From Candidatus Omnitrophota bacterium (GTDB lineage: Bacteria; Omnitrophota; Omnitrophia; Omnitrophales; Aquincolibacteriaceae), in NCBI GenBank assembly GCA_020632475.1, contig JACKFM010000001.1, forward strand, positions 272,125 to 336,124: a stretch of DNA of 64,000 nt. Reading direction: 5' to 3'. A program made the translations under genes and the position numbers. How positions within the stretch are numbered: the stretch's first letter is position 1; every line of letters starts with the position of its first letter. Shown in pieces: positions 1 through 64,000 of the stretch. Below the pieces are notes generated by a model. The model ran no database searches, was not told where the DNA came from, and saw only the letters and a list, made by a program, of their open reading frames with translations.

Positions 1-303
1 GTAAGAGCACTCACTGTAGTGATAGCCTTCTGATCTCTTCTCGCTTTTGTTCTTACGTTCACCCTGAATGGTGAGCAGATTACCCTTTACGCTGATCTCT
101 AAATCTTCTTTTTTGAGTCCGGGTAAATCTGTATGCACGAGGAATTTATCTTTTTCCTCGTCAATCTCGACCGCAGGGTTAAAGTTACGAACCCACGAAT
201 TTTCACGGGTCAAAGAACGGTTAAAAACTCGGTTAATGTCCGTTTGTAAATCGTTTAAGAGATTAAACGGATCCCAAACCTCTCGTTTTCTGATCAGTTC
301 CAT
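1..303 (-). CDS. Hsp20/alpha-crystallin family small heat-shock protein (3' end of gene runs off the window start)
   Basis: Reverse-complement translation from ATG at 303-301 gives MELIRKREVWDPFNLLNDLQTDINRVFNRSLTRENSWVRNFNPAVEIDEEKDKFLVHTDLPGLKKEDLEISVKGNLLTIQGERKNKSEKRSEGYHYSECSY, the classic alpha-crystallin domain pattern (P-x-V/A-D-I...DLPG.KKEDL.I.....L.I.GER). AGGAGG RBS lies 7-12 nt upstream (rc of 310-315). It is absent from the supplied ORF track because there is no stop codon inside the window. Confidence 0.9.
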   Translation of the reverse strand, partial: MELIRKREVWDPFNLLNDLQTDINRVFNRSLTRENSWVRNFNPAVEIDEEKDKFLVHTDLPGLKKEDLEISVKGNLLTIQGERKNKSEKRSEGYHYSECSY

Positions 304-484
304 GTTAATTCCTCCTTAGAATCCAAAGCTTTTTACCCTTGAAGCAGGGAGCAAAGCTGTTACATGTTTTCTGAAGGATATTAATCAAGATGCATGCCAC
401 TTCTAGTAACGCTTGGGACATGCCATAAGTTTCAGAAATCTAAAGGGGTTAGTAAAAATAGCCACATATCGTAGAGTAAAAGAT

Positions 485-514
485 GTGTGACAGAAATGTG
501 TTTTTTTGTCACAC
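485..514 (-). terminator. inverted repeat gtgtgaca...tgtcacac downstream of the helicase gene, between helicase and hsp20
   Basis: On the minus strand it reads gtgtgacaaaaaaacacatttctgtcacac followed by atctttt, an 8-bp stem with a weak U-tract about 45 nt after the helicase stop. It could alternatively be an operator for the downstream hsp20. Confidence 0.3.
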
Positions 515-554
515 GACGTGTGTTCACCGGACACATCGTGCCCGTCAACAGAAC

Positions 555-3500
555 CTAAAACATTTCAAGCTGGGATTTTTTTGCGGAAGTTCTTGGGGCG
601 TAACGGTTTGCACCGCGTTCAACCAACTCTTCTTCGATTGCTTTTAAAAAGGGAGATGCTTTTTGTTCGCAGACTTTTCCATTCACAACCCGTTTGAGCG
701 CATGAGAGAGGATCAGTTTATCTTTAGCCCGGGTCATGCCGACAAAAAACAGACGGCGTTCCTCAGCCAGGTCTTCATCGCTAATTTCAGGGCCCCAATG
801 CAGCGGCAAAAGGCCTTCTTCGCATCCGGTAATAAAGACGACAGAAAATTCCAGCCCTTTGGCGGCATGCAGTGTAAGCAATGAAACTCTGTCGGCGCGA
901 GGGTCCCAGGTGTCGGCATCCTGGCCTAAGTGAACGGCGGTTAGGAAGTTGTCGCGCTCACCTTGATTTTCGGCTATCAGCATACGCAGTCTTTCAATGA
1001 CGGGATGATTTTTCTGAAGTGAAGTATTTTGGGCCAGAATTTCCTGGGAGGCCTTTTCAAACCATTCAAAAAGATTTTCACTATCCGGTATTTTCTCAAG
1101 ACGGGTGAGATATTGAGCGGCCACTGGATTTTCGTTAAAAGGCACATGGCCTTTGCGTTGAAAAGGAATACCAGAGCGTTCAAAGGCTTCTTCAAGTAGT
1201 GCAGCCTGTTTTTCTGTACGGTAAAGCACGGAAAAATCCGAAAAACCATAATTACGGCCGTCACCTTCACTGCGTTTGCTGTCGATCGAAAAAAATGAAA
1301 AGCCGCCGATAAGCTGTTCAATTGCATGGACGACATGCTCGGCTTCGGCGCGATCGGTGGGAGCGTGGTGGATGGCGATTTTACCCGTATCCGCCAGGAG
1401 CGCGACGGCTTCACGTTCAGGATCCAGGCTTGCGGGACGGATCATCTGCATGGAAGCCGACAAAATGGTTTTACCCGAACGATAATTGTGTTTGAGACGA
1501 ACATGTCGGGCTGATTTAAAGTCTCGGCGAAATTTTAAAAAGAAACCGACGTCGGCGCCGCGAAAACGATAAATCGACTGATCGGGATCCCCGATGACAC
1601 AGAGATTTTCTTTGGGGCCGGTCAAAAGCCGGATCAGGCGATATTGCAGCGCATCAATGTCCTGATACTCATCGGCAGAAATCCAGGAGTAGCGTTTTTG
1701 ATAACCGGCTTGTATCCCTGCATTTTCTTCAAGGAGACGGCAGGGAAGCAGCATGAGATCGTCATAATCCAGCCAGCCCTCACGGTCTTTTTGTGTCTCA
1801 AAAACTGAAAGTGCTTTTTGAACCTCAGGATCTTTTTCGGATGAGCCGCGTTTGGTTTTTGAAACAGCGCGGCAGAGTTTTTGAGCTTTTGATGTGCTGA
1901 TCTGTAAGGCTTTTGCCAGGAAGGACTGCCTTTCCTCATCACTTGTGACTCTGAAAGAGCGCGGCAGGCCCAGAAGCAGGCGGTTTTCACGGATGATTTC
2001 ATAACCCAGAGCATGAAAAGTCAAAATGGGAATGCGTTTGTAGACCATGGGACAAAGGGTTTTAAGCCGTGTACGCATTTCTTCACAGGCCCGGCGTGTA
2101 AAAGTAAGTGTCAGACACTTTTCGGGTGCTACCCCGTGTTCGCTGATCAGAGCGGCAACGCGGTGTGTAAGGGTGCGTGTTTTGCCTGATCCCGGTCCGG
2201 CCGTGATGATCAAGGGTCCGTCTGTGATTTCGACCGCGGTTAATTGTTCACTGTCAAGGTGGTCTTTAAGAACGGCTCCGGGAGTTTCTTTAGGGGAACC
2301 TTCGAAATTCTCTGTGATTTTATTTTCGGAGGTCAGAGCCTTTTTCTTCGGCTCTGAAGATTCTTTTTTTTCTGAGTTCAGCCCTTGTGCAAAATCAAAA
2401 AGGACCCCGGCCGAAACCGGGTTCTTGAGTTCTTTCTCGGTAAAAAGTTTAATCTTGCCATATTCGCCGTCGTAACCGGCATCGCGAATGACGCGGCCTT
2501 CGCGCATGCGTGAAATGGCTTCGGTAATGAGTGTTGAAGAGGCATTTTTAATGTCGTCGATAGGAATGCTGCTTAAAATGTCGAGTTCGGAACCAAGTTT
2601 GGAGAGCAGTCCTTCATAGGCATGTCCGACTTTTTGTGAACTCGGCCCCGACTGTACGGTCTCTGAAATAATTTCAGGCAAGGGTATGAAATTTTTAAAA
2701 TCATCGGTGTTTTCGGGTTTTTCATTTTCCTTGCGGTCCGCAAGTTCTTCAACGCGATAGAGAACACCGAGAGTTAAAGGTTTGTGGCATTCGGGGCATA
2801 GGCCTCCGTTTTGACGGCTCTCGGCAGGATTTAACCGTACACCGCATTTGCGGTGTCCGTCCATATGATATTTGCCCTCTTCGGGAAAAAATTCGATGGT
2901 TCCGCCGAAGTGTTCGCCGGTCTCAAGCGATTTTTTCATGGCAAAATAATCCAGTTCACTATGGAAAATAGTTGCTTCACGTCCAAGTTTTGCGGGTGAA
3001 TGGGCATCTGAATTGGAAATCAGACGATAGCGATCCAGTCCCGAAACACGCCAATTCATTTCCGGATCGGATGACAAACCGGTCTCGACCGCAAAGACAT
3101 GGTCCGCCAAATCCCCATAACAATCGGCGATGGAATCAAAACCCGATTTAGAACCCAGAACCGCAAACCATGGTGTCCAGATATGCGCGGGCACTAAGAA
3201 ACAATCCGGCCCGCCGTTTTCTAAAACAATTTCAAGCAGATGCCGGGAATCAAGCCCGAGAATCGGACGTCCGTCCGAGCGGATGTTACCGATGCTGCCC
3301 AGTTTGGCATTGATTTTTTCAGCCTGTGCAATCGTGGGGGCATAGATCAAATGATGAACTTTGCGGGTCTTATCGCCCTTTTTATAGATGGTCGAAATTT
3401 CGACCGAAAGCATAAATCGTGTTTTGCCGTGGCAGGCGGGAGGGAGCGTTTTCAGAATGTCCTGTTCAAGGTCATCGCGCAATTTAAAAAGACCGGGTTC

Positions 3501-3677
3501 GGCCGGCACCAGTTTATCTTTAATCTCGGCAATCCATGCGGGGTGGGTGAAGTCCCCGGTACCGATTACGGTGATGCCTTTTTTGCGGCCCCAATAAGTC
3601 AGGTGTTCAAGGTCACAGTCCTTACTGGTAGCCCGGGAGTATTTGGAGTGAATATGCAGATCTGCGTAGAAAGACAT
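555..3677 (-). CDS. PHP-domain phosphoesterase fused to a UvrD/Rep-type superfamily-1 DNA helicase
   Basis: 1040-aa ORF. The N-terminus MSFYADLHIHSKYSRA carries the PHP HxH metal-binding signature plus a zinc-ribbon CPECHKPLT. The C-terminal half has Walker A GPGSGKT, the UvrD motif II ISADEYQD and other SF1 helicase motifs (TFH, GMTRAK). Confidence 0.85.
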   Translation of the reverse strand: MSFYADLHIHSKYSRATSKDCDLEHLTYWGRKKGITVIGTGDFTHPAWIAEIKDKLVPAEPGLFKLRDDLEQDILKTLPPACHGKTRFMLSVEISTIYKKGDKTRKVHHLIYAPTIAQAEKINAKLGSIGNIRSDGRPILGLDSRHLLEIVLENGGPDCFLVPAHIWTPWFAVLGSKSGFDSIADCYGDLADHVFAVETGLSSDPEMNWRVSGLDRYRLISNSDAHSPAKLGREATIFHSELDYFAMKKSLETGEHFGGTIEFFPEEGKYHMDGHRKCGVRLNPAESRQNGGLCPECHKPLTLGVLYRVEELADRKENEKPENTDDFKNFIPLPEIISETVQSGPSSQKVGHAYEGLLSKLGSELDILSSIPIDDIKNASSTLITEAISRMREGRVIRDAGYDGEYGKIKLFTEKELKNPVSAGVLFDFAQGLNSEKKESSEPKKKALTSENKITENFEGSPKETPGAVLKDHLDSEQLTAVEITDGPLIITAGPGSGKTRTLTHRVAALISEHGVAPEKCLTLTFTRRACEEMRTRLKTLCPMVYKRIPILTFHALGYEIIRENRLLLGLPRSFRVTSDEERQSFLAKALQISTSKAQKLCRAVSKTKRGSSEKDPEVQKALSVFETQKDREGWLDYDDLMLLPCRLLEENAGIQAGYQKRYSWISADEYQDIDALQYRLIRLLTGPKENLCVIGDPDQSIYRFRGADVGFFLKFRRDFKSARHVRLKHNYRSGKTILSASMQMIRPASLDPEREAVALLADTGKIAIHHAPTDRAEAEHVVHAIEQLIGGFSFFSIDSKRSEGDGRNYGFSDFSVLYRTEKQAALLEEAFERSGIPFQRKGHVPFNENPVAAQYLTRLEKIPDSENLFEWFEKASQEILAQNTSLQKNHPVIERLRMLIAENQGERDNFLTAVHLGQDADTWDPRADRVSLLTLHAAKGLEFSVVFITGCEEGLLPLHWGPEISDEDLAEERRLFFVGMTRAKDKLILSHALKRVVNGKVCEQKASPFLKAIEEELVERGANRYAPRTSAKKSQLEMF

Positions 3678-3735
3678 GACTTTATTATAAACTGTCTATA
3701 ACCTATTGGTCTACAGTCCATAGTCTGCTATGATC

Positions 3736-3843
3736 TTTTTGAATATTTCACCAGTCCGCAAAGATTCTCCGGCGCTCAGACATCCTCGGTCCTTACGGGC
3801 CTGCGGAACTCGCGCCGGGAGAACTTTCGTCCTGTTGAAATAA
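3736..3843 (+). repeat. copy 1 of a roughly 105-bp structured intergenic repeat (candidate ncRNA/regulatory element) between the divergent helicase and ppnP genes
   Basis: tttgaatatttcaccagtccgcaaagattctccGGCGCtcagacatcctcggtccttacgggcctgcggaactcGCGCCgggagaactttcgtcctgttgaaata aligns at roughly 90% identity with 8944-9046. Terminal inverted arms are tttcaccag / ctgGtgaaa. Confidence 0.6.
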
Positions 3844-3934
3844 CATCAATTTTTGATTCTTTCTTTTGCAGGGATGACAAGAAAACCTGTACACGGCGTT
3901 AAAATAATATGTTTTCAATGAAAGGGAAAGTTCA

Positions 3935-4252
3935 ATGAGCGAATTTAAAGAAGTCAGTGTGATTAAAAAAGCCAATGTCTATTTCGGTGGTAAAGTGACC
4001 AGTCGTACGATTCAATTCCAGGACGGCTCAAAGAAAACATTGGGTTTTATGCAGGCCGGTGAATATGAATTTGGAACTGCTGCGCCTGAATGCATGGAGG
4101 TTCTAAGCGGAGCCTGTCAGGTGCAATTAGCAGGGCAGTCTGAATGGACGAATTATGAAGAAGGGCAGAGTTTTGATGTGCCCGGTAATTCGAAATTTAA
4201 AATAAAAATTGCCGATATTCTTGATTACTGTTGTGCCTTTATTGAAAAATGA
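3935..4252 (+). CDS. ppnP: pyrimidine/purine nucleoside phosphorylase PpnP (YaiE/DUF1255 family)
   Basis: 105 aa. ANVYFGGKVTSRTIQF...GEYEFGTAAPECMEVLSGACQV...FDVPGNSKFKIKI matches the conserved YaiE/PpnP cupin-like pattern. The stop overlaps the next start (ATGA at 4249-4252). Confidence 0.8.
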   Translation: MSEFKEVSVIKKANVYFGGKVTSRTIQFQDGSKKTLGFMQAGEYEFGTAAPECMEVLSGACQVQLAGQSEWTNYEEGQSFDVPGNSKFKIKIADILDYCCAFIEK

Positions 4253-4614
4253 TTGTCCCTTCATTTCAGAGACTGGCACAGTCGAAATTCAGAGCAGGTT
4301 TTAGGCTAAAGGGTAAAGATCTGGAATATGCCCTTGCCAAAGATGCTGCGGTTTTGCGTCGGCATGCGTTTGATTTTATCCGTAAACGGCTGGCGCCCGA
4401 AAACCCTTTTAAAGACGGTAAGCAGACACCGTTTCGCGGTCATCCGGTATTTGTGGCTCAGCACGCAACGGCCACCTGCTGCCGCTCCTGTTTGAAAAAG
4501 TGGTATTGCATTCCTCGAAACCGCGCATTGAATGAGACGGAAATTGAAAGAATCGCCGATGTCTTGATTTCATGGATTGACCGCCAATGCAGCGCCTCCT
4601 TAAAAAGAATATGA
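4249..4614 (+). CDS. DUF4186 family protein
   Basis: 121 aa with the conserved HATATCCRSCLKKWY block typical of DUF4186. Translationally coupled to its neighbours by ATGA overlaps at both ends. Confidence 0.65.
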   Translation: MIVPSFQRLAQSKFRAGFRLKGKDLEYALAKDAAVLRRHAFDFIRKRLAPENPFKDGKQTPFRGHPVFVAQHATATCCRSCLKKWYCIPRNRALNETEIERIADVLISWIDRQCSASLKRI

Positions 4615-5423
4615 AAATAATAAAACCTTTAGGGTTGTTGATGGCCATTCTTCTTTTGCAGCCGATTTCGCTTTGGGGCGGAACGGATTGGAATGTTCTG
4701 TCGGATTCGGAAAAACAGGTGCTTGAGAGGATTCTGGATCACTGGCAGACTTGGGTGCCCGAGCGTAAAAGCAGCGGAACGGCCGTGATGATGACGTTTG
4801 AAGAGCTTTATGACGGATTAGGAGAAGAAGAAAGCGGTTTTCTTGACCGTTTGCGGGCCATAGATCCAAAGAGGCAGTTTAATTTCCAGGGAGATTTCCT
4901 GGGGAGTGATACGGAGGAAGTTCGCTTCAAACGGGTTGAAAATCAATGGATTGAACGAAACGGAGAGCGTACGCTGCTTTATCCGCAGTATGTTCCTGAG
5001 CCTGTCTATCTCGCTTTTGAAAAAATGATGCGTGCGATGGAAAAGAAAATCGGTAAAAGACTTTTTATTGAATCCGGATTTCGCTCCTCGGCCTATCAGC
5101 TTTATACCTATGTTTATTACATCAATAACCACGCTTATTCATTAGTCGAGACAGGACACTGGGTGGCACTTCCGGGATATAGTGAACATGGCCAGCCGTC
5201 CGTACAGGCTTTGGACCTTATCAATGAACAGGGAATTAACGGCGACGATGACGGCCAAAGTGTTGAGGATTTTGAGAGTCTTCCCGAGTATGCCTGGCTA
5301 ATGGAGCACGGAAGTGAATATGGTTTTGTGCTTTCGTATCCGCGGGATAAACCCGGTATTACGTTTGAGCCCTGGCATTGGAGTTATAGGGGGCCTGCTG
5401 CATTGGGAGGGGGCAGGACTTAA
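4611..5423 (+). CDS. secreted D-alanyl-D-alanine carboxypeptidase, peptidase M15B (VanY-like)
   Basis: N-terminal signal peptide MKIIKPLGLLMAILLLQPISLWG. M15 zinc-peptidase motifs SGFRS, ALPGYSEHGQPSVQALDL (SxHxxGxAxD) and EYAWLMEHGSEYGFVLSYPRDK...EPWHW. The ATG at 4611 overlaps the upstream stop (ATGA); the track's alternative start is at 4587. Confidence 0.8.
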   Translation: MKIIKPLGLLMAILLLQPISLWGGTDWNVLSDSEKQVLERILDHWQTWVPERKSSGTAVMMTFEELYDGLGEEESGFLDRLRAIDPKRQFNFQGDFLGSDTEEVRFKRVENQWIERNGERTLLYPQYVPEPVYLAFEKMMRAMEKKIGKRLFIESGFRSSAYQLYTYVYYINNHAYSLVETGHWVALPGYSEHGQPSVQALDLINEQGINGDDDGQSVEDFESLPEYAWLMEHGSEYGFVLSYPRDKPGITFEPWHWSYRGPAALGGGRT

Positions 5424-5435
5424 GTCCTGTCCCCG
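5407..5435 (+). terminator. near-perfect palindromic hairpin (gggggcaggactTAAgtcctgtcccc) spanning the stop codon of the M15 peptidase gene
   Basis: 11-13 bp stem with one G-U pair and a ttaa centre. It shares the cctgtcccc arm with the intragenic gggacagg/cctgtccc repeat family. No strong U-tract follows, so its function as a terminator is uncertain. Confidence 0.35.
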
Positions 5436-5529
5436 TAAAGGTCTTTATGTTATATTGCGCAGTACTAGCAATTTTGAGTTCAGTAACTCACAATTTTAAG
5501 ATTGAAAAGGTGCTAGAAAGGATGTATTC

Positions 5530-6519
5530 ATGACTAACAAGCGCGTACTTTCGGGTATTCAGCCCACCGGAGGTATTCATCTGGGCAATTATCTCGGGGC
5601 CGTTCAGAATTGGGTGCGGTCGCAGGATGAATACGATAATATTTTCTGCATCGTTGATTTGCATGCCATTACGGTTTACCAAGACCCCAAAATTCTGCGT
5701 AAAAATATTCGCGAACTGGCCGGAATTCTTTTCGCCTGCGGACTGGATCCTCAGAAATGTTCTCTTTTTGTGCAATCGGATGTGACCGAACACACTGAAC
5801 TGACCTGGATTTTAAATTGCACAACGCCGATCGGATGGATGAAGAGGATGACTCAGTTTAAAGATAAATCCGATAAGCAAAAAGAAAAATCCACTATGGG
5901 TCTTTTCGATTACCCGGTTCTGATGGCTGCCGATATTCTTCTCTATGAAACCGATCTGGTGCCGGTCGGAGAAGATCAGAAGCAGCATGTGGAATTGACC
6001 CGTGATATTGCCGAGAAGTTCAACGGAACTTACGGCCCGACGTTTAAAATTCCGGAACCCGTGATTCCCAAAGTCGGTGCCCGGGTTATGGGGCTGGATG
6101 ATCCGGCCAAAAAGATGAGCAAGAGCGAAGAAAAACAGGGGCATGCCATTTTTCTTCTGGATGAACCGGATGTCATCCGTAAGAAGATTATGAGGGCCAC
6201 GACCGACTCCTTAACCACGATCCAGTTTGATGAAAGTAGAGCCGGTATTTATAACCTGCTGTGTATTTACCAGGTCTTAACCGGTGAGGGCAGAGATGCC
6301 ATTGAGAAGCATTTTGAAGGTAAAGGGTACGGTGATTTTAAAAAGGCCCTGGCCGAAGTGGTGATTGAATCATTGCGCCCGCTCCAGGAAAAATATCAGC
6401 AGATTATCGCGGATCCTCATTATGTGGAATCGTTGTTAAAACAGGGGGCTTCCAAGATCAGACCGATTGCCCGTCGCGTAGTGGATGCCGCCAAGGACCG
6501 TATCGGGCTGGGACTTTAA
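5530..6519 (+). CDS. trpS: tryptophan--tRNA ligase
   Basis: 329 aa. Class-I aaRS signature [10 protein letters not shown] (HIGH-type) and KMSKS. Overall TrpS-like architecture. Confidence 0.95.
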
Positions 6520-6531
6520 AAAGGTGTCCGG

Positions 6532-7512
6532 TTGATCGCAAATCTTTTTTTATTCTGGTTACTGTTAAATTCTGTTTTTCCTTACCTGACGACTCCTTAT
6601 CCGCAGGTTGAAATCTTTCTCACCTATCCGCCCCGCATTTTCTGTTTCGCGATGTGTTTCATCTTTGCGATTTATCTCTGGTGGAAGAAATCCCGCATCC
6701 GTCTGACGCTTTTATCATTTGCCGTCATTTTATTTGCAGTGCAGATCGGAATCGGCGGCGGATATAAGGCCGTACCTGCGGATGCCCTCAGACTCTTAAG
6801 CCTGAATACGCATGAGCAATTGGAATATGGTGAGGATTTGCATCAGATCTGTCTGGATAATCAGATCGATATCATCCTTTTGCAGGAGGTTGTGCCCAGC
6901 CACTGGGCACATATTGAAAAGGTTTTTTCGGAATATCAATTTTTCGTGCCGGATATGGACAAGGATATTAAATATAAATATTCATGGTCTTTTGCTTTGC
7001 TGACAGGGATTAGAAAGACACTCCTCAACGGGGCTCCGGTCGATGTTGAAACCGGAATCACACAGTACCGGTCATTTGCCGTAAAGGCCAATCTCCGAGG
7101 GCGCTGGATGTGGATCGCCAATGTGCATATGACTAAACCGATCTCGATTCATCAGGGTGTCCTTGGCTTTTTTGAACGCCTGCAGACAAAGGCCGCCTGG
7201 CATGCTGAGGAAGGGGCTTTGCTTAAAAAATGGGTTGAAGAGCATGATGATTTGCCTCTGATTGCTGCGGGAGACTATAACGCACCCTATTACTCAAGAT
7301 ATTTTCATTCAGCACTATTGACCAACGCACACCGTGCCTCCGGAAGCGGATGGCACTTAAGTTTTCCCAATGTCTTTCCTCTCTGGGGAATTGATCATAC
7401 TTTCGGTAACCGCTGGATCCAGTTTTATCAATATCAAACACCGGACTTGGGCTTTAGCGACCATCGGGCACAGGTTGTCTGGTTCGGCCTCAAAGATGGG
7501 GCGAAGCGATGA
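6532..7512 (+). CDS. membrane-anchored endonuclease/exonuclease/phosphatase (EEP) family protein
   Basis: Three N-terminal hydrophobic helices, then the EEP motifs IILLQEVV, AAGDYNAPY and GFSDHRAQV. The stop overlaps the phrB start (ATGA). Confidence 0.75.
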   Translation: MIANLFLFWLLLNSVFPYLTTPYPQVEIFLTYPPRIFCFAMCFIFAIYLWWKKSRIRLTLLSFAVILFAVQIGIGGGYKAVPADALRLLSLNTHEQLEYGEDLHQICLDNQIDIILLQEVVPSHWAHIEKVFSEYQFFVPDMDKDIKYKYSWSFALLTGIRKTLLNGAPVDVETGITQYRSFAVKANLRGRWMWIANVHMTKPISIHQGVLGFFERLQTKAAWHAEEGALLKKWVEEHDDLPLIAAGDYNAPYYSRYFHSALLTNAHRASGSGWHLSFPNVFPLWGIDHTFGNRWIQFYQYQTPDLGFSDHRAQVVWFGLKDGAKR

Positions 7513-8930
7513 GGGCGATTGTCTGGTTCCGGCAGGACTTAAGACTTGAGGATAATCCCGCACTGATAGCGGCTTGCAAAGATGCAGAAGCTGTCATTCC
7601 GATTTATATCCGGCCGATTGAAAAAAAATCCGCTTGGCCGCTTGGCGGGGCGTCGAAGTGGTGGCTGCATCATTCGCTCAAAAGTCTGGACTCTGATTTG
7701 CGCAAGGTAGGATCAAAATTGATTGTACGTCAGGGGGATTGTCTTGAAACGCTGCTTTCGATCATTGAAGAGACGGGAGCGCGCAGGATTTGTTGGAATC
7801 GCCGGTATGAACCGAAATCCATTGAATACGATAAAAAAATCAAAGCCCGGCTTTTAGAGCTTGGATATCAGGTTGAAAGTTTTAATGGACACCTGCTTTA
7901 TGAACCCTGGGAGATTAAGAACAAACAGGGTGACCCCTATCAGGTTTATACGGCATTTTGGAATCAGATTCACTCAATGAAAGAGCCGTCTAAACCCTTG
8001 AATGCCCCCAAACAAATTCCGACGCCGGATAAATGGCCGCAATCACTTCAAATTGACAAGCTGCAGCTTGAACCCCGGATTAAATGGGATACGGGTTTGC
8101 ATGCGCAGTGGATTCCCGGTGCTGCCGAGGGCCGCAAAAAACTCAAGACGTTTGCAAGAGAAGATGTGGAACACTATGCTTCAGAACGCGACCGGCCTGA
8201 TCACCGAGGGACTTCCGAGCTTTCGCCTTATTTGTGTTTTGGAGAGATTAGTGCGCGTATGGTTTGGCATGCGCTGCAAGGTGTTCCGAAATCAACCGAT
8301 TACCGGAGGCAGATTGTGTGGCGTGACTTTGCCTATCATTTGCTCTATTATTTCCCGCAGACGCCGAATAAAAATTTGAAAAAAAAATTCGATGCCTTTC
8401 CCTGGCAGCCGGACAAAACGCTATTGAAAGCCTGGCGGAAAGGGTGTACCGGTTATCCGGTCGTTGATGCGGGGATGCGTCAATTGTGGGGCACGGGCTG
8501 GATGCATAATCGTGTGCGTATGATTACCGCATCTCTTCTGGTTAAACATTTTTTAATTCCCTGGCAGAAGGGAGCCGAGTGGTTCTGGGATACGTTGGTG
8601 GATGCGGATCTGGCCAATAATACCATGGGGTGGCAGTGGGTTGCAGGGTGCGGGGCCGATGCCGCGCCGTATTTCAGAATTTTTAATCCCGTTCTGCAGG
8701 GTGAGAGGTATGACCCTGCCGGAGATTATGTGAGGCGTTGGGTACCTGAACTTGCAGGGCTTCCATCCAAATGGATTCACAAACCCTGGCAGGCTCCGGA
8801 TGAAATTCTAAGCAAGGCGGGAGTGAAGCTTGATCAAAATTATCCGAGGCCGGTGGTTGATCATGAATCGGGAAGAAGGCGGGCACTGATGGCCTATGAA
8901 AAGATTAAGGGTGGAGATCGTGCTAAGTAA
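7509..8930 (+). CDS. phrB: deoxyribodipyrimidine photolyase (class I CPD photolyase)
   Basis: 473 aa. The N-terminus VWFRQDLRLEDNPALIAA is nearly identical in pattern to E. coli PhrB. The FAD-binding domain motifs TGYPVVDAGMRQLWGTGWMHNRVRMITASLL and NTMGWQWVAG are present. Confidence 0.9.
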   Translation: MRAIVWFRQDLRLEDNPALIAACKDAEAVIPIYIRPIEKKSAWPLGGASKWWLHHSLKSLDSDLRKVGSKLIVRQGDCLETLLSIIEETGARRICWNRRYEPKSIEYDKKIKARLLELGYQVESFNGHLLYEPWEIKNKQGDPYQVYTAFWNQIHSMKEPSKPLNAPKQIPTPDKWPQSLQIDKLQLEPRIKWDTGLHAQWIPGAAEGRKKLKTFAREDVEHYASERDRPDHRGTSELSPYLCFGEISARMVWHALQGVPKSTDYRRQIVWRDFAYHLLYYFPQTPNKNLKKKFDAFPWQPDKTLLKAWRKGCTGYPVVDAGMRQLWGTGWMHNRVRMITASLLVKHFLIPWQKGAEWFWDTLVDADLANNTMGWQWVAGCGADAAPYFRIFNPVLQGERYDPAGDYVRRWVPELAGLPSKWIHKPWQAPDEILSKAGVKLDQNYPRPVVDHESGRRRALMAYEKIKGGDRAK

Positions 8931-8943
8931 TAGTGCATAAGTC

Positions 8944-9046
8944 TTTGAATGTTTCACCAGTCCGCAAAGATTCTCCGACGCTCAGACATCCTCGGCCCTT
9001 CGGTCCTGCGGAACTCGCGTCGAGAGAACTTTCGTCCTGGTGAAAT
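8944..9046 (+). repeat. copy 2 of the roughly 105-bp structured intergenic repeat, immediately after the phrB stop
   Basis: Same element as 3736-3843. The internal stem ccGACGC...GCGTCg replaces ccGGCGC...GCGCCg of copy 1, a compensatory double change that preserves pairing. Confidence 0.6.
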
Positions 9047-9106
9047 AGCTTCTAATTAATTTTCACTTAATGACTTAGTGTTTAGATAGATAAGGTAGAG
9101 GTGTGT

Positions 9107-10018
9107 ATGAAAATTATTTTGACCGGAGGAACGGGTTTTATCGGTAGACCGCTGGTGAATCAATTGGTGGCTAAAGGGTACTCCGTGGTTCTTTTAACGC
9201 GTAACCCTTCGGGAATCAAAGAAACCAAAGGAGCTGTAGAGGCGCATTATTGGGATGGCCGATCAAACGGTCCCTGGGCTGCGGCTTTGGAAGGTGCGGA
9301 CGCGGTGATTAATTTGGCCGGAGAGCCGATTGCAGCCAAACGCTGGACATTAAAACAGAAGGAAAGAATTATTTCAAGCCGCGTGGACGCTGCGTATGCT
9401 ATTGTAAACGCCATTCGTTCCTGCGAGCACAAGCCCAAGGTTTTAATTAACGCCTCGGCGGTAGGATATTATGGCAATGTGGATGACGGTGACATTGATG
9501 AAAGTCATGATCGAGGGAAAGGTTTTTTGGCTCAAACATGTGATTTGTGGGAACAGGCAGCCGCGCAGGCTGAAAGTATGGGCATCCGCACGGTTTATTT
9601 GCGGATTGGTGTTGTGCTTGAGCGGGGAGGCGGTGCAATCGAAAAAATGATTCTGCCGTTTCGATTGTTTGCCGGAGGACCTCTCGGCAGCGGAAAACAA
9701 TGGTTTCCCTGGATTCACCGGGATGATATGATTGGGATTGTTTTATACAGTCTTGAGAATACCTCTGTCCGCGGACCGGTGAATGCGACGGCCCCCGGCC
9801 CCGTGACGATGAAAGGTTTTTGCAGCGCGCTCGGAAAAGTGATGAGAAGACCTTCTTGGGCGCCGGTTCCGGGTTTTATTTTGCGGTTGATGTTGGGAGA
9901 AATGTCTGAAATGCTTTTGGATGGACAAAAAGTGATCCCTGAAAAAATAACAAAAGCCGGTTATCAATTTAAATATCCGGACATCCGCTCAGCTTTGAAA
10001 GTTATTTTCAAAGGTTGA
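9107..10018 (+). CDS. TIGR01777/SDR39U1 family NAD-dependent epimerase-like protein (YfcH-like, C-terminal DUF1731)
   Basis: MKIILTGGTGFIGRPLV Rossmann motif. About 300 aa, typical of the YfcH family. AGGTAGAGG RBS upstream of the ATG at 9107; the track start at 9101 is GTG. Confidence 0.8.
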   Translation: MKIILTGGTGFIGRPLVNQLVAKGYSVVLLTRNPSGIKETKGAVEAHYWDGRSNGPWAAALEGADAVINLAGEPIAAKRWTLKQKERIISSRVDAAYAIVNAIRSCEHKPKVLINASAVGYYGNVDDGDIDESHDRGKGFLAQTCDLWEQAAAQAESMGIRTVYLRIGVVLERGGGAIEKMILPFRLFAGGPLGSGKQWFPWIHRDDMIGIVLYSLENTSVRGPVNATAPGPVTMKGFCSALGKVMRRPSWAPVPGFILRLMLGEMSEMLLDGQKVIPEKITKAGYQFKYPDIRSALKVIFKG

Positions 10019-10074
10019 AAAGAGAATAGAGAGAATTCATGGCCCGAAAAGTGAGTGCATTCCAATTGTCGATA

Positions 10075-10133
10075 GACCACAGTCCATAGCAAAAGCAACT
10101 GAGTCAATGGACTATGGACTATTGGCTGTGGAC
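10075..10133. repeat. imperfect palindrome built on the cagtccatag / ctatggact unit
   Basis: agtccatag (10081-10089) pairs with ctatggact (10112-10120), and ccacag pairs with ctgtgg. The same 10-mer cagtccatag occurs at 3714-3723, and tggactctag recurs inside giant ORF 1 (about 22840-22850). Confidence 0.4.
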
Positions 10134-10202
10134 TCTAGACGATATGTTAAAGTGTCCGCCAATGTGATAAAACCCTGATAGAAAGGAAATTTGCTAAAAA
10201 TT

Positions 10203-10721
10203 ATGGATACAATCATCGTATTAGCTATGCACGGTATGACCCCGAATGATTTTCCGCCGGATGAAAAACGTGAACTGTTTAAATTGCGAGTTCAGCTTGG
10301 CGACGGACCTTTTGAAGGGGAGAAGACACCTCAGCAAAAGCGGCTTGAAGAATTGGATGCTAAAATGCGTCAATGGCCGAGAACTGAAATGAATGATCCG
10401 TATGACGCCGCGGCCAAACGGCTTGCCGTGGAGTTGAAAAAACAGGCATCTTTGGAAGTGCTGGTGGGATATAATGAATTTTGCTCGCCAAACCTTTGCG
10501 AGGTTTTTGATGTCGCGGCCAGAATTGCAGGAATTAAAAAAGTGATCGTGATTACCCCGATGGTGACCCGGGGAGGCAATCATTCAGAAGAAGATATCCC
10601 CACTTTAGTTGAGGCGGCTCAGCTGAAACATCCTCACGTCCGTTTTGTTTATGCCTGGCCTTTTGCGGATACGGACATTGCCCAATTTCTGAATATTCAG
10701 GTTCAAAAATTTCAGAAGTGA
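10203..10721 (+). CDS. CbiX/SirB-like small chelatase-family protein
   Basis: The N-terminal half IIVLAMHGMTP and C-terminal half VIVITPMVTRGGNHSEEDIP resemble the duplicated CbiX motifs (HGS.. / ..G.H..EDIP). The start could instead be TTG at 10191. Confidence 0.5.
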   Translation: MDTIIVLAMHGMTPNDFPPDEKRELFKLRVQLGDGPFEGEKTPQQKRLEELDAKMRQWPRTEMNDPYDAAAKRLAVELKKQASLEVLVGYNEFCSPNLCEVFDVAARIAGIKKVIVITPMVTRGGNHSEEDIPTLVEAAQLKHPHVRFVYAWPFADTDIAQFLNIQVQKFQK

Positions 10722-10946
10722 GTATTCCCATACGATTTTACGGCCCAGACGGATATCTCGATCTCCTTAAATGCACAACTCATTTATGCTGAATAGGTTA
10801 AAGCTATTTTAGATTCTCTCACGGTAAATGAAACCTGCCTTATGGCCGATCTATAAAGGTTAGGTCTGTGCCTTTTAATTCATCTGAATATCATATAAAC
10901 TTTGTAATAATCATAAGTTAAAGCACGAATAACTGTTTTTCAGCCT

Positions 10947-12575
10947 ATGCGCCATAAAAATATTCATGCCTTATTAATAGAAGACAGTCCTGTTGACGCC
11001 AAAGTGATCAAAAACCAACTTGCTCAACAGGGGTCGCTGGTCGTGGATTTAAGCTGCCGAGAATCTATTGCTGAGGGACTCAAACGTCTTGCCAACCAGG
11101 ATATTGATGTTATTCTGCTCGATTTAAATCTCCCCGACGGACAAGGATTAGATAGCTTTGTCAAGATCCATGAACGCGCCGAAGATGTGCCGGTGATTGT
11201 TTTGACCAGTATGGATGATGAAGAAACCGGGCTGGATGCTCTGAAAATGGGAGCTCAGGATTTTTTGATTAAAGGCAGTTTCGATTATCATTTCTTATTT
11301 AAAACAATCCGTTACGCCCTGGAGCGGAGTGAGCTGCGTAGAAAAATTGAACAGATGTCTGAGATTGATCCTCTGACGTCGTTGATGAACCGCCGTGGAC
11401 TGCAGCGGGTTTTGGACCGCGAAGTTGCGTGGATTCGCCGGGGATTTGAAACCGTGTCGGTGCTGGTAGACCTTGATGATTTTAAGCGTATTAATGACGG
11501 ATACGGCCATTCTTCGGGGGATATGGTGCTCAAAGAAGTGGCTTCGCGTCTGCGGAGTGTATTACGCTCGACTGATTATATCGCCCGTATCGGCGGAGAT
11601 GAATTTATGGTGTTTTTGCCGCAAACCCGGTTGGCAGAGGCCCGTTTGGTGGCCGAAAAACTGAGGCAGGTTCTGGTATCCAATGAGATCTCATTTTTAA
11701 AAAGCAGTCTCAAAGTGACGGCAAGTATGGGGGTTTCTGCCGTGACGCGTGAGACGGCCACCATTGATGATTTATTAGTGATTACCCACCATGCCCTCGC
11801 TGCCAGCAAACGCACGGGGAAAAACCGGGTCATTGTCAGTTCCGGTGCTGATTATGAGGTTGAGGAAGGCTATGAATTAAGCGACGTGATTGAAATGATG
11901 AAACATCAGGAATCCTACCGGACGGTCAAACAGCCGATTGTCGCTCTGCCTGATCGTAAAGTCATTGCCTATGAAATATTGAGCCGATTTTGTATGGACG
12001 TTTTTAAGGAGCCGGTTGATTTTTTGCGGATGGCACACGAACATGAAATGCTTCACCAGGTTGACAAGCTTTGCCTTCAGAACGGACTTGAGGCCATGCG
12101 GAATTTTCCCAAAGGACTTCGCTATCATTTAAATCTTTTTCCGGAGACCCTGAGACTTATGGACGTGGCTGCATTTATTCAGGAACATGTCGAGGGATTG
12201 TCTGAAGGGCAGTCCATTTGCATTGAATTGAGTGAACAGCAGATTATCGGGGAGCCGGGTAATCTGGTAGAAAAAGTTCAAGCTCTTAAAGCTTCGGGAA
12301 TTTGTGTGGCGATGGATGAAGTGGGCTTTGGACAAAGCAGTCTGGAGAGCCTGATAGTCCTGGAACCGGATATTGTAAAGCTGGGCCGAAAATGTGTGAT
12401 GGGGATTGCCGCTGATGAAGGTAAGCGGCGTACATTAGCACGACTTTTAAAGGTTTTAAAAGGCATCGGCAGCGAAATCATTGCCCTGGGCATTGAAACC
12501 CCCGAAGACCTGGAGATCATCTGCGATTTTGGTATTTCTTATGCACAGGGATTTCTTCTCGGAAAACCGGAATAG
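10947..12575 (+). CDS. response regulator with receiver, GGDEF and EAL domains (c-di-GMP turnover)
   Basis: REC domain (LLIEDSPVD...ILLDLNLPDGQG). GGDEF domain (VLVDLDDFKRINDGYGHSSGD...RIGGDEFMVFL). EAL domain (YEILSRF...MDEVGFGQSSL). Confidence 0.85.
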   Translation: MRHKNIHALLIEDSPVDAKVIKNQLAQQGSLVVDLSCRESIAEGLKRLANQDIDVILLDLNLPDGQGLDSFVKIHERAEDVPVIVLTSMDDEETGLDALKMGAQDFLIKGSFDYHFLFKTIRYALERSELRRKIEQMSEIDPLTSLMNRRGLQRVLDREVAWIRRGFETVSVLVDLDDFKRINDGYGHSSGDMVLKEVASRLRSVLRSTDYIARIGGDEFMVFLPQTRLAEARLVAEKLRQVLVSNEISFLKSSLKVTASMGVSAVTRETATIDDLLVITHHALAASKRTGKNRVIVSSGADYEVEEGYELSDVIEMMKHQESYRTVKQPIVALPDRKVIAYEILSRFCMDVFKEPVDFLRMAHEHEMLHQVDKLCLQNGLEAMRNFPKGLRYHLNLFPETLRLMDVAAFIQEHVEGLSEGQSICIELSEQQIIGEPGNLVEKVQALKASGICVAMDEVGFGQSSLESLIVLEPDIVKLGRKCVMGIAADEGKRRTLARLLKVLKGIGSEIIALGIETPEDLEIICDFGISYAQGFLLGKPE

Positions 12576-12607
12576 TATAAGTGATCTCAGCCGCTCTTCG
12601 TTCTATC

Positions 12608-12658
12608 GTCTGCTTGCCCGCTAGAGTTTAGATGCAGGCGGGTGGCCTGTGGCAGACG
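12608..12658 (+). terminator. stem-loop downstream of the REC-GGDEF-EAL gene
   Basis: cgtctgc...gcagacg outer stem with inner gcccgc/gcgggt pairing, 33 nt after the stop. No clear U-tract. Confidence 0.3.
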
Positions 12659-13225
12659 AGTTCAAATAGAGCACATTCTAACATTTACCTGCATTTTTAA
12701 ACATCCGCTGATGACTTTTTTACCCCCATTTGTATTCTCAAAACCCGCCGTGTACCTTTTGATATCTTTCATTTCTGATTGGGGTTAAGGCTCAATACGG
12801 TAAGAATTTTTCGCACCGTTTTTTACCGCATTTTCATGCGGCTAAAAAATCGAGCCGTTCAAAAATGATTTTTTATGATCCGGAATTAAAAATCGTTCAG
12901 GGAAGAATTATTTTTTAAAAAGGCACGCACGGAGTGTCTTTTTTTAAAGGGACTTTTTTAATTCTTTTAGAGAATTTTTCAATACTCGGATTAAAAGGTT
13001 CTGTTGAAAGCCTTATGAGAAGAGTGACGAGGGTAAAGAAAATGTTATGTGGAAACAATTAGCGCCGTCTATGAGCGAAGGAGATCACCTCGCCGCATAG
13101 GTGGGGAAGCTCCTAAGCGATTGGCGCATTTCACAATAACATTTTCTTTATCATCTTAAATATCTAATCAGATTAGGGGTTTTAACAAAACCAAATCAAA
13201 AGAATACAGGGTTGCTTTTTATCCA

Positions 13226-16200
13226 ATGCTTATGCAAAAAACAAAAAAACAATATCTGAAAATCATCGCGGTGTTAACAGCCGTTGTCTTTACATTGACA
13301 TCGCTTGAACTGCAGCCTTTGGCTCGAGCGATGCAGGTGGCTCCGGCGGCTGTTTCAGGTGAGATCTCCCCTCATTCTGTGTTTGAATTAAACCTTCCAC
13401 CGGAACTTGGCGTGATTCAAAACCTCATCAGCGGAGACCGTGGGGCCATTGTCCATTTACAGGCAGCGCATGGCAATTATGACGCACAGAAAAAAATTGA
13501 AAATATCCTGCACTATCTCAAAGATCAATACGGGATGAATCTTTTATTGGTTGAAGGAAGTGCGTTTAAACTTCGGCCTGAGAGAATTCGCTTTTTCCCC
13601 AAACAGATGAATTTGAATAGGGAGATTCTTGAGGGGTTAGCGCACAAGGCCCTGGTGAAGGGCGCCGAGCTTTTTCTGGCGGAGGATAAAGGAGCCGAAG
13701 CCTACGGGATTGAAAATCTTGAGACCTATAAAGCCGATGCCGAGGCCTTCCGGTCTGTTATGGAACACCGTGAACAAATCGAGAATTTCCTGAAACGTCT
13801 GCATCAGGACATTGAGGCACTTAAAGCGCAAACGCTCAACCCGGTTTTGAAAAATTTTTTACGTGAGGCCGAACGCTATTTTCAAAATACGACACTGCTT
13901 GGCGACCGGATTCATTGGCTGGCCGCTCAATCTAAAGATCAGCTGGAAATAGACTTTTCAAATGTGATTTACCAGATGGATTGGCCGATGCTTGTGCGTT
14001 ACTTCGCTTTAAAGACAGTTGAGGGAAAACTGGACTCAACTGCGTTTGAAAAAGAACGCGATGCGTTCCTGGCAGTATTGGTCGGGGACAGGGCCGAAGC
14101 CCTGCCTGCCGGACAGGCGGGCCTGTCCCCGTTGGTCACAAAACGAGTCACGACTCTGCTTACTGAACCTATATCCGAAAACCAACTGCCTGACCCCGAA
14201 ACCGGCCTTCTTTTTGAAAAAATGGCCGAAGCGCTGCCGTTGAATTTTGATTATGACGCTTATCCGAATGTGAAACTTTTTATCGGGCATTTGATTCTGC
14301 AAAGTGAGATCAAAGCCGCTCCTTTATATGCTGAAATCGACCGTCTTGAAAATCAAATTTTAGAGAAACTGATCCGTACCCCCGCTGAGCGTGAAGTTGT
14401 TGAGAAGATCAAACAGGCCAGACTGCTTGAAAAGCTTTTGCATCTTGAATTAATGCCTGAGGAATGGAAAAAACTGCAGACCGCAGACTTGGCGACGGGG
14501 AGAAAAGAGACGGGGCGACAGGGTGAAGGGGTGACGGGGAGTGAGTCTGTCATTCCAGCGGAAGCCGCGCCATCCGGCGGACAAGCAGGAATCCATAGTA
14601 CAACCGAGCCTTCGGCCTTCGACCTTCTGCCTTCCCTCTCTGCTGAGCGGCCGTCCGTTCAGTCCTCCCGCCACACAGAAGGCGGGCAGGCAGCCCTCAG
14701 CCCTCAGTCCTTTGATATCCCCGAAGACATGCAGACGATTTATCAAAACGCGTTGGAGTTTTACCGCCTGGCCGAAAAACGTGATGAAGCGATGCTTGAA
14801 AACATTGAGGCTAAGCTGGCTGAGACCGGAAAGAATAAAGCCGTCGTGATCACCGGAGGTTTTCACTCGCAGGCTTTTTTTGAGCATTTTCGTGAAAATG
14901 GATACAGCTACGCTTTGGTCTCACCCGAGATAAAAGAACTCAGCGGCCGTGAAGCGTATGTCGAGAGTATGCTGAAAAATTCGTCGGCCCACAGGCGACA
15001 AACCGCAGACGACGGACTTGCGACAGAGATTGCTTCGCCTACGGCTCGCAATGACGGTAGTCTAAGTATCATTCCTGCGCAAGCAGGAATCCACAGTACA
15101 ACCGAGACCTCTCGGCCCTCAGCCCTCAGCCCTCAGTCCTCTTTAGAGTCACTTTTCCTCGCCCTCTCGCGTCAGGAAATTGAACAATCCGGCGGCAACA
15201 CACGCTGGCTTTTTCAGCAGGTGCGTAATGAAATTAGAAATGTGCTTAAACGTCACGATTTGAAGGCTCTTGATCTGAAATCTGAGTTGAGGACGGATGC
15301 AACGGATGAATCCGCATCTGCAGCTGCTGCAGATACAGAGATGTTTGCGCCTGAAATTACATGGATCCGTCAAGCTTCAGGTGAACAGGGCGATCAGCCT
15401 TATCTGATTCGTCTAAGGCTTGAACAAAGCAAAGCTCTTTCGGGGGGTACCGGTTTTCAGAACCGTTACCTTGTTGAGGTGGCGGCGCTTGACCAAATGA
15501 TGGATATTGATACGGTTCAAAATAACCCTCGCCTTTATGCCGGAAGTATTTCCTTGACTTTTGACTGGCAGGGAAAGCTGATTAAGAACGAGCAGTTTAA
15601 TTTAATTTTTTTGATCGGAATCGACCTTATTTTTAACGAGATTTTGAAAAAAGATATTCAGCCTTTCATTTTGCAGAAACTCGAAAGCCTGACCGGAAAA
15701 GCTTTTAATGAGACCAATGCCGAACTGATTGATGGTGCGGCATCGTTTGATGATGTTTTGAGACATGACCGGCGCTTGTCGCCTGAGCGTGACTATAACG
15801 CATTAACCCCGGGACAATTCAGGAATACTTTTTATGCCGGTTATGAGAGCGGCCGTATTCAGCATGAGTCCATGTATGAGCAATGGAAAGCTACGGGTGG
15901 AACTGAAGGGGAAGATAAATTTCATATCGGTGGAATGATCATCCTGAGAAAAATAAATGGTAAATGGTCTTTTCTGCTCGGTCGCCGAAATAAAACCGGC
16001 AAACCTTTCTACCGTGACTATACCATTCCTGTCGGCAAGAAAGAATCCCGGATTGGCCTGGGCCTGGAATTTGACCGGTTTTTTAACCAGCGCAAGCTTG
16101 AAAAATTGAAAACGATAGGTCTTACGCTGCATGACGGTGAGATCATGGATCCCGTCGAGTTTATTGCTGAGGCCGCGTTGCGTGAAACGATTGAAGAAAC

Positions 16201-19200
16201 CGGAGCAAAACACGATCCTCTTTACGGCCCTACGGTCTCTGATTTCGTAGCCCGGCTTAATGACTTTGAAGGCTACGATCCCAGAGTTCTAATCAGTCTT
16301 TTTGTTTATATTGATGAAAATGATTCCCCGGATGTAAACGAAACGGAGGAGTTGGTGGATTACCGGTGGGTTCCATTGGATGTGATCCTGATATCCGGGG
16401 ATCCCGGTGAGGCGGTTCAAGAATTTCTCGGTCCCGGAGAGCATCTTATCAGGGAATTTAGAGAAACAGGCCTGTTGCATTTTCAAAAGATTTTGCGCGA
16501 TGCGCTTACTCCGTGGACCAAGTTTCCCTCTAAAACAGAATTACGTATAGAACCCGGCTTGAATCTTAAAAGTGAACTCAGGTCCGGCGAAGAATTCTTG
16601 GCGGCGCATCAAGAGACCGTCGGGACTTATAGCGGGCAGTCCATTCTCTTAATCGGAAGTATGAATGACGGCGACTTAGCACGCTCAATTGCCGAGGCAC
16701 TGATTGCCGGATATGAGAACTTTACGCTACGTCTTTTTGATCCCGATGACGGACAAGTGGTTCAGGAATTTGGGACATCACTGCGCCAGGGTTTAAAACA
16801 GGGGGTTACGGTTACAGCCACCCGTGAGGTTAACGAAGCGCTTAAAAAATTCGCAACGCAACAAGCGACGATTATTATCAATGTCAGTCCGCATGAAAAA
16901 CCGTTTGACGGTTTTGAAAATGTTCCCGAAAGTGTACATGTTTTAAAGGCTACAGTCACGAGCGACGGCAGTGCAACTCAGGATGTTGAGCAACCGTCCC
17001 CTCAGCCCTCAGTCCTCAGTCCCCAGTCCTCTGCTTTAACTGAGCCCTCTCAATCCTTTATGGCCAAATCAGCTTTTGAAAGGAAATTGGAGGCTTTAGC
17101 TGAGCCCGGGTCGGTTACTGAGCGGAACGATGATGGATGGAAAGAGATCGCTGTCTGGTTTTCTTCCTATATGATTGAAGAAATACCCGATGAAGAACTT
17201 TCTGATCTGGATAAAGAAGCCCGTGAAATTTTTATGCGGAGCCTGACAGTAAGCGGCGCCTATAAGGATAACCGTCCCAAAGCAATCACGGCATTTACAA
17301 ATTTAAAAAAATCCCCTCAAGGAATTAAACAATTTAAAGATTTATTTGCCGTTCATATTGCCCACATCAATCATATCATCAAGGCATTGCGTGAAGAGCG
17401 TATTGAAGAACAGGGAGAGATTCCTAAGGCCGGTGCTTCGGATGAGGAAAGACAGCGGCATGATTATAAACAACTTATACGATCCGATGAAAAGAGTGTG
17501 CAGTATGAATTTATACCGAACTTTTTTTCAGCAGGGATGGCCGATGATGGGGAAGATCCCCGAAATGCTGAATCAAGGTTCATTCTCAACCCTTTTTATT
17601 TTTATCGTGAGTCAGGACTGCATGGGGTCACTGATCCCAGTGTGACAGCTGCGCTGCTAATTGATCGTGACAATCCGGTGCGGAGCATTCGTGTGATCGA
17701 AAGTGAAGGACATCGGTCCTTGCTTTTGGAATTCGAGTCGGATCAGACATTGCTTACCCCCTACGGAAAAAAGAAGAGCAGCTATCCCATACCCGGAGGG
17801 TATCTGCGGATGTTTGTTCTGAAGCAAAACGAGGTTGATGATTCCGGCTGGGAGGCGTTCGGAAAAAATATTGAACAGGACCTTGGAACATACACTTTTG
17901 GCGAAGATGAAGATGTTCCGGCGAAAAAACAAAAGCTGGAAGCCTTGTTTGAAAAAGTGACTGCCGGACAAGTTTTGGTTCAGGATCTCTACACACAAAC
18001 GACTCCGCAATTAATTCGCAACTTTTCAGATTACATGGGGCGTAGTGCGGATGAAGCAAATGCGATTTATTTTCACCATTGGGCAATTTATGAGGGGAGA
18101 AAAAAAGATAATCCCGAGAGTGTGACGCCGGTTGCAATTGACCGTGATTTTCTTGAAGAGCATTTTCAGGCCTGGAAAGAAAATAAACCGGTTCCGGATA
18201 TCCCCCTCAGGGCTGTTACCGGAGAGGGGATGGAAACGGTCACGGAACATGAGAGATGGATTGAAGAAATACTTGATCCTGAAAACGGGTGGAATCAGTT
18301 TGAATGGCTTCAGGCGCTTGATGCTGTCTTGCAGTCTCATCTGCCGGAGGTATGGGAGAGTACTATTGCGAGTGGGCCAGGAACGATGCAGTTGGCTGAA
18401 AGCGAATTTCAGACAGGCGGAGGGGCGGAGGATGCCGGTGAGCCGCTTTTGGGAACAAGTTCGTCTATGCTTCCCGGTTTTGAAACCCCGGGGCTCTTTC
18501 AACCGGATGAGCCAAGGAATTTTCTTCTCGCCGAATCATCTAAAGTATGGGAGTTGAACGAATACGAGCGAAAGGTTGTGGCTGAAGTCACGGCTGAAAA
18601 CAAGGAAGCTCTTCGAGATATTAAAAATCGCTTAAATTATAAGATAGCGGAACCTGAAGAGGTTCAGATTTATCTGCGCGCTTATGCGGCAACTTTAAAT
18701 CGCAAATTGAAATCTTATCGACTTGATGCCGAACAAGGTTTGCCGGGCACAGTCGAAGACAATGAAGCTATTTTGGACAGGCCTCTTGAAGAGTCGATAG
18801 AGGCTTATCGGGATGGGATTCGGCATCTTGAAAGACGCCAGGAGTTCGGCACCTGGCTGCATCTTGCTTCCGGCGGACTTGTTGTATCCGGCTCGGAAAC
18901 TGATTCCCGCGCCGCCTTTAATCCGGCCATTTTACTTGCTTTACGAAGAGCAGGCTTTGTGCCGGGGTACCCGGTTCGTGACTTTAATGCGCAGGATTAT
19001 CTTTCAGAACATAAAGAGGCTTTGGATGTCCATCAAAATAAAAATATTTTGATAGTAGGCTTGTCTTCCAAAGAAAGCGAAAAGCTGAGTATCGCTTTGG
19101 CCGAACAATTCGAAACGGAAGGAATCACGATTACACTGGTTGATGAAGCCACAACTCCTGCCGAGGCAAAAGATCATGAAAAAGCCTTTAGAGAGTCTTA

Positions 19201-22200
19201 TCCGAACCTTCATCTTAAGGTAATTACTAAGCCGGGAGAGATTCAAGGTGCGTTGTCAGAAGCCGGTTTGATTTTTAAAACTCATGATAGTGAAAAGCTA
19301 TTTATTTCTGAACAAAAAATTCCTGAGGGAGTCAGAGTTCTTGAGGTGCCCTTAGCCGCTCAGCAAACCATAGAGTCGCTTTTGGATGACCGTATCCGGC
19401 CGGAAAAACTGAATGTTCATAACCCTTTGTCGCTCGGGCGTGTCAACCCTATCCGGCGTATTATCGCGGTTGAGGGAAGAGGTAAAACTCCGCCGCACCT
19501 GGTGGTGGAATTTTCAAGCCCTGCGGGCGGTTATTCCTCGAAATTTATCCGGTTGAATATTCTTCACGAATCGCTGCCTGAAAGCCCCCGGGAAGATGAG
19601 ATGACCGATGCTTTTATGAAACGTGTTTTTGAGTACAACTATGCCGTGTTGCAGGGCTTTGAAATTAACGGAACGGAGTCGGCAGAAGACCGAAAAAGAA
19701 TTATTGACGGATTAAAAGATTTGGCCGCTCAAGGATTGATTCTGGCCGAGACCCGTTATGAGTTAAAACATGATGAGGAACATATAGGGCGTTTTGCCGA
19801 TTTTACCGCCAGATCAGAAACGGAAGCAAAAGCCATTCGGGCTTTTTATCCGGCGATATACGCGAGGGACACCTTGGCCACTCACCGTATGAGATTGGCC
19901 CAAAAGCTGGGTTTTAATCTAGGAATGTATGGTCCGCAGACGGCGGCAATTTTTCTTAAGCGGGTTCATATGATTGATGTTCATCCGGAGCTGAGCATTC
20001 TTCGGGATGAAGCCGAATCGAAGGGGTTCTTTGCGCCGCTGATTGCCTTGAGTGTCGCCGCCGAAGATGATGGATCGATTTTATTGGGCGATGCGAATGC
20101 CGAAATAGATTCTTTTATGGCCAAGGTTTTGAATGTTATTGGAAAAGCCAGGCGGCCTTCAATTGATTTGGTCGGGCGGCTTGAAACCGTTGAAGCATTG
20201 ATTCAAACCAAAGCCGAATCGGATGCTGCCGGAACTGCCAATTCAAAAGCATGGATCATTGATACCGGTGATCCTGAGGAGGACAGAACGCTTGCCCGCG
20301 AAATTCGTTACATCTTCAGGCTGGAAGTTCTTTATCGCCTGACTTATGAAACATTTCACAGTGACAATCTTATCAGGGGAACTCATGCTGATGGTACGTC
20401 GATGCGTGTTAAGGTTTGGAATGCTCTTTCGCAGAAGGCAGAGCAGATATGGCACAGTGATACTACGTCAAGCCGCATCTGGATGCTTGCTCTAAATGTA
20501 AACAGAGATAAGTGGGAGTCGTTTGTGGCTGAGCAGTGGCCCGGCTTTTGGCAAATTTTTACCGAGCCTGAAACCGAGGATAATGGAGCTTTTCTTGCCC
20601 AAAATTCCGGTGTTATGGCGATTAATCAGCGCAGACTGCTTCCTGCGAGTTTGCCTGAGACGTTGGGTAAATTTTCAAAATTCACAGAAAGAGATATGCC
20701 TAGAGAAAAAACCGGTTTTGATATAACCGCAATTCCAAACAGAACAACATTAACGGCTGAGGAAATTAGGGCCGGGATAACCTTGAAAAAATTCCCGGCA
20801 CAAAAACTGAACGGGGGATTTGAAGCTATTTTGCAGAGTTTGAAGCGGTCTGGCATTGAAGATCTCGCCAGATTTAAACGCAAGGAATCCAGAAAGATGC
20901 AGGCTTTTCTTGATGACATCGTGGCTATCCGTGAACTTTATGAAGCCGGGCATTATGAAGAGGCTCTAAGAATTGTGAACCGCTACGTTGCCTTTCAGCC
21001 TCAGCCAGCCTCTGCAGCGGATGGGGCCGTGGTTAGCGGGGACAGGGCTGAAGCCCTGTCCCCGGATTCAACGGCAGCGGCAAGTACAGCCGCATTACTC
21101 ACCGGTACCGGCGATGAGGGTGCTCACATTGATTGGCGCGGGTACCTGCCCGAGGGGGATTTGATCGAACCTCCGGTTGATGGCGCGGCAGAGGCCTTAG
21201 GTGAGATGCAGACGCGTTTGATCGAAAAAGTTAAGCGGCGTTCAGGAGGAACCTCCGTGGTAACCATTCTTCACGACTTGGATCGTGCCGGACATATTGG
21301 ACAAACATTTAATGTCCTTATGGCCGCGCTTGCAAAAATTGCAGAGGGCCATGAGGATGACGACACTGCAGCGGCACGTGCGCTGGTGGATGAGATTAAA
21401 ATTTTAATCCCCAGGCAAATTAAATCAGGGGCCTCTGCAGACATTGATGCCTTTGAAGAAAAAACACATGAAATGTCAGATGACGATGCGCTTAATGAGC
21501 TTGAAGTCATAGAAACCGATTTTAGTCAGACGGTTGACGTTTTGAGAGGACCGGTGGCAGGAGAAATTTTTAGTGATCAGTTGGATGAAGGGACCCGGGC
21601 TTTTGAACAGAGCCTTGAGTATCTTGGTAAAGTCCGCCGTGTTTTGGAAAGTTCAATTGCAATGACCCATGATGCAGCTAATCATCCCGAAACTGTTCGC
21701 GGTCTTTTACAATCAAGCGCGGAACTTGCCGGTGAATTCAACGCTGAAAATCAATGGGGGATACGCCTCGGGTTCGCGAGGGCTGCTTATGCACGCCGTT
21801 TTACCGACGCGGCTCTTGCGGGTCAGACGCAAACACAGACCGCAGACTTGGAGACGGGGAGAGTTGGAGACGGGGAGACCCGCCAAAAAGAAGTCGGGCA
21901 AGCGGGGCGAGAGTCTGTTGGCGTCGATGCAGCGGAACCGACACTTCAAAAAAGCAGAAGACAGCTTTTGGCTGAAACACAGCCTGAAGTTTCCAAACAC
22001 GATCCGGAAAACCCGGATGAATTATGGACTTTTGTCCAAAGTGAAGGGTGTGAAGGGTGCATGATTGTGCAGTTCACACCCGGAGGCTGGCTTTACTCAA
22101 CTGAAAGTCAGGCACGTGTGCGCGAGGCTTTTAATAAAAATGATCAAACGCGGGCTAAAAAAAGAGATGCTGACACAGTGTCGAATGCTATGGCGGCATA

Positions 22201-25200
22201 TCGGGAGACATCGGCTGGAAGCGTTGTGATTGTTCCGGACGAAAGAATTAATCTGCGCGGGGCATGGCATGATTCGGGTAATAAGGTGCTTTATTTTGGC
22301 GAGAAAGTTTTTCGTGCTGCAACGGCTGCGATGATTGTCGTCGCATTAGAAAAACATGATTTGAATGGCCTGAATCAGGCGGCTGCAGCGTATTGGAAAT
22401 CGGTCGCTCAGTCAGCGCAGCCTGCTGCCGTGCCTAAAAAGAAAAAAGATAAAAAAGAAAAAAAGAAAAAGCGTAAAGAAAACAGAGCGGCGGCAAGAGG
22501 GCCTCAGGATTTAACCGCAGAGATTGCGATCCTCGAAGGTTTTCCCGGTATGCAGGAAGAGTTGCGTGCAGTAAGCGTGAATGAGTCTGCAAGTCCGGAA
22601 GTCGAAAGTCCGGAAAGTCCTCAACATGACGTTGAACCCGTTCAGCCGGTCGAGCGACTAGCGACGAGCGACGTCAGTACAGCTGAGTCAGAAGGTCCGA
22701 AAGAGGCTGTTGAGCCAGTTGAGCTTCCTCAGTCCTCCCGCCAAACAGAAGGCGGGCAGGCAGTCCTCAGTCCTCAGACCCCTGAAGCCGTTGAGTCCGA
22801 ATCCCAAGTCGTCGTTGAGCCGGTGGATAGTGGACCGTCGACTGTGGACTCTAGTGCAGCTGAGATTGTTGAACCAGTTGAGCCTATGGACCATGGACTA
22901 CCGACGGTGGACTCTTCTGGTGCAACCGAGCCCCCTCAGCCCTCAAATATACTTGACCCCGCATTGCGCGTGCGATTTAAAGAATCGGTTCAGGCCGGCG
23001 TGATTCGCGGGCAGGTTTCCGCAAATAGGATGTTTTTAGAAAAGCCCAATCCGCTTGTCGGCGAATTCGATCAAAAGATTGTACTTGATACAAGCGAGAT
23101 GCCCGACGGAGCTTTTTTTGTCATGCCGGTTTCAACCCCTAAGGATACCGTGATGCCGCTTGTTCAGGCGCCCGATGCGGTTAAGAGGGGGCGTATCGCC
23201 AAAATACGCCGGTATGTCAGTCAGCACACACTGGATACTCAGATCATGGAGCATACGGATCAAGTGACGGCTCTGGTCAAAGCCGGCCGGGCGGTAAAAG
23301 GAGAGCCTAAAACACGGTTTGAAGCGATTTTTGACCGGGGTATTGAATTACTTTTAATTCCGGATGCGTCCGGAAAGACTGTTGAACAACGGATGCATGA
23401 AACGGAGGTCCGGTATGCCGGGCGACATGAAGAGTTTGAAAAGACGGTTCGGGCAGTTCAGGATTATAACCGCTGGTTTCTCTACTACAGTAGCCGGTTT
23501 GTAGATTTGACCGGCCGTCTCAAAAAAAAGACCGGGGACAATCAACAGGTCGATGTCGAAGTTCTAAGTGAAATTCTGACTGAGTTGGCGCGGAGTGAAA
23601 AGACATGGCCTGAGCTTCAATCTGAGATCAAAAGGATCAGAGAACATATTCCGTCTTCCGGAACCATGAATTATCAGGAAGCGCGGTTGCTTATCGGGCG
23701 GGGTGAGTCGATCATCGGAAACATGATTTTGGATGATATGCTCAGCGCGGCATCTCCTGATATTTTGCAGGTTGTCTTCTACGATGCGCGCAGCACTTTT
23801 TTTCTGGAGTGGTATCGAACTCAAAAACAAGCGATTCCCGAAGGCGAGGATGACCTTTTGCGTTTTGAGGCCACGCTCTTAATGAGTGTGCGCATGCTGG
23901 TCAACTATAAGCTGGAAAGCCAAATGACGGAACAGATCACGGAAGCCGCCAGGGAGTTTAGTGCGAATGAGCGAATGACCCGTAAAGTCGTGAGTGCAGG
24001 AGGCCTCCTTTATGCCGGTCAAACCAACCGTTATTTTCAAGGCGGCGGTGCAATCGAAACCAGCGGTGAATATGCCCCGAATTATTCACGGATCCATAGC
24101 AGCGCTTTTTATGAAAAAGGAGACCGGGTCATTTTTCTTTATCATTCCGAAACCGGTTATCCCAACCCTGCCGAGCAGCAGAATTATTTAAACGACTCAA
24201 CAATCCTGAGAGAGTCTCTTGAAGACAATGCCGGTGTTTATCTGGGAACGATTGATGCTGAAGGGGAGTTGAGAATTTTTGAATATGCCGGCAATGATTT
24301 AGGAATTGAAACATTTGAATTTGTGGAGGCCTTTGACCGGGCCTTGGACAAAAAATTCTGGGCCCCGATCAAAACTTCGGCATTGAAAAGTGAAGACGAA
24401 CTGAGGGTGGAACGTCGCCGCATCACCGCGCATCAGTTTGCTCAGATTGCCGAAGCCGAGCTGGCACAAATACCCGGCATGGATCAGGTCAAAGCCTCAC
24501 GTCTAATGCTCGATGCCCGTCGTCAGTTTAAACCCGAGCTTGACCGGCTGGCGGCAATGAAATTGAAACACCCCGGTGCACCGCCGAAAGCCAAAAATCT
24601 TCAAAAAGCATACAAGAAACAATTAAAAGCAGTCCAGGTGGAATTGGATGTTGTGGACGATTTGATTGATTCATTGGCGGCACGGCTTGTGATGTATATC
24701 AGTGAAAGGATTGCGGCCGAAAGCCCTGATCACGGGGATTGGAAGCAGATTGCAATTGAAGGCCTGAGCGGAATTGTTCCGCCGCGATGGGTGCCTGTTG
24801 AAGAACTTGAGGTCCCCGCACAACCTGTGCCTGCCGGGAAATCACCGGCGGCCGGTTTAAGTGATGAACGGCAGGCTAAGCTTGCGTCGCAGATTGACCA
24901 AGTGATTGAATCTGTGATTTCCAAAACGGAAATGACTGACGGGGATGAAATTGCAGCGCTTCGTGCGTTTGCACATACGCAATGGGATCACGGTGGTAGT
25001 CCGGGTTATGCACGGCTCAAAGCGGCCTGGAATCAGAACCGCGCGGTTTTTGTACAAATCAGCGCATTGCAAGGTGTGGAACCCGGTGATCTGCAGGCGG
25101 TTGAAACCGCTCTCAGTCATTCTGTGCAGGCCACCAGGCCGCAGGCAAGAATCGAGCAGGCGCAAAAGGAATTGCTTAGCCGCATGGCGGATGCCGTATT

Positions 25201-28200
25201 GACGGAAATTGAAGAGGCTCTTGGGGCGGTTTATGCCGGCGCGCGGGCCGAATTAAGACAGCAGGTCCGTTCCGAGATCAGGATTGAAGCGGTTGAAGTG
25301 CTGGATGAAAAGCTGACGCGTGTTGAGGCTGCGATGGCTTTAATGCAGCGTTTTCCTGATCTGGCGGATGCGGAGCGAATGACACAGCTTAACCGTGCTA
25401 AGGCACGGATTCAATCGATACGTTTAGCGGCCCCGCTTTTATTTAGATTCGATCAAGCTCATCCGGAAATCACGGCTGAGAGCGCGAAGACCGTTCGTCA
25501 GCTTTTGACGGATGCCCGTGATGTGCTGGCATCCATTCAGGAATTTAATGTACCTGAAGATTCCGCCCGTTTGATTGAAACAAGAAATCGATTGATTTAC
25601 CGTTATGCAGAGGTTGTACAGGCAGCCGTACCGCAGGACCCTACCGGCCCAGATCCCCAATCAGCCGGTCTTGCGTCTGCGGCTGCCGCTCTGCTTACGG
25701 AGTTTCATGAACCTGATTTTCAGACAGCCATTGATGCGCTGCAGCGCTTAGTCAGCAGTGCCCAAAGACGGAAGGCCGCAGAGCAAATGGTCGAGTCTTT
25801 GACCGGTTTACAACCGGGTTTGCAGGATGAGTCTCTGACGAGTGCCGTTGCGGTACGTGTGCGGGAAGTTTTGGAGGGTGTCGAAGGCTTTTTAACCGGG
25901 CCTGATGCACAAGAGGATGAATGGTCAGAAAGAGTGAGAAATCTCCGGGACGATATGATTGCTCAGATTAGCAGACGGATTGATCAGGTCGGGCACGATA
26001 AAGGGGAAACGGCGGCCGACCTTCAGAAAACCGTGAATCAGCTTAAAGCGATTCGCGAAGGATTAGAGGGAACAGAAGTTCCGGTTTTAAGTCCGGTGAT
26101 TGAACGGCTTCATGCCCTTGAAGAAACAGTTGGCCATGAGTTTCATGCGGCAGTGTTGAGGGAACGGCCGCTTTATGAAGATTTTCGAGAGATTGAAGGG
26201 CCGAGTGATTATGTTAAAGATCTCTTGATCAGAATTTTAAATGTGGAGTCTCAAGGGGACAAAACGCCGGCACAGTGGAAAGCCCTGCATCAGGAATTTT
26301 TCGATTATTTTCTGGTCCTGGAAGGAAATACCGCGAGACCCGGCCAAGCGCAGCCTAATGCGGCGGAAGCAGAAGTCTGGAATAAAGCGCGCAAGGCTTT
26401 TGATGGAGAAGCTGGGCCTAAGATGCAGGCCTACAGACACGAATTCGGCTTTACGGCAGGTAAGCTTTTGACCAAAGAGTTTGCTATGCAGAGAGATCCC
26501 AAAAACAAAGTCGGCAGCTTCGGCTCTGAAAGTGACCAGCCTTTAAGTGCGAAGCGAATACAATTGCAGCCGACCAAAACGCTGCTCTTAATGGCTTTGA
26601 ATATGGCGCGCATTTTTGCCGGACAAGCTGCAGAGGCTCAGGAGCATCGGGGGCCGCCGCTTGAAGCCATGCCTGAAGCGAATCCGGCGATGAATGCTGA
26701 AGAGGCCTTTGCCTTTATGCGTGAATATCTGATTAATGATAACCGCCGTGATGGTTTCCTTTATTACAATAATCAGCCTCTTGCCCTGGGATACTTATCC
26801 AGTAGTGCGGTCCACGAAAATTCAGTGGGTGCGCCTATTAATCTTTCCCATCTTGAAGCGGCGCGTCATAGTGGTCTTATGCCCGTTTTAGGGATTGAAC
26901 AGTTTTTGCGGGCTATTAGTTTTAACGGCGTTAAAAAAGTTGATTTGATTGAGGCTAATGCGGACAATCCTCCCGCCCTGGCGGTATGGTTTGCTAAGCC
27001 TTTTACCGAGTCATTTACCGAATTTGCTTATGAAGGCGCGACGCTTGTTGTTTTAAAAGAAGCTCCGCAGGAAGGCCGGGATATCCATGACCTGGTTGAA
27101 TCCTCCGGCGAACAAATCAACCGCTATGTTTTTTCGGAAAGCGACGACGCTGATGAAAAGGCCCGAAAAACTGCTGCCTTGCTTGATTTGATCACCGAAG
27201 AGAAAACCCTTTACCGGGGAACCTATCGTGTTTCCTTTTTTGCCGAAAACGCCGTAAAACTCGGCCGTACGATGGGGCGTACACGTGCCGAGGAATGGTT
27301 GATTACCCAGAGCGTTAAATTAGGTTTTGTCAGCCCGCAGGCCTACATTAAGCGGTATGGGGAATCCGCACCGACCTACGCCGAGTGGTATCACCGTTTT
27401 CGGTTATTTAAACAGGTGCAGCGACCGCTGCTGGCTTTTTTTACCGGAGCCGGCCCCAGGTCCAGTGAGCTTGAAAGAGAAAATATCGCATTCATGATTC
27501 AAAATGAGCTTACTCTGCCGCTTGCCCGGTTACTTATTGCCAGGTCGGGTAAAGATTGGCTGATTGATCCGCGTGCGGTGGCTGGTTTTGCTGCGGGAAT
27601 GAATAAATTTATTGCGAGGGGAGTGGTTGGTTCTTTAGATGCTTTGGCGTGGGCGAATACCGAATTGGAGTCCAATGCGGCCAGGGCGGCTTTTTCGGCG
27701 GAATTCGGCTTAAGCCTTTTGAGTGAGTTTCAGAGAAAGAATTTACAGGGACTGGATATTTATGATTTGCGCCAGGCACTGGTGCGTGAAACGGAACTGG
27801 TTTTCGGAGTGAATCTGAATATAGACGTACGCACGTACCGCTCACCGGTCAAATCAGCCAAAGACGCGGCTGCCGTTAAAGTTCAGATCGAACAGGAAGA
27901 CAATGCGCTTTGGAACCTGTTTGAAACCCCTGGGGATCAGCAGGTCAGCGCCGAGATTGAACAAAGGCTTGAAAAACGCCGCCAGCTTGGGCCCGATCCG
28001 GTGACCGTGGACTGCACCTCGGCCGAGAGCTGCGCGCAGGGCATCGCGGATTTGACACAGTGGGTTCGTGTGCGTCAGACGCATCCAGAAGTAACGGATT
28101 ATTTGGGCGTGATTGAATCGGCCGTGCAGGCACGTGTTTTGGCCGAACGCGGAAATGTAAGACAGGCGTTATCTGAAATTGAAATCATTTTAAGTCAGCC

Positions 28201-31200
28201 CGGTTTTGATCAGCATCCCAAGCATGCGGCAGTTACCTCCTTCGGCGGCTATCTCAACGAACGTTTGCAACGGCGTGCATCGGAATTACCCGGATTAATT
28301 TTTGAAGCGCTGACTGCCGCGCAGGACCAAACAACAGTTGATCAGCTGCAAGGTTATGCTGTGGAACTTGAAGCTTTGAGGGGACAGACCACTGATGCAA
28401 CTGAGTCCGCTCAGTCCTCCCGCCAAACAGAAGGCGGGCAGGCAGTCCTCAGTCCTCAGTCCTTAATAGCAATCCGCCAGGCCTACGAAAACGGACGGTT
28501 GAGAGAAGCGGCTGATCAGGTTTCAGGGCTCGCTCAGGCACCAGGGCCGTATCAGGAGACTCTGCGCCAATTTGCCGGCAGAATCGAACAGGAGATTGAA
28601 GCCAAGGTGACTCCGTTGGAACGGCAGATTCAGGAGTTTGTACAGGATTTATTTAAACGAGTTGAGGACAATCTGGCTAGAGCTGTTTCTCAAAGTACTG
28701 CCGATACCAAAACGGCTCTTGCTGAAGTTGAAAGAGATCTCCGTGAAGTTCAGGCGCGGTTAGGGCATCTTCCGCAGTCTGATTTTCTTGCGTCTGAGCG
28801 GAAGCGTCACGAGGTCTTTTCTGCGCAGATTGGGCGTATCCGCCCTGCCGTAGAGATGATCGAAGAAATCGAATTTTTGCCGGGATCTTTTGTGCCCGGT
28901 GATTATGAGGCGAATCAGAATCAAATCAGAACATTATCCGGCCGGGTGGATACGTTCATTGCCTCTGAGCTTCAGGACCAAACGGATGCAGACTGGATTC
29001 TGAAAATTCAGAATGCAAGGCAGAGTCTGATTAACGAATATACGGATGAAGCCTCAGAGACTTTGACAGCTCAATTGGAGGCCATTGTATCTCGGGGAGA
29101 TTTTCAAGCTCAAAGCCAAGGCTTAGCTGAACTTCAGGAAAGTATCGGGACTGTTCGTGCGTTTACGGCTGAGTTTAAGGTGAGCAAGGAAGATGATTTG
29201 AATAGGCTTGAAGTTGCCATTCAGGAAAAAGAAAAGGAACTTCAGGCAAAAAATGAAAGAGTTCAAGGCGTTCCGGTGATCATTGAAAGGATGAGAAAAG
29301 CGATCAGTGACATTCAAAGCGGAGAACAGGTTTCCGGCGGCCGGGTCAAACGGCTTCTGGCCGAAGGTTATGAACTCGGGCGGACTCTGGTTCCGGCCAA
29401 AGATGAAGGTGAGCTTGTCGCGCTTGGGAATGCCCGTAAAGATTTGGCCGGAGAATATTCTGAAGGTCTGTTGCTTGAGCTGGATCAGCGTAAAGATTTG
29501 GCCCACGGAAGAGATGCTGACGGGAAGCCGGTGGAGGCGGTTGAATGGACACCCCAAGAGATGCGTGATTTTCTTCTGAGATTGAATGATTTGTTGAATG
29601 TGGTTCGCAGTGCGCCTCAGGATAGGACCGACCCGGATACCGACCATTTATATCTGGGAATACAGGATGAGATGGCTGTGATTTTGAGACAGGGCGCGGG
29701 TCTGGCCGAGGGCGATATTTTGCGGTTACACCGTGCCAAAACAAAAAAAAGCGAAGAAACCACGATAGATATTCGTATCGACCGGATTGATTCAGAAGAG
29801 GTGCATTTTTCGGTGACGCTGCAGGGTTCCGAGGTGGCTCTTTCAGGGCATGATCTCATGGAAGAAACGCGTCATGAAAACGCGTGGCCCTTTAAAGCGG
29901 CTGAAGTGTCGGACAAGAGACAGAAGAATCCTGGAGAATCCAGCATGACGGTGACGCTGGGTTATCCCTCAGACGGTTCGGAGGCGGCGAGTCCCGATTG
30001 GGTGTTTGGCCTGGGTGAGGCCAAACCACTTTTTATTGCATCCTCCCGTGCGCGAAATGCACAGGGAACGGCTGATGAACAGATTTTTGAATTTTTGCAA
30101 AAAAATGCGGACATTCTGCTGAGTGCATGGCATCTGGATGAAGACGCGGATTATGTCACACTCGCTTTATATGAAAGAGATGAATCTGAAGAGTGGAGTC
30201 TGGAATTTGTCGAAAACCCCGAGAATGTTCAGTGGCGGCGCGATGCCGAAAGGGCTCTTGAAAACAAGGAGGAGAGAGCTGGTGAATTTCAGGAGTTGAT
30301 AGAACAGTTGCAGCTGGCGGAGCTTGAAATTAACGATGAGGAGACCGACTTTGTTCCGACGCTTGAAAATGTTCATCGAGTTGGAAATCTGCTCAATGAT
30401 GCGGCCAAACAATACAAACGCCTGGTGCCAGGGGTGGATGATGAAATGATGCAGAGTGTTACCGATGCTTTGACCAGCACTCTTCAGGCCTTTTTTACGA
30501 GTATTCTGACGGCCATTTATTATGAAACCGGAGAAAATCAGGATGGGCCGGAGATTTCCGCGGTTTTAAATCCGGATACGAATTTAAATCTGAATTTTGT
30601 GCATGAGTTGATGCTGATTGTGGGCGAAGCCATACGGACCTTGAGTGATTTTGAAAGCTATGAGCAGGTCCTGCGCGAACAATGGCTTTATCCGCTTTTT
30701 GAAATGGAAAATTACTTTTTAAAACAACACGGGGTCGCTCTTGTGGAAAACAGCCGGTTGACGGCCGTTGAAAGAACGAGCGGTGAATATAGTGATTTTA
30801 ATTTTGAAGGTATGGCTCAAGACCGGCAAAGCGGGCGGATTCAAAAAGGTTTGATCTCATGGACTGCACGTACACCGGCCGCGCAACTGCCTTTGATCGG
30901 AAGATTTATTAACTATAAATATCTGGATGAATTGAAGGGTGAGACTGATCCGTGGATGGCCTATGTGCATGAAGTTATTTCCAGAAGTAAACGACGGCAA
31001 CGTACACAAAAAGACGGTGGTGTCGTCACAACCCGGTTTAATATTCATTCATACGGCAACGATGAGGATAAACGCTGGTTTAATGCTTTTGCTCTTTATG
31101 ATCTCGATACCCTGATTGGGCTGGTGGGTGATGCGGAAACCGGACAATCGGGTTCTTTGGGTCTTGAAGAAGAGGACATTGACCGCTTAATGTTTGAAGC

Positions 31201-34200
31201 ACCGCGCCTGGCGATGCAGGTGCTTGAAACCGAACATGAAACCGCCGACGAAAGGGTTTATGTTACCCAGACGCTTTATACCAGTGATCCCGCGGCAGAC
31301 ACAGTTAATTTTCTTCGCGGCCGTTATCTTCTCCATTTCAGCGGGGAAAAAGAAAACGATCCGGTGCGTGCTGAAGCCTGGAAAGCAGTTAATGAGGCTT
31401 TTGAAAAATATCGTGAATCGTTTAGCCCGAAGAGTGAATTGAGAAGACAGACTGCAGACCTGGTGACGGGGAGACTGGGAGTCCCTCTTACGTCAAGACT
31501 CCGTTGGACAAGCGAGGAAAGTGAGTCGGAAAGTCAGAAGGTCGAAAGTTCTCTATACCCGGAGCAATCTTTACGCCGGTCCGAGGCGAGAAGAACGACC
31601 TTCTTTAGTTTACTCTCTCTTTTGAATTACTTTTCCGTATCCGCAGGACTGGGTTTCCTTGCACACATTCTGTTCCCTGCAATTCCTTATTTGCCCGCAG
31701 CCGTTTTTGTTGCAGCCGCCGTATTTACGGGGATCTCTCCCTTTGGGGAGGAGTGGTTAATGTCCTTGGCCGACCGATTGAGATGGATTCCCGAATCATG
31801 GGTAAAAAAACGCGCCGTTCGCTTTTATGATCAAATAGCCTCCAGAGCGCATGCCTTAAAAGACAGTGAAATGATTGAAGGGCTCAAGAGAATTAACCCG
31901 GCATCACCCGTACGGCTTTTAATGGATCATATTTTGATCAGGGTGATGCAGATGTCCGATACGATCGGTTTTTACATTGAACAGGTGTTGTTCAAATTTC
32001 TTTTTAACTATACTGCGGTGGAGCAAATTCTGGAATTAGGTTATCAAAACCGCTACCGTCAGTTACGTAACACCATTCATAATGCCTATTCGGAATATCT
32101 TATGGATCGGCTGGAAGATTCATTTCACCGTTTTTATATCAGTTATCAGCTTGCCGCGCGCAGCTTACGCTACGCTTATTGGCCGATGCTTCCCTGGATT
32201 TTTGCCCGGTTTAATTTTAACAGTCTGATATTACTCGCATCGTTGTTTAGAACCGGTCCGCCTCAGAGTGCTTATGCCGCGCCGTCACGCTTTACGGTTT
32301 TAAGCTATAACCTGAAGACCTTGTGGTTTTTAGTGAGGGCTTTGATTTTTCAGGAAGATCTGACCGCTGCCGACGAATCCTTTTTCATCTTTTCGCGATC
32401 GCTGGTTGATGATGTGCTGGATACACCTTACAGCGTCAATCATCAGGACCGGCCCCATTTGGTGCGTTATATCCTTGATCTGATGACCCGTGCGGTTTCT
32501 GAGCAGCCGGGCCTGACAGACAGAGAAATCCGCCATTGGCAGTGGATTTATGTCACACAGAATCATGAACGCAGGGCCTTTAGCGTTTTACGTCACTCAG
32601 CCCGATACCGTAACGTTTTACGGCGGTTTATGTCGAATGAGCGAATGATTATTGAATCAACCGGAGCCCTCAGCCTCCGGAAACTTTTACAAACACTTGA
32701 TCTCGAGACGGCGGATCAGGTGTCTCTTGAAATGTCAAAGCAAAGCCGACACCGTGAGGATGAATTCAGGGAAGTTTTTGAAGGGCATATTTCAGTCAAA
32801 AATCAACTGTTCCATTGGAAATATCACGCCGTGTGGGCCGGAGTAGTATTAATGCTGGTCACGGCAGTGATGTTTTTGGCCGGTGCTCATGGAGTATTTA
32901 TGATGCCGGCGCTTCATTTTTATGCGCTGTTTATGCCCATTACGATTGCGAGCTTTGCTGCGCTGGCATTCAGTCTGATTTACCGGCAGGTGAAACATCA
33001 ACTGGATGCCGAGCTGAAAGAAAAGACCGCGGCTCATAACGAGGATCAAAACACGAAGATCGGTTTTAAACCTATTCACTCCCGGGTGGTGCTGGCACGT
33101 TACATTCCGCCCGGTCAAGATCTGCATCAGTCGGTATTGGCCCAGATTACGGATGTGGATCATGAGCGCCGCAGTGTCAGCCTTAAATATATTCAAGACG
33201 GCCGTTTGATCTATCGGCCTAAAGTCAATATGCGTTTCATACAGGTTCTTCAGGCAACCCAAGATTCAATGGCTTTGTTGGCCCGCCCCGGATTTTTGGG
33301 CGAAAGGGAATACCCTGAAACAATGGACGCTCAGGTTCTTGAGCGTTTTACCGGAGAGTTTACCCGTCTGGTTAAAGAAGGGGCCGATGGTGATTCGTTT
33401 GCGCTTCAACAACGCCCTCATTTTATAAAATTTGTTCTCGGAGAATATTTTGATTTTCTTAGTAGTGAGCATCGTGATGAATCCGAAGGGTGGCTGGATG
33501 ATCTTATGAAAAGTACTCTTGCGGATAAATATCATTCGGTTTTTGTTTCGCCACGCGGTTATGGGCGCTATCTACCCGATCTCATCAAAGAATTTTACCG
33601 GAAAAAATATATTGATCCGGCCGGACGGTGGAATTGGCCCGTGCTTTATAAGACTTTTGGATACGATTTTGTTTCGAACCTGAGGATTGATCTTATGAAA
33701 AGCCGGGAAAGCCTGAATGCTCAAGCTCATCTGAATCAGCTGGAATCCATTGAAGGAAAATTGGCCACCAGAGCATTTGTTTTGCGTATTGCACTTATGG
33801 CAGCCTTTTTGTTACTGCCGCTTTCACTGGTTTTTGCGGCCATGCCCAACTCGTTGGTCTTCATTGCTTCTGTGGCTTCAGTGACCCTGTTTTTCGGAGT
33901 CGATTTTTTTACCGGCCGGCTGGTGGATACGCTTGTCGATTATTCTCTGAAGTTAAAAAATCCTCATCAACCGCTTAACGCCTATGCCGATCAGGTGCTT
34001 TCGCAGCTTCAAATCGGTGATGAAGTTGAATATTTTGACCCGCGATACGCAGTGGTCCAAAAAGGTCTTTTACGACAGGAACTAGAGAAAGACCAACCGC
34101 TGGTGGCCGAGGTGCTTTCAATCAACCGCCAAAACCGGACCGTACGTTTGCGTTATTACTATTCCCGGGTAAGCAGTGATGGTCTTGAGTCGCATTACAC

Positions 34201-37200
34201 ACCCGACCAGGTTGAAGAAACAAGTGTGCTCGGCGGCCGAATTGAGAAACTGGAGTTAATTTCCGAACTTTTGGACGATCAGCTCAATGCCGGTGTGCCC
34301 AGGCATGCCGAACTCCGTACGTTGACCTCCCTTAAGCGTTTGGATGATAAAGTCATTGAGATTTATGAAGCCCGCATGGCGGCACTTAAAGCCAAATCCC
34401 AAAAACATAGGATCTTTTTTGGAGTGATCGCACTGGCGATTGCAGCCCTTGCCGCTATTTCATGGCAGACAGCGATATTGCTTGCAGCCCCATACGTGAT
34501 TTATGAGCTTGCGCGCATTTTGTTTTTTGATCATACGACGGTTCGCTGGCCGGTTCTGGGTGCTTTTTTTCGGGCAATTCCTGCGCGCGAAATGCAATTT
34601 CCAGCCCTTCAGAGGTTGTATGCCGATCCCGTGCAGTATTGGAACCAACGCAGTGTTCGTCAACGCGCACAAAGAATTGCGGATGTTGCCGAACAACGCT
34701 TTAAAGACGAGGTGAAAATTGTCAGGACCGTCGAACATACGGCTGATTTTGCTGAAAATGCGGCGGATGTTCTAAAACTGGTCACGGGTCGTGGTGGGGA
34801 AATTCAGGCCGGAAAAGGATTTGATCAGCGTGTGTTCACCCGGTTCAAAAGGGTTTATGCGGTAGACGAGGATGCTGTTTTTATGCTGACTCGGGACGGC
34901 CGTTTTTATCTGATGCATAAACTTGAATCCGGGACCCAGGAGGCTTCCGGCCGCGTGCAGGCCATTTTTGAAGCCGAGAGTCTGGGCGCTGTGACAGTGC
35001 CCATTCAGGTATCCGGGCGTCTGATCCGGAAAACCGTTCAGCAGGGCAAACAACGCGTTGAAGAATCCGTCACTAAAATTGATGGAGTGCCGTACGCCTT
35101 TTATAAGATCGAGAATTATCCCGATTGGTTTTTTAATCCCGAAGTAACCCTTGAACAAAAACAAGCGATGCTTGTGCGTGAGCAGAGCCCAGACTTGGTG
35201 ACGGGGAGACCGGGAGATGGGGAGACAGGGAGAAAAGAGACGGGGCGACAGGGTGACGGGGTGAGTGAGTTTAAAAGTCAGCAGGTCGAAGGTCCGGAAA
35301 GTCCTCAAGTCCCAGTTGAGTCCGCTCAGTCCCCAGTCCCCAGTCCTCAGTCCTCTGAAGCAACTGAGCCCGCGCCACTGCTCCCGAGCGACGAGCAACC
35401 AGCGACGAGCGACATCAATCCAGCCGAGTTGGAAAATGTTTCCGCGGATACGAGCGATCAAACCGTGCAGCTTGTGCGGGATCATACGGCGTATGCGGCC
35501 GATTTAAGCGGAGAAAGTGCCGGCGCAGAGGAGTTAAGAGACGCGTTGGCACATCTGACGCATGCCGTGCAATTGGGTTTGAAATTATTGGAGGTTGCAG
35601 CGCAAGATGCAGATACGCGCGATCTGCTTTATATCGCCGGGCAGTTTAAGTCTCTGTCGGATGCACTTGAGCGTGCTTTTGAGATTCGCGGAAGGTATCG
35701 TGCCTTAGTTCCGGAAGCCGAAGAACCCAGTCTGGATGAAAATCCGCTGATTCTGATGACTGCAACTCTATGGGAAGATGAATTCATGAAATATTTACCG
35801 GTGCCGCAGGCAGCCCGGATTTTGGATGCCGCCGCGCGTATGGCCTCAGAAGAACAATATTCTGAATCGGATTTGGCCGACAGTTTGTGGGCCACAGCAC
35901 TTCAAACCCTGGATCGCGACTGGACTCTGGATCTGGGATTTGAACGTTTGATGTATCAAAAGCAGGAAGCCGTTCAGAAAGAAAAGGTTAAAACGGCTGA
36001 GGTGGATTCTGAAAACCCGGCGCTTAAAAAGCAATTAAGTGATTTCTATTCTGGAGTCGGGCGGTTAAGAAAAGGGACTCCTGATAATGAGGCCATTATT
36101 GCGGTCGCTCTCCAGATTTTTGAAGCGATCAGTGACTGGCCGGATGAATATTATCAGAGAAAGGACGTTCAGGGGATGTCGATTGCCATGAGTCAGCTGG
36201 CGGGAATCATGCGTGAGCATGACCTTTATGAGCGTGCGGTAGAACTCCTGAAGCTTTATGTTTCCAAAACTGAAAATCAGCCGAATGCGTTTATTCTTTT
36301 TCATCTGGGTGGAATTTACCGCCGTGCAGCCCATTTTGCCTGGAAGGCAAACGATAGAAAAACCAATATCCGCTATTTAGAACGATCACTTTTTTATTAT
36401 GCGCAAGGATTGCCGGGTGCCAATCCGGATGAAAAATTGGATCCGGTGCTTGAGGGGTTGGCCAATCAGGTCATTCCGACGTTACTTAAAGCCGCACGCG
36501 AAGGCCGTTTTGATTGGAAAATGCTTAATCCGACACTTCGGCAATTTGTGACTTCAATCCGTCTGCTGATGCGACGGCATGAATGGATTCCTCAAAGCCA
36601 TGGTCAGCTGCTTGCACTGGCTTTAAACAAGATTGTGTTGGATTGGAAAACCCAAGGCCTTTATCAGGCTGCACAATTATCCGCTGAGTTGGCCTATGCG
36701 CTTGATCCTGTCAATCCGTATGTTCTTTTTAATCTTGCCGACATTGCCGTGGCGCAGGGGCGTTTGGACAAAGCGCGTGAATATAGAGAAGAGATTGTCC
36801 GTCTGAATGAGACCGCAGTAACACCATTTGATCTAAGAGTGCTTAATAGCCTTATTCGGCAGGCCGAGCGCAAAGAGGACCGCACGGATAAGGTGTTTGC
36901 ACCTGCGCATCAGGTGGTTATGTCGACCAAGAGAAGACGTGTGTTGGAAACAAAACTTCGGACATTGCCGCAAACAGCCGCGGCAGAGATTGACGAAACC
37001 ACACCGGCCGAAACGGACTGGAATGCCCTGATTGCCCTTTTGGATGAGATTGAGGTCTTTCACCGCCGTGTACGGACCGGTGAGCTGGTTGATGGAGCAG
37101 TGTTTGAAGAACAGGAGCGCCTTCAGAATCAAATCGCCGGATATGAATTTGAAGAAATCGGAAGATTTTATGCATTATTGTATCTGGATTCCACCGATGA

Positions 37201-39994
37201 AACAGCGATTGACGCTGAAGTTCAGTCATTAGAGCAATATCTGCAAAATCAAAAATCCGAACTGAGAAGCAAGACAAGCGAGAAAAGAGAACATAAGGAC
37301 TGGTACTTTATTAAACAAAGAATTACGGGAGCCTATCAAGGTCTGTTTTTATGGAGACCTGCGGGATTTCAATATAAACCCGGTTTTTTTGAAGCATCCA
37401 AAAAAAATTCAAATGGTGAAGATCAAACCGTGCGCACACTCATCGCGGCGGTTTTTGCCTATACTGAAAAACGAACGGCGGAGGCCACGCCTCAACAGAA
37501 AATGATTGCCGCCAGAATGCAGACCCTTCGGGAGTCTTCGGCTGTAATCAGTATCGAAGACTATCCATTCCATTTTTTAAGACCGGGCGACGCAGTAAAA
37601 TTACCTGAGGCGACACGCGTTTCAGTGAGACGCCGCGCCATTCACATTTCGCGAAAATTGGTGGATGCGCTTAATCCCGAATCTGAACTGGATCTGGCGA
37701 TTCTGGCGTACTATTTAAATCGCGCTCAATATCAAATTGATCTTTATCATGACAATGCGGTTGCTCAAAAGCCAATTAGTGAAGCTCATCGAAAGATGAC
37801 CCGTGCCCGTGTGCGTCCGGATTATAAGGACCGCCGGTTTTTCTTTGGGAGCTTTGATTCCGAACAGGTTGGCTTCAGGTTTAAAGAGCTCCAGGACACT
37901 GATGCGGAGCTCTTGCGGGGAGATATCCCGCTCGAACAAGCGGCCGAACAGGAAGGCGCAGTGACCTTTGCCAATCGTCTTGATGATATTTTTGGAGAAT
38001 TAGGCGCAGATGAAACCGTTCCTCATGATCAGGATCTCCTGGGGCTGCTGCTGGCGACGGCACGCAACTTTGAACGTCTTGGTGTCGTGTATGACTTGAG
38101 GGACGATCATGCCAAGGCCGAAGAATTCTATAGCCGTGCGATTAAACTCTATACTTATGCTTTAAAGATTGATCCTACGGGTTGGGGGCCTGCCTTAATT
38201 CAGGAAGAAGTCATTTTTACTCTTCTTCGGCATGGGCGCGTGAAGGAATTCATCCAGGCATTCAAAAAATTGTTTACCGCGGGATATACCTTGAAAGATT
38301 TCCGCCAGAGGCAAATGGAGTTTGCCGAACCGGTTCTTCTGGAATGGGCGGTTCAGGCACTGCCCGATATGCTTTATAAACTTCATTTTTACCTTGCGGT
38401 CTTTCACAAGACCGGGGATCTGAAAAAGGTTCGTGAAGCAATTGTGACTGTGCGTAAACAGTATCAGGAAGTTATTTTTGAACTTGATGCACGTAAGCGA
38501 AATGCCCGTCGTGTCGGTGCCGATGCTAAAAGATTTGTGTCTAGTCACGGAATTCCTCGAAAACGTTATGGTTTGAGAATAAGTCAGTTTGCCGAGACGA
38601 ACAGTCTTCTTCATCGGCGCTTTAAACAAATTCAGGCAAAACTTGAACGCCGTTTGCCGGGATTATTTATTTTCCCGGAAGCCGCCGAAATGCCTTTAGC
38701 GGCCGTCAGTCTTATGCAGCAACGGCCGATTGCTCAATCCAGACTTGAGCAGGCAAAGACTCAATTCGAGCAATTGGATCGCCTTACACTTGAAAATGAA
38801 TATGCAGCGGTCCAGGCGCTTGTGAGCGGTTCTGAGTTTGTCGGATTTAAAATGCAGGTCAGAGATGAAGAGGCTTTGCGTCAGTGGAGAGCTGCGGCCG
38901 GAGATCAATCCCAGCGCAGGCGTTTATATCTTCCCGTTGCATGGCCAAAACGAAAACTGACTGTTGAGGAAGCTCATGCCGTTTCTGATATTCTGGCCGG
39001 ATATAGTTTGGCACACATGGGCCGGTTAAAGCTGAATGATCCATCGTTGATTTATTACGAAGATATGATGCTTCGCCGGTACACCGTACTGAAAAAAACC
39101 GAACTTCGACGGCAGGCCGCAGACTTGGGGACGGGGGGAGAAATCAAGACTTCCGTCTCAGTTGAGCAACCGTCCATTCAGTCCTCGGCCCTCAGTCCTC
39201 AGTCCTTCAGTGTAACTGAGTCTGTGGACCGTGAACTGTCAACTGTCGTCGTTTCAGTTGAGCAACCGTCCACTCAGCCCTCAGTTCTCAAACCTCAGTC
39301 CTTGCATTTCATCCATGACGGTCCGCGTTTTGGAATCATCCCTTTGCGTTTTCTTGAAAGCATGGGAGCCGTTGCGGTCATGAAACGTTTCGGGGCCGTG
39401 CTCTTTGGTCCGGCCGCTTATGCGGATACCATCAGTGCCAACCCGCTGACATTGGCAGAGTTAGCGCCGGCGGCAGGGCCTGTTCGGCCGATTCGCAGAA
39501 CTGTTTCCGATGAACGCAAAACCAAAGCTTTGGCCGCTCTCGGGATTAAGCAGGAAGGGGGTGCCTATGTCATGGGTTCCGGCTTTGCTCTGGAATATGG
39601 TGCATTGGCCGCATGGCATGAGATCTTTGGCAAAAAACCGGTTGTGGTGATTGTCCGCAACACTGAAGAACGCCGAAAAATCGAACAATATAATAAAGAG
39701 GTTCTGGTTAAACAGGGGTACCCGTCTGTTTTAATTGCTGATAATTTTCGTCAGGCCCGGACACAGATTGAAAAAGCGGTTTCTCAAATAGATGCGTCCC
39801 TGCGCGTTCAGGGCTTTTTCGCAACGGAGGATCTGGACCTGGCCGCTGAAGCCGAAGCGCTCAAAAAGCAGCTGGCTGATTTTTCGATTTATATACGCTC
39901 GCAAAACGAATTCCAGCGGTTTATTCGTGCTGCCCATCTCGAAGACATTGTTCAGACCTTCCTGGCAGCAAACGAGGTTTCCAGCGCTGCGTAA
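13226..39994 (+). CDS. giant multidomain protein 1 (8,922 aa) with signal peptide, conserved N-terminal domain, Nudix module, coiled-coil megaregion, polytopic membrane region and TPR-like C-terminal region
   Basis: Uninterrupted 26.8-kb ORF. Domains, in order:
- N-terminal signal-like MLMQKTKKQYLKIIAVLTAVVFTLTSLELQPLARA.
- Nudix box GX5EX7REUXEEXGU (...AEAALRETIEETGAK) at about 15900-16460.
- Lys-rich stretch KKKKDKKEKKKKRKENR at about 22435-22500.
- E/Q/R/L-rich heptad-like region at about 24400-30400.
- Hydrophobic helices at 31590-34530.
- TPR-like repeats at about 36100-36800.
The N-terminal roughly 450 aa are homologous to the start of giant ORF 2. Confidence 0.9.
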   Translation: MLMQKTKKQYLKIIAVLTAVVFTLTSLELQPLARAMQVAPAAVSGEISPHSVFELNLPPELGVIQNLISGDRGAIVHLQAAHGNYDAQKKIENILHYLKDQYGMNLLLVEGSAFKLRPERIRFFPKQMNLNREILEGLAHKALVKGAELFLAEDKGAEAYGIENLETYKADAEAFRSVMEHREQIENFLKRLHQDIEALKAQTLNPVLKNFLREAERYFQNTTLLGDRIHWLAAQSKDQLEIDFSNVIYQMDWPMLVRYFALKTVEGKLDSTAFEKERDAFLAVLVGDRAEALPAGQAGLSPLVTKRVTTLLTEPISENQLPDPETGLLFEKMAEALPLNFDYDAYPNVKLFIGHLILQSEIKAAPLYAEIDRLENQILEKLIRTPAEREVVEKIKQARLLEKLLHLELMPEEWKKLQTADLATGRKETGRQGEGVTGSESVIPAEAAPSGGQAGIHSTTEPSAFDLLPSLSAERPSVQSSRHTEGGQAALSPQSFDIPEDMQTIYQNALEFYRLAEKRDEAMLENIEAKLAETGKNKAVVITGGFHSQAFFEHFRENGYSYALVSPEIKELSGREAYVESMLKNSSAHRRQTADDGLATEIASPTARNDGSLSIIPAQAGIHSTTETSRPSALSPQSSLESLFLALSRQEIEQSGGNTRWLFQQVRNEIRNVLKRHDLKALDLKSELRTDATDESASAAAADTEMFAPEITWIRQASGEQGDQPYLIRLRLEQSKALSGGTGFQNRYLVEVAALDQMMDIDTVQNNPRLYAGSISLTFDWQGKLIKNEQFNLIFLIGIDLIFNEILKKDIQPFILQKLESLTGKAFNETNAELIDGAASFDDVLRHDRRLSPERDYNALTPGQFRNTFYAGYESGRIQHESMYEQWKATGGTEGEDKFHIGGMIILRKINGKWSFLLGRRNKTGKPFYRDYTIPVGKKESRIGLGLEFDRFFNQRKLEKLKTIGLTLHDGEIMDPVEFIAEAALRETIEETGAKHDPLYGPTVSDFVARLNDFEGYDPRVLISLFVYIDENDSPDVNETEELVDYRWVPLDVILISGDPGEAVQEFLGPGEHLIREFRETGLLHFQKILRDALTPWTKFPSKTELRIEPGLNLKSELRSGEEFLAAHQETVGTYSGQSILLIGSMNDGDLARSIAEALIAGYENFTLRLFDPDDGQVVQEFGTSLRQGLKQGVTVTATREVNEALKKFATQQATIIINVSPHEKPFDGFENVPESVHVLKATVTSDGSATQDVEQPSPQPSVLSPQSSALTEPSQSFMAKSAFERKLEALAEPGSVTERNDDGWKEIAVWFSSYMIEEIPDEELSDLDKEAREIFMRSLTVSGAYKDNRPKAITAFTNLKKSPQGIKQFKDLFAVHIAHINHIIKALREERIEEQGEIPKAGASDEERQRHDYKQLIRSDEKSVQYEFIPNFFSAGMADDGEDPRNAESRFILNPFYFYRESGLHGVTDPSVTAALLIDRDNPVRSIRVIESEGHRSLLLEFESDQTLLTPYGKKKSSYPIPGGYLRMFVLKQNEVDDSGWEAFGKNIEQDLGTYTFGEDEDVPAKKQKLEALFEKVTAGQVLVQDLYTQTTPQLIRNFSDYMGRSADEANAIYFHHWAIYEGRKKDNPESVTPVAIDRDFLEEHFQAWKENKPVPDIPLRAVTGEGMETVTEHERWIEEILDPENGWNQFEWLQALDAVLQSHLPEVWESTIASGPGTMQLAESEFQTGGGAEDAGEPLLGTSSSMLPGFETPGLFQPDEPRNFLLAESSKVWELNEYERKVVAEVTAENKEALRDIKNRLNYKIAEPEEVQIYLRAYAATLNRKLKSYRLDAEQGLPGTVEDNEAILDRPLEESIEAYRDGIRHLERRQEFGTWLHLASGGLVVSGSETDSRAAFNPAILLALRRAGFVPGYPVRDFNAQDYLSEHKEALDVHQNKNILIVGLSSKESEKLSIALAEQFETEGITITLVDEATTPAEAKDHEKAFRESYPNLHLKVITKPGEIQGALSEAGLIFKTHDSEKLFISEQKIPEGVRVLEVPLAAQQTIESLLDDRIRPEKLNVHNPLSLGRVNPIRRIIAVEGRGKTPPHLVVEFSSPAGGYSSKFIRLNILHESLPESPREDEMTDAFMKRVFEYNYAVLQGFEINGTESAEDRKRIIDGLKDLAAQGLILAETRYELKHDEEHIGRFADFTARSETEAKAIRAFYPAIYARDTLATHRMRLAQKLGFNLGMYGPQTAAIFLKRVHMIDVHPELSILRDEAESKGFFAPLIALSVAAEDDGSILLGDANAEIDSFMAKVLNVIGKARRPSIDLVGRLETVEALIQTKAESDAAGTANSKAWIIDTGDPEEDRTLAREIRYIFRLEVLYRLTYETFHSDNLIRGTHADGTSMRVKVWNALSQKAEQIWHSDTTSSRIWMLALNVNRDKWESFVAEQWPGFWQIFTEPETEDNGAFLAQNSGVMAINQRRLLPASLPETLGKFSKFTERDMPREKTGFDITAIPNRTTLTAEEIRAGITLKKFPAQKLNGGFEAILQSLKRSGIEDLARFKRKESRKMQAFLDDIVAIRELYEAGHYEEALRIVNRYVAFQPQPASAADGAVVSGDRAEALSPDSTAAASTAALLTGTGDEGAHIDWRGYLPEGDLIEPPVDGAAEALGEMQTRLIEKVKRRSGGTSVVTILHDLDRAGHIGQTFNVLMAALAKIAEGHEDDDTAAARALVDEIKILIPRQIKSGASADIDAFEEKTHEMSDDDALNELEVIETDFSQTVDVLRGPVAGEIFSDQLDEGTRAFEQSLEYLGKVRRVLESSIAMTHDAANHPETVRGLLQSSAELAGEFNAENQWGIRLGFARAAYARRFTDAALAGQTQTQTADLETGRVGDGETRQKEVGQAGRESVGVDAAEPTLQKSRRQLLAETQPEVSKHDPENPDELWTFVQSEGCEGCMIVQFTPGGWLYSTESQARVREAFNKNDQTRAKKRDADTVSNAMAAYRETSAGSVVIVPDERINLRGAWHDSGNKVLYFGEKVFRAATAAMIVVALEKHDLNGLNQAAAAYWKSVAQSAQPAAVPKKKKDKKEKKKKRKENRAAARGPQDLTAEIAILEGFPGMQEELRAVSVNESASPEVESPESPQHDVEPVQPVERLATSDVSTAESEGPKEAVEPVELPQSSRQTEGGQAVLSPQTPEAVESESQVVVEPVDSGPSTVDSSAAEIVEPVEPMDHGLPTVDSSGATEPPQPSNILDPALRVRFKESVQAGVIRGQVSANRMFLEKPNPLVGEFDQKIVLDTSEMPDGAFFVMPVSTPKDTVMPLVQAPDAVKRGRIAKIRRYVSQHTLDTQIMEHTDQVTALVKAGRAVKGEPKTRFEAIFDRGIELLLIPDASGKTVEQRMHETEVRYAGRHEEFEKTVRAVQDYNRWFLYYSSRFVDLTGRLKKKTGDNQQVDVEVLSEILTELARSEKTWPELQSEIKRIREHIPSSGTMNYQEARLLIGRGESIIGNMILDDMLSAASPDILQVVFYDARSTFFLEWYRTQKQAIPEGEDDLLRFEATLLMSVRMLVNYKLESQMTEQITEAAREFSANERMTRKVVSAGGLLYAGQTNRYFQGGGAIETSGEYAPNYSRIHSSAFYEKGDRVIFLYHSETGYPNPAEQQNYLNDSTILRESLEDNAGVYLGTIDAEGELRIFEYAGNDLGIETFEFVEAFDRALDKKFWAPIKTSALKSEDELRVERRRITAHQFAQIAEAELAQIPGMDQVKASRLMLDARRQFKPELDRLAAMKLKHPGAPPKAKNLQKAYKKQLKAVQVELDVVDDLIDSLAARLVMYISERIAAESPDHGDWKQIAIEGLSGIVPPRWVPVEELEVPAQPVPAGKSPAAGLSDERQAKLASQIDQVIESVISKTEMTDGDEIAALRAFAHTQWDHGGSPGYARLKAAWNQNRAVFVQISALQGVEPGDLQAVETALSHSVQATRPQARIEQAQKELLSRMADAVLTEIEEALGAVYAGARAELRQQVRSEIRIEAVEVLDEKLTRVEAAMALMQRFPDLADAERMTQLNRAKARIQSIRLAAPLLFRFDQAHPEITAESAKTVRQLLTDARDVLASIQEFNVPEDSARLIETRNRLIYRYAEVVQAAVPQDPTGPDPQSAGLASAAAALLTEFHEPDFQTAIDALQRLVSSAQRRKAAEQMVESLTGLQPGLQDESLTSAVAVRVREVLEGVEGFLTGPDAQEDEWSERVRNLRDDMIAQISRRIDQVGHDKGETAADLQKTVNQLKAIREGLEGTEVPVLSPVIERLHALEETVGHEFHAAVLRERPLYEDFREIEGPSDYVKDLLIRILNVESQGDKTPAQWKALHQEFFDYFLVLEGNTARPGQAQPNAAEAEVWNKARKAFDGEAGPKMQAYRHEFGFTAGKLLTKEFAMQRDPKNKVGSFGSESDQPLSAKRIQLQPTKTLLLMALNMARIFAGQAAEAQEHRGPPLEAMPEANPAMNAEEAFAFMREYLINDNRRDGFLYYNNQPLALGYLSSSAVHENSVGAPINLSHLEAARHSGLMPVLGIEQFLRAISFNGVKKVDLIEANADNPPALAVWFAKPFTESFTEFAYEGATLVVLKEAPQEGRDIHDLVESSGEQINRYVFSESDDADEKARKTAALLDLITEEKTLYRGTYRVSFFAENAVKLGRTMGRTRAEEWLITQSVKLGFVSPQAYIKRYGESAPTYAEWYHRFRLFKQVQRPLLAFFTGAGPRSSELERENIAFMIQNELTLPLARLLIARSGKDWLIDPRAVAGFAAGMNKFIARGVVGSLDALAWANTELESNAARAAFSAEFGLSLLSEFQRKNLQGLDIYDLRQALVRETELVFGVNLNIDVRTYRSPVKSAKDAAAVKVQIEQEDNALWNLFETPGDQQVSAEIEQRLEKRRQLGPDPVTVDCTSAESCAQGIADLTQWVRVRQTHPEVTDYLGVIESAVQARVLAERGNVRQALSEIEIILSQPGFDQHPKHAAVTSFGGYLNERLQRRASELPGLIFEALTAAQDQTTVDQLQGYAVELEALRGQTTDATESAQSSRQTEGGQAVLSPQSLIAIRQAYENGRLREAADQVSGLAQAPGPYQETLRQFAGRIEQEIEAKVTPLERQIQEFVQDLFKRVEDNLARAVSQSTADTKTALAEVERDLREVQARLGHLPQSDFLASERKRHEVFSAQIGRIRPAVEMIEEIEFLPGSFVPGDYEANQNQIRTLSGRVDTFIASELQDQTDADWILKIQNARQSLINEYTDEASETLTAQLEAIVSRGDFQAQSQGLAELQESIGTVRAFTAEFKVSKEDDLNRLEVAIQEKEKELQAKNERVQGVPVIIERMRKAISDIQSGEQVSGGRVKRLLAEGYELGRTLVPAKDEGELVALGNARKDLAGEYSEGLLLELDQRKDLAHGRDADGKPVEAVEWTPQEMRDFLLRLNDLLNVVRSAPQDRTDPDTDHLYLGIQDEMAVILRQGAGLAEGDILRLHRAKTKKSEETTIDIRIDRIDSEEVHFSVTLQGSEVALSGHDLMEETRHENAWPFKAAEVSDKRQKNPGESSMTVTLGYPSDGSEAASPDWVFGLGEAKPLFIASSRARNAQGTADEQIFEFLQKNADILLSAWHLDEDADYVTLALYERDESEEWSLEFVENPENVQWRRDAERALENKEERAGEFQELIEQLQLAELEINDEETDFVPTLENVHRVGNLLNDAAKQYKRLVPGVDDEMMQSVTDALTSTLQAFFTSILTAIYYETGENQDGPEISAVLNPDTNLNLNFVHELMLIVGEAIRTLSDFESYEQVLREQWLYPLFEMENYFLKQHGVALVENSRLTAVERTSGEYSDFNFEGMAQDRQSGRIQKGLISWTARTPAAQLPLIGRFINYKYLDELKGETDPWMAYVHEVISRSKRRQRTQKDGGVVTTRFNIHSYGNDEDKRWFNAFALYDLDTLIGLVGDAETGQSGSLGLEEEDIDRLMFEAPRLAMQVLETEHETADERVYVTQTLYTSDPAADTVNFLRGRYLLHFSGEKENDPVRAEAWKAVNEAFEKYRESFSPKSELRRQTADLVTGRLGVPLTSRLRWTSEESESESQKVESSLYPEQSLRRSEARRTTFFSLLSLLNYFSVSAGLGFLAHILFPAIPYLPAAVFVAAAVFTGISPFGEEWLMSLADRLRWIPESWVKKRAVRFYDQIASRAHALKDSEMIEGLKRINPASPVRLLMDHILIRVMQMSDTIGFYIEQVLFKFLFNYTAVEQILELGYQNRYRQLRNTIHNAYSEYLMDRLEDSFHRFYISYQLAARSLRYAYWPMLPWIFARFNFNSLILLASLFRTGPPQSAYAAPSRFTVLSYNLKTLWFLVRALIFQEDLTAADESFFIFSRSLVDDVLDTPYSVNHQDRPHLVRYILDLMTRAVSEQPGLTDREIRHWQWIYVTQNHERRAFSVLRHSARYRNVLRRFMSNERMIIESTGALSLRKLLQTLDLETADQVSLEMSKQSRHREDEFREVFEGHISVKNQLFHWKYHAVWAGVVLMLVTAVMFLAGAHGVFMMPALHFYALFMPITIASFAALAFSLIYRQVKHQLDAELKEKTAAHNEDQNTKIGFKPIHSRVVLARYIPPGQDLHQSVLAQITDVDHERRSVSLKYIQDGRLIYRPKVNMRFIQVLQATQDSMALLARPGFLGEREYPETMDAQVLERFTGEFTRLVKEGADGDSFALQQRPHFIKFVLGEYFDFLSSEHRDESEGWLDDLMKSTLADKYHSVFVSPRGYGRYLPDLIKEFYRKKYIDPAGRWNWPVLYKTFGYDFVSNLRIDLMKSRESLNAQAHLNQLESIEGKLATRAFVLRIALMAAFLLLPLSLVFAAMPNSLVFIASVASVTLFFGVDFFTGRLVDTLVDYSLKLKNPHQPLNAYADQVLSQLQIGDEVEYFDPRYAVVQKGLLRQELEKDQPLVAEVLSINRQNRTVRLRYYYSRVSSDGLESHYTPDQVEETSVLGGRIEKLELISELLDDQLNAGVPRHAELRTLTSLKRLDDKVIEIYEARMAALKAKSQKHRIFFGVIALAIAALAAISWQTAILLAAPYVIYELARILFFDHTTVRWPVLGAFFRAIPAREMQFPALQRLYADPVQYWNQRSVRQRAQRIADVAEQRFKDEVKIVRTVEHTADFAENAADVLKLVTGRGGEIQAGKGFDQRVFTRFKRVYAVDEDAVFMLTRDGRFYLMHKLESGTQEASGRVQAIFEAESLGAVTVPIQVSGRLIRKTVQQGKQRVEESVTKIDGVPYAFYKIENYPDWFFNPEVTLEQKQAMLVREQSPDLVTGRPGDGETGRKETGRQGDGVSEFKSQQVEGPESPQVPVESAQSPVPSPQSSEATEPAPLLPSDEQPATSDINPAELENVSADTSDQTVQLVRDHTAYAADLSGESAGAEELRDALAHLTHAVQLGLKLLEVAAQDADTRDLLYIAGQFKSLSDALERAFEIRGRYRALVPEAEEPSLDENPLILMTATLWEDEFMKYLPVPQAARILDAAARMASEEQYSESDLADSLWATALQTLDRDWTLDLGFERLMYQKQEAVQKEKVKTAEVDSENPALKKQLSDFYSGVGRLRKGTPDNEAIIAVALQIFEAISDWPDEYYQRKDVQGMSIAMSQLAGIMREHDLYERAVELLKLYVSKTENQPNAFILFHLGGIYRRAAHFAWKANDRKTNIRYLERSLFYYAQGLPGANPDEKLDPVLEGLANQVIPTLLKAAREGRFDWKMLNPTLRQFVTSIRLLMRRHEWIPQSHGQLLALALNKIVLDWKTQGLYQAAQLSAELAYALDPVNPYVLFNLADIAVAQGRLDKAREYREEIVRLNETAVTPFDLRVLNSLIRQAERKEDRTDKVFAPAHQVVMSTKRRRVLETKLRTLPQTAAAEIDETTPAETDWNALIALLDEIEVFHRRVRTGELVDGAVFEEQERLQNQIAGYEFEEIGRFYALLYLDSTDETAIDAEVQSLEQYLQNQKSELRSKTSEKREHKDWYFIKQRITGAYQGLFLWRPAGFQYKPGFFEASKKNSNGEDQTVRTLIAAVFAYTEKRTAEATPQQKMIAARMQTLRESSAVISIEDYPFHFLRPGDAVKLPEATRVSVRRRAIHISRKLVDALNPESELDLAILAYYLNRAQYQIDLYHDNAVAQKPISEAHRKMTRARVRPDYKDRRFFFGSFDSEQVGFRFKELQDTDAELLRGDIPLEQAAEQEGAVTFANRLDDIFGELGADETVPHDQDLLGLLLATARNFERLGVVYDLRDDHAKAEEFYSRAIKLYTYALKIDPTGWGPALIQEEVIFTLLRHGRVKEFIQAFKKLFTAGYTLKDFRQRQMEFAEPVLLEWAVQALPDMLYKLHFYLAVFHKTGDLKKVREAIVTVRKQYQEVIFELDARKRNARRVGADAKRFVSSHGIPRKRYGLRISQFAETNSLLHRRFKQIQAKLERRLPGLFIFPEAAEMPLAAVSLMQQRPIAQSRLEQAKTQFEQLDRLTLENEYAAVQALVSGSEFVGFKMQVRDEEALRQWRAAAGDQSQRRRLYLPVAWPKRKLTVEEAHAVSDILAGYSLAHMGRLKLNDPSLIYYEDMMLRRYTVLKKTELRRQAADLGTGGEIKTSVSVEQPSIQSSALSPQSFSVTESVDRELSTVVVSVEQPSTQPSVLKPQSLHFIHDGPRFGIIPLRFLESMGAVAVMKRFGAVLFGPAAYADTISANPLTLAELAPAAGPVRPIRRTVSDERKTKALAALGIKQEGGAYVMGSGFALEYGALAAWHEIFGKKPVVVIVRNTEERRKIEQYNKEVLVKQGYPSVLIADNFRQARTQIEKAVSQIDASLRVQGFFATEDLDLAAEAEALKKQLADFSIYIRSQNEFQRFIRAAHLEDIVQTFLAANEVSSAA
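14084..14130 (+). repeat. intragenic hairpin repeat, family C (ggggacaggg...cctgtcccc), in-frame in giant ORF 1
   Basis: ggggacagggccgaagccctgcctgccggacaggcgggcctgtcccc, encoding GDRAEALPAGQAGLSP. The same arms occur at 21027-21056, 55038-55066 and intergenically at 42574-42599. Confidence 0.7.
14483..14548 (+). repeat. intragenic G-rich repeat, family D (cagacttggNgacggggaga...), in-frame in giant ORF 1
   Basis: cgcagacttggcgacggggagaaaagagacggggcgacagggtgaaggggtgacggggagtgag, encoding ADLATGRKETGRQGEGVTGSE. Related copies at 21842-21880, 31454-31480, 35190-35270 and 39119-39142. Confidence 0.7.
14661..14710 (+). repeat. intragenic hairpin repeat, family A (cccgccaaacagaaggcggg core), in-frame in giant ORF 1
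   Basis: agtcctcccgccacacagaaggcgggcaggcagccctcagccctcagtcc, encoding SSRHTEGGQAALSPQS. Near-identical copies at 22727-22777 and 28405-28463. An intergenic relative is at 42621-42645. Confidence 0.75.
15071..15142 (+). repeat. composite intragenic repeat: perfect hairpin attcctgcGCAAgcaggaat followed by a cctcagccctcagtcct unit (family B)
   Basis: 15071-15090 is an 8-bp stem with a 4-nt loop. 15111-15142 is ctcggccctcagccctcagccctcagtcctct. Together they encode IPAQAGIHSTTETSRPSALSPQSS. A related copy (caagcaggaatccatagtacaaccgag) sits at about 14580-14615. Confidence 0.65.
16988..17032 (+). repeat. family B (gagcaaccgtcc-cctcagccctcagtcctcagtcc) intragenic repeat
   Basis: gagcaaccgtcccctcagccctcagtcctcagtccccagtcctct encodes EQPSPQPSVLSPQSS. 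Related copies at 35321-35356, 39161-39210, 39256-39303 and 45763-45808, plus an inverted intergenic cluster at 43881-43938. Confidence 0.7.
21027..21056 (+). repeat. family C hairpin repeat copy in giant ORF 1
   Basis: cggggacagggctgaagccctgtccccgg encodes SGDRAEALSPD. Perfect 9-bp arms gggacaggg / ccctgtccc. Confidence 0.7.
21842..21880 (+). repeat. family D repeat copy in giant ORF 1
   Basis: gcagacttggagacggggagagttggagacggggagacc encodes ADLETGRVGDGET. Confidence 0.65.
22727..22777 (+). repeat. family A hairpin repeat copy in giant ORF 1
   Basis: cctcagtcctcccgccaaacagaaggcgggcaggcagtcctcagtcctcag encodes PQSSRQTEGGQAVLSPQ. Confidence 0.75.
28405..28463 (+). repeat. family A hairpin repeat copy in giant ORF 1
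   Basis: gtccgctcagtcctcccgccaaacagaaggcgggcaggcagtcctcagtcctcagtcc encodes SAQSSRQTEGGQAVLSPQS. Confidence 0.75.
31454..31480 (+). repeat. family D repeat copy in giant ORF 1
   Basis: gcagacctggtgacggggagactggga encodes ADLVTGRLG, preceded by RRQT as in the other copies. Confidence 0.55.
35190..35356 (+). repeat. composite repeat block in giant ORF 1: family D, then a gtccggaaagtcctcaa unit, then family B
   Basis: 35190-35270 is cagacttggtgacggggagaccgggagatggggagacagggagaaaagagacggggcgacagggtgacggggtgagtgag. 35287-35313 is gaaggtccggaaagtcctcaagtccc, and the same unit occurs at about 22597-22620. 35321-35356 is tccgctcagtccccagtccccagtcctcagtcctct. Confidence 0.7.
39119..39303 (+). repeat. 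repeat block near the 3' end of giant ORF 1: one family D copy and two family B copies
   Basis: 39119-39142 is gcagacttggggacggggggagaa. 39161-39210 and 39256-39303 both start gttgagcaaccgtcc and continue ...ctcagtcctcagtcc. They encode VEQPSIQSSALSPQS and VEQPSTQPSVLKPQS. Confidence 0.7.
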
Positions 39995-39995
39995 T

Positions 39996-40053
39996 ACGCG
40001 GTTTCATTGGCCGCGATTACGCGTACCCAAGCATAGGCTTGGGTGCTGCGTAC
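39996..40053 (+). terminator. hairpins immediately downstream of the giant ORF 1 stop
   Basis: gcgtaatacgcgg tttcattgg ccgcgattacgc is an imperfect stem. A perfect cccaagc-atag-gcttggg hairpin lies at 40036-40053. The direct repeat cggtttcattggc occurs twice (40007-40019 and 40053-40065). No U-tract. Confidence 0.3.
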
Positions 40054-40213
40054 GGTTTCATTGGCACCACGCAGTTCTCAAACTGGACAATGCGCGGTAC
40101 AAGTATCTCTAACAATTTTGAATCAATAACACATACTTTCAAAATTGAAGAGATACTAGCCGCGTAATATTTTTTGCTTTAAAAGTCTGCATCCCCTCAA
40201 TAAGATACTTTCC

Positions 40214-41056
40214 ATGGACGACATCAAAGGCTCCATAATTTGGGATAATCGTGAACGGACTTACCGCCTGCATGTGCCGCTGCATTATTTGCCGGATCAG
40301 ATTTATCCGCTTGTGATTGTTCTGCATGGCGGAGCGGCCAATGCCGAATATGCGATGCGGATGTCGGAGATGAACCGGATTGCGGATGAAGAAAATTTTC
40401 TGGTGCTTTATCCCAATGGAACCGGTATATACAAACATGCGGTTTTGACGTGGAATGCGGGTAACTGCTGCGGGTATGCGCATGAACATCAGGTCGATGA
40501 CGTGGGATTTATCCGGTCGCTGATTGGGTACCTGCAAAGCCATTATGGAATTGATTCTAAGCGAATCTATGCGACCGGGATTTCCAACGGTGCGATGATG
40601 GCCTACCGTCTGGCCGTTGAAATGGCGGGTGTGATCGCCGCGATTGCGCCTGTAGCCGGGCCGTTTAATCACGCAGGAACAATGCCTGAGGAACCCGTTT
40701 CGGTCATTGCCTTTCATGGCCTTGAAGATCAACATGCGCCCTATTTGGGCGGCACAGGTCCTAAAACACTCTACCCGCGTATTGATCGACCGGTGCAGGA
40801 AAGTATCCGGTTGTGGGTAGAACATAATCAGTGTTCACGAGAACCTCAAATTGAAAAGAAGGGTAAGATCACCTGCGAAACCTATCATGGCGGCCGCGGA
40901 GAAAGCAGGGTGGTTCTCTATACCCTTGAAGAGGAAGGACATACCTGGCCCGGAGGGCAGCCGGGGCTGCGTAACGGCAATGTCGATCCCCCGACGCAGG
41001 AAATATCGGCCAGCCGGCTGATATGGGATTTTTTCAAAGCCCACCCCAAGTCTTGA
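40214..41056 (+). CDS. alpha/beta-hydrolase esterase of the PHB-depolymerase (LpqC/COG3509) family
   Basis: LVIVLHGGAANAEYAMRMS...LYPNGT...TWNAGNCCGYA and the nucleophile elbow GISNG are characteristic of the extracellular PHB depolymerase-type esterase family. No obvious signal peptide. Confidence 0.65.
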   Translation: MDDIKGSIIWDNRERTYRLHVPLHYLPDQIYPLVIVLHGGAANAEYAMRMSEMNRIADEENFLVLYPNGTGIYKHAVLTWNAGNCCGYAHEHQVDDVGFIRSLIGYLQSHYGIDSKRIYATGISNGAMMAYRLAVEMAGVIAAIAPVAGPFNHAGTMPEEPVSVIAFHGLEDQHAPYLGGTGPKTLYPRIDRPVQESIRLWVEHNQCSREPQIEKKGKITCETYHGGRGESRVVLYTLEEEGHTWPGGQPGLRNGNVDPPTQEISASRLIWDFFKAHPKS

Positions 41057-41081
41057 CAAGTTCTGTGAAAGTATATACAAT
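41053..41081 (+). promoter_or_regulatory. candidate sigma-70 promoter for the sugar-modification gene cluster
   Basis: -35 TTGACA (41053-41058, a perfect match), a 17-nt spacer, and -10 TACAAT (41076-41081). This is about 65 nt upstream of the epimerase ATG. It overlaps the first arm of a perfect 10-bp inverted repeat, gtatatacaa (41071-41080) / ttgtatatac (41101-41110). Confidence 0.45.
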
Positions 41082-41146
41082 TTCAAAATCAAGGCCTTGT
41101 TTGTATATACACAAGGGTCAATTTATTCTTATCGGGGGTATGATCC

Positions 41147-42565
41147 ATGAGTCAAAAACTGAAGACAAAATCCAAAAAACCCAAAATTCAGGGTAAGATC
41201 AAGACCGCTAAAAATTCAAAAGGCAACGAGAGTAAACTTATTTCGATCCGTATCCCTGAAAATGTCATTTCGAAATTGAGGGAAGTCGCCGGGAAAAAAG
41301 GCGATGGCGGATATCAGCATCTGATCAAAACTTATATTGCCAAAGGCCTCGTTAAGGAAGACGAACTTTCCGGAAATTTGATCAGCCAGGACACGGGCGC
41401 AAAAGAACCCGTTCCCGCCAAGAAAAAAGTCAAACCGATTTTAAAAGAAACCCTGAAGAAGATCGGAACGCCGGTACCGAAAACAGGGAAGAACGACCGC
41501 AGTAATGTGGCCCAACTGACCCAGTCGGATGTAATCGCCGAAGATATCCGGCAGCTGGCCAAGGCTCTGGAACCGTATTATTCCTTTTTTGCGGGGAAGA
41601 CGTTTTTGATTACCGGGGCTTTTGGTTTTCTGGGGCGTTACATTGTCAACTTATTAAAATATCTCAATGATGAAGTCCTTGAAGAAAAAACCAATGCCTT
41701 GCTTCTGGATAATTTTGTAACCGGCTATGAACAGCGCGTAATCCATGATAAGCATCTGCGTTTTCACCGTCACAATGTGATCGAGCCTTTTCAAACGGAT
41801 GAGGATGTTGACTACATCATTCATGCTGCCGGCATTGCCTCTCCGGCCTACTATACCAAGTTTCCGATTGAAACCATGGATGTCGGTACGATCGGTACAC
41901 GGAATATGCTGGAACTGGCTTATGAAAAGAATGTGAAGAGTTTTCTTTTTACGAGCTCAAGTGAAGTCTACGGTGACCCTGATCCAAAATTTGTACCGAC
42001 CCCCGAAGATTATTACGGCAATGTTTCGATTACCGGGCCGCGTTCCTGTTACGATGAGTCCAAGCGTTTTGGTGAAACGATGACGCTGGCTTACTGGCGC
42101 ACTTATGGCGTGCCGGTGAAAAATGTGCGGCCGTTTAATGTTTATGGTCCCGGTATCCGTCCGGATGATTTTCGTGTGCTGCCGAATTTTATTGAACATG
42201 CCCTGCGTAAGGAGCCGATTCCGATTCACGGTGAAGGCCGCAACACAAGATCGTTTTGCTACATCAACGATGCGATTGAAGCCATTTTTAGAATCCTTTT
42301 TTCCAATCATAACGGAGAAGCCTTTAATGTCGGCAATCCGTCCAACGAAATATCGGTCAAAGATCTGGCGCTGATGGTGGCACAAAGCATGCCCTATAAG
42401 ATTGATGTCGTACACATTGATCCGCCGCATGCGGTTTATGCCAGCTCGGATCCTAAGCGACGCTGCCCCGACATCTCTAAGTTGAAAAAATTGACCGGGT
42501 ATAAACCGCGTTACAGTCTTCAGGAAGGTATTTCCCGAACGATCCAATGGTTTTGCGAGTTTTGA
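41147..42565 (+). CDS. NAD-dependent epimerase/dehydratase (UDP-glucuronate decarboxylase-like extended SDR) with a roughly 150-aa lysine-rich N-terminal extension
   Basis: From about aa 150: KTFLITGAFGFLGRYIV (GxxGxxG), catalytic YDESK, and NVRPFNVYGPG. The N-terminal 150 aa are K-rich (MSQKLKTKSKKPKIQGKIKTAKNSKG...) and include a segment resembling ribbon-helix-helix/BrnA-like proteins (ISIRIPENVISKLREVAGKKGDGGYQHLIKTYIAKGL). No in-frame stop separates the two parts. Confidence 0.8.
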   Translation: MSQKLKTKSKKPKIQGKIKTAKNSKGNESKLISIRIPENVISKLREVAGKKGDGGYQHLIKTYIAKGLVKEDELSGNLISQDTGAKEPVPAKKKVKPILKETLKKIGTPVPKTGKNDRSNVAQLTQSDVIAEDIRQLAKALEPYYSFFAGKTFLITGAFGFLGRYIVNLLKYLNDEVLEEKTNALLLDNFVTGYEQRVIHDKHLRFHRHNVIEPFQTDEDVDYIIHAAGIASPAYYTKFPIETMDVGTIGTRNMLELAYEKNVKSFLFTSSSEVYGDPDPKFVPTPEDYYGNVSITGPRSCYDESKRFGETMTLAYWRTYGVPVKNVRPFNVYGPGIRPDDFRVLPNFIEHALRKEPIPIHGEGRNTRSFCYINDAIEAIFRILFSNHNGEAFNVGNPSNEISVKDLALMVAQSMPYKIDVVHIDPPHAVYASSDPKRRCPDISKLKKLTGYKPRYSLQEGISRTIQWFCEF

Positions 42566-42573
42566 CCCAAATA

Positions 42574-42599
42574 AGGGACAGGTCTTTAGACCTGTCCCT
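42574..42599 (+). terminator. perfect hairpin agggacaggtc-ttta-gacctgtccct after the epimerase gene (intergenic member of repeat family C)
   Basis: 11-bp perfect stem with a 4-nt loop, 9 nt after the stop. A second hairpin atccgcc-acaaagaa-ggcggat follows at 42621-42645 and matches the core of intragenic family A. Confidence 0.45.
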
Positions 42600-42710
42600 T
42601 AAAATGCGTAACTAAGGAAATCCGCCACAAAGAAGGCGGATTAAATTCGCACAAATCATTTATGCTTCTTTCGGTCGCATAAATGATGTGCTCATTTAAG
42701 GAGATTTCCC

Positions 42711-43133
42711 ATGGAATTAGAAACGATCCAGCATATTGATCCCGCATTTGTGGATGCCCGCGGTGAAATTCATAATCTTTTTGAAGGAACTCTTGGTCAT
42801 GTGGCGATGATTACTTCCAAAAAGGGAACCGTGCGTGCCAATCACTATCATAAAAAAGACCTCCAATATATTTATCTGGTCAGCGGCGCTTATGAAGCCC
42901 ACAGCTGTCCTATCGATGATCCTTCCAATAAACAGGTGCTTCAGGTGAAACCCGGCGATATCGTTAAGACTCCGCCGCTTGTCGCGCATGCTCAGAAGTT
43001 CACCGAAGACTCGGTGTTTCTGGCTTTTACGACATTGCAGCGCGAAGACGGGAAGTATGAAGAAGATACCCTTGCTTTCCCGGTCATTGAAGGCGCTTAT
43101 CTGAACAAAAACCTGACACAGGCCAAAGCGTAA
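42711..43133 (+). CDS. WxcM/FdtA-like cupin (putative sugar 3,4-ketoisomerase)
   Basis: 140-aa cupin fold with the VRANHYHKK...Q.IYLVSG pattern typical of the FdtA/WxcM C-terminal domain. Assigned from size, motifs and sugar-pathway context. Confidence 0.55.
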   Translation: MELETIQHIDPAFVDARGEIHNLFEGTLGHVAMITSKKGTVRANHYHKKDLQYIYLVSGAYEAHSCPIDDPSNKQVLQVKPGDIVKTPPLVAHAQKFTEDSVFLAFTTLQREDGKYEEDTLAFPVIEGAYLNKNLTQAKA

Positions 43134-43147
43134 AGTAATCGGACAGT

Positions 43148-43879
43148 ATGAATAAGATCGTCGTTATTACGGGAGCAAGCAGAGGGCTGGGGCTGAGCCT
43201 CGCCGAACGGTTTTTGCAAAACGGGGATACGGTGATCGGCTTGAGCCGGACCGAACGCTACTGGAAATCCGCAAAAACCGCTTTGACCTGCCCCGAAAAA
43301 TTCATACTCAAAAAAGTTGATTTGTGTTCAGAGACACAGATTAAGTCTTTTTGGCGGGAGCTGATTAAAAAGTATAAGCGCATTGATATTCTGATCAATA
43401 ATGCCGGATACGGCGGCGGGTTGGCGAAACTCGAAAAACTTTCTCTGAAAGAGTTTGAAACGAATATCAATACCAATCTGCTTTCGGCTTTTTTGATGAC
43501 GAAATATGCGCTACCCATTTTTCAAAAATTGAAGCAGGGGATCATTGTGAACATTTCTTCGATGGCGGGGGTCAGGGCGGTGCCGGGGTTATTTGCTTAT
43601 TCAGCCAGCAAATTTGGTCTTTCGGCATTGACCCAGTGTATCGTCAAGGAAAATGAACAGAGCCGTATCCAGGCTTATACCCTTTGCCCGGGCGGAATGA
43701 ATACCGAAATGCGCGCGCAAATATTCGGCAAAGCGGATGCTGCCAGACAACAGAGCCCTGATTTTGTGGCCGGTGTCCTGATGCAAATCCTTGAGGGTAA
43801 ACTGACGGTGGCAAACGGCAGTGATGTTGTGGTGCGGCATAGTAAAGTGACCATGATCCGCCCCTTGCCCAGCGCCTAG
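43148..43879 (+). CDS. SDR family oxidoreductase (short-chain dehydrogenase/reductase)
   Basis: VVITGASRGLGLSLA (TGxxxGxG), NNAG and catalytic YSASK motifs. Confidence 0.85.
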   Translation: MNKIVVITGASRGLGLSLAERFLQNGDTVIGLSRTERYWKSAKTALTCPEKFILKKVDLCSETQIKSFWRELIKKYKRIDILINNAGYGGGLAKLEKLSLKEFETNINTNLLSAFLMTKYALPIFQKLKQGIIVNISSMAGVRAVPGLFAYSASKFGLSALTQCIVKENEQSRIQAYTLCPGGMNTEMRAQIFGKADAARQQSPDFVAGVLMQILEGKLTVANGSDVVVRHSKVTMIRPLPSA

Positions 43880-43880
43880 C

Positions 43881-43938
43881 AGGACTGAGGACTAAGCGTA
43901 GAGGACTGAGTCCTCAGTGCTCATAGCTCAGTCCTTTG
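43881..43938. repeat. intergenic cluster of inverted ctcagtcct units (family B in reverse orientation), likely terminator
   Basis: aggactgaggactaagcgtagaggactgagtcctcagtgctcatagctcagtcctttgag. ggactgag (43903-43910) pairs with ctcagtcc (43927-43934), followed by ttt. The same 9-mer in forward orientation is tiled through both giant ORFs. Confidence 0.5.
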
Positions 43939-43954
43939 AGTTAAGGAGAGATGA

Positions 43955-45244
43955 ATGGAGATAGACGCTTTTAAGAAAAAATTATGCCGCTATTGCGACA
44001 GCCTTTTACCCGAATCTTTTTTGGATTTAGGCTCGATGCCGCTGGCCAATAATCTGCCGCGTAAAGAAGATCTGGATAAAAAAGAATTCGAATGTCCTTT
44101 GAGTCTTGTTCATTGTCCGTCCTGTCATTTGATTCAGCTCAGTCATGCCGTCCCCGCAGATTTGATGTTTTCGCATTACCTGTATGTCAGTTCCACGACC
44201 AAAACCTTCCGTGAGCATTTTGCGGCCTACGCCAAAGATGTGCGCGGCCGTTTAAAAAATGAAAAAGATCCGCTTGCGGTGGATATCGGCAGTAATGACG
44301 GGTTGCTCCTATCCTGTTACCAGAATGAAGGAATGCGCATTGTCGGGGTTGACCCTGCTGCAAATTTATGCAAAGAGGCCAATGAAAAGGGACTGACAAC
44401 ATTGAACCGCTATTTTGACGAAGAGTCGGTTAATCTGATTCTGAAAGATTTCGGTAAAGCGCATGTGATCAGCGGTAACAATGTTTTTGCTCATATTGAT
44501 GATATCCAGTCGGTGATTAAAAATGTGGATAAACTGCTGGATGATCAGGGATTTTTTGTCATCGAGTTTCCTTACCTCGGGACCATGCTTGAAGAATTGC
44601 TTTTTGACATGATTTATCATGAGCACGTTTCCTATATCGGACTTCATGCGTTGAGTCATTTTGCCGGCAAGTTTGGTTTTGAGATTTTTGATATTCTTCC
44701 GGTTGCTTCGCATGGAGGATCGTTTAGGGTTTTTATGCAAAAGAAGGGCGCCTCGCATCCAAAGGCAAAAATTGTGGATGAGTTCCTGACAGCCGAAAAA
44801 AACAAGGGTTATCTGACTGCTGAGGCCTATCAAGCCTTTGCCGGACGTGTGCTCAAAGTTAAAGAGGATTTTATGCAGTTGGTGTCGGAATTAAAAGCTG
44901 CAGGAAAGAGTATTTCAGGTTATGGTGCACCAGCCAAAGCCAGTACCATTATCAACTTTTACGGACTGACGCCGGACCAAGTCGATTATGTCGTTGATGA
45001 TAATCCGCTTAAACAAAACCGTTATATTCCCGGTGCACATATTCCGATTGTTCCCAGTTCTCATCTCGAAGCCCATCCCACGGATTATGTGGTGATTTTT
45101 GCCTGGAATTTTGCCAAGGAAATTACACAAAAAATCGGACATTTGCGTCAAAAGGGTGTGCAGTTTATCATTCCGCTCTTTAACCCCAGACAAGCCCAAT
45201 CGACCGAATCCCTCCAAAAAGCCTTTGAAGTCGCAGCGTCTTAA
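43955..45244 (+). CDS. NDP-sugar C-methyltransferase (TylC3-like: N-terminal zinc-ribbon, class-I SAM MTase core, C-terminal C-methyltransferase domain)
   Basis: CRYCDS...CPSCHLIQL zinc-binding module. SAM motif AVDIGSNDGLLL. About 410-430 aa, typical of TylC3/CloU-type sugar 3-C-methyltransferases. Confidence 0.7.
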   Translation: MEIDAFKKKLCRYCDSLLPESFLDLGSMPLANNLPRKEDLDKKEFECPLSLVHCPSCHLIQLSHAVPADLMFSHYLYVSSTTKTFREHFAAYAKDVRGRLKNEKDPLAVDIGSNDGLLLSCYQNEGMRIVGVDPAANLCKEANEKGLTTLNRYFDEESVNLILKDFGKAHVISGNNVFAHIDDIQSVIKNVDKLLDDQGFFVIEFPYLGTMLEELLFDMIYHEHVSYIGLHALSHFAGKFGFEIFDILPVASHGGSFRVFMQKKGASHPKAKIVDEFLTAEKNKGYLTAEAYQAFAGRVLKVKEDFMQLVSELKAAGKSISGYGAPAKASTIINFYGLTPDQVDYVVDDNPLKQNRYIPGAHIPIVPSSHLEAHPTDYVVIFAWNFAKEITQKIGHLRQKGVQFIIPLFNPRQAQSTESLQKAFEVAAS

Positions 45245-45529
45245 GAGGGCGTGAGGGCCTCTCCCACCGTTTTTTCGATCTTGTTGAAAATAAAGGAGTT
45301 AGGCCATGATTTGGCGCTAGCATGAACTAGCATTCAAGGCTATCTTACTGCTTTCTATAGCTTCGGATTTGTAAGAGCTACCTCTCCGTGTTACCTTTTA
45401 TAAAGGTTAGAAATAGCAAGGGGTTAGATCGGTTTAACCGGTCTAAAAAGCAGTTTTGGAAAGGGCTGTATTCTTTCTATATCTAATGTAGAAACACCGA
45501 CAAAAAATACTTAACAATAATCATTTCAC

Positions 45530-48500
45530 ATGAAGCATCCTTTTTTCAATTTTAAACGTTTTATTGCGATCACCGTTGCTCTGTGCATGGTGTTGACCGA
45601 CCGTTCGGCAGTTTCCTATGCGCAGGCGGCGTCTGCCCAGTTTGCTTCAGAGGCTCAAGCCGTAAATACCAAACTGGCCTCAGCTCAATTCGTTCTGCCT
45701 GGCTTTAATCTTCCTTCCGAGCTGGGCTTCATCGAGGAAGTCTATAGCGCACCGCGTGAAAAAGAGCAACCGTCTCCCTCGGCCCTCAGTCCTCAGCCCT
45801 CAGTCCTGCCGTCGAAGACGGTGATTTATATCCAGGATGCCCATGACTCGCTTGAAGCTCAGGAGCATATTGCTGAAATGATCCGTCTTTTCGTGCATGA
45901 CAACGGTATCAAGACGGTCCTTGAAGAGGGGTATGATGGGAAAGTTCCGACGGATGAGTATTTCGGATCAATTAAAGACCCGGAGATTAAAGAAGAAGTT
46001 TCCTACTTTTTGATGGATAAGCTTCGGATCGGCGGTGCGGAGTACACCCACATCAATCGCCAAGAGGATTTTAAGCTGATCGGTGCGGACAGCATTGAGC
46101 TGCACCGCGAAAACGTCAAAGCCTACCAGAAAAATTCAGTTTATCTCAAACAGGTTCAAAAAGATCTGAAGGAAATGTTTGAACGGATTGAAAGGATGGC
46201 GAATGTCCATTTTTCAAAAGAACTCAAGCAATGGATGAAAAACAAGAAACGATACGATGCCGGACAGCTTGATCTTTTAAGCTATCTTAAGCGGACAGCC
46301 GGCCTCTTAGGCGATTCTGCTTTGCCGTATCCGAATATTCTCGTGCTGCTTTCGGCTGAAGAAACCAAAAATGCCCGGGCGATTGAAAAGGCCAAGGAGA
46401 TCCATAGTGCGCAGTTATTTGAGGAAATAGGAGAATTTGAAAATAGTGTGGCTGAAAAGTTTTTAACCCATGATCGTGACCGGGATATTTTTAAATATTA
46501 TAAAGCCTTGAGTCTTATGCTGCGTTTAAGCGACATTGAAGTAACCCCTGAGGAATACGAGGCCGCCAAAGGCACCCTTAAAAATTTCGATACCCGCAGG
46601 ATGGCCGAATTTATCGTGGCGGATACCAAGCATACCGCTGTACTTTCGACCGAATGGGAAGACAAGATTAAAAATGCCATCCGTTTTTATGAGATTGCGC
46701 ATCAGCGCGATGACAGTATTGAAAAGCATCTGGAAGACTTTTTAGCTTCCGACCAGCAGACGGCTGTCCTTGTTTTTGGAGGTTTTCACCGAGATAAAAT
46801 TCAGGCCATTATGCGTGCAAAGGGGATCTCGTTCGTTACTTTACAACCCGCAATCAGTTCGGTCAGCCAAACCCACCAGGAATATTATAAACAGTTGATG
46901 TCTTCCGGTTATCTTGATTTTGAAAAAACACTTCATCTGGATTCGGAGCAAGGTTTTTCCGGATCAAATATCCCACTGCCGCAAGCCTCCCGCATGTCCA
47001 GGACACTTCTGGTCTGGGATGTCCCGGGCTATGGACGGGTTGTCGAGGGGTTGGCGGAGACGGCACGCGTTTTGAAAAATCGAAAGCCGGATATGGATCG
47101 CCCTCTTTTACTGCGTCAGATGGCCAGGGGACTTCAGGCGCGCAGTAGCGCCTTTGAACAGGAAACTGTTCCGGGACACGCGGAATTGCGTAATCAGGAA
47201 GCCTCTCCGCAAAACGAACCTCCCGAATCTTCCGTTAGACTTCGGATGGATGAGCCTCAGGGGTTTGCGGCGCCGCGTATACGCGGGCATTTACAGGCCT
47301 ATGAACGCCGTCTCAGAGCGCAGGCCTTAAGAAGAAAATTGGCTGAACTGGGACTTCTTTTTACGGCCGTTGCACTTGCGGTTACCGCGGTTATATGGAG
47401 TGTTGTGGATGCAGAGACTGAAATCCGTGCCACGGATGTTATTTGGATGACGATTGGTGCTTTTGCTGCAAGCGTATGGGTGTTGTACCGTTTTCTTTCA
47501 GAACGTGATTTTAGAATCAGTAGTGAACAGGAGCGGATTAATTTTGAACGCATTCTCAATGGAACCAAAGACGGAGAAAGTGTGATTCGTTCCGTTGAAA
47601 TGCTTGAGGCCTATGCCCAATCACCCGATCGGTCACAGAGAAGCGATATTATCCGCTCGGCTGAAAGGGTTAAAGATGAGATTCTTGAGCGGAATCCATT
47701 ATTGACGATTGTCGATCAGGAAAAGATTACCGAAGGTGATAAGATCGTCATTTTTGAAATTCCCGGTACCGGACATGAAGGGCTTGGGATTAAAGAGATG
47801 AATGCTTTATTTGGAGAGCTTTTAACGGATAACTTTCTGGCTGAAGTTAAAAAGAGCCTTTATGCAATGGTCCGTGCATCTGCCTCAGTAAGAGGAATTT
47901 CAATCACGCCGCTTTATTCTACCCATAAAGAGCATGCCTTTGTCGTCAGAGGAGATGTTTCACAGGATTTTTTGCGAAATGAAATCCAGAAAAAACTCGT
48001 TGAGGCCATGAATCGGATTCTGCTCACATCCGATGACCTCCCGTACCGCCGGATCATCGAAGAGAAGAAGCTTGATCAAAACGGGGAGGATTTATTTGAA
48101 ATTCATTTTGGAATGAGCCGCGTTGAAGAAGATTCCGAAGAGGGGAGGCTGACGGCCAATATTCGCGCTAAACAGGCTTTGCTGATTTCCAGATACCGGA
48201 ACGTCTGGGACAATAACCGTGATCCGGATCTGGTTTTATATTCCCATGAGAATTACGCTGCCGTGGTTGATGAGTTGGCGAGCATCCGTCGCCGGCTTTT
48301 AGCCAATGAAGGGGCGGCTCTGTTTGCCACGGGTGAAAATGAAGCGTTTGGGCAATATTTCTTTTTAAGACCGGGGGCAGCCAATATCCTGAGAAAAAAA
48401 GTTGAATGGGGCGAGCTGTCGACGGAAGAAAAGAAAGTTTTTCATCATGTCGAAATTTACCAGCTTGCACAACGATACTTTGAACTCCTGAATCTGCAGG

Positions 48501-51500
48501 ATGTAATTAAAAAATGGCAGATGGATGAGGCGGAGGCCTTTCGTGAAATCAGAGAAATTCGCGGCATTCTTGAAACACTGGATTTTCTAGTGGATCTTCT
48601 CGTGAGCGGAGCACAGGGACGCGTCCGTCCTGAAGAAATGCCTCTGGATGTGATTGGGCAGCAACGGCTCGGCCTTTTGCGCAAATATGCTTTAAATGAT
48701 GCGCGCAACCGTAAAGCCTATTCGCAAAATGTATTTCATGCGAAGGCGGCTGAGATGGCTAATCCTGTCATTGTCGGTTTAGATGTGATCGGAATGGGGC
48801 CCATGAATTATGAGGCCTTTGACGGCGAATTGCAGCAGATCGACAAGCAATTGAAATCCGGAAATCCCGTGACCGATGCAGAGGTTCAGGCGATTCAAAG
48901 ACAGGCGGCCGACTCGGTGACGCTCAGGCGTGACCATATCCTGGATGAAATCCGTGATCAATTACAGGAAACCTACCGTGAAGTTAATCTGACACCACCG
49001 GGTGAGTTGATTGCACGCATTGGCGGAGATGAAGTGGTCTTTGTGGGAGATAGTTCGGTTTTGCACGGGGCTGTGCTGGACCGGTTTCTAACCGGATTGC
49101 GTGAGAGGATTCGCTCGAATCTGGGTATTCATGTGCGCATTGCGGCTGATTCTTTGATCCAGGACTACCGCCGGCGTTTCACTCGGACAACGCGTTCGGA
49201 TCCGAAGATGATGGCCCATGCCCGGGCGCTCAGTCTTCAGGACACGAATGTCAATCATGTCCTCAAGCCGATGGAGAAGAAAGGCTTAACCGGAGAGTTG
49301 CATGGCCACGGCGGGGCGATCGTTGTGCGTGCCAAACGCTGGGGCTTGAACCGCTGGAACCGCGTCGTGGAAACCGATCAGGGTACGACCCGTATCGATG
49401 CCGAAGCGGAAATTATTTTAAGCAACTGGCATTTTAACCCGGGATTACTCACCACCAGGCGTACGGAACTGAGATCTTCTGCCAATGATTCTGAGGTCTA
49501 TCCGCAGCCGGTTGAATTTTTCACTCATCCATGGACACTTCAAGAAAGATGGCCGTTTGCGCCCAGTGCCTTACTGCGTTTTCCGGGCCAGTTGACCGCG
49601 CTAAAACGCAGCGTATTTCCGGCGCTTTTAAAAAGACAGGGCGATTCGAAAAAACTGAAAATGTCTTTTCTGGCGACCAACACCGGAGAGGAAATCGCCG
49701 GATATCTTTATGCCTTGTCATTAGCCTATGACGCGCATACCGAATGGGGACAGGCTGGAAAACTCGATCTTTCGATCGTCGCCAATGATTTGCACGCGGA
49801 TATTCTTGAAGAAGCCCAAAGGCGTCTTTCCGGAAAATCTCCTTTTGTTTTCAATGGCGATTTTATCGGCGGTGATCAGGAAGCGGAAATGACCATTTAT
49901 GAGCCGCTGCTCCGGCCGCTGCCGTCGTCGTTTGAACCCTTTCTTCGGGCAATTAATCCGATTAAATCTCGGATTCAAAAGTCTTTTTCTTTTATTTCCG
50001 GCAGTATGTTCCGCAGTTTTCGTCTGTTTAAGGCGATCGTCGGTTCGGACATTATTGTTTTAAATGCAGCGCCGATCCCTTCCTGGAAACCTCTCCTGTG
50101 GCTGTTCGGAAAAATATTAACACGCGGCGAAAGACCTCCCGTAATCATTACCACCAATCGGCAATTAGCCGAGGGTCTTTCCGGATATCAGGTGCTTGGA
50201 TTACGCGATCTGGGGTGGGCTGGTTCTTATCTTGCGATTCCTAAATGGCTGCAAGAGGATTTTGATATCGAGCCGTTAACTTCGATGATTTTGAATCGTG
50301 CAGAGTTGCGGGCTGCGAGCGATCAGACATTAAGGCAGCAGTTGTTAGGTGAACTGCATTCAGAACCGGATGCCCAAAACCCTGTTCTGCAGACCTTGTT
50401 TATGTTTGATGCTTTGAAGAGAGTGGTTCAGGGGGAACCTTCAGCGCGAAATCCTGTGTTTCAATTGAGATCCGATGATATTTTAAAAGCCATTTTGGGA
50501 AACCGTAAAGCCATTGAGGTTTTTGAAAATCCGGTAACTCAGGAGAATTTAAAACGTCTGGAAGGTTTGCCTTATCTTTATCGCCTGGCCGTCAACGGAA
50601 TTGCCACCGAGCCCGAGCATTACGGGCGCCTTTTTATCCGGGCAGGGGAATCCCGTCTGGCGCCTGAGGAATCCTTTCGTCAGGCACTTGAAATGGGCTT
50701 GAAAACTGTCAGCAGTGGGACGCCTCAGGAGATCCGGGATGAAAAACTGAAGAAGGTTAAAAGATTTCTGGATTATCACTTTTTGAAAGTTTTTCTGCGT
50801 TATTGGAACCGTGAATATGCCCCGTCGCTGCCGACCATGCTTGAAGGGGTTATCCCGGACACCGTGAAAAGAAATCAAATGCTGATGGCCAATATTACCC
50901 ATTTAAGCGGTGCGGTTTTGCAGGCTGTCTATGACGTTAATCATGAATATTTAAGTGCCCAGTACGGTGAGCCCGATTCAACCGGCAGTATTGTTCTGGC
51001 CGGTGCCAATGCCCGCGGCGAATATCCTACTTTTGATTATGATGCCGTAGTTCTTTATGAAAAAGACGGCCGCACTCCCGGAGGCCCCAGCGGGACTCTC
51101 TCCCATGCTGAATTTTATAACCGGCTTGCGGTATTAATCCGCCAAAGTTTTGAAGGCGATCCTCAATCGGGGTATGCGGGGATGGGCCGTGAAATGGACA
51201 GCCGGTATCAATATACAATTTTTAAATCATTTCTGAACGCTTGGGGTGTTGAAGAAAACCGGCCGATGTGGGCAGTGAGCATTAACCGTGCCGAGGCAGC
51301 GCTTAAAAGTTCTCAGCCGGTTGGTTTGATCCTTAGCTTTCTGGATCTTATGCCCGGTGCCGGTGACATGGACCTAGCCGAACGTTTTATCCAAAGCACG
51401 CAGGAATATCTCGCGGATGAAAAACATCTGTATACGGGCATGGCACAGACGCTGAGTGCCTATCAGTTTATGCGGCAAAAGACGGCAGAGACATCCCCGG

Positions 51501-54500
51501 TGCTGGATATCAAAGGCACTGCAGGCGGGCTGCGATCATTCCATTATTTTTTATGGTTTTTGCGCCTTTACCGCCGTTTGCTCTTTATGCGTGCCGGGCA
51601 ACCCAGGGCAGCTCAAAAACCCGCTTCCGGTTTGAATTTTCTGGATAATCTGACCGTGTTAGAACGGGAATTTTCCGGGACCTCTGTGCGTAATGAGTTG
51701 ACCGCTTATTATCTTTATTTGATCAATTTACGACTGACCATGGATCTTTTTTATGCGCGCAATAGCAAACAGCTTCCGACGGATTCTTTGGCCCTGGCTT
51801 ATTTTGCCTTTTACAATGCAACCCTTTATCGTCTGGCCGAAGGCGCCTCTCCTCTCGGTTTTGATCCTGCGCAAGCGCTGCCTCTTCAAGAAGAGTTTTT
51901 GAGGCAGTTGAAGCAGGTGATGACACGGATTGATGGTTTAATCGACGGTTTGATGAATGACCTTCTGTCCGGAAATTTTGATCAGGTCAATATGCATTTG
52001 TCCCAATGGCAGTCCTCACCGGAGTTAATTGATGCAGCGGATCTTCGGCAAACTGCTGCAAGTCTGGTGGAGACAAGCCGGGAGGAACTGGATCAGGCCG
52101 CTCAGAAGCATGTGGAGCAACTGGTTGAAGATCGCACAGGGCTATCTCCTCAAAAAATGATTATTTTTGTAACTGCTTTTTTGATGAGGACGCGGAACAT
52201 GACACAAGTTGCGGCGGAAAGAAGCGCTCTCTGGTATTCTGAGAACAGGCCTCGGGAGTTTGAACGAATGGCCCATAAAGAGGAAAAACATCGTAAAGCA
52301 GAATTGAGGAATGATACCGAGACTCTGGCTGGGGTGCGCGGTGAGATCGAACGTTGGGATGTCAATTACATCGTAAAGAAAAAACATTTTGGTCTGCAGC
52401 TTGGAAGGCGTTTGAATATGGCTTCGGGGCCCGGCAGCGTGCTTGAATTTGATTTTCTGAAACGCATGATGCGTTTAATGCTTCCGGAAGCGGAAGGCAT
52501 TTCTGCCGCCACACCTCCGGGCGGTACAATGCCGGATTATGTCAGGTCTCAAGAAGAGTTTGAACAAATGCTTGACGTTTTGGAACAGACGGGGATCTTA
52601 AAAGAGCCTGTCATCCCTCGCGGCGAATTTGAAACCGAATCGCAGCGGTTGATGCGTGCCAATAAAACATTAGCCGAAAATTTTGATTTTTTCAGCCGGA
52701 ATCACCTGCACGATATGACGCTGACCGATGACCGCAACCCGTTAGTCCGGGATTACAAAACACGTATACCGGAACATTATTTGCAATCCGAAAGAGCTTT
52801 TCAAACCGTGATTCCGCTGGTGCTGCTGATGTATGAAAGACGCTTTCCCGGAGAGGTTGAGACACAAACGCTCAAAGATCTGGATGATCATTTTGTTTTA
52901 CAAAAAAAGAAAACACTTCACTTTGACTGGGAACGCGGATTTTTCGAAGGGGAAAGTGAAGTGGTTGCCCTGAAGCCTTCAGAAGGTGCTGCTGTTCAGT
53001 TCTTTGCCGTTCACCCCGAATTAACTTTTAAAGCCTTTGAGTATGGAGTGCCGGATGTCAATATTCTTGAGGGCCTCAGGCTTAACCGGGATGCTTTTGA
53101 AAAGTGGATCCATTTACAGCGCGCCTCTCCGTCCGGTGTGGGCAGTGCAGGCTTTCAAGTGCTTGTGCAATCTTTTGTGCACCTCTTAGGAAAAGCTTCG
53201 GGTGATCAGCATGCCTTTTCGAAAACAATCTGGTATTTACACCGGTTTGGGCTATTAAATGCGTATATTCGTGAATATGAACCCGGAAAAATCGGCAATC
53301 TGATCGCTGATCCCGCTGTGCATGAGTTTACCACCGATCAGCACAGCCTTTATCATTTTGAAGTTCTGGATAAAATCGGTCCTGATGATCCGGCCGCGTT
53401 TAGTCTGATCCGTGATTTTTATTTAAAAATTGAGAATTCCCCTGAAGACTCCCATGAGCGAAAACTGCTGGCGGCATTGCGATTAAGCGTTTTTTTACAC
53501 GACTCCGCCAAGAGTTTCTTTTTTGCCGGTTCGGCCGATCATGCCATTCAGGCTGCACAAAATGCGGTTCCCCGTTATCTCAAAGAAATGGGCTTTGACG
53601 ATGAGACAATTGAAACCACCGCCTGGGTTGTTCGCAATCACATGGTTTTAAACAGCTATGCCTACAGGCGGCTTGTTGATCATCCCGAAGAAATCAGTGA
53701 TGCGGTGGAACGCATGGTCTGGGATCCCGGGATTACTCCCGAACGTTTGAGGCTGCTTTATCTCATATCCCTTTCGGATTATTTCTCGCTGCAGCCTCTC
53801 AAGGATTATCCTTCTTTAAATCCGCATTTTGAGTTGGGGTTACGGGTTCTTCCGGATGCCGAGTCTGAAGGGAAGTGGACTTCGCTGGAACGTATGCATC
53901 AGCTTTACCAGGCACTTGCCTCGATTGTAGGCGAGACGGATCCGGTTTCAAGAGAAGATAATATGGCTCGTATCCGCGCGTTAAGAACAAACGAAATGCA
54001 GAGTTTCTGGAACCGCTTTTTTGCCGAAACCGCTTCCCAGGTTCTAGAGCACCTGACCGAGGATGCTCTTTATGAGCGGTATTTAGCCGCGGCCCGGAAA
54101 GGGACGGGCGAAGTCCGGGAAAATGAAATCCGGAGGAATGCCGCCTATACTGTGGAGCATCTTTATCAGGACTATTTTTCTGAAATTTTGGATGATGGGG
54201 CCCGCACCCCCGAAATCCAGGCAGAGGTGCAACGAAGGGCTTCTTCAGAATTTGCACAGCTTTTTTATCGGGGCTACATTCAGTCTTTTGATGAAGGCTA
54301 TTTGAAAAATCTGACGCTTCAAGAACATCTTCGGAGGTATCTTTTCACCGTTCATTTGGATGTCCTGCGCAAGCGCGGTTATAAAAAACCCATCATTCTA
54401 TTTAATCCCGGTTTTGATAATGTTTCAGAACGTCAGCATGAGTTCATTATCGGGTTGACGACCGATGAACGAGGCGTTTTTGAAGATGTCACCGGGGTGC

Positions 54501-57500
54501 TGGCCTTGCATGAAGTAGATGTGCAGGGAGCCCGTTTTGTGCGCACCGGATCAGGGCTTATTGTTGACCGCATTTTTGGGTTCCGCCGTAACGGTGATGC
54601 CGAGATCGATACCCTGCGCCAGCGCATCTGGACAGATCTGGGCCGTATTTTTACGGATTACAACCGGCAGGACCATGCGGTTGAAATCTTTTACCGTGAA
54701 AAGGAAAAACCCTATCAATCCGTCCGTCCGCCGACACGGTTAAAACAGGATACTCACATACAGTGGTTTCATGACCGCAATACCGACGGTGAGGAGACCT
54801 CTGTTTTTACGGTTAAAACCACAGACCGGCCTGCGCTCCTTCATGTCATCGGCCGTATTTTGAATACCCGGGGTTATAGTGTGATTAAAGCACCGATCAC
54901 CACCTATGAGCCGTTTACCGACAATACGTTTTATATCAATAAAGACGGGACTTTTTTAAGTGATGCCGAAAAAGAAGCGCTTGAAAAACTGTTGGTTTCT
55001 ATCCTTGATCAACCCATCATCAACATTGCGGATATTAAAGGGGACAGGTCTTCAGCCCTGTCCCCTGACCAGGTACCTCCCAGCGCAGCTAATGACGCCG
55101 CGTCTGGACATTCCGAGTTACGAATTACCATGCATTCCGATGAGGCGGAGGTTGCGGCATGGATGGATGAGCTTGCAGCGGAGATTACAGATGCCGGTGA
55201 TCGTAAAGCCGCCGAGGCGTTTATTACTGTTTTTAGACAAAATCCCGAACTTGACCGTAGCGAAATATCCTATGAAGGCTGGCATCAGTTCGTTGGTGTT
55301 TCACGCGATGATGCCGGTACAAGCTATGCCCATATTCTTCTGGATGCCGCTGTTCATTTTCCGCGCAAATTAATCCGTGCCGCACTGGTGCATGAGGGAA
55401 CGCACATTTTGAATAAGGATCTGCAGGATGCGCAGCTTGCAGCCTTTTTAGCGGCACAACAAGAATGGGCTGCAATGACGGCCCGGGGCGGAGCTCAAAC
55501 GCAAGACGATGTGGACGTTCTTTTGGAACCGCTTGCAGACTCCATGGCGCTAACGATGGAAGACGAGTGGCGGGCCTATCAGGCCGGTGACCGTGTATTC
55601 TTGTCATCTCTTGACGGGTCGGTCGATGATTTTATTCAGGCACTGCCTCAGCCGGATGCACACGCCCCAAGAGTTGATCAGGCGAGGTATCTGATGATTC
55701 GTGGGTTGGTAGAAGATATTCGGGTGCGGTCAACGCAGCTCGAGACTTATGAACTTAAGACTAAAGCCACTGCTTTGCAGGGAATTCTTTCGATTGATAA
55801 CCTTTTAGCCTTAAACCAGGGATCGCGGGCAGAGCTGATCAATCTTTTTCTGATCATTGTGGCAACTAACGGCGAAGGCGCGAGGTATGTGACCTGGGAT
55901 CAAAGTCGTGAATATCTTCATCAGACGACCATTACTGATATTCAGGGTCTGACCCGATGGCTGCTTTCTCAGCCGCGTGCTCAGCAGATCGGTCAACTCA
56001 TCGCCCATTACACCAGGACGGAGTCGAGAGCTTATCTCAGTGATTCTGATTTTGTGACCCATGAAGCCATTGAAGAAAGCGGATATGGTCAGGAGCTGCG
56101 CCGTAAATTCACATCTGCTTTTGACCGGATTATGGCAGCAAGTGTTCCAGCGGCGTCGCAGGATCTGCATACCGGAATTAAGGCGGTACTTTATACCGCC
56201 TATGATAAAGCCCCTCAGATTTTCCTAAGCATTGATCCGAACATGGAAGCCCGGGCAGCACATGTCATTTATCTTTCTTCGGAAAGACAATTGATTCTGA
56301 AATTTCCATCGGTGGAAAAAGCGCGCGAAGCAGATGAGAATTTTCTGATCGGTGCGATCCTCTATGCTGCCGGCGTGCCGAGGACAGGGCATCCGTGGAA
56401 TATATGGACGTTTAATCCGAGGATTCGTGACAATACCTATAATATTCCAGCCGCAGGCGTTACTTACCGTGTGACAAACGATCTTTTGAATTCTCTTCAG
56501 CAGGTGATTGCTCAAAACATCCCGTCGGCTGCAGTGGGAACCTCAGCGTCGCCGGCTCCAAGGAGGAGATGGCAATTTCGCCGTGTAGCACCCAATGAGC
56601 GTGTGGACGTTCCTCCCCGTCAGAGGAGCGGCAGCCCTTTGCCAGCAGCTGTTCCACCGCGAGAATCTCCGGATGAAATTGAGGAAATCCGGTTTGTTAA
56701 TTTTCGGGGCAATGAGAATTGGCAGCAAAACGCTGAGAAAGTCATCCGTGAAGCATTCCGAGCCATTGCAAGAACGCCAACTGAGAGTTTGAGTGATCAG
56801 CGTCTTCAGGGTGTGCTTCAATTCATTCATGAGATGATGGAAATCCGCGGGACATCCAGTCATGTGGTTTTAGCGGTTGAACCGAATCTCACCGGTGTTG
56901 CCGGTGAGGTGGCTTCGCTCGGACGTCTCCCGGCTTTTTTTAGGATCATGCTTGATCGTGACGGTCAAAATAACGGGCAGAAGCGGTTCGCCCGCGGGCC
57001 AAGAGGGAATTTGTTTGATCAGAAGGTTTTTATTATGCATCTTCGAAAATGGCAGGTGCTTGCCTCAGCTGACGGCACTCCTGCAAATGACGTTCAAATT
57101 TATGACGGCATCAATGTCAGACAGAGCATTGCCACTCGCCCAGGAGAACAAATTATTAAGTTCGACCGTGATTTTCTGATCAAGGCCATGGTTCACTCTT
57201 TGCTGGATCAACAGCATTCCTATCCCTGGATCATGGCTGAAAAATATCCCCAGATTCAGTTTAATTCGGATACGAATGCGATTGTCCTTCCCGGAACAAG
57301 GCGGGTTTTTGTCCCGACACCGAGTGAAATCGTTCAAATCGTTGAACACATCATTCAATTTGCTAATCTTCACCCCGAATTGCGCGTGAGCAACGCAGAA
57401 GAGCTGATTGCCTATGCTCGTGATCATAGGGCCGCACCTGCCGAAAATGTGACGGATTTAGCGAATAAAATTGTGCGACTTGGTCTTGGATTTAGCGCGA

Positions 57501-60500
57501 CGACAAGAGATGATCAGACAATATCGGTCACACGTTATGCCCCGTCGTATCTAAGTTTCGAATTAACCGTGGCTGAGTTTAATGCAGGCATTGCTGTGGA
57601 CGACACGATTCCGGTAGCTCTTAATGCGCAGAGCTTTGCGCCTGTGGTTATTCCTCTTATGCAGCACATTGCCGGGCAGATGGATGCTGGACAAATTCCG
57701 GATTTTACGCAGTTTTTTGCCCTGGAACAACGTTTCTCGGATGCTCGCGGATGGCAAGAGGTTGCTCAAAAAATAAAAGACATTGTGACAACTGGAAAGG
57801 TTGAACGTATCACATCCCCAAAGAACAATGAAATCTTTATTGAAATGCTGCGCGTGCTAAATCACGATTGGTTGATCGATCACAATATGGTTATGGTTAG
57901 AGTAACAGGTGCACCTGCTGACAGAAACGGACAAGATGCTGTAAGCGCGGCTGAAACTTTAAGAGTTGCTGAGGTGATCGATAAACGGGTTAGAAAACTG
58001 GCGGGGCGGAATGTGCCTGTGTTAGTGGTTAACCGCGTTTTTGCACAAAATGAGATGCAACCCCTTGGCTATAATACGTCACTTGATTTGCAGGGGATGG
58101 TGATTCTTAATCAACCTCGTTTGAACACCGTGGCGTTAGCGCCTGGGACCTGGAGGAGTTCGATTGCTCCCCAAATGATTTCACATCCATATGGCCAAGC
58201 GCTAAGAAAAATTTATACTGGACATCGCAAGAGGTATGCCGAACGAGCTCCGTACTTTTTACTTTTTCAAAGAGAAAGAGCTTTAGAAGAGTACCGTCAC
58301 GCAATTGATCATTTTCGTATTGAAGATTCTATGGATCGACGCTTTTTTACCATTAGAACGGATTATCTTGATGAGTTTGAAAAAATAGCGATTCAACCGG
58401 AAGGGATTTTAAAGGGCATTCTGTCAGATCAATCATTGATTTCCAAAGCCGGGAAACCCAAATATCATTTTCAAAATGCCTTTTTTGAATTACAAGGGCA
58501 GATTGCACGCGGTGATCATGCTGAGGACCCTACCTTTTTATTGGCTTCATGGCTGCAGCGGTTGGCTTCACCTGTAACGGCTTCCTCTCATCATTATGAT
58601 GCAGCGTATTATGGTCTGTACTTAGCTATTTATTATGATTTCATCACACAAAGCGGTTCCGAATCGCTAAATCAAAGACCTCTCCTTGGTGAATTTCTGA
58701 CTTGGCAGCAAACCCTCATGCCGCAGCTGAGCCAGCAATTGACGCAATTCGTTAATGATCCTGAACGTTTCAGACAAGCTTTAAAAACGATTCACAAATA
58801 CGAATTCACCGGATCGCTTGAAGACCTCGGGGAAGACGTTCGAGTGCCGGAGCCTAATGCTTCGGAACCTTCCAGCGCAGCTAATGATGCTGCGTCTGGT
58901 CGAGCACCGGACGCCGATGCGTCGGTACTTCCAAGCGCAGCTAATGATGCTGCGTCTGGTCGAGCCGAACAGCGGTTTCAGGAAATGATGACGGATTTTG
59001 TTGCGCTTGTGCGTGAGAAGGATTTGATTCGTTCTGAACCGGAGGAAGGGAAGTATCAATTTGAAGAGCGAGGCGCAGGCGGTTTTCGTCTCTGGTCGGT
59101 CAGAGAGAATGGGGATTGGGCTGGAAGCGAGACATCAAACCAAGTGACAGAACTCATTTTTGATCAGCTGGAAAATGTGTTAACACTTAAAGTAACAGGT
59201 GGTGTGGATGGAGACATTGCCTATGAGTTTCGTCCTGACGGCGCGCGTTTCTATGCAGATCACAACAAAACCGGAGAATTTATAGCCCTGGACGCTAAAA
59301 ATCCGATTGTGAATTTTGGAGTTGATGAGCTAAATCGTATTTATTTGATTTATTCTGATGGCTTGATGAACGAATTTTTTGCTAAAGAAGGGCAGAGCCC
59401 TCTGGGAATTTATCCAAGCATCCTTGGAGGCGGGTTTTCTCTTCAAGATGTCAATACAGCGACGAGGTTTACGAGTCCGGATAGCCTTGTGAAGGTTAGT
59501 TTTCTTCATGAACCTTCTCAGGATAGAGACTGGGGGGATGAGATTTTTGTGATTGCAGATGTCAGTTTTGATGAAGAAACTTTCCCGAACGCTGAAAGCC
59601 GTAGCGAGTATCAGCAGCTTTTTAAAGCACATGATTTTCTCTCTGCGACCATTAAAAACCTTGAGCTGGATATTCTTGGGGCACCGATCTCGCAAATCCA
59701 CATCCGAAAAATTAATGATGAACTCAATTATCAAATAAGCCGCGTGACATTGACCAATATGACCGGTAAACAGGCCTCTTTTATTCTGAAACGGGGTTTT
59801 TCAAGTACGTTGAAAGATGAACAGGGGCTTGATGCTTATCAGAAAAAAAAGGATGGGTTGGTGGATCCTGATTTTAGAGGGTTTCCCCTTATAGGTGATT
59901 CGCGGCAGATTTCAGGTGGAGCCTATCACTTTTGGTCTGTTGAAGATTGGGGGGACCAACAGCCGGACAATGAGAGAGGTTTTGACTACTTTTTCCGTCT
60001 TTTTCGTGAGGGGTGGGAACCGCACATCGAGCAGTCTTTTGAATTGGATCGATTAAGAGTCGTTGAAAAAGATGGCCACCGGCATATTGTCCTTTCAGAC
60101 TATAATTATTTTAGGCAAGAGCGGCAGAAAACGCGGCTTTTTGCGACACGGTTGATTCAGGGTTTAATTCTAAATAATCACCAAGCAGGCGCTGATGTTT
60201 TATTGACATTAGGCGCTGTAGCCAGCCGCTATTTAAAAAAGGAACTGATTCAGGAGGTCTTCGATTCATATCGTACAGGCGAGTCACCGGTTCCGCCGGA
60301 ACATTTGCCTGCAATAGGGGATTTGAATGAGGTGATGCAGGATGCTCCAACGGCTGATTTGCTTGATGCTTCGGCAGCGGCTCCTGAAACCCCGCTGCCT
60401 GTACTTCCGCATCCGGTTGCGGTGATCAAGAGTGCTCTTGAAGAGCTGGAACGTGAATTTCCGCGTATCCAGGAATTAAGACAGGAATTTGTACGCCTTA

Positions 60501-61735
60501 AAACATTTTTTGAAGACGTGGAGCCGGGGCAGGATGATTTTTCAGTTCTTCAGGTTTTCAGACTTGCCGCTCTGGCAGACAGGTGGGATGCTTTCTGGGA
60601 TAATCATATTCGTTATCAAATTGGGCGTCCTCAAGATTTTGGTGCAGACAGCGGTAATTTTGTCAGGCATGAACTGATGACCGGAACCAGACACGAATGG
60701 GGTTTTGGAGTTCGGAATCTGGTTGCACGTCTAACAGAACAGTCTATACGTGATCCGCTCAATAATCTGGTTTCTAATCAATTGAAAAGGCTCTCGACTG
60801 ATTTGTTGTCGCATGTTCAGGAAGTTCAGACGGTTGGAGAAGCCTATGGACTTTTTCTAGCGCGTGAATCTTTAGGCAAGGTTCCCGAAGTCAGGTTTCA
60901 AGATGCAGACGGCGTATCAGTCAATTTTTTTAGCGGGATAGGATATCTTAAAGCAAAAAAACGATTCGATCTGCCTGTTGGTAGTGTGGCCTATGATGAA
61001 GCTCAGAACCTGATTACGTTTACTCTTCCCAAATCGGAATTGCGTATAGCACCGCCCGCCGATGCGTCGGTACCTCCCAGCGCAGCTAATGACGTTGCGT
61101 CTGCGTACTCTCGTGTAACTGCGCCCGAGTCACGAGCGACGAGCGACGAGTTCCGCCGCATAGAAGTCAACTACGAACTCTTCGACACAGATGCCGAAGG
61201 AACGATCACCATGCCGGTTGCGGCTTTTGCCGAAATTGCGCAGCAGACTGTTTCAGCTGATGAGGATTTGAAAGCGGAGGCGTTAGCAAAAATGGATGCC
61301 CTGGCTGTGGCAGCCAACCGCTGGCACAATGTTCAGTTAATTTTATATGCCGAAGGCTCGGAGTATGACGCCCAAACCAATTATTATCTGGAACAATTCC
61401 GTCCGCTGGGGAATGTGACCATTACACCGCAAAAACTTGAAGAAGCTTTATCGGTTCCGCGCGGCAAGGAACATCATACGCCTGTCGACATTTCACCCGA
61501 AGGGCGCATTCAGGATCATGACTATGTCGGCGGAGAACTGGTTAAAAAACTGAAATTTGTGAAGCTGCGCAAAAATCCGGGAGATATTCTTTTCGGGCTT
61601 TTGGCTTCAATTACCGGCGGTGATCTTCCGGGTGTCGTCACAGGTGAGGACGGCAACCTGGATGACCTGACCGGTTATGCCACCAGTCAGGCCCAGGCTT
61701 ATCTTGCCCGGCAGGTTGTGGCCTGGTCAGCATAA
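45530..61735 (+). CDS. giant multidomain protein 2 (5,401 aa) with signal peptide, conserved N-terminal domain, TM hairpin, GGDEF-like palm, GlnD-like NTase-HD-ACT-ACT module and HExxH motif
   Basis: Uninterrupted 16.2-kb ORF. Domains, in order:
- N-terminal MKHPFFNFKRFIAITVALCMVLTDRSAVSYAQA.
- First roughly 450 aa homologous to giant ORF 1 (shared ...GGFH... block).
- TM helices at about 47335-47500.
- RIGGDEVVFVGD palm-like motif at about 49020-49060.
- NTase motif AGANARGEYPTFDYD (G-x-R-G-E...D-x-D) at about 50985-51060.
- HD motif VFLHDSAKS...H at about 53470-53700.
- Two ACT-like segments at 54440-54910.
- HEGTH at 55391-55405. Confidence 0.9.
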   Translation: MKHPFFNFKRFIAITVALCMVLTDRSAVSYAQAASAQFASEAQAVNTKLASAQFVLPGFNLPSELGFIEEVYSAPREKEQPSPSALSPQPSVLPSKTVIYIQDAHDSLEAQEHIAEMIRLFVHDNGIKTVLEEGYDGKVPTDEYFGSIKDPEIKEEVSYFLMDKLRIGGAEYTHINRQEDFKLIGADSIELHRENVKAYQKNSVYLKQVQKDLKEMFERIERMANVHFSKELKQWMKNKKRYDAGQLDLLSYLKRTAGLLGDSALPYPNILVLLSAEETKNARAIEKAKEIHSAQLFEEIGEFENSVAEKFLTHDRDRDIFKYYKALSLMLRLSDIEVTPEEYEAAKGTLKNFDTRRMAEFIVADTKHTAVLSTEWEDKIKNAIRFYEIAHQRDDSIEKHLEDFLASDQQTAVLVFGGFHRDKIQAIMRAKGISFVTLQPAISSVSQTHQEYYKQLMSSGYLDFEKTLHLDSEQGFSGSNIPLPQASRMSRTLLVWDVPGYGRVVEGLAETARVLKNRKPDMDRPLLLRQMARGLQARSSAFEQETVPGHAELRNQEASPQNEPPESSVRLRMDEPQGFAAPRIRGHLQAYERRLRAQALRRKLAELGLLFTAVALAVTAVIWSVVDAETEIRATDVIWMTIGAFAASVWVLYRFLSERDFRISSEQERINFERILNGTKDGESVIRSVEMLEAYAQSPDRSQRSDIIRSAERVKDEILERNPLLTIVDQEKITEGDKIVIFEIPGTGHEGLGIKEMNALFGELLTDNFLAEVKKSLYAMVRASASVRGISITPLYSTHKEHAFVVRGDVSQDFLRNEIQKKLVEAMNRILLTSDDLPYRRIIEEKKLDQNGEDLFEIHFGMSRVEEDSEEGRLTANIRAKQALLISRYRNVWDNNRDPDLVLYSHENYAAVVDELASIRRRLLANEGAALFATGENEAFGQYFFLRPGAANILRKKVEWGELSTEEKKVFHHVEIYQLAQRYFELLNLQDVIKKWQMDEAEAFREIREIRGILETLDFLVDLLVSGAQGRVRPEEMPLDVIGQQRLGLLRKYALNDARNRKAYSQNVFHAKAAEMANPVIVGLDVIGMGPMNYEAFDGELQQIDKQLKSGNPVTDAEVQAIQRQAADSVTLRRDHILDEIRDQLQETYREVNLTPPGELIARIGGDEVVFVGDSSVLHGAVLDRFLTGLRERIRSNLGIHVRIAADSLIQDYRRRFTRTTRSDPKMMAHARALSLQDTNVNHVLKPMEKKGLTGELHGHGGAIVVRAKRWGLNRWNRVVETDQGTTRIDAEAEIILSNWHFNPGLLTTRRTELRSSANDSEVYPQPVEFFTHPWTLQERWPFAPSALLRFPGQLTALKRSVFPALLKRQGDSKKLKMSFLATNTGEEIAGYLYALSLAYDAHTEWGQAGKLDLSIVANDLHADILEEAQRRLSGKSPFVFNGDFIGGDQEAEMTIYEPLLRPLPSSFEPFLRAINPIKSRIQKSFSFISGSMFRSFRLFKAIVGSDIIVLNAAPIPSWKPLLWLFGKILTRGERPPVIITTNRQLAEGLSGYQVLGLRDLGWAGSYLAIPKWLQEDFDIEPLTSMILNRAELRAASDQTLRQQLLGELHSEPDAQNPVLQTLFMFDALKRVVQGEPSARNPVFQLRSDDILKAILGNRKAIEVFENPVTQENLKRLEGLPYLYRLAVNGIATEPEHYGRLFIRAGESRLAPEESFRQALEMGLKTVSSGTPQEIRDEKLKKVKRFLDYHFLKVFLRYWNREYAPSLPTMLEGVIPDTVKRNQMLMANITHLSGAVLQAVYDVNHEYLSAQYGEPDSTGSIVLAGANARGEYPTFDYDAVVLYEKDGRTPGGPSGTLSHAEFYNRLAVLIRQSFEGDPQSGYAGMGREMDSRYQYTIFKSFLNAWGVEENRPMWAVSINRAEAALKSSQPVGLILSFLDLMPGAGDMDLAERFIQSTQEYLADEKHLYTGMAQTLSAYQFMRQKTAETSPVLDIKGTAGGLRSFHYFLWFLRLYRRLLFMRAGQPRAAQKPASGLNFLDNLTVLEREFSGTSVRNELTAYYLYLINLRLTMDLFYARNSKQLPTDSLALAYFAFYNATLYRLAEGASPLGFDPAQALPLQEEFLRQLKQVMTRIDGLIDGLMNDLLSGNFDQVNMHLSQWQSSPELIDAADLRQTAASLVETSREELDQAAQKHVEQLVEDRTGLSPQKMIIFVTAFLMRTRNMTQVAAERSALWYSENRPREFERMAHKEEKHRKAELRNDTETLAGVRGEIERWDVNYIVKKKHFGLQLGRRLNMASGPGSVLEFDFLKRMMRLMLPEAEGISAATPPGGTMPDYVRSQEEFEQMLDVLEQTGILKEPVIPRGEFETESQRLMRANKTLAENFDFFSRNHLHDMTLTDDRNPLVRDYKTRIPEHYLQSERAFQTVIPLVLLMYERRFPGEVETQTLKDLDDHFVLQKKKTLHFDWERGFFEGESEVVALKPSEGAAVQFFAVHPELTFKAFEYGVPDVNILEGLRLNRDAFEKWIHLQRASPSGVGSAGFQVLVQSFVHLLGKASGDQHAFSKTIWYLHRFGLLNAYIREYEPGKIGNLIADPAVHEFTTDQHSLYHFEVLDKIGPDDPAAFSLIRDFYLKIENSPEDSHERKLLAALRLSVFLHDSAKSFFFAGSADHAIQAAQNAVPRYLKEMGFDDETIETTAWVVRNHMVLNSYAYRRLVDHPEEISDAVERMVWDPGITPERLRLLYLISLSDYFSLQPLKDYPSLNPHFELGLRVLPDAESEGKWTSLERMHQLYQALASIVGETDPVSREDNMARIRALRTNEMQSFWNRFFAETASQVLEHLTEDALYERYLAAARKGTGEVRENEIRRNAAYTVEHLYQDYFSEILDDGARTPEIQAEVQRRASSEFAQLFYRGYIQSFDEGYLKNLTLQEHLRRYLFTVHLDVLRKRGYKKPIILFNPGFDNVSERQHEFIIGLTTDERGVFEDVTGVLALHEVDVQGARFVRTGSGLIVDRIFGFRRNGDAEIDTLRQRIWTDLGRIFTDYNRQDHAVEIFYREKEKPYQSVRPPTRLKQDTHIQWFHDRNTDGEETSVFTVKTTDRPALLHVIGRILNTRGYSVIKAPITTYEPFTDNTFYINKDGTFLSDAEKEALEKLLVSILDQPIINIADIKGDRSSALSPDQVPPSAANDAASGHSELRITMHSDEAEVAAWMDELAAEITDAGDRKAAEAFITVFRQNPELDRSEISYEGWHQFVGVSRDDAGTSYAHILLDAAVHFPRKLIRAALVHEGTHILNKDLQDAQLAAFLAAQQEWAAMTARGGAQTQDDVDVLLEPLADSMALTMEDEWRAYQAGDRVFLSSLDGSVDDFIQALPQPDAHAPRVDQARYLMIRGLVEDIRVRSTQLETYELKTKATALQGILSIDNLLALNQGSRAELINLFLIIVATNGEGARYVTWDQSREYLHQTTITDIQGLTRWLLSQPRAQQIGQLIAHYTRTESRAYLSDSDFVTHEAIEESGYGQELRRKFTSAFDRIMAASVPAASQDLHTGIKAVLYTAYDKAPQIFLSIDPNMEARAAHVIYLSSERQLILKFPSVEKAREADENFLIGAILYAAGVPRTGHPWNIWTFNPRIRDNTYNIPAAGVTYRVTNDLLNSLQQVIAQNIPSAAVGTSASPAPRRRWQFRRVAPNERVDVPPRQRSGSPLPAAVPPRESPDEIEEIRFVNFRGNENWQQNAEKVIREAFRAIARTPTESLSDQRLQGVLQFIHEMMEIRGTSSHVVLAVEPNLTGVAGEVASLGRLPAFFRIMLDRDGQNNGQKRFARGPRGNLFDQKVFIMHLRKWQVLASADGTPANDVQIYDGINVRQSIATRPGEQIIKFDRDFLIKAMVHSLLDQQHSYPWIMAEKYPQIQFNSDTNAIVLPGTRRVFVPTPSEIVQIVEHIIQFANLHPELRVSNAEELIAYARDHRAAPAENVTDLANKIVRLGLGFSATTRDDQTISVTRYAPSYLSFELTVAEFNAGIAVDDTIPVALNAQSFAPVVIPLMQHIAGQMDAGQIPDFTQFFALEQRFSDARGWQEVAQKIKDIVTTGKVERITSPKNNEIFIEMLRVLNHDWLIDHNMVMVRVTGAPADRNGQDAVSAAETLRVAEVIDKRVRKLAGRNVPVLVVNRVFAQNEMQPLGYNTSLDLQGMVILNQPRLNTVALAPGTWRSSIAPQMISHPYGQALRKIYTGHRKRYAERAPYFLLFQRERALEEYRHAIDHFRIEDSMDRRFFTIRTDYLDEFEKIAIQPEGILKGILSDQSLISKAGKPKYHFQNAFFELQGQIARGDHAEDPTFLLASWLQRLASPVTASSHHYDAAYYGLYLAIYYDFITQSGSESLNQRPLLGEFLTWQQTLMPQLSQQLTQFVNDPERFRQALKTIHKYEFTGSLEDLGEDVRVPEPNASEPSSAANDAASGRAPDADASVLPSAANDAASGRAEQRFQEMMTDFVALVREKDLIRSEPEEGKYQFEERGAGGFRLWSVRENGDWAGSETSNQVTELIFDQLENVLTLKVTGGVDGDIAYEFRPDGARFYADHNKTGEFIALDAKNPIVNFGVDELNRIYLIYSDGLMNEFFAKEGQSPLGIYPSILGGGFSLQDVNTATRFTSPDSLVKVSFLHEPSQDRDWGDEIFVIADVSFDEETFPNAESRSEYQQLFKAHDFLSATIKNLELDILGAPISQIHIRKINDELNYQISRVTLTNMTGKQASFILKRGFSSTLKDEQGLDAYQKKKDGLVDPDFRGFPLIGDSRQISGGAYHFWSVEDWGDQQPDNERGFDYFFRLFREGWEPHIEQSFELDRLRVVEKDGHRHIVLSDYNYFRQERQKTRLFATRLIQGLILNNHQAGADVLLTLGAVASRYLKKELIQEVFDSYRTGESPVPPEHLPAIGDLNEVMQDAPTADLLDASAAAPETPLPVLPHPVAVIKSALEELEREFPRIQELRQEFVRLKTFFEDVEPGQDDFSVLQVFRLAALADRWDAFWDNHIRYQIGRPQDFGADSGNFVRHELMTGTRHEWGFGVRNLVARLTEQSIRDPLNNLVSNQLKRLSTDLLSHVQEVQTVGEAYGLFLARESLGKVPEVRFQDADGVSVNFFSGIGYLKAKKRFDLPVGSVAYDEAQNLITFTLPKSELRIAPPADASVPPSAANDVASAYSRVTAPESRATSDEFRRIEVNYELFDTDAEGTITMPVAAFAEIAQQTVSADEDLKAEALAKMDALAVAANRWHNVQLILYAEGSEYDAQTNYYLEQFRPLGNVTITPQKLEEALSVPRGKEHHTPVDISPEGRIQDHDYVGGELVKKLKFVKLRKNPGDILFGLLASITGGDLPGVVTGEDGNLDDLTGYATSQAQAYLARQVVAWSA
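45763..45808 (+). repeat. family B repeat copy near the 5' end of giant ORF 2
   Basis: agagcaaccgtctccctcggccctcagtcctcagccctcagtcctg encodes EQPSPSALSPQPSVL. Confidence 0.65.
55038..55107 (+). repeat. composite: family C hairpin followed by a family E palindrome in giant ORF 2
   Basis: 55038-55066 is aggggacaggtcttcagccctgtcccc. 55075-55107 is cctcccagcgcagctaatgacgccgcgtctgga, which has the inverted arms cgcagc / gcgtct and ccag / ctgg. Together they encode KGDRSSALSPDQVPPSAANDAASG. Confidence 0.7.
58872..58963 (+). repeat. two tandem family E palindromic units in giant ORF 2
   Basis: tccagcgcagctaatgatgctgcgtctggtcgagc appears twice (58872-58906 and 58929-58963), separated by accggacgccgatgcgtcggtacttc. 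Encodes PSSAANDAASGRAPDADASVLPSAANDAASGRA. Confidence 0.7.
61058..61106 (+). repeat. family E palindromic unit in giant ORF 2
   Basis: gccgatgcgtcggtacctcccagcgcagctaatgacgttgcgtctgcg encodes ADASVPPSAANDVASA. It shares the gccgatgcgtcggtac leader with the 58914 copy. Confidence 0.65.
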
Positions 61736-61939
61736 GCTTGGGTGCTGCATAAGCGTTTAGCGTGGAGCGGATAGCGTAGAGAGTAGCCAGTTGTGCAAGA
61801 TACAGTTAACTTGAAACTTTTCACCCCTTCACGTAACATTCATCAAATAACCTTGGTCTCCTTTGTGAGACTGATTTTTCTAAGCGCTATGCGCTAAACG
61901 CTCGACGCTTCACAGCGAGAATTTTTTTTGAGGAATTAA

Positions 61940-63097
61940 ATGAGTATTCTTTTTCTGACTAAAGAGGAAAGTCCGGATGACGGGCTTTGGCTGGAGCATC
62001 TGCTTGAGGTGCTTTCATCCAGTATCTGTGCGGTCGGAGCCGATCCTCTACTGAGAAAAATCAAGTATCCGAAACGTGTTTCACTTTTCAATCTGGGGAA
62101 AGGATTTAATCCTTTGATGGCTCCGCTGTGCTGGCTGCCGCTGCCTTTTTTGAAGCCCGCAGGCTGCTCGGGAATACAACGATTGAAAAAAGAAATCGCG
62201 CATCCGGACACAGGATTGGTTTTTATTCCTTTTCTGGATTTGGCCGTCAAATACGAAGAGATTCTTCTGGAATCTGAAAAGCCTGTCTTTATTTATTGTA
62301 CGGGAAGGGATGTGATGTGGCAGAGTCGTTACCACTATTTGCCGCTGTGTGAACGCTATGCGCCGGATTATCCCGAAAAAGTCAAACGGCTGGCCCGCAA
62401 AGCAACGATGATTGCCTGTTCCCGGTTTGTACGCATGCAGTTGATGCATAGGGGGATTGAAAAAGAAAAAATCGTCCTCTGTCAGGGAGGGATTGGAGTT
62501 CCGGAGATGTGTCCCGAACGGACCGGGCGCAAAGGCCCTCTACAGATTTTATATCTCGACCGGTTGGTGGATTACAAGGGACCTGATCAGATTATTCGTA
62601 TTTTTGACCTGGCCTGTGATAAGGGGCTGGATGCTGAATTGATTCTTGCCGGCGATGGTCCGATGCGGGTTGAATGTGAACGGTTGCGGATGAAGGTTAA
62701 CAGTCGTGACCGTATTCATATGCCGGGTCTCGTTACAGGCAATGAGGCCGAAGACCTTTTCTGGAAAGCGGATCTTTATACCAGCCACCACCGGCTTGGT
62801 ATTGTCTCCCAGGAAGAAGACGGTATGGGAAGCGGTATTTTGAGGGCCATGGCACGGGGATTGCCTGTTATTTCGACAAACAGCGGCGCGGTGCCTGAAA
62901 TTGTCGCACACGGACGTTCGGGGATTTTGGTGGATCCGGGGGATATTAACGGACATGCTGAAGCGTTAGTGCGTCTTTACAGGGATGAAGAGTTGCGATT
63001 ACTGATGGGGAAAATGAGTTGGAAGCGGGTGCAGGAGAATTTTAATGGCCGGCAGAAGGATGCCGAATTACGGCAGGTTTTAGGTTTGAGTAGTTGA
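61940..63097 (+). CDS. GT4-family (GT-B) glycosyltransferase
   Basis: C-terminal E-x7-E-type motif block EDGMGSGILRAMARGLPVISTNSGAVPEIVAHGRSGILVDPGD, typical of family 4 retaining glycosyltransferases. Confidence 0.8.
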   Translation: MSILFLTKEESPDDGLWLEHLLEVLSSSICAVGADPLLRKIKYPKRVSLFNLGKGFNPLMAPLCWLPLPFLKPAGCSGIQRLKKEIAHPDTGLVFIPFLDLAVKYEEILLESEKPVFIYCTGRDVMWQSRYHYLPLCERYAPDYPEKVKRLARKATMIACSRFVRMQLMHRGIEKEKIVLCQGGIGVPEMCPERTGRKGPLQILYLDRLVDYKGPDQIIRIFDLACDKGLDAELILAGDGPMRVECERLRMKVNSRDRIHMPGLVTGNEAEDLFWKADLYTSHHRLGIVSQEEDGMGSGILRAMARGLPVISTNSGAVPEIVAHGRSGILVDPGDINGHAEALVRLYRDEELRLLMGKMSWKRVQENFNGRQKDAELRQVLGLSS

Positions 63098-63369
63098 CGG
63101 ACCGGAAAACCGCTGCATTGCAATAACGGTCGGTTCTTGCTACAATACACGAATTATAAGCTGTCCTTCCTATATATAGCCTTTTGTGGAGGCACCGGGC
63201 CTCTTGAATGATTTAATGTGATCTGTTGTCCCAAAGATCAAAACCGCTAGTGCTCCGTCAATGCCGGCGGCATCGTTACGGACACTTGTACTACGAACCC
63301 GTCTTTTGATCGTTGGCGCAGCACTAAGACATCAAAGCCTGTCAAGATTAAACAAGATGGATATGACAC

Positions 63370-64000
63370 ATGGACAATCTTCTCAAATCAATCGGTTTTA
63401 AAACCGGACCGCAGGATGCAAAAGCGAGCGAACATCGATTGATTCAATATATCAATCTGAAGCTGGCTGCGCTTGATCAGCCGATTTATGGCGAGCAGGA
63501 TGAGTTTATCGAAATTGCCAATCCGCTTTTGCGAAATCACCAGGAAAAAGACCGCCTTCTTTCCGATTACCTTTGTCCCGCTGATTACAGAATCCAATCT
63601 TTTTTAGATGCTTATTTAAAGGACATTCCCGTTCAGGAAAGAATTAAATTACCGGCACAAACATTTATTCTGGATTGCTACGGACTTGCACGTACCATTT
63701 CGGTGCCTGCCAATAAGGACAGTTTTGTTTCGGATATCGTCAGCTCTTATCGCGTGCGGCAGGGGGTGCTGCATAACCCTAAAAATGACCGTCGTACGAC
63801 CAAAGGGGTTTTTCATATTGCCGAAGGCGGATTGCCGATTCCGGATGATAAAAAGGCCGTGCCTAAAAATGTTTTTGCCAACGTGTTGTTTCATGCCTTG
63901 CGTCCGCCGAAAGAAATTATGCGTTTGCCGTTTACCTCAGGCCAGGCCGAACAGGCCGAAGTGATGGTCTCACTGCTTTTGCGTCCGGTCGTTTGCCCTG
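63370..64000 (+). CDS. hypothetical protein, 5' portion (ORF continues past window end)
   Basis: Open frame from the ATG at 63370 to the window end, with no stop: MDNLLKSIGFKTGPQDAKASEHRLIQYINLK...GVFHIAEGGLPIPDDKKAVPKNVFANVLFHAL... No family recognised. Absent from the ORF track because no stop is reached. Confidence 0.45.
   Translation, partial: MDNLLKSIGFKTGPQDAKASEHRLIQYINLKLAALDQPIYGEQDEFIEIANPLLRNHQEKDRLLSDYLCPADYRIQSFLDAYLKDIPVQERIKLPAQTFILDCYGLARTISVPANKDSFVSDIVSSYRVRQGVLHNPKNDRRTTKGVFHIAEGGLPIPDDKKAVPKNVFANVLFHALRPPKEIMRLPFTSGQAEQAEVMVSLLLRPVVCP

Follow-up and report, generated by a model that had tools for sequence, protein, structure and literature searches.

The four same-strand genes at 41147-45244 of the window (the whole 64-kb stretch of DNA that was analysed) constitute a genuine operon for the synthesis of a methyl-branched sugar, and this cassette is a self-contained, vertically inherited evolutionary unit. 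The reading favored here, which is fairly probable, is that the operon supplies a rare C-methyl-branched sugar to a glycan of the cell envelope, and that it came to lie between two giant genes by local accident in one small clade. Judged from the sequences, the product is probably a UDP-linked C-methyl sugar derived from a pentose. As a system the cassette is of a known type and unremarkable, apart from one unusual combination of enzymes.

Organization of the cassette

All features described below lie on the plus strand. The cassette encodes a UXS/ArnA-type extended short-chain dehydrogenase/reductase (SDR) that resembles UDP-glucuronate decarboxylase (41147..42565, 472 aa; Pfam Epimerase 3e-48, GDP_Man_Dehyd 1e-38), a small FdtA/QdtA-like cupin with the fold of NDP-4-keto-sugar 3,4-ketoisomerases (42711..43133, 140 aa), a classical SDR (43148..43879, 243 aa; adh_short 1.6e-49) and a SAM-dependent NDP-sugar C-methyltransferase of the TylC3/TcaB9/KijD1 type (43955..45244, 429 aa). 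These families had been named in the first-pass annotation, and domain searches, solved relatives and a structure model of the cupin confirm them. Since the domain E-values are strong and the gene order is kept in about 50 independent loci, the cluster goes beyond chance. Its GC content (0.45-0.47) is like that of the flanks, with no GC anomaly.

Upstream of the first gene, a promoter-like site (41053..41081; TTGACA, 17 nt, TACAAT) matches 11 of 12 consensus positions, 41053 being the first base of the -35 box. Sites of this type are no more numerous in the region than in shuffled sequences, so that it is a candidate only. The cassette is flanked by the ORFs of giant 1 (13226-39994, 8922 aa) and giant 2 (45530-61735, 5401 aa). 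Two further genes are neighbors without shown membership. The esterase of the PHB-depolymerase family (40214..41056; NCBIfam e_dPHAscl_type1 7.8e-53, above cutoff) contains no signal peptide and precedes the cassette in just two loci, the window and L003 (64% identity). The GT4 glycosyltransferase (61940..63097; Glycos_transf_1 1e-24) follows giant 2, as had been noted before.

The UXS-like extended SDR

The best solved relative of the first enzyme is the human UDP-glucuronate decarboxylase UXS1 (E=8e-59, residues 151-469), and the alignment matches GxxGxxG, S-x-E, YxxxK and the conserved Arg. Its score against UXS1 is 203 bits, compared to at most 135 bits for any dehydratase or epimerase. 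Across phyla, the cassette-linked UXS homologs keep the motif SSSE[VI]YGDPD..GPRxCYDESKR, and all of them have Ser where hUXS1 and EvdS6 have their catalytic Thr. From about residue 113 on, the protein is catalytic core; before it lies a Lys-rich extension (residues 1 to about 110), a feature of this clade. This extension, shared in conserved form by 13 Omnitrophota loci, includes a conserved motif that resembles a ribbon-helix-helix (LISIRIPE..GYQ.LIK.YI) and matches CopG_antitoxin weakly (E=0.0046, below cutoff).

In UXS-type enzymes the intermediate is usually re-reduced to UDP-xylose. Several members of the family release the 4-keto-pentose for further tailoring, namely ArnA (L-Ara4N for lipid A), CalS9/AtmS9 and EvdS6 (everninomicin eurekanate), and the active-site architecture is not diagnostic of the released product (PMC10338323). 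The window enzyme shares with these the extended SDR build, the UXS family and the conserved catalytic residues; it is proposed to share the release of a 4-keto-pentose as substrate of the next enzyme as well. With EvdS6 there is also a known case of a branched sugar derived from a pentose (PMC10338323). The next step differs, being a transamination or a TPP-dependent acetyl transfer in the known systems and a proposed SAM-dependent C-methylation in the cassette.

The cupin

At the sequence level the match of the cupin to FdtA/WxcM is sub-threshold (Pfam FdtA E=0.0085; 4zu4 E=0.03), with just about 20% identity. Its AlphaFold (AF2) model reaches a pLDDT of 93.3, and a Foldseek search with this model returned QdtA, FdtD, FdtA, HCAN_0198 and WlaRB at the top (TM about 0.65-0.70, E 2e-8 to 3e-6), followed by the ChmJ/StrM/EvaD epimerases. 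Like its best structural matches FdtA, QdtA, FdtD and WlaRB, it consists of one small cupin domain of about 135-140 aa. The residues H45, H47, Q52 and H93 are invariant among 27 orthologs. In the sequence, the His-x-His pair lies almost where FdtA and QdtA have the residues mutated in 2pae, 2pak, 2pam and 4o9g (H49, H51), and Q52 and H93, by alignment with oxalate decarboxylase, fall on metal-site positions of cupins. The modeled fold is that of an FdtA/QdtA-like NDP-4-keto-sugar 3,4-ketoisomerase, and the enzyme may act as ketoisomerase or as epimerase. Known FdtA/QdtA-type pathways lead to 3-amino sugars, with an aminotransferase after the ketoisomerase; the window cupin, unlike these, is not followed by an aminotransferase.

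The classical SDR and the C-methyltransferase

The PDB and NCBIfam relatives of the classical SDR are generic SDRs only. Its constant place in the cassette makes it the presumed ketoreductase of the pathway; in distant phyla a GFO/IDH/MocA oxidoreductase is found in its place.

The C-methyltransferase is built from Methyltransf_13 (the Zn ribbon, 3e-18), Methyltransf_23 (1e-15) and Methyltransf_14 (2e-53), and aligns with the sugar 3-C-methyltransferases of the TcaB9/TylC3/KijD1 type (TcaB9 E=9e-87; TylC3, 4rv9, 2.5e-86). The four Cys of the Zn ribbon are conserved in this alignment, as are the residues aligned with His181, Tyr222, Glu224 and His225 of TcaB9 (shifted by 2 in the printed chain), which we take to be catalytic. 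The SAM-dependent enzymes of the TylC3, TcaB9 and KijD1 pathways (dTDP-mycarose, tetronitrose and kijanose) have the same three-domain build and catalytic residues. In these pathways, and in the proposed virenose pathway of Coxiella burnetii, whose product is an LPS sugar (PMC3539893), C-methylation likewise works together with an SDR that forms the 4-keto sugar, a cupin and a ketoreductase. The cassette differs in forming the keto sugar with a UXS/ArnA-type decarboxylase instead of a 4,6-dehydratase, in the nucleotide (probably UDP versus dTDP or GDP), in the reductase (a classical SDR versus an extended SDR or a GFO-type enzyme) and in its host, an uncultured Omnitrophota bacterium.

Proposed pathway

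In the first step, the UXS-like SDR with its bound NAD+ would oxidize C4 of UDP-glucuronate and decarboxylate it, generating a UDP-4-keto-pentose; this substrate is a prediction, as is the exit of the product as a keto sugar instead of UDP-xylose. The TylC3/TcaB9-type enzyme would then methylate, with SAM, a carbon that is presumably the one beside the keto group. Subsequently, the cupin would shift the keto group from position 4 to 3 or epimerize a neighboring center. The last step, predicted from gene context, would be the reduction of the remaining keto group by the classical SDR, yielding a UDP-C-methyl-pentose. The sugar would be transferred by a glycosyltransferase encoded elsewhere, for which the candidates in relatives are an adjacent GT87 enzyme or the GT2, GT4 and GT9 enzymes of LPS-type clusters. 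That the cassette holds the enzymology for a branched, C-methylated sugar, as the earlier reading had it, stands with all four enzyme assignments.

It is unlikely that the pathway starts instead from a hexose, with the first enzyme acting as NDP-hexose 4,6-dehydratase or 4-oxidase and a 6-deoxy-3-C-methyl-hexose of the virenose, evalose or vinelose type, as in Coxiella LPS, as product. To our knowledge, all characterized TylC3-family enzymes act on 4-keto-6-deoxyhexoses, and the solved relatives of the C-methyltransferase (TcaB9, D-mycarose 3-C-methyltransferase and a third sugar 3-C-methyltransferase) bear names of the deoxyhexose type. FdtA/QdtA-type cupins use dTDP-4-keto-6-deoxyglucose, and the first enzyme has sub-threshold NCBIfam matches to the LegB and RmlB dehydratases. 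RmlB-type 4,6-dehydratases carry T-D-E, however, where the first enzyme has S-S-E, and its UXS-type signatures (GPRxCYDESKR and the Arg) and its bit scores also argue for a decarboxylase. A further point in favor of the hexose is that 3-C-methyl deoxyhexoses are known LPS sugars (PMC3539893).

Conservation and genomic context

The order UXS-cupin-SDR-C-methyltransferase recurs in about 50 loci, mostly from Omnitrophota, with 55-80% identity per protein. A three-gene core (UXS-like SDR, cupin and C-methyltransferase) with the same UXS motif and a GFO-family reductase instead of the SDR was found in Bacteroidota, Gammaproteobacteria, Elusimicrobia and Woesearchaeota. Context was counted in 59 loci with an orthologous C-methyltransferase, which reach 10 kb per side, so that giants farther away are invisible. 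A GT87 membrane glycosyltransferase lies adjacent and divergent in 20 of them, together with housekeeping genes, and keeps this position whether Suf or Sdh genes come next. The housekeeping neighbors include MTHFR (24 loci) and rpsB (20 loci). About 12 of the 59 loci lie within LPS/O-antigen-type clusters, the genes counted being GT2 (10), Wzy_C (7), carbamoyltransferase (6), GT4 (6), DegT (5) and GT9 (3). A UDP-glucose dehydrogenase-like gene was near the cassette in two loci only, searched with an approximate E. coli Ugd sequence. The 64-kb window itself contains neither GT87 nor LPS genes. In a neighbor-joining tree of the C-methyltransferases, context follows clade.

The target of the sugar

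The first-pass annotation had proposed that the giant proteins are glycosylated with the cassette sugar, through the GT4 enzyme or another one, the Ser/Pro/Gln-rich stretches being the O-glycosylation sites. This is now very unlikely. The two giants do bracket the cassette directly, and all lie on the same strand. In its two nearest relatives, L003 and L004, a giant-type gene likewise comes after the cassette, and in L030 and L010 giant-type genes follow 3-7 kb downstream. Only four of the 59 loci have a giant-type N-terminus within 10 kb; the other 55 have none, the cassette is common to dozens of Omnitrophota without a giant gene next to it, and direct adjacency is confined to the window, L003 and L004. 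Conversely, among 80 metagenomic loci that encode the N-terminal domain of the giants, none contains any cassette gene or the GT4. By a rough estimate, four of 59 is about chance level; the N-terminal family has multiple copies, in several cases two on one contig. The expected synteny is therefore not conserved, and the cassette is found elsewhere with LPS/O-antigen-type genes, which had been named beforehand as evidence against the proposal. In L003 and L004 the downstream genes resemble the window giants in the N-terminal domain only, and both the Ser/Pro/Gln stretches and the repeats behind them are missing. In the window the stretches come to just three, each of 20-24 aa and all in giant 1; giant 2 has none. 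Known O-glycosylated adhesins, in contrast, have long serine-rich regions. The GT4 is an orphan: among 5.8 billion proteins its best non-self match has 34% identity over 56% of the protein, none of the cassette loci holds a closer one, and cassette-bearing genomes contain no ortholog. Because of this orphan status it does not co-occur with the cassette. The vicinity of a sugar operon, a GT4 and genes whose products are very large and probably surface-related does recall known O-glycosylation loci (serine-rich-repeat adhesins with GtfA/B or SdgA/B; the pilin systems TfpO/TfpW; PglL), and the GT4 matches SdgA weakly (30 bits versus a cutoff of 800). Here, however, target, transferase and sugar genes do not co-occur across genomes, long Ser-rich regions are absent, and the 64-kb window encodes no oligosaccharyltransferase. 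A functional cassette-giant link may exist as a lineage-specific trait of the nearest clade (the window, L003 and L004).

Slightly less improbable, though still quite doubtful, is that the sugar is attached by a membrane GT-C enzyme to pilins or other ordinary surface proteins rather than to LPS or a polysaccharide. In two gammaproteobacterial loci (L062 and L076) the module comes immediately after genes for a type IV pilin and for a 640-aa protein without a Pfam match, so that protein glycosylation may occur in some lineages. The GT87 enzyme is a fixed partner in 20 Omnitrophota loci, and giant-gene neighborhoods of Omnitrophota are described in the literature as typically containing type II/IV secretion and pilus genes. 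Against this, no pilin gene adjoins the cassette in the window or among the scanned neighbors of three Omnitrophota loci (L015, L010 and L044), no polyprenyl-phosphate sugar synthase lies beside GT87, and in about 12 loci the cassette lies in classical LPS/O-antigen gene sets.

Repeats and hairpins

A hairpin repeat had been thought to link the cluster to both giants. The shared sequence is real: GGACAGG-N(4-10)-CCTGTCC occurs in four copies versus none expected, at 14111 and 21040 (giant 1), 42576 (the UXS/cupin spacer) and 55042 (giant 2). A further, related copy is found in an unrelated spacer (5404-5437), and no related locus carries the family (GGGACAGG..CCTGTCCC). The repeat is therefore a dispersed element restricted to this genome and forms no specific link between cluster and giants.

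The UXS/cupin spacer (42566..42710, 145 nt) contains three strong hairpins, the first of which (42572-42600) is a copy of this repeat, and folds with an MFE of -56.8 kcal/mol (z=-8.1). It matches no Rfam family (25 bits versus a gathering score of 100), and its hairpins were not found in related loci. The spacer between the SDR and the C-methyltransferase (43880..43954, 75 nt) folds with -29.3 kcal/mol (z=-3.4); its hairpin is made of a CCTCAGTCC heptamer-type repeat, which is present in frame in the giant genes as well.

Gene organization of the cassette

In a long run of plus-strand genes in the window, two giant open reading frames flank five ordinary genes. Giant 1 (13226-39994, + strand, 8922 aa) is followed by a PHB-depolymerase-family esterase (40214-41056, + strand, 280 aa) and by the sugar cassette, which comprises, all on the + strand, a UXS-like extended SDR (41147-42565, 472 aa), a cupin (42711-43133, 140 aa), a classical SDR (43148-43879, 243 aa) and a sugar C-methyltransferase (C-MT, 43955-45244, 429 aa). 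Giant 2 (45530-61735, + strand, 5401 aa) comes next, with a GT4 glycosyltransferase (61940-63097, + strand) behind it. The cluster start set in the first-pass annotation is where a promoter-like site (41053-41081, + strand) begins. No intrinsic terminator could be recognized between C-MT and giant 2, the hairpin there being no better than shuffled sequences (z = +0.5), and no Rfam families were found in the cluster or in the whole window. Horizontal acquisition of the cassette was considered and rejected, its GC content being without anomaly. Proteins identical to those of the cassette region occur in metagenome contigs only.

The four-gene, same-strand cluster and its enzyme calls are borne out by family matches, catalytic residues and the cupin fold, and the observation of the first-pass annotation is therefore confirmed. 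Its further claim, that this is the enzymology of a branched or C-methylated sugar, is supported by the family assignments and the conserved residues.

Catalytic residues and folds of the cassette enzymes

The best characterized relative of the UXS-like protein is human UXS1 (hUXS1, E=8e-59). In the alignment with hUXS1 the UXS/ArnA signatures are present, namely GxxGxxG, [S/T]-x-E, YxxxK and the subclass-conserved Arg (R619 in ArnA); the corresponding stretches (UXS-like/hUXS1) read TGAFGFLG/GGAGFVG, SSSEVYG/STSEVYG, CYDESKR/CYDEGKR and GRNTRSF/GSQTRAF. The catalytic Thr of hUXS1 has been substituted by Ser, and Ser occupies the position of EvdS6 T126 in all cassette-linked UXS-like homologs. 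This Thr was implicated in the reductive half-reaction, while the released product (4-keto-pentose or UDP-xylose) cannot be read from the architecture of the active site (PMC10338323). That the Thr-to-Ser exchange bears on the reductive half-reaction is suggestive only.

The first ~110 aa of the UXS-like protein (41147-41480) form a Lys-rich extension fused to the sugar enzyme. Its conserved motif is ribbon-helix-helix/CopG-like (kLISIRIPE..I..LR..A..KGd.GYQqLIKsYI) and is followed by a variable linker; the match to CopG_antitoxin in Pfam lies below the cutoff (E=0.0046). Thirteen Omnitrophota loci keep the extension, and an adjacent GT87 gene is present in none of them (0/13).

For the cupin, the sequence methods gave FdtA/WxcM matches that were all sub-threshold: the gathering score of Pfam FdtA (PF05523) was not reached (16.3 bits, cutoff 23), and a precomputed PF05523 match is present in some orthologs. 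An AlphaFold model (pLDDT 93) was submitted to a Foldseek search, in which QdtA, FdtD and FdtA take ranks 1-18 (TM 0.6-0.7, E about 1e-7 to 1e-8). The best fold matches are sugar 3,4-ketoisomerases (QdtA, FdtD, FdtA, HCAN_0198 and WlaRB), with the RmlC-like epimerases ChmJ, StrM and EvaD ranking behind them. As modeled, the cupin is a single-domain fold nearest to the solved ketoisomerases. The H45-Y-H47 triplet is invariant in 27 orthologs and lies on a strand (residues 41-47 of the model); H45 and H47 may correspond to the catalytic H49/H51 of FdtA/QdtA, judging by position and pattern. Q52 and H93 are likewise invariant; they occupy the positions of the classical metal site of cupins, and in a profile alignment they fall on the Mn-site motifs of oxalate decarboxylase. 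A metal-dependent mechanism may therefore be possible for this cupin; FdtA is metal-independent.

C-MT matches TcaB9/TylC3 at about 1e-86 (PDB 3ndi: E=9e-87, residues 9-406) and exceeds the Pfam cutoffs for the N-terminal Zn ribbon, the SAM-binding class I domain and the C-terminal Methyltransf_14 domain (66.2, 57.9 and 180.7 bits against 31.3, 27 and 23.5, respectively). The active-site residues His181, Tyr222, Glu224 and His225 (TcaB9 numbering) are all kept in the alignment of the two proteins ('fahid' versus 'lchip' and 'iyheh' versus 'iydeh'). The classical SDR (adh_short, 1.6e-49) has only generic relatives (FabG, hydroxyacyl-CoA dehydrogenase and 17-beta-HSD types), and no similarity to any characterized NDP-sugar ketoreductase was found. 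It is presumed to be the NDP-sugar ketoreductase of the cassette from the gene order alone.

Proposed pathway

Most likely, the operon makes a UDP-C-methyl-pentose from UDP-glucuronate. UDP-glucuronate would be converted to a UDP-4-keto-pentose, which would be C-methylated next to the keto group. The cupin would then isomerize or epimerize the C-methylated keto sugar, and the reduction by the SDR would come last, yielding UDP-C-methyl-pentose for an envelope glycan. What has been shown are the enzyme families with their catalytic residues, the fold of the cupin and the conservation of the cassette; the substrate, the release of the keto sugar, the sequence in which the enzymes act, the position of the branch and the acceptor are inferred. 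Release of a 4-keto-pentose for later tailoring is known from ArnA, CalS9/AtmS9 and EvdS6, the last of which supplies a pentose-derived branched sugar (PMC10338323).

The main chemical rival is a hexose route leading to a virenose-like sugar. Against the UXS-like protein, UXS1 scores 203 bits and the next distinct family 135 bits, with dehydratases, epimerases and ArnA at 100 bits or below; none of the NCBIfam equivalog cutoffs is reached. The route through the 4-keto-pentose is preferred here. That a UXS-type decarboxylase and a TylC3-type C-methyltransferase occur together is the sole unusual feature of an otherwise known type of system, and no paper was found in which the former is paired with any sugar C-methyltransferase. 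To our knowledge, a route to a C-methyl sugar by UXS-type, TylC3-type and FdtA-like enzymes has not been characterized. The tight linkage of these three enzymes across phyla predicts such a sugar. It may be, though this is somewhat less likely than not, that the branched sugar made by the widespread module of UXS-like protein, cupin and C-MT is a new one, SAM-methylated and derived from a pentose, in the envelopes of Omnitrophota and Bacteroidota. The predicted C-methyl-pentose is isobaric with a deoxyhexose (fucose, rhamnose), so that compositional analyses could miss it, and it may mark the envelope of an uncultured, possibly predatory or episymbiotic, phylum.

Conservation and genomic context of the cassette

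Orthologs of the cassette proteins are widespread at 70-80% identity, and C-MT orthologs (55-71% identical) are found in dozens of Omnitrophota MAGs. With C-MT as query, 80 loci were fetched (10 kb on each side), 59 of which contain an orthologous C-MT. The order UXS-like, cupin, SDR, C-MT is kept in about 50 of the 80 loci, mainly from Omnitrophota. The Bacteroidota version consists of UXS-like, cupin and C-MT genes and lacks the SDR. In Gammaproteobacteria, Elusimicrobia and one Woesearchaeote, cupin and C-MT accompany a UXS-like gene with the shared motif SSSE[VI]YGDPD...GPRxCYDESKR, and a GFO/IDH/MocA oxidoreductase, which is likely the reductase there, follows them in 4 of these 5 loci. 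Since its order recurs among loci and its core across phyla, the cassette is an evolutionary unit. In two gammaproteobacterial MAGs (L062, 6803-13199; L076, 305-12283) a module of cupin, C-MT and UXS-like genes, with a GFO reductase in L062, lies a short way downstream of genes for a type IV pilin and for a 640-aa protein without Pfam match; this layout is presumably akin to that of pilin-glycosylation islands.

Among the 59 loci, a divergent membrane glycosyltransferase of family GT87 (formerly DUF2029) is directly upstream in 20, all from Omnitrophota (within L005-L032, L054, L058 and L060; e.g. L015, 6338-7618, minus strand). The adjacency is kept with either the Suf operon or succinate dehydrogenase beyond; glycan genes upstream of GT87 were ruled out, the genes there being this Fe-S operon or succinate dehydrogenase. 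No polyprenyl-phosphate sugar synthase was seen near GT87 in the loci scanned. Other neighbors are MTHFR (24/59), rpsB (20/59) and a histidine kinase (19/59). A conserved 510-aa protein after the cassette was considered as an ArnT-like glycosyltransferase, a reading that was ruled out as it is a PAS-histidine kinase/GGDEF protein; behind it lie genes for a response regulator, GATase, MTHFR and fumarase, and then rpsB-tsf-pyrH. With an E. coli Ugd sequence as query, Ugd was found near the cassette in 2 loci only, which is weak evidence in either direction.

Co-location with LPS genes elsewhere, which the first-pass annotation had itself named as speaking against its reading, is found in part. 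LPS/O-antigen-type genes called by Pfam keep company with the cassette in about 12 related loci (GT2 in 10/59, Wzy_C in 7/59, carbamoyltransferase and GT4 in 6/59 each, DegT in 5/59 and GT9 in 3/59), in addition to those with adjacent GT87; the window itself holds none, the orphan GT4 apart. In a neighbor-joining tree of C-MT, genomic context tracks clade: the LPS-type loci are nearest to the outgroup, many GT87 loci group in one large clade, and those with the UXS-like N-terminal extension form another. Inside this extension clade, the window and its nearest cassette relatives, L003 and L004, form the sole giant-adjacent group.

Relation to the giant genes

It had been proposed that the cassette sugar is attached to the giant proteins, with synteny in relatives as the check. 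This synteny is not conserved. A gene with the N-terminal domain of the giants lies within 10 kb in only 4 of the 59 cassette loci (next to the cassette in L003 and L004, at a distance of 3 kb in L030 and of 7 kb in L010), which is by rough estimate about as expected from chance proximity. The L003 and L004 giants resemble those of the window in the N-terminal domain only. Further large ORFs that lie close to the cassette in L013, L026, L041, L050, L053 and L023 were without similarity to the window's giants; one in L027 matches the giant 1 C-terminus weakly (E=1.5e-4).

The same result was obtained from the giant side. The two giants share a homologous N-terminal domain, about 500-600 aa long (IQDAH..DAQ ... 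EG ... GGFH), for which no Pfam match was found. A six-domain alignment was used as query, and 80 loci (L083-L162) were kept from at least 328 encoding stretches in the metagenome collection. Homologs of the esterase, UXS-like, cupin, SDR, C-MT or GT4 proteins at E<=1e-5 occur in 0 of these 80. Many of the loci carry ORFs of >3,800 aa that start at this domain and run off the fetched region; the family is multi-copy, in several cases with two copies on one contig. The Pfam domains of giant 1 are NUDIX and TPR only and that of giant 2 is of the GlnD uridylyltransferase type only, none of them bearing on glycosylation. Omnitrophota are known for giant genes, and the conserved neighbors published for these comprise genes of type II/IV secretion and pili as well as those for PilZ proteins and glycoside hydrolases, a sugar cassette not being among them.

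Glycosylation of the giant proteins is thus not supported, and adjacency is retained only by the small clade of the window, L003 and L004. That the product, which would be an undescribed UDP-C-methyl-pentose, decorates the neighboring giant membrane proteins in this clade is very improbable; if true, these would be the first giant Omnitrophota proteins known with a dedicated rare-sugar modification. As it stands, the operon is of an ordinary sugar-nucleotide type and its proximity to the giants should not be taken as functional, a point of relevance to searches for accessory factors around the giant genes of Omnitrophota.

In both giants of the window the N-terminal region (13226-15025 and 45530-46969) consists of a signal/anchor segment and a domain with invariant AH..AQ, EG, FY, R and GGFH. 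A response-regulator/GGDEF/EAL gene (10947-12575) lies upstream of giant 1, and homologs that are 36-41% identical are directly upstream of the giant domain in 7 of the 80 loci (L099, L124, L125, L129, L131, L133 and L141); an eighth, weaker match (28%) lies about 5 kb upstream in L147. As a conserved partner of the giants, this gene is a stronger candidate than the cassette.

Glycosyltransferase, repeats and Ser/Pro/Gln stretches

The GT4 enzyme was considered as a possible transferase. Apart from a fragment of itself, its best match among 5.8 billion proteins is 34% identical over 56% of its length, and matches to known families are confined to its C-terminal half. It is an orphan, as opposed to the cassette proteins with their close orthologs, and is therefore not the conserved partner of the cassette. 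The proposed acceptor regions fare no better: at a threshold of >=65% S+P+Q over 20 aa, Ser/Pro/Gln stretches amount to three segments of 20-24 aa in the whole of giant 1, with none in giant 2 or in the giant fragments of relatives.

Repeat family B, which had been taken to link the cassette to both giants, does have four copies (0 expected) in the giants and the UXS/cupin spacer (14111, 21040, 42576 and 55042), but a related copy lies in an unrelated spacer (5404). A heptamer-type repeat has 18 copies (14695-17029, 22765, 28447, 35324-35353, 39183-39287, 43882 and 45777-45806), including one between SDR and C-MT. The in-frame repeats of the giants encode ..GQA[AV]LSPQS.. and similar peptides, and other copies are in intergenic spacers. 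Neither family was found in L003, L004 or other related cassette loci; they occur only in contigs of the same genome (L001, L002). Both represent hairpin elements scattered through this genome and tolerated in frame by the giants, which suggests that REP- or MITE-like elements have spread recently. A further palindromic element of about 115 nt, without Rfam match, is present in two intergenic copies (3738-3852 and 8944-9057) that are 84-95% identical, lie 5.2 kb apart and flank VanY, TrpRS, EEP-family and photolyase genes.

Follow-up and report, generated by a model that had tools for sequence, protein, structure and literature searches.

The question raised by this locus is whether a region of a giant protein that carries a nucleotidyltransferase (NTase), an HD domain and two ACT domains in the order of the PII uridylyltransferase GlnD is a GlnD at all. 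GlnD itself attaches UMP to PII with its N-terminal NTase and takes it off again with its HD domain, the balance being under glutamine control (PMC4285133, PMC3480911). The 64,000 nucleotides analyzed here (the window) come from a Candidatus Omnitrophota MAG, and the region lies within giant ORF 2 (g2), a modular giant protein with a signal-peptide-like N-terminus. The four motif segments reported in the initial annotation were recovered at their positions, all within statistically solid domains (Table 1). The single "stretched" GlnD module proposed from them was not: the GlnD-like order is that of two neighboring, exchangeable cassettes, named M4 and M5, with a KAELR junction between them.

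Table 1. Features of g2 and of its cassettes M4 and M5, with positions in the window.
Feature	Residues (aa)	Position (nt)	Strand	Basis or remark
g2, modular multi-enzyme protein	5,401 aa	45530..61735	+	ORF list and translation
Signal-peptide-like segment; conserved N-terminal domain	1-32; ~55-470	45530..46939	+	blastp, phmmer, alignments, hydropathy
Two hydrophobic segments	608-626; ~637-656	47351..47497	+	Kyte-Doolittle scans
M4: GlnE/DrrA-type NTase, PF08335 helical domain, C-terminal long-helix tail	1593-2258	50306..52303	+	
NTase motif segment GSIVLAGANARGEYPTFDYDAVVLYEKDG	1819-1847	50984-51070	+	
NTase active-site motif G1825-x10-D1836-x-D1838 (GANARGEYPTFDYD)		51002..51043	+	Family alignment A2
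PF08335 (GlnD_UR_UTase, HEPN-clan helical domain) of M4, motif IKGTAGGLRS		51491..51946	+	Pfam
KAELR junction, M4/M5		52295..52309	+	Motif counts, codon variety
M5: GlnD homologue lacking the transferase; helical N-terminal part, neck, HD, helical linker, ACT1, ACT2	2259-3196	52304..55117	+	
Helical N-terminal part of M5	~2269-2438	52334..52843	+	GPGSVLEFDFLK aligned to GlnD KEGxGGLRDLH
Neck; HD phosphohydrolase domain	2444-2546; 2547-2752	52859..53785	+	
HD segment	2648-2674	53471-53551	+	VRNHM at 53630-53644
ACT domain 1	2955-3041	54392..54652	+	Beta-alpha-beta-beta-alpha fold, loop TDERG
ACT1 segment	2972-2998	54443-54523	+	
ACT domain 2	3076-3159	54755..55006	+	Loop TDRPA; same evidence as ACT1
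ACT2 segment	3092-3125	54803-54904	+	
HSELR junction closing M5		55109..55123	+	Preceded by linker PPSAANDAASG

The reading frame of g2 runs through all 5,401 codons without interruption, and the adjoining genes correspond to NCBI proteins MCB9799343-MCB9799360, annotated as "Candidatus Omnitrophica bacterium"; they lie on a contig of 810,572 bp. Two further sequencing runs gave assemblies that match the window with 100% identity at positions 33955-55244 and 42349-53358; both assemblies cross the M4/M5 junction, indicating that it is not an assembly artefact. The N-terminal domain of g2, with the motifs IQDAH..AQ, EG and GGFH, is common to giant ORF 1 (g1; blastp) and to giant relatives (phmmer, alignments). 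The pair of hydrophobic segments, which shows no conservation in relatives, is a possible transmembrane hairpin judging from hydropathy. Together with the signal-peptide-like segment, this hairpin leads to the prediction that M4 and M5 lie outside the cytoplasm, in a place without NTPs, although topology predictions for giant proteins are considered unreliable (bioRxiv 10.1101/2023.11.21.568195).

M4 is a GlnE/DrrA-type protein nucleotidyltransferase, with a Pol-beta-fold core that carries G-x10-DxD and is followed by a PF08335 domain, which was matched by Pfam at aa 1988-2139 (E 2.9e-7, 31 bits; gathering score 21). In the alignment of the 17-sequence M4 family (A2), the G, R, P and both D of the NTase motif were invariant, and the K and GGL of the PF08335 motif were invariant or nearly so. 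The NTase motif aligned with G-x11-DLD of the E. coli GlnE adenylyltransferase domain and with G93...D105/D107 of GlnD. In the Gly-rich NTase loop, the GlnD-invariant G94 and G96 are replaced by Ala throughout the M4 family. At the first Gly of a "GG" kept by most M4 relatives, g2 has Ala. The nearest relatives of M4 are stand-alone GlnE/DrrA-like NTase-PF08335 proteins (E 1e-33), which have no HD or ACT domain; the M4 profile also matched GlnD (E 2.8e-20) and GlnE PDB sequences (E 2.3e-8 and 2.4e-5; NTase domains in PDB 3k7d, 1v4a). M4 and GlnE have in common the Gly...DxD motif followed by PF08335 and the post-DxD segment "G.T.GG....fy..L", the latter shown by the GlnE-like match P0144. M4 differs from GlnE in having one NTase unit instead of a tandem pair, a spacing one residue shorter, the family signature GGANAR.EFPSFDYD, a helical N-terminal region of ~190 additional aa and a long helical tail, and nothing points to glutamine synthetase as its target.

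M5 is, on its profile matches, a GlnD homologue without the transferase. A search of 5.8 billion proteins with its profile found canonical GlnD at E 1.6e-40. The hhalign alignment of the two had a probability of 100% (E 1.2e-52); it has 676 columns and is collinear with GlnD columns 209-916. All the GlnD-invariant HD-domain residues are kept (H2598, D2603, H2605, H2657, D2658, K2661, H2671, H2704 and D2750), and two ACT domains follow, as in GlnD. The residues H, HD, K, H, H and D were invariant in all nine M5 cassettes, and the same positions were invariant in 18 GlnDs; as read from these alignments, the HD metal site is complete. The helical N-terminal part probably derives from the second half of a PF08335 domain, as weak signals suggest; this degenerate remnant has lost the K and R that are invariant in GlnD. 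The AlphaFold model of M5 reached pLDDT 78 and pTM 0.69, with pLDDT < 50 in its last 29 residues (aa 3172-3200), and the models of M4 and M5 rest on shallow alignments of 17 and 9 sequences, respectively. Canonical GlnD gave a sequence match to PDB 3wfo, which with its relatives represents the class II tRNA A-adding/CCA-adding enzymes with an HD-type body; M5 lacks the Pol-beta head domain of that class and ends in two ACT domains, which that class does not have, and its overall collinearity is instead with GlnD.

Across the whole region, the NCBIfam GlnD model TIGR01693 matched at E 5.7e-33, and at E 5.8e-19 and 2.9e-14 with the HD piece and the ACT pair alone. The generic HD and NTP_transf_2 models of Pfam gave no match in the region, and its ACT match was no better than E 0.0014. 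The motifs of the initial annotation are not spurious, given the matches to PF08335 and TIGR01693 and that of the M5 profile to GlnD, and proper alignment keeps both the DxD of the NTase and the H...HD...H...D of the HD domain. The equivalog score of the whole region was 114 bits, far under the TIGR01693 cut-off of 519 bits, indicating that it is not a GlnD orthologue. Although the set and order of domains in M4 and M5 are identical to those of GlnD, the region spans ~1,600 aa against ~900 aa, its transferase half belongs to another NTase-PF08335 lineage, there are probably two PF08335-type regions, the halves are split by a junction motif, the whole sits within the 5,401 aa of g2, which has a signal-peptide-like N-terminus, and M5 is normally found with no transferase. 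On GlnD, the alignments of M4 and M5 share columns 209-354, and the ~400 aa between PF08335 and HD are no insertion. The junction motif recurs in the form [K/R][S/A/T]ELR; [S/A/T]ELR has 6 occurrences in g2 against 0.58 expected and 8 in g1 against 1.23 expected, with varied codon usage, and it also adjoins cassettes in relatives.

Eight further large or giant proteins (P0004-P0011) carry M5 at 25-30% identity (phmmer, alignment), six of which cover about the full cassette length while P0004 and P0008 end inside it; one of the eight, plus the window itself, carries an Omnitrophota label. The M4-family HMM, which recognizes the GlnD PF08335 domain with E values between 1e-12 and 1e-20, found nothing in these eight relatives or in g1. 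With no GlnD/E-type transferase in any of the eight, M4 and M5 are joined only in g2. The cassettes upstream of M5 vary, and in P0007 a Pfam APH kinase domain was found there. Inspected by eye, the sequence upstream of M5 looks GNAT-like in P0010 and HATPase-like in P0006. The JGI pipeline annotates P0006 as "UTP:GlnB (protein PII) uridylyltransferase/...".

This distribution bears on whether M4 and M5 work together. If they were functionally independent, the GlnD-like order being a by-product of cassette shuffling, M4 would be a stand-alone AMPylating or nucleotidylylating effector, and M5 would be a ligand-gated HD phosphohydrolase with a substrate other than the product of M4, e.g., a nucleotide, an alarmone, a phosphate end (cyclic or 2',3'), or a protein nucleotidylylated by another enzyme. 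M5 need not be the eraser of M4, because eight of the nine M5 cassettes have no adjacent NTase; the varied cassettes that precede M5 and the stand-alone relatives of M4 also speak for independence, which we regard as a possible but distinctly less probable explanation. The collinearity of M5 with GlnD over 676 columns (E 1e-52) is, however, far above that with any other family, the sole established activity of a GlnD-type HD domain is nucleotidyl removal from protein (PMC4285133, PMC3480911), and in g2 a matching writer-type NTase directly adjoins M5, as expected of a functional pair.

Two further readings concern the region as a whole. Catalytically dead relics, left with only a structural or binding role in a very large surface protein, would be consistent with the very divergent sequences, the silence of the generic Pfam HD and NTase models, a predicted extracytoplasmic place without NTPs and the K and R lost from the PF08335 remnant of M5. 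This is nevertheless very unlikely, as all metal-binding HD residues are invariant in nine cassettes of such low identity, and DxD and IK..GGLR are invariant or nearly so in 17 M4-family members; conservation focused in this way on catalytic positions is the signature of active enzymes. Least probable of all is a true orthologue of GlnD, a single stretched enzyme fused into the giant protein and reporting nitrogen status through PII (de)uridylylation. The order NTase, PF08335, HD, ACT, ACT, the GlnD models that give all the best curated matches for HD and ACT, and the JGI label of P0006 agree with it, but the family score, the kinship of the NTase half with non-GlnD stand-alone proteins and GlnE/DrrA, the two PF08335-type regions with a junction motif between the halves, the NTase entirely missing from other family members and the signal-peptide-like N-terminus do not. 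Nor was a PII gene (~112 aa) present among the window ORFs and called genes examined, with small ORFs family-scanned in part, or glnA or amtB among the window genes examined.

Among known systems, the AMPylation domain of DrrA/SidM from Legionella pneumophila (PDB 6yx5, 3nku), grouped with GlnD and GlnE under PF08335 (PMC3710099), is likewise a GlnE-like NTase in a multidomain protein, one that is secreted and modifies a target protein in a different cell. Neither an HD nor an ACT domain accompanies the NTase of DrrA, its sequence identity to M4 is ~12%, and that g2 would be delivered into another cell is pure hypothesis. The eraser of DrrA, SidD, is a separate, unrelated protein. The multi-enzyme giant proteins of Omnitrophota, the same phylum as g2, share its design, in which a signal peptide or transmembrane segments precede many divergent enzyme domains tiled on one polypeptide ("Archaeovorins", bioRxiv 10.1101/2023.11.21.568195; "multi-enzyme metabolic clusters", bioRxiv 10.64898/2026.06.07.730766). 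These studies focused on proteins of >30 kaa (2023) and at least 10 kaa (2026), against 5.4 kaa for g2 and 8.9 kaa for g1, and no SecA_DEAD domain was detected here. NUDIX and TPR domains were seen in g1, and methyltransferase and APH kinase domains in one relative. GlnD, uridylyltransferase and nucleotidyltransferase do not appear in the main texts of either study, "HD domain", "ACT domain", "cleav", "linker" and "polyprotein" do not appear in the text of the 2026 study, and one of its supplementary files holds none of the relevant Pfam accessions.

M4 and M5 appear to have come together by cassette juxtaposition, not by insertion of one GlnD gene. We somewhat favor the view that the two juxtaposed cassettes form a ligand-gated writer/eraser pair for protein nucleotidylylation, a function that we infer from their homology and conserved catalytic residues. 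Weighing against it are the altered Gly-rich loop and shorter motif spacing of M4, the Ala of g2 at "GG", the missing or weak matches of the generic Pfam models, the predicted place without NTPs and the lack of a PII gene among the window ORFs and called genes examined. M4 would take a nucleoside monophosphate, AMP or UMP, from an NTP and attach it to a hydroxyl side chain on a target protein, and the HD domain of M5 would hydrolyze the same phosphodiester again. Binding of a small metabolite by the ACT pair, perhaps of an amino acid (e.g., glutamine), would set the balance of both reactions, which may take place in the cytoplasm of the producer, in its envelope or in a host or prey cell. If the two activities are coupled in this way, g2 would reproduce the writer/eraser/sensor logic of GlnD within a modular giant protein.

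The initial annotation had described a single GlnD-like module, comprising nucleotidyltransferase (NTase), HD and two ACT domains, stretched and buried in the middle of the 5,401-aa giant protein 2 (g2). All four motif segments were found exactly where it had placed them, and profile searches showed that they are not spurious. PF08335 (GlnD_UR_UTase) matched g2 aa 1988-2139 above the Pfam gathering score (E 2.9e-7), and the NCBIfam GlnD model TIGR01693 matched the region (E 5.7e-33), the HD piece alone (5.8e-19) and the ACT pair alone (2.9e-14). The NTase segment alone gave weak matches, exclusively to GlnE models (E 0.0065 and 0.054). The score of the region against TIGR01693, 114.2 bits, lay far below the equivalog cut-off of 519.4 bits, indicating that the region is a homologue of GlnD and not an orthologue. 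An HD domain with the H...HD...H...D metal site and two C-terminal ACT domains, both features of GlnD, were present in g2; an NTase contiguous with one PF08335 domain leading into the HD domain was not. The GlnD-like domains are thus real, but the single stretched module is not, as its two halves are split by a junction motif into an NTase plus PF08335 cassette (M4, aa 1593-2258) and a GlnD-like HD-ACT-ACT cassette (M5, aa 2259-3196). The approximately 400 aa that had been read as an insertion consist of the helical tail of M4 together with the N-terminal region and neck belonging to M5 itself. A single GlnD stretched by two insertions was dropped after the cassette comparisons, in which relatives of M5 lacked the NTase and M4 and M5 both covered GlnD columns 209-354 (hhalign).

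With g2 aa 1790-2989 as the query, exhaustive HMMER scanning of 1.84 billion representative proteins returned 197 matches in three groups. The first was P0003, a fragment of g2 itself with 100% identity. The second consisted of eight large or giant proteins (P0004-P0011; 1,706-7,108 aa), one of which (P0011) is labelled Omnitrophota, with the match confined to g2 aa ~2270-2990 at about 30% identity. The third consisted of proteins of 427-1,315 aa, mostly 600-800 aa, with the match confined to g2 aa ~1790-2090. Matches to ordinary GlnDs were weak, at E 1e-9 or worse, and ran through the HD region. The phmmer search with the whole of g2 showed that the giant relatives have in common with g2 an N-terminal domain (aa ~8-460) and a cassette matching aa ~2270-3190. 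The cassettes preceding M5 vary, with an APH-type kinase (Pfam) in P0007 and stretches judged by eye as GNAT-like in P0010 and HATPase-like in P0006. An HMM of the M4 family recognised PF08335 in canonical GlnDs (E 1e-12 to 1e-20) and detected nothing in the 8,922-aa giant protein 1 (g1) or in the eight M5-bearing relatives; g2 was the sole case of M4-M5 adjacency in the databases searched. The relatives surfaced in the exhaustive scan only: a word-indexed homologue search returned two ordinary GlnDs without recovering g2 itself, and a genome-contig search with the module gave no relatives. The phmmer search of g2 aa 1751-3177 against PDB sequences gave one spurious caltractin match and nothing else. 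The JGI label of another M5 relative reads 'UTP:GlnB (protein PII) uridylyltransferase/...'; the pipeline label 'PII uridylyltransferase' on an M5 relative is probably misleading.

The stand-alone relatives of M4 are homologous over g2 aa ~1636-2158 (E down to 2e-33), and PF08335 was their sole Pfam match, apart from a marginal DUF294 match in one of the ten scanned. The M4 family has the signature LGGANAR[KR]EFPSFDYD, which in g2 reads LAGANARGEYPTFDYD. In the 17-sequence alignment of the family, G1825, R1829, P1833, D1836 and D1838 were invariant, as were K1995, L2001, R2068, D2072, K2080 and P2083 of the IK..GGLR and YGRN.K.LP motifs. At the sequence level this alignment matched GlnE structures from E. 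coli (E 2.3e-8 and 2.4e-5), and by hhalign it matched GlnD columns 29-354 (E 2.8e-20). The g2 motif G1825-x10-D1836-x-D1838 aligned with the G-x11-D-x-D motif of the GlnE adenylyltransferase, being one residue shorter. On alignment, the HD metal site and the DxD motif are kept, but the GlnD-invariant G94 and G96 are Ala in the NTase. The same replacement extends across the M4 family, which has DxD, P, R and one G in common with GlnD. In contrast to GlnD, whose NTase motif is GGYGRGEL.P.SDxD, the M4 NTase is nearest to the non-GlnD stand-alone proteins and to GlnE/DrrA, and M4 contains the GlnE/DrrA-type two-domain fold of a Pol-beta NTase core and a helical PF08335/HEPN-clan domain. M4 is accordingly classed by sequence as a GlnE/DrrA-type nucleotidyltransferase of a separate lineage, its activity being predicted.

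The nine M5 cassettes could be aligned over about 860-940 aa at 25-30% identity. The invariant columns, which include H2605, H2657, D2658, K2661, H2671, R2702, H2704 and D2750, are positions that are also invariant in 18 canonical GlnDs; in the M5 HD domain of g2, GlnD-invariant positions are occupied by H2598, D2603, H2605, H2657, D2658, K2661, H2671, H2704 and D2750. The M5 profile matched canonical GlnDs at E 1.6e-40, and hhalign of M5 against the 18-GlnD alignment gave a probability of 100% (E 1.2e-52, 676 columns), with M5 columns 28-855 corresponding to GlnD columns 209-916 of 940. This correspondence starts within the GlnD PF08335 domain, where 'GPGS..EFD.LK' of M5 lies opposite 'KEG.GGLRDLH' of GlnD. 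In the AlphaFold model of M5 (pLDDT 78, pTM 0.69), a helical N-terminal part and a three-strand meander are followed by the helical neck and the HD domain, and a long linker, also helical, connects these to the two ACT units, each with a beta-alpha-beta-beta-alpha fold. The part preceding the HD domain was also considered as a degenerate Pol-beta NTase and this was rejected, the model being mostly helical there apart from the meander, and the sequence aligning to the PF08335/neck part of GlnD. A second, degenerate PF08335 region probably lies between the M4 NTase and the M5 HD domain, and on its sequence M5 is best described as a GlnD without the transferase. PDB sequence searches matched no chain as GlnD. 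The neck and HD domain of the GlnD type, in M5 and in the canonical GlnD P0153 (aa 379-606), showed significant sequence and fold similarity to the neck and HD body of the Aquifex aeolicus tRNA A-adding enzyme 3wfo. Since canonical GlnD also matches 3wfo by sequence, this likeness lies in the GlnD-type HD region itself, and it suggests a common origin of the central part of GlnD and the class II CCA-type enzymes.

The motif that separates the two cassettes, [K/R/H][S/A/T]ELR, occurs six times in g2 (aa 551, 1312, 1591, 2257, 3195 and 5169) and eight times in g1, compared with about 0.6 and 1.2 copies, respectively, expected in composition-matched shuffles and one copy in 66.7 kaa of GlnD-like controls. 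Its copies delimit both M4 and M5, so the module proposed in the initial annotation spans a junction. P0006, P0007 and P0009 contain 6-8 copies each, and in P0007 copies flank the Pfam methyltransferase, the APH kinase and the HD-ACT-ACT cassette. P0010, P0004 and P0008 carry 'SLG(Q/D)PEQAADG'-like linkers in its place. The codons differ at every site, which excludes a DNA-level repeat and indicates conservation at the protein level. The motif may be a site of processing or a standard joint between cassettes. g2 also has four copies of a low-complexity linker, 'P(P/S)SAAND(A/V)AS(G)', and an E(L/Q)R junction comes immediately after two of them.

Window coordinates of the giant ORFs, their motifs and linkers, and neighbouring features.
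Feature	Window coordinates	Strand	Remark
g1	13226-39994		8,922-aa ORF
g2	45530-61735	+	5,401-aa ORF
Conserved N-terminal domain, g2	45692-46939		aa ~55-470
Conserved N-terminal domain, g1	13226-~15000		
ELR motif, g2	47180-47191, 49463-49474, 50300-50311, 52298-52309, 55112-55123, 61034-61045		
ELR motif, g1	15281, 16535, 16571, 25247, 31433, 34307, 37256, 39098		first base
PSAAND-type linker, g2	55082-55105, 58874-58897, 58934-58957, 61079-61102		
Neck and HD domain, M5	52859-53785		
GGDEF-like stretch, g2	49016-49048		aa 1163-1173
NUDIX domain, g1	16145-16387		
Hydrophobic segments, g1	31667-34528		around aa 6148-7101
TrpRS gene	5530-6519		
Response-regulator GGDEF-EAL gene	10947-12575		
Genes between g1 and g2	40214-45244		
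GT4 glycosyltransferase gene	61940-63097		

Outside M4 and M5, an N-terminal domain behind a signal-peptide-like segment is common to both giants of the window and to seven of the eight large relatives, P0004 being an N-terminally cut fragment. It has invariant residues in the motifs IQ.AH...AQ, EG and GGFH, its alignment was too divergent for search patterns, and Pfam gave no match to it. This domain may mark the giant family and relate to export or anchoring. The start of g2 is signal-peptide-like and the protein has at most three hydrophobic segments, including an extra hairpin (aa 608-656) seen in g2 only. Read literally, the start and the hairpin would place both cassettes outside the cytoplasm; the authors of work on giant proteins warn that such topology predictions are unreliable (bioRxiv 10.1101/2023.11.21.568195). 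Another cassette of g2, M2, contains the GGDEF-like stretch RIGGDEVVFVG, with 'GLDVIGMGPMN' about 80 aa upstream. The Pfam GGDEF model did not detect this stretch at E<=1, so that it may, to judge by its sequence, belong to a nucleotide cyclase-type domain that has diverged strongly. On g2 aa 1349-1431 there was a weak match (E 0.05) to a CheR-like methyltransferase, and PDB sequence searches with M2, M3 and the C-terminal parts of g2 gave nothing usable. In g1, a NUDIX domain (E 5e-7), TPR repeats in the C-terminal part and a cluster of hydrophobic segments were observed, and no GlnD-like cassette was found.

Two stretches of the window (33955-55244 and 42349-53358) were 100% identical to assemblies from two other sequencing runs, indicating that the giant ORF and the studied stretch are not assembly artefacts. 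Exact-sequence comparison identified seven neighbour proteins as NCBI entries in the range MCB9799343 to MCB9799360, which lie on an 810,572-bp contig and carry the label Candidatus Omnitrophica/Omnitrophota bacterium. The window is part of a bacterial chromosome, and its housekeeping genes encode a UvrD-type helicase, VanY, TrpRS, photolyase and a response-regulator GGDEF-EAL protein. A 1,196-bp contig, JAGQZN010000797.1 (GCA_020434885.1, a MAG labelled 'Sinomicrobium sp.', Bacteroidota), is 100% identical to window 50835-52030; it is probably mis-binned, because the full locus belongs to an Omnitrophota MAG. TrpRS, a misleading guide to the taxonomy here, was closest among GTDB genomes to Chloroflexota (Dehalococcoidales; 65-70% identity), the top Omnitrophota genome reaching 61%, which may reflect horizontal transfer or thin sampling of the lineage. 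The GGDEF-EAL gene lies immediately upstream of g1, genes for a sugar-nucleotide epimerase/dehydratase, an SDR and a C-methyltransferase lie between g1 and g2, and a GT4 glycosyltransferase gene follows g2; these neighbours point to a cell-envelope or glycan gene context of both giants.

In GlnD, the NTase uridylylates PII, the HD domain takes UMP off and glutamine shifts the balance (PMC4285133, PMC3480911). By analogy, M4 would nucleotidylylate a protein hydroxyl with AMP or another NMP, the M5 HD domain would hydrolyse that kind of phosphodiester, and metabolite binding to the ACT pair would gate M5. These three roles are proposed because of the homology to GlnD/GlnE-type domains and the conserved catalytic residues, the residue roles being taken from alignments and reviews. 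The main rival to such simple coupling is that M5 may act on a substrate other than the product of M4, as is suggested by M5 usually occurring without an NTase neighbour. Simple coupling is also disfavoured by the apparent extracytoplasmic location and by the lack of a gene for PII, which GlnD modifies at Tyr51, among the examined ORFs and called genes of the 64-kb window, of which part of the small ORFs were scanned. Coupling draws on the adjacency of M4 and M5 in g2.

The GlnE-like AMPylase DrrA, which resides in a secreted multidomain effector, is a precedent for acting in another cell (PMC3710099), and it would be speculation, by analogy, to have g2 do the same. In the most far-reaching version, mid-sized Omnitrophota giants would be exported polyproteins of exchangeable cassettes with [K/R][S/A/T]ELR as the processing site. 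In this way g2 would supply two matched enzymes, acting inside a host or prey cell or on its surface: a nucleotidylylase of the GlnE/DrrA type and a de-nucleotidylylase of the GlnD type under metabolite control. The two would form a self-contained reversible AMPylation/UMPylation switch on a foreign protein. We consider this full scenario improbable; if it were true, the junction motif would offer the first tangible way to ask whether giant proteins get cleaved, and at which points.

Multi-enzyme giants of Omnitrophota are known, with NUDIX, methyltransferase, GGDEF, GNAT, HATPase and TPR domains (bioRxiv 10.1101/2023.11.21.568195; 10.64898/2026.06.07.730766). Like g2, the 'Archaeovorin'-type giants are Omnitrophota-encoded mosaics of divergent enzyme domains behind signal peptides or transmembrane segments; g1 has NUDIX and TPR domains, and the relatives have methyltransferase and APH domains. 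Archaeovorin-type giants exceed 30,000 aa and carry SecA_DEAD helicase domains and numerous transmembrane helices (bioRxiv 10.1101/2023.11.21.568195), whereas g2, with its 5,401 aa and few hydrophobic segments, falls outside this size and helix range and had no SecA_DEAD match in Pfam at E<=1. The terms GlnD, uridylyltransferase and nucleotidyltransferase are absent from the main texts of both preprints. 'HD domain', 'ACT domain', 'cleav', 'linker' and 'polyprotein' are absent from the text of bioRxiv 10.64898/2026.06.07.730766, and one of its supplementary files contains none of the relevant Pfam accessions. No account of GlnD-like cassettes within giant proteins came up in full-text literature searches. 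The domains and the type of protein are therefore already known; new to the literature searched are the GlnD cassette without a transferase, the fact that it recurs, and its combination with an NTase of the GlnE/DrrA type. We regard this reading of g2 as solid and somewhat surprising for the GlnD/PII and giant-protein fields, and infer the enzymatic function from sequence.

West-Roberts et al. noted that missing information on cleavage points had kept giants from being split into separate polypeptides before their structures were predicted. Cassette boundaries and the ELR motif offer testable cut points for expressing and studying pieces of giant proteins, and M4 and M5 are clean constructs for testing. 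PII is the sole substrate known for GlnD, which is regarded as a dedicated PII-modifying nitrogen sensor (PMC4285133). The HD-ACT-ACT half of GlnD emerges here as a portable cassette, recurring across multi-enzyme giants from ultra-small bacteria that are host-dependent or predatory; in g2 alone it has a new partner, a transferase of the GlnE/DrrA type. Should the two cassettes be active, reversible nucleotidylylation of the GlnD type would reach beyond nitrogen regulation.
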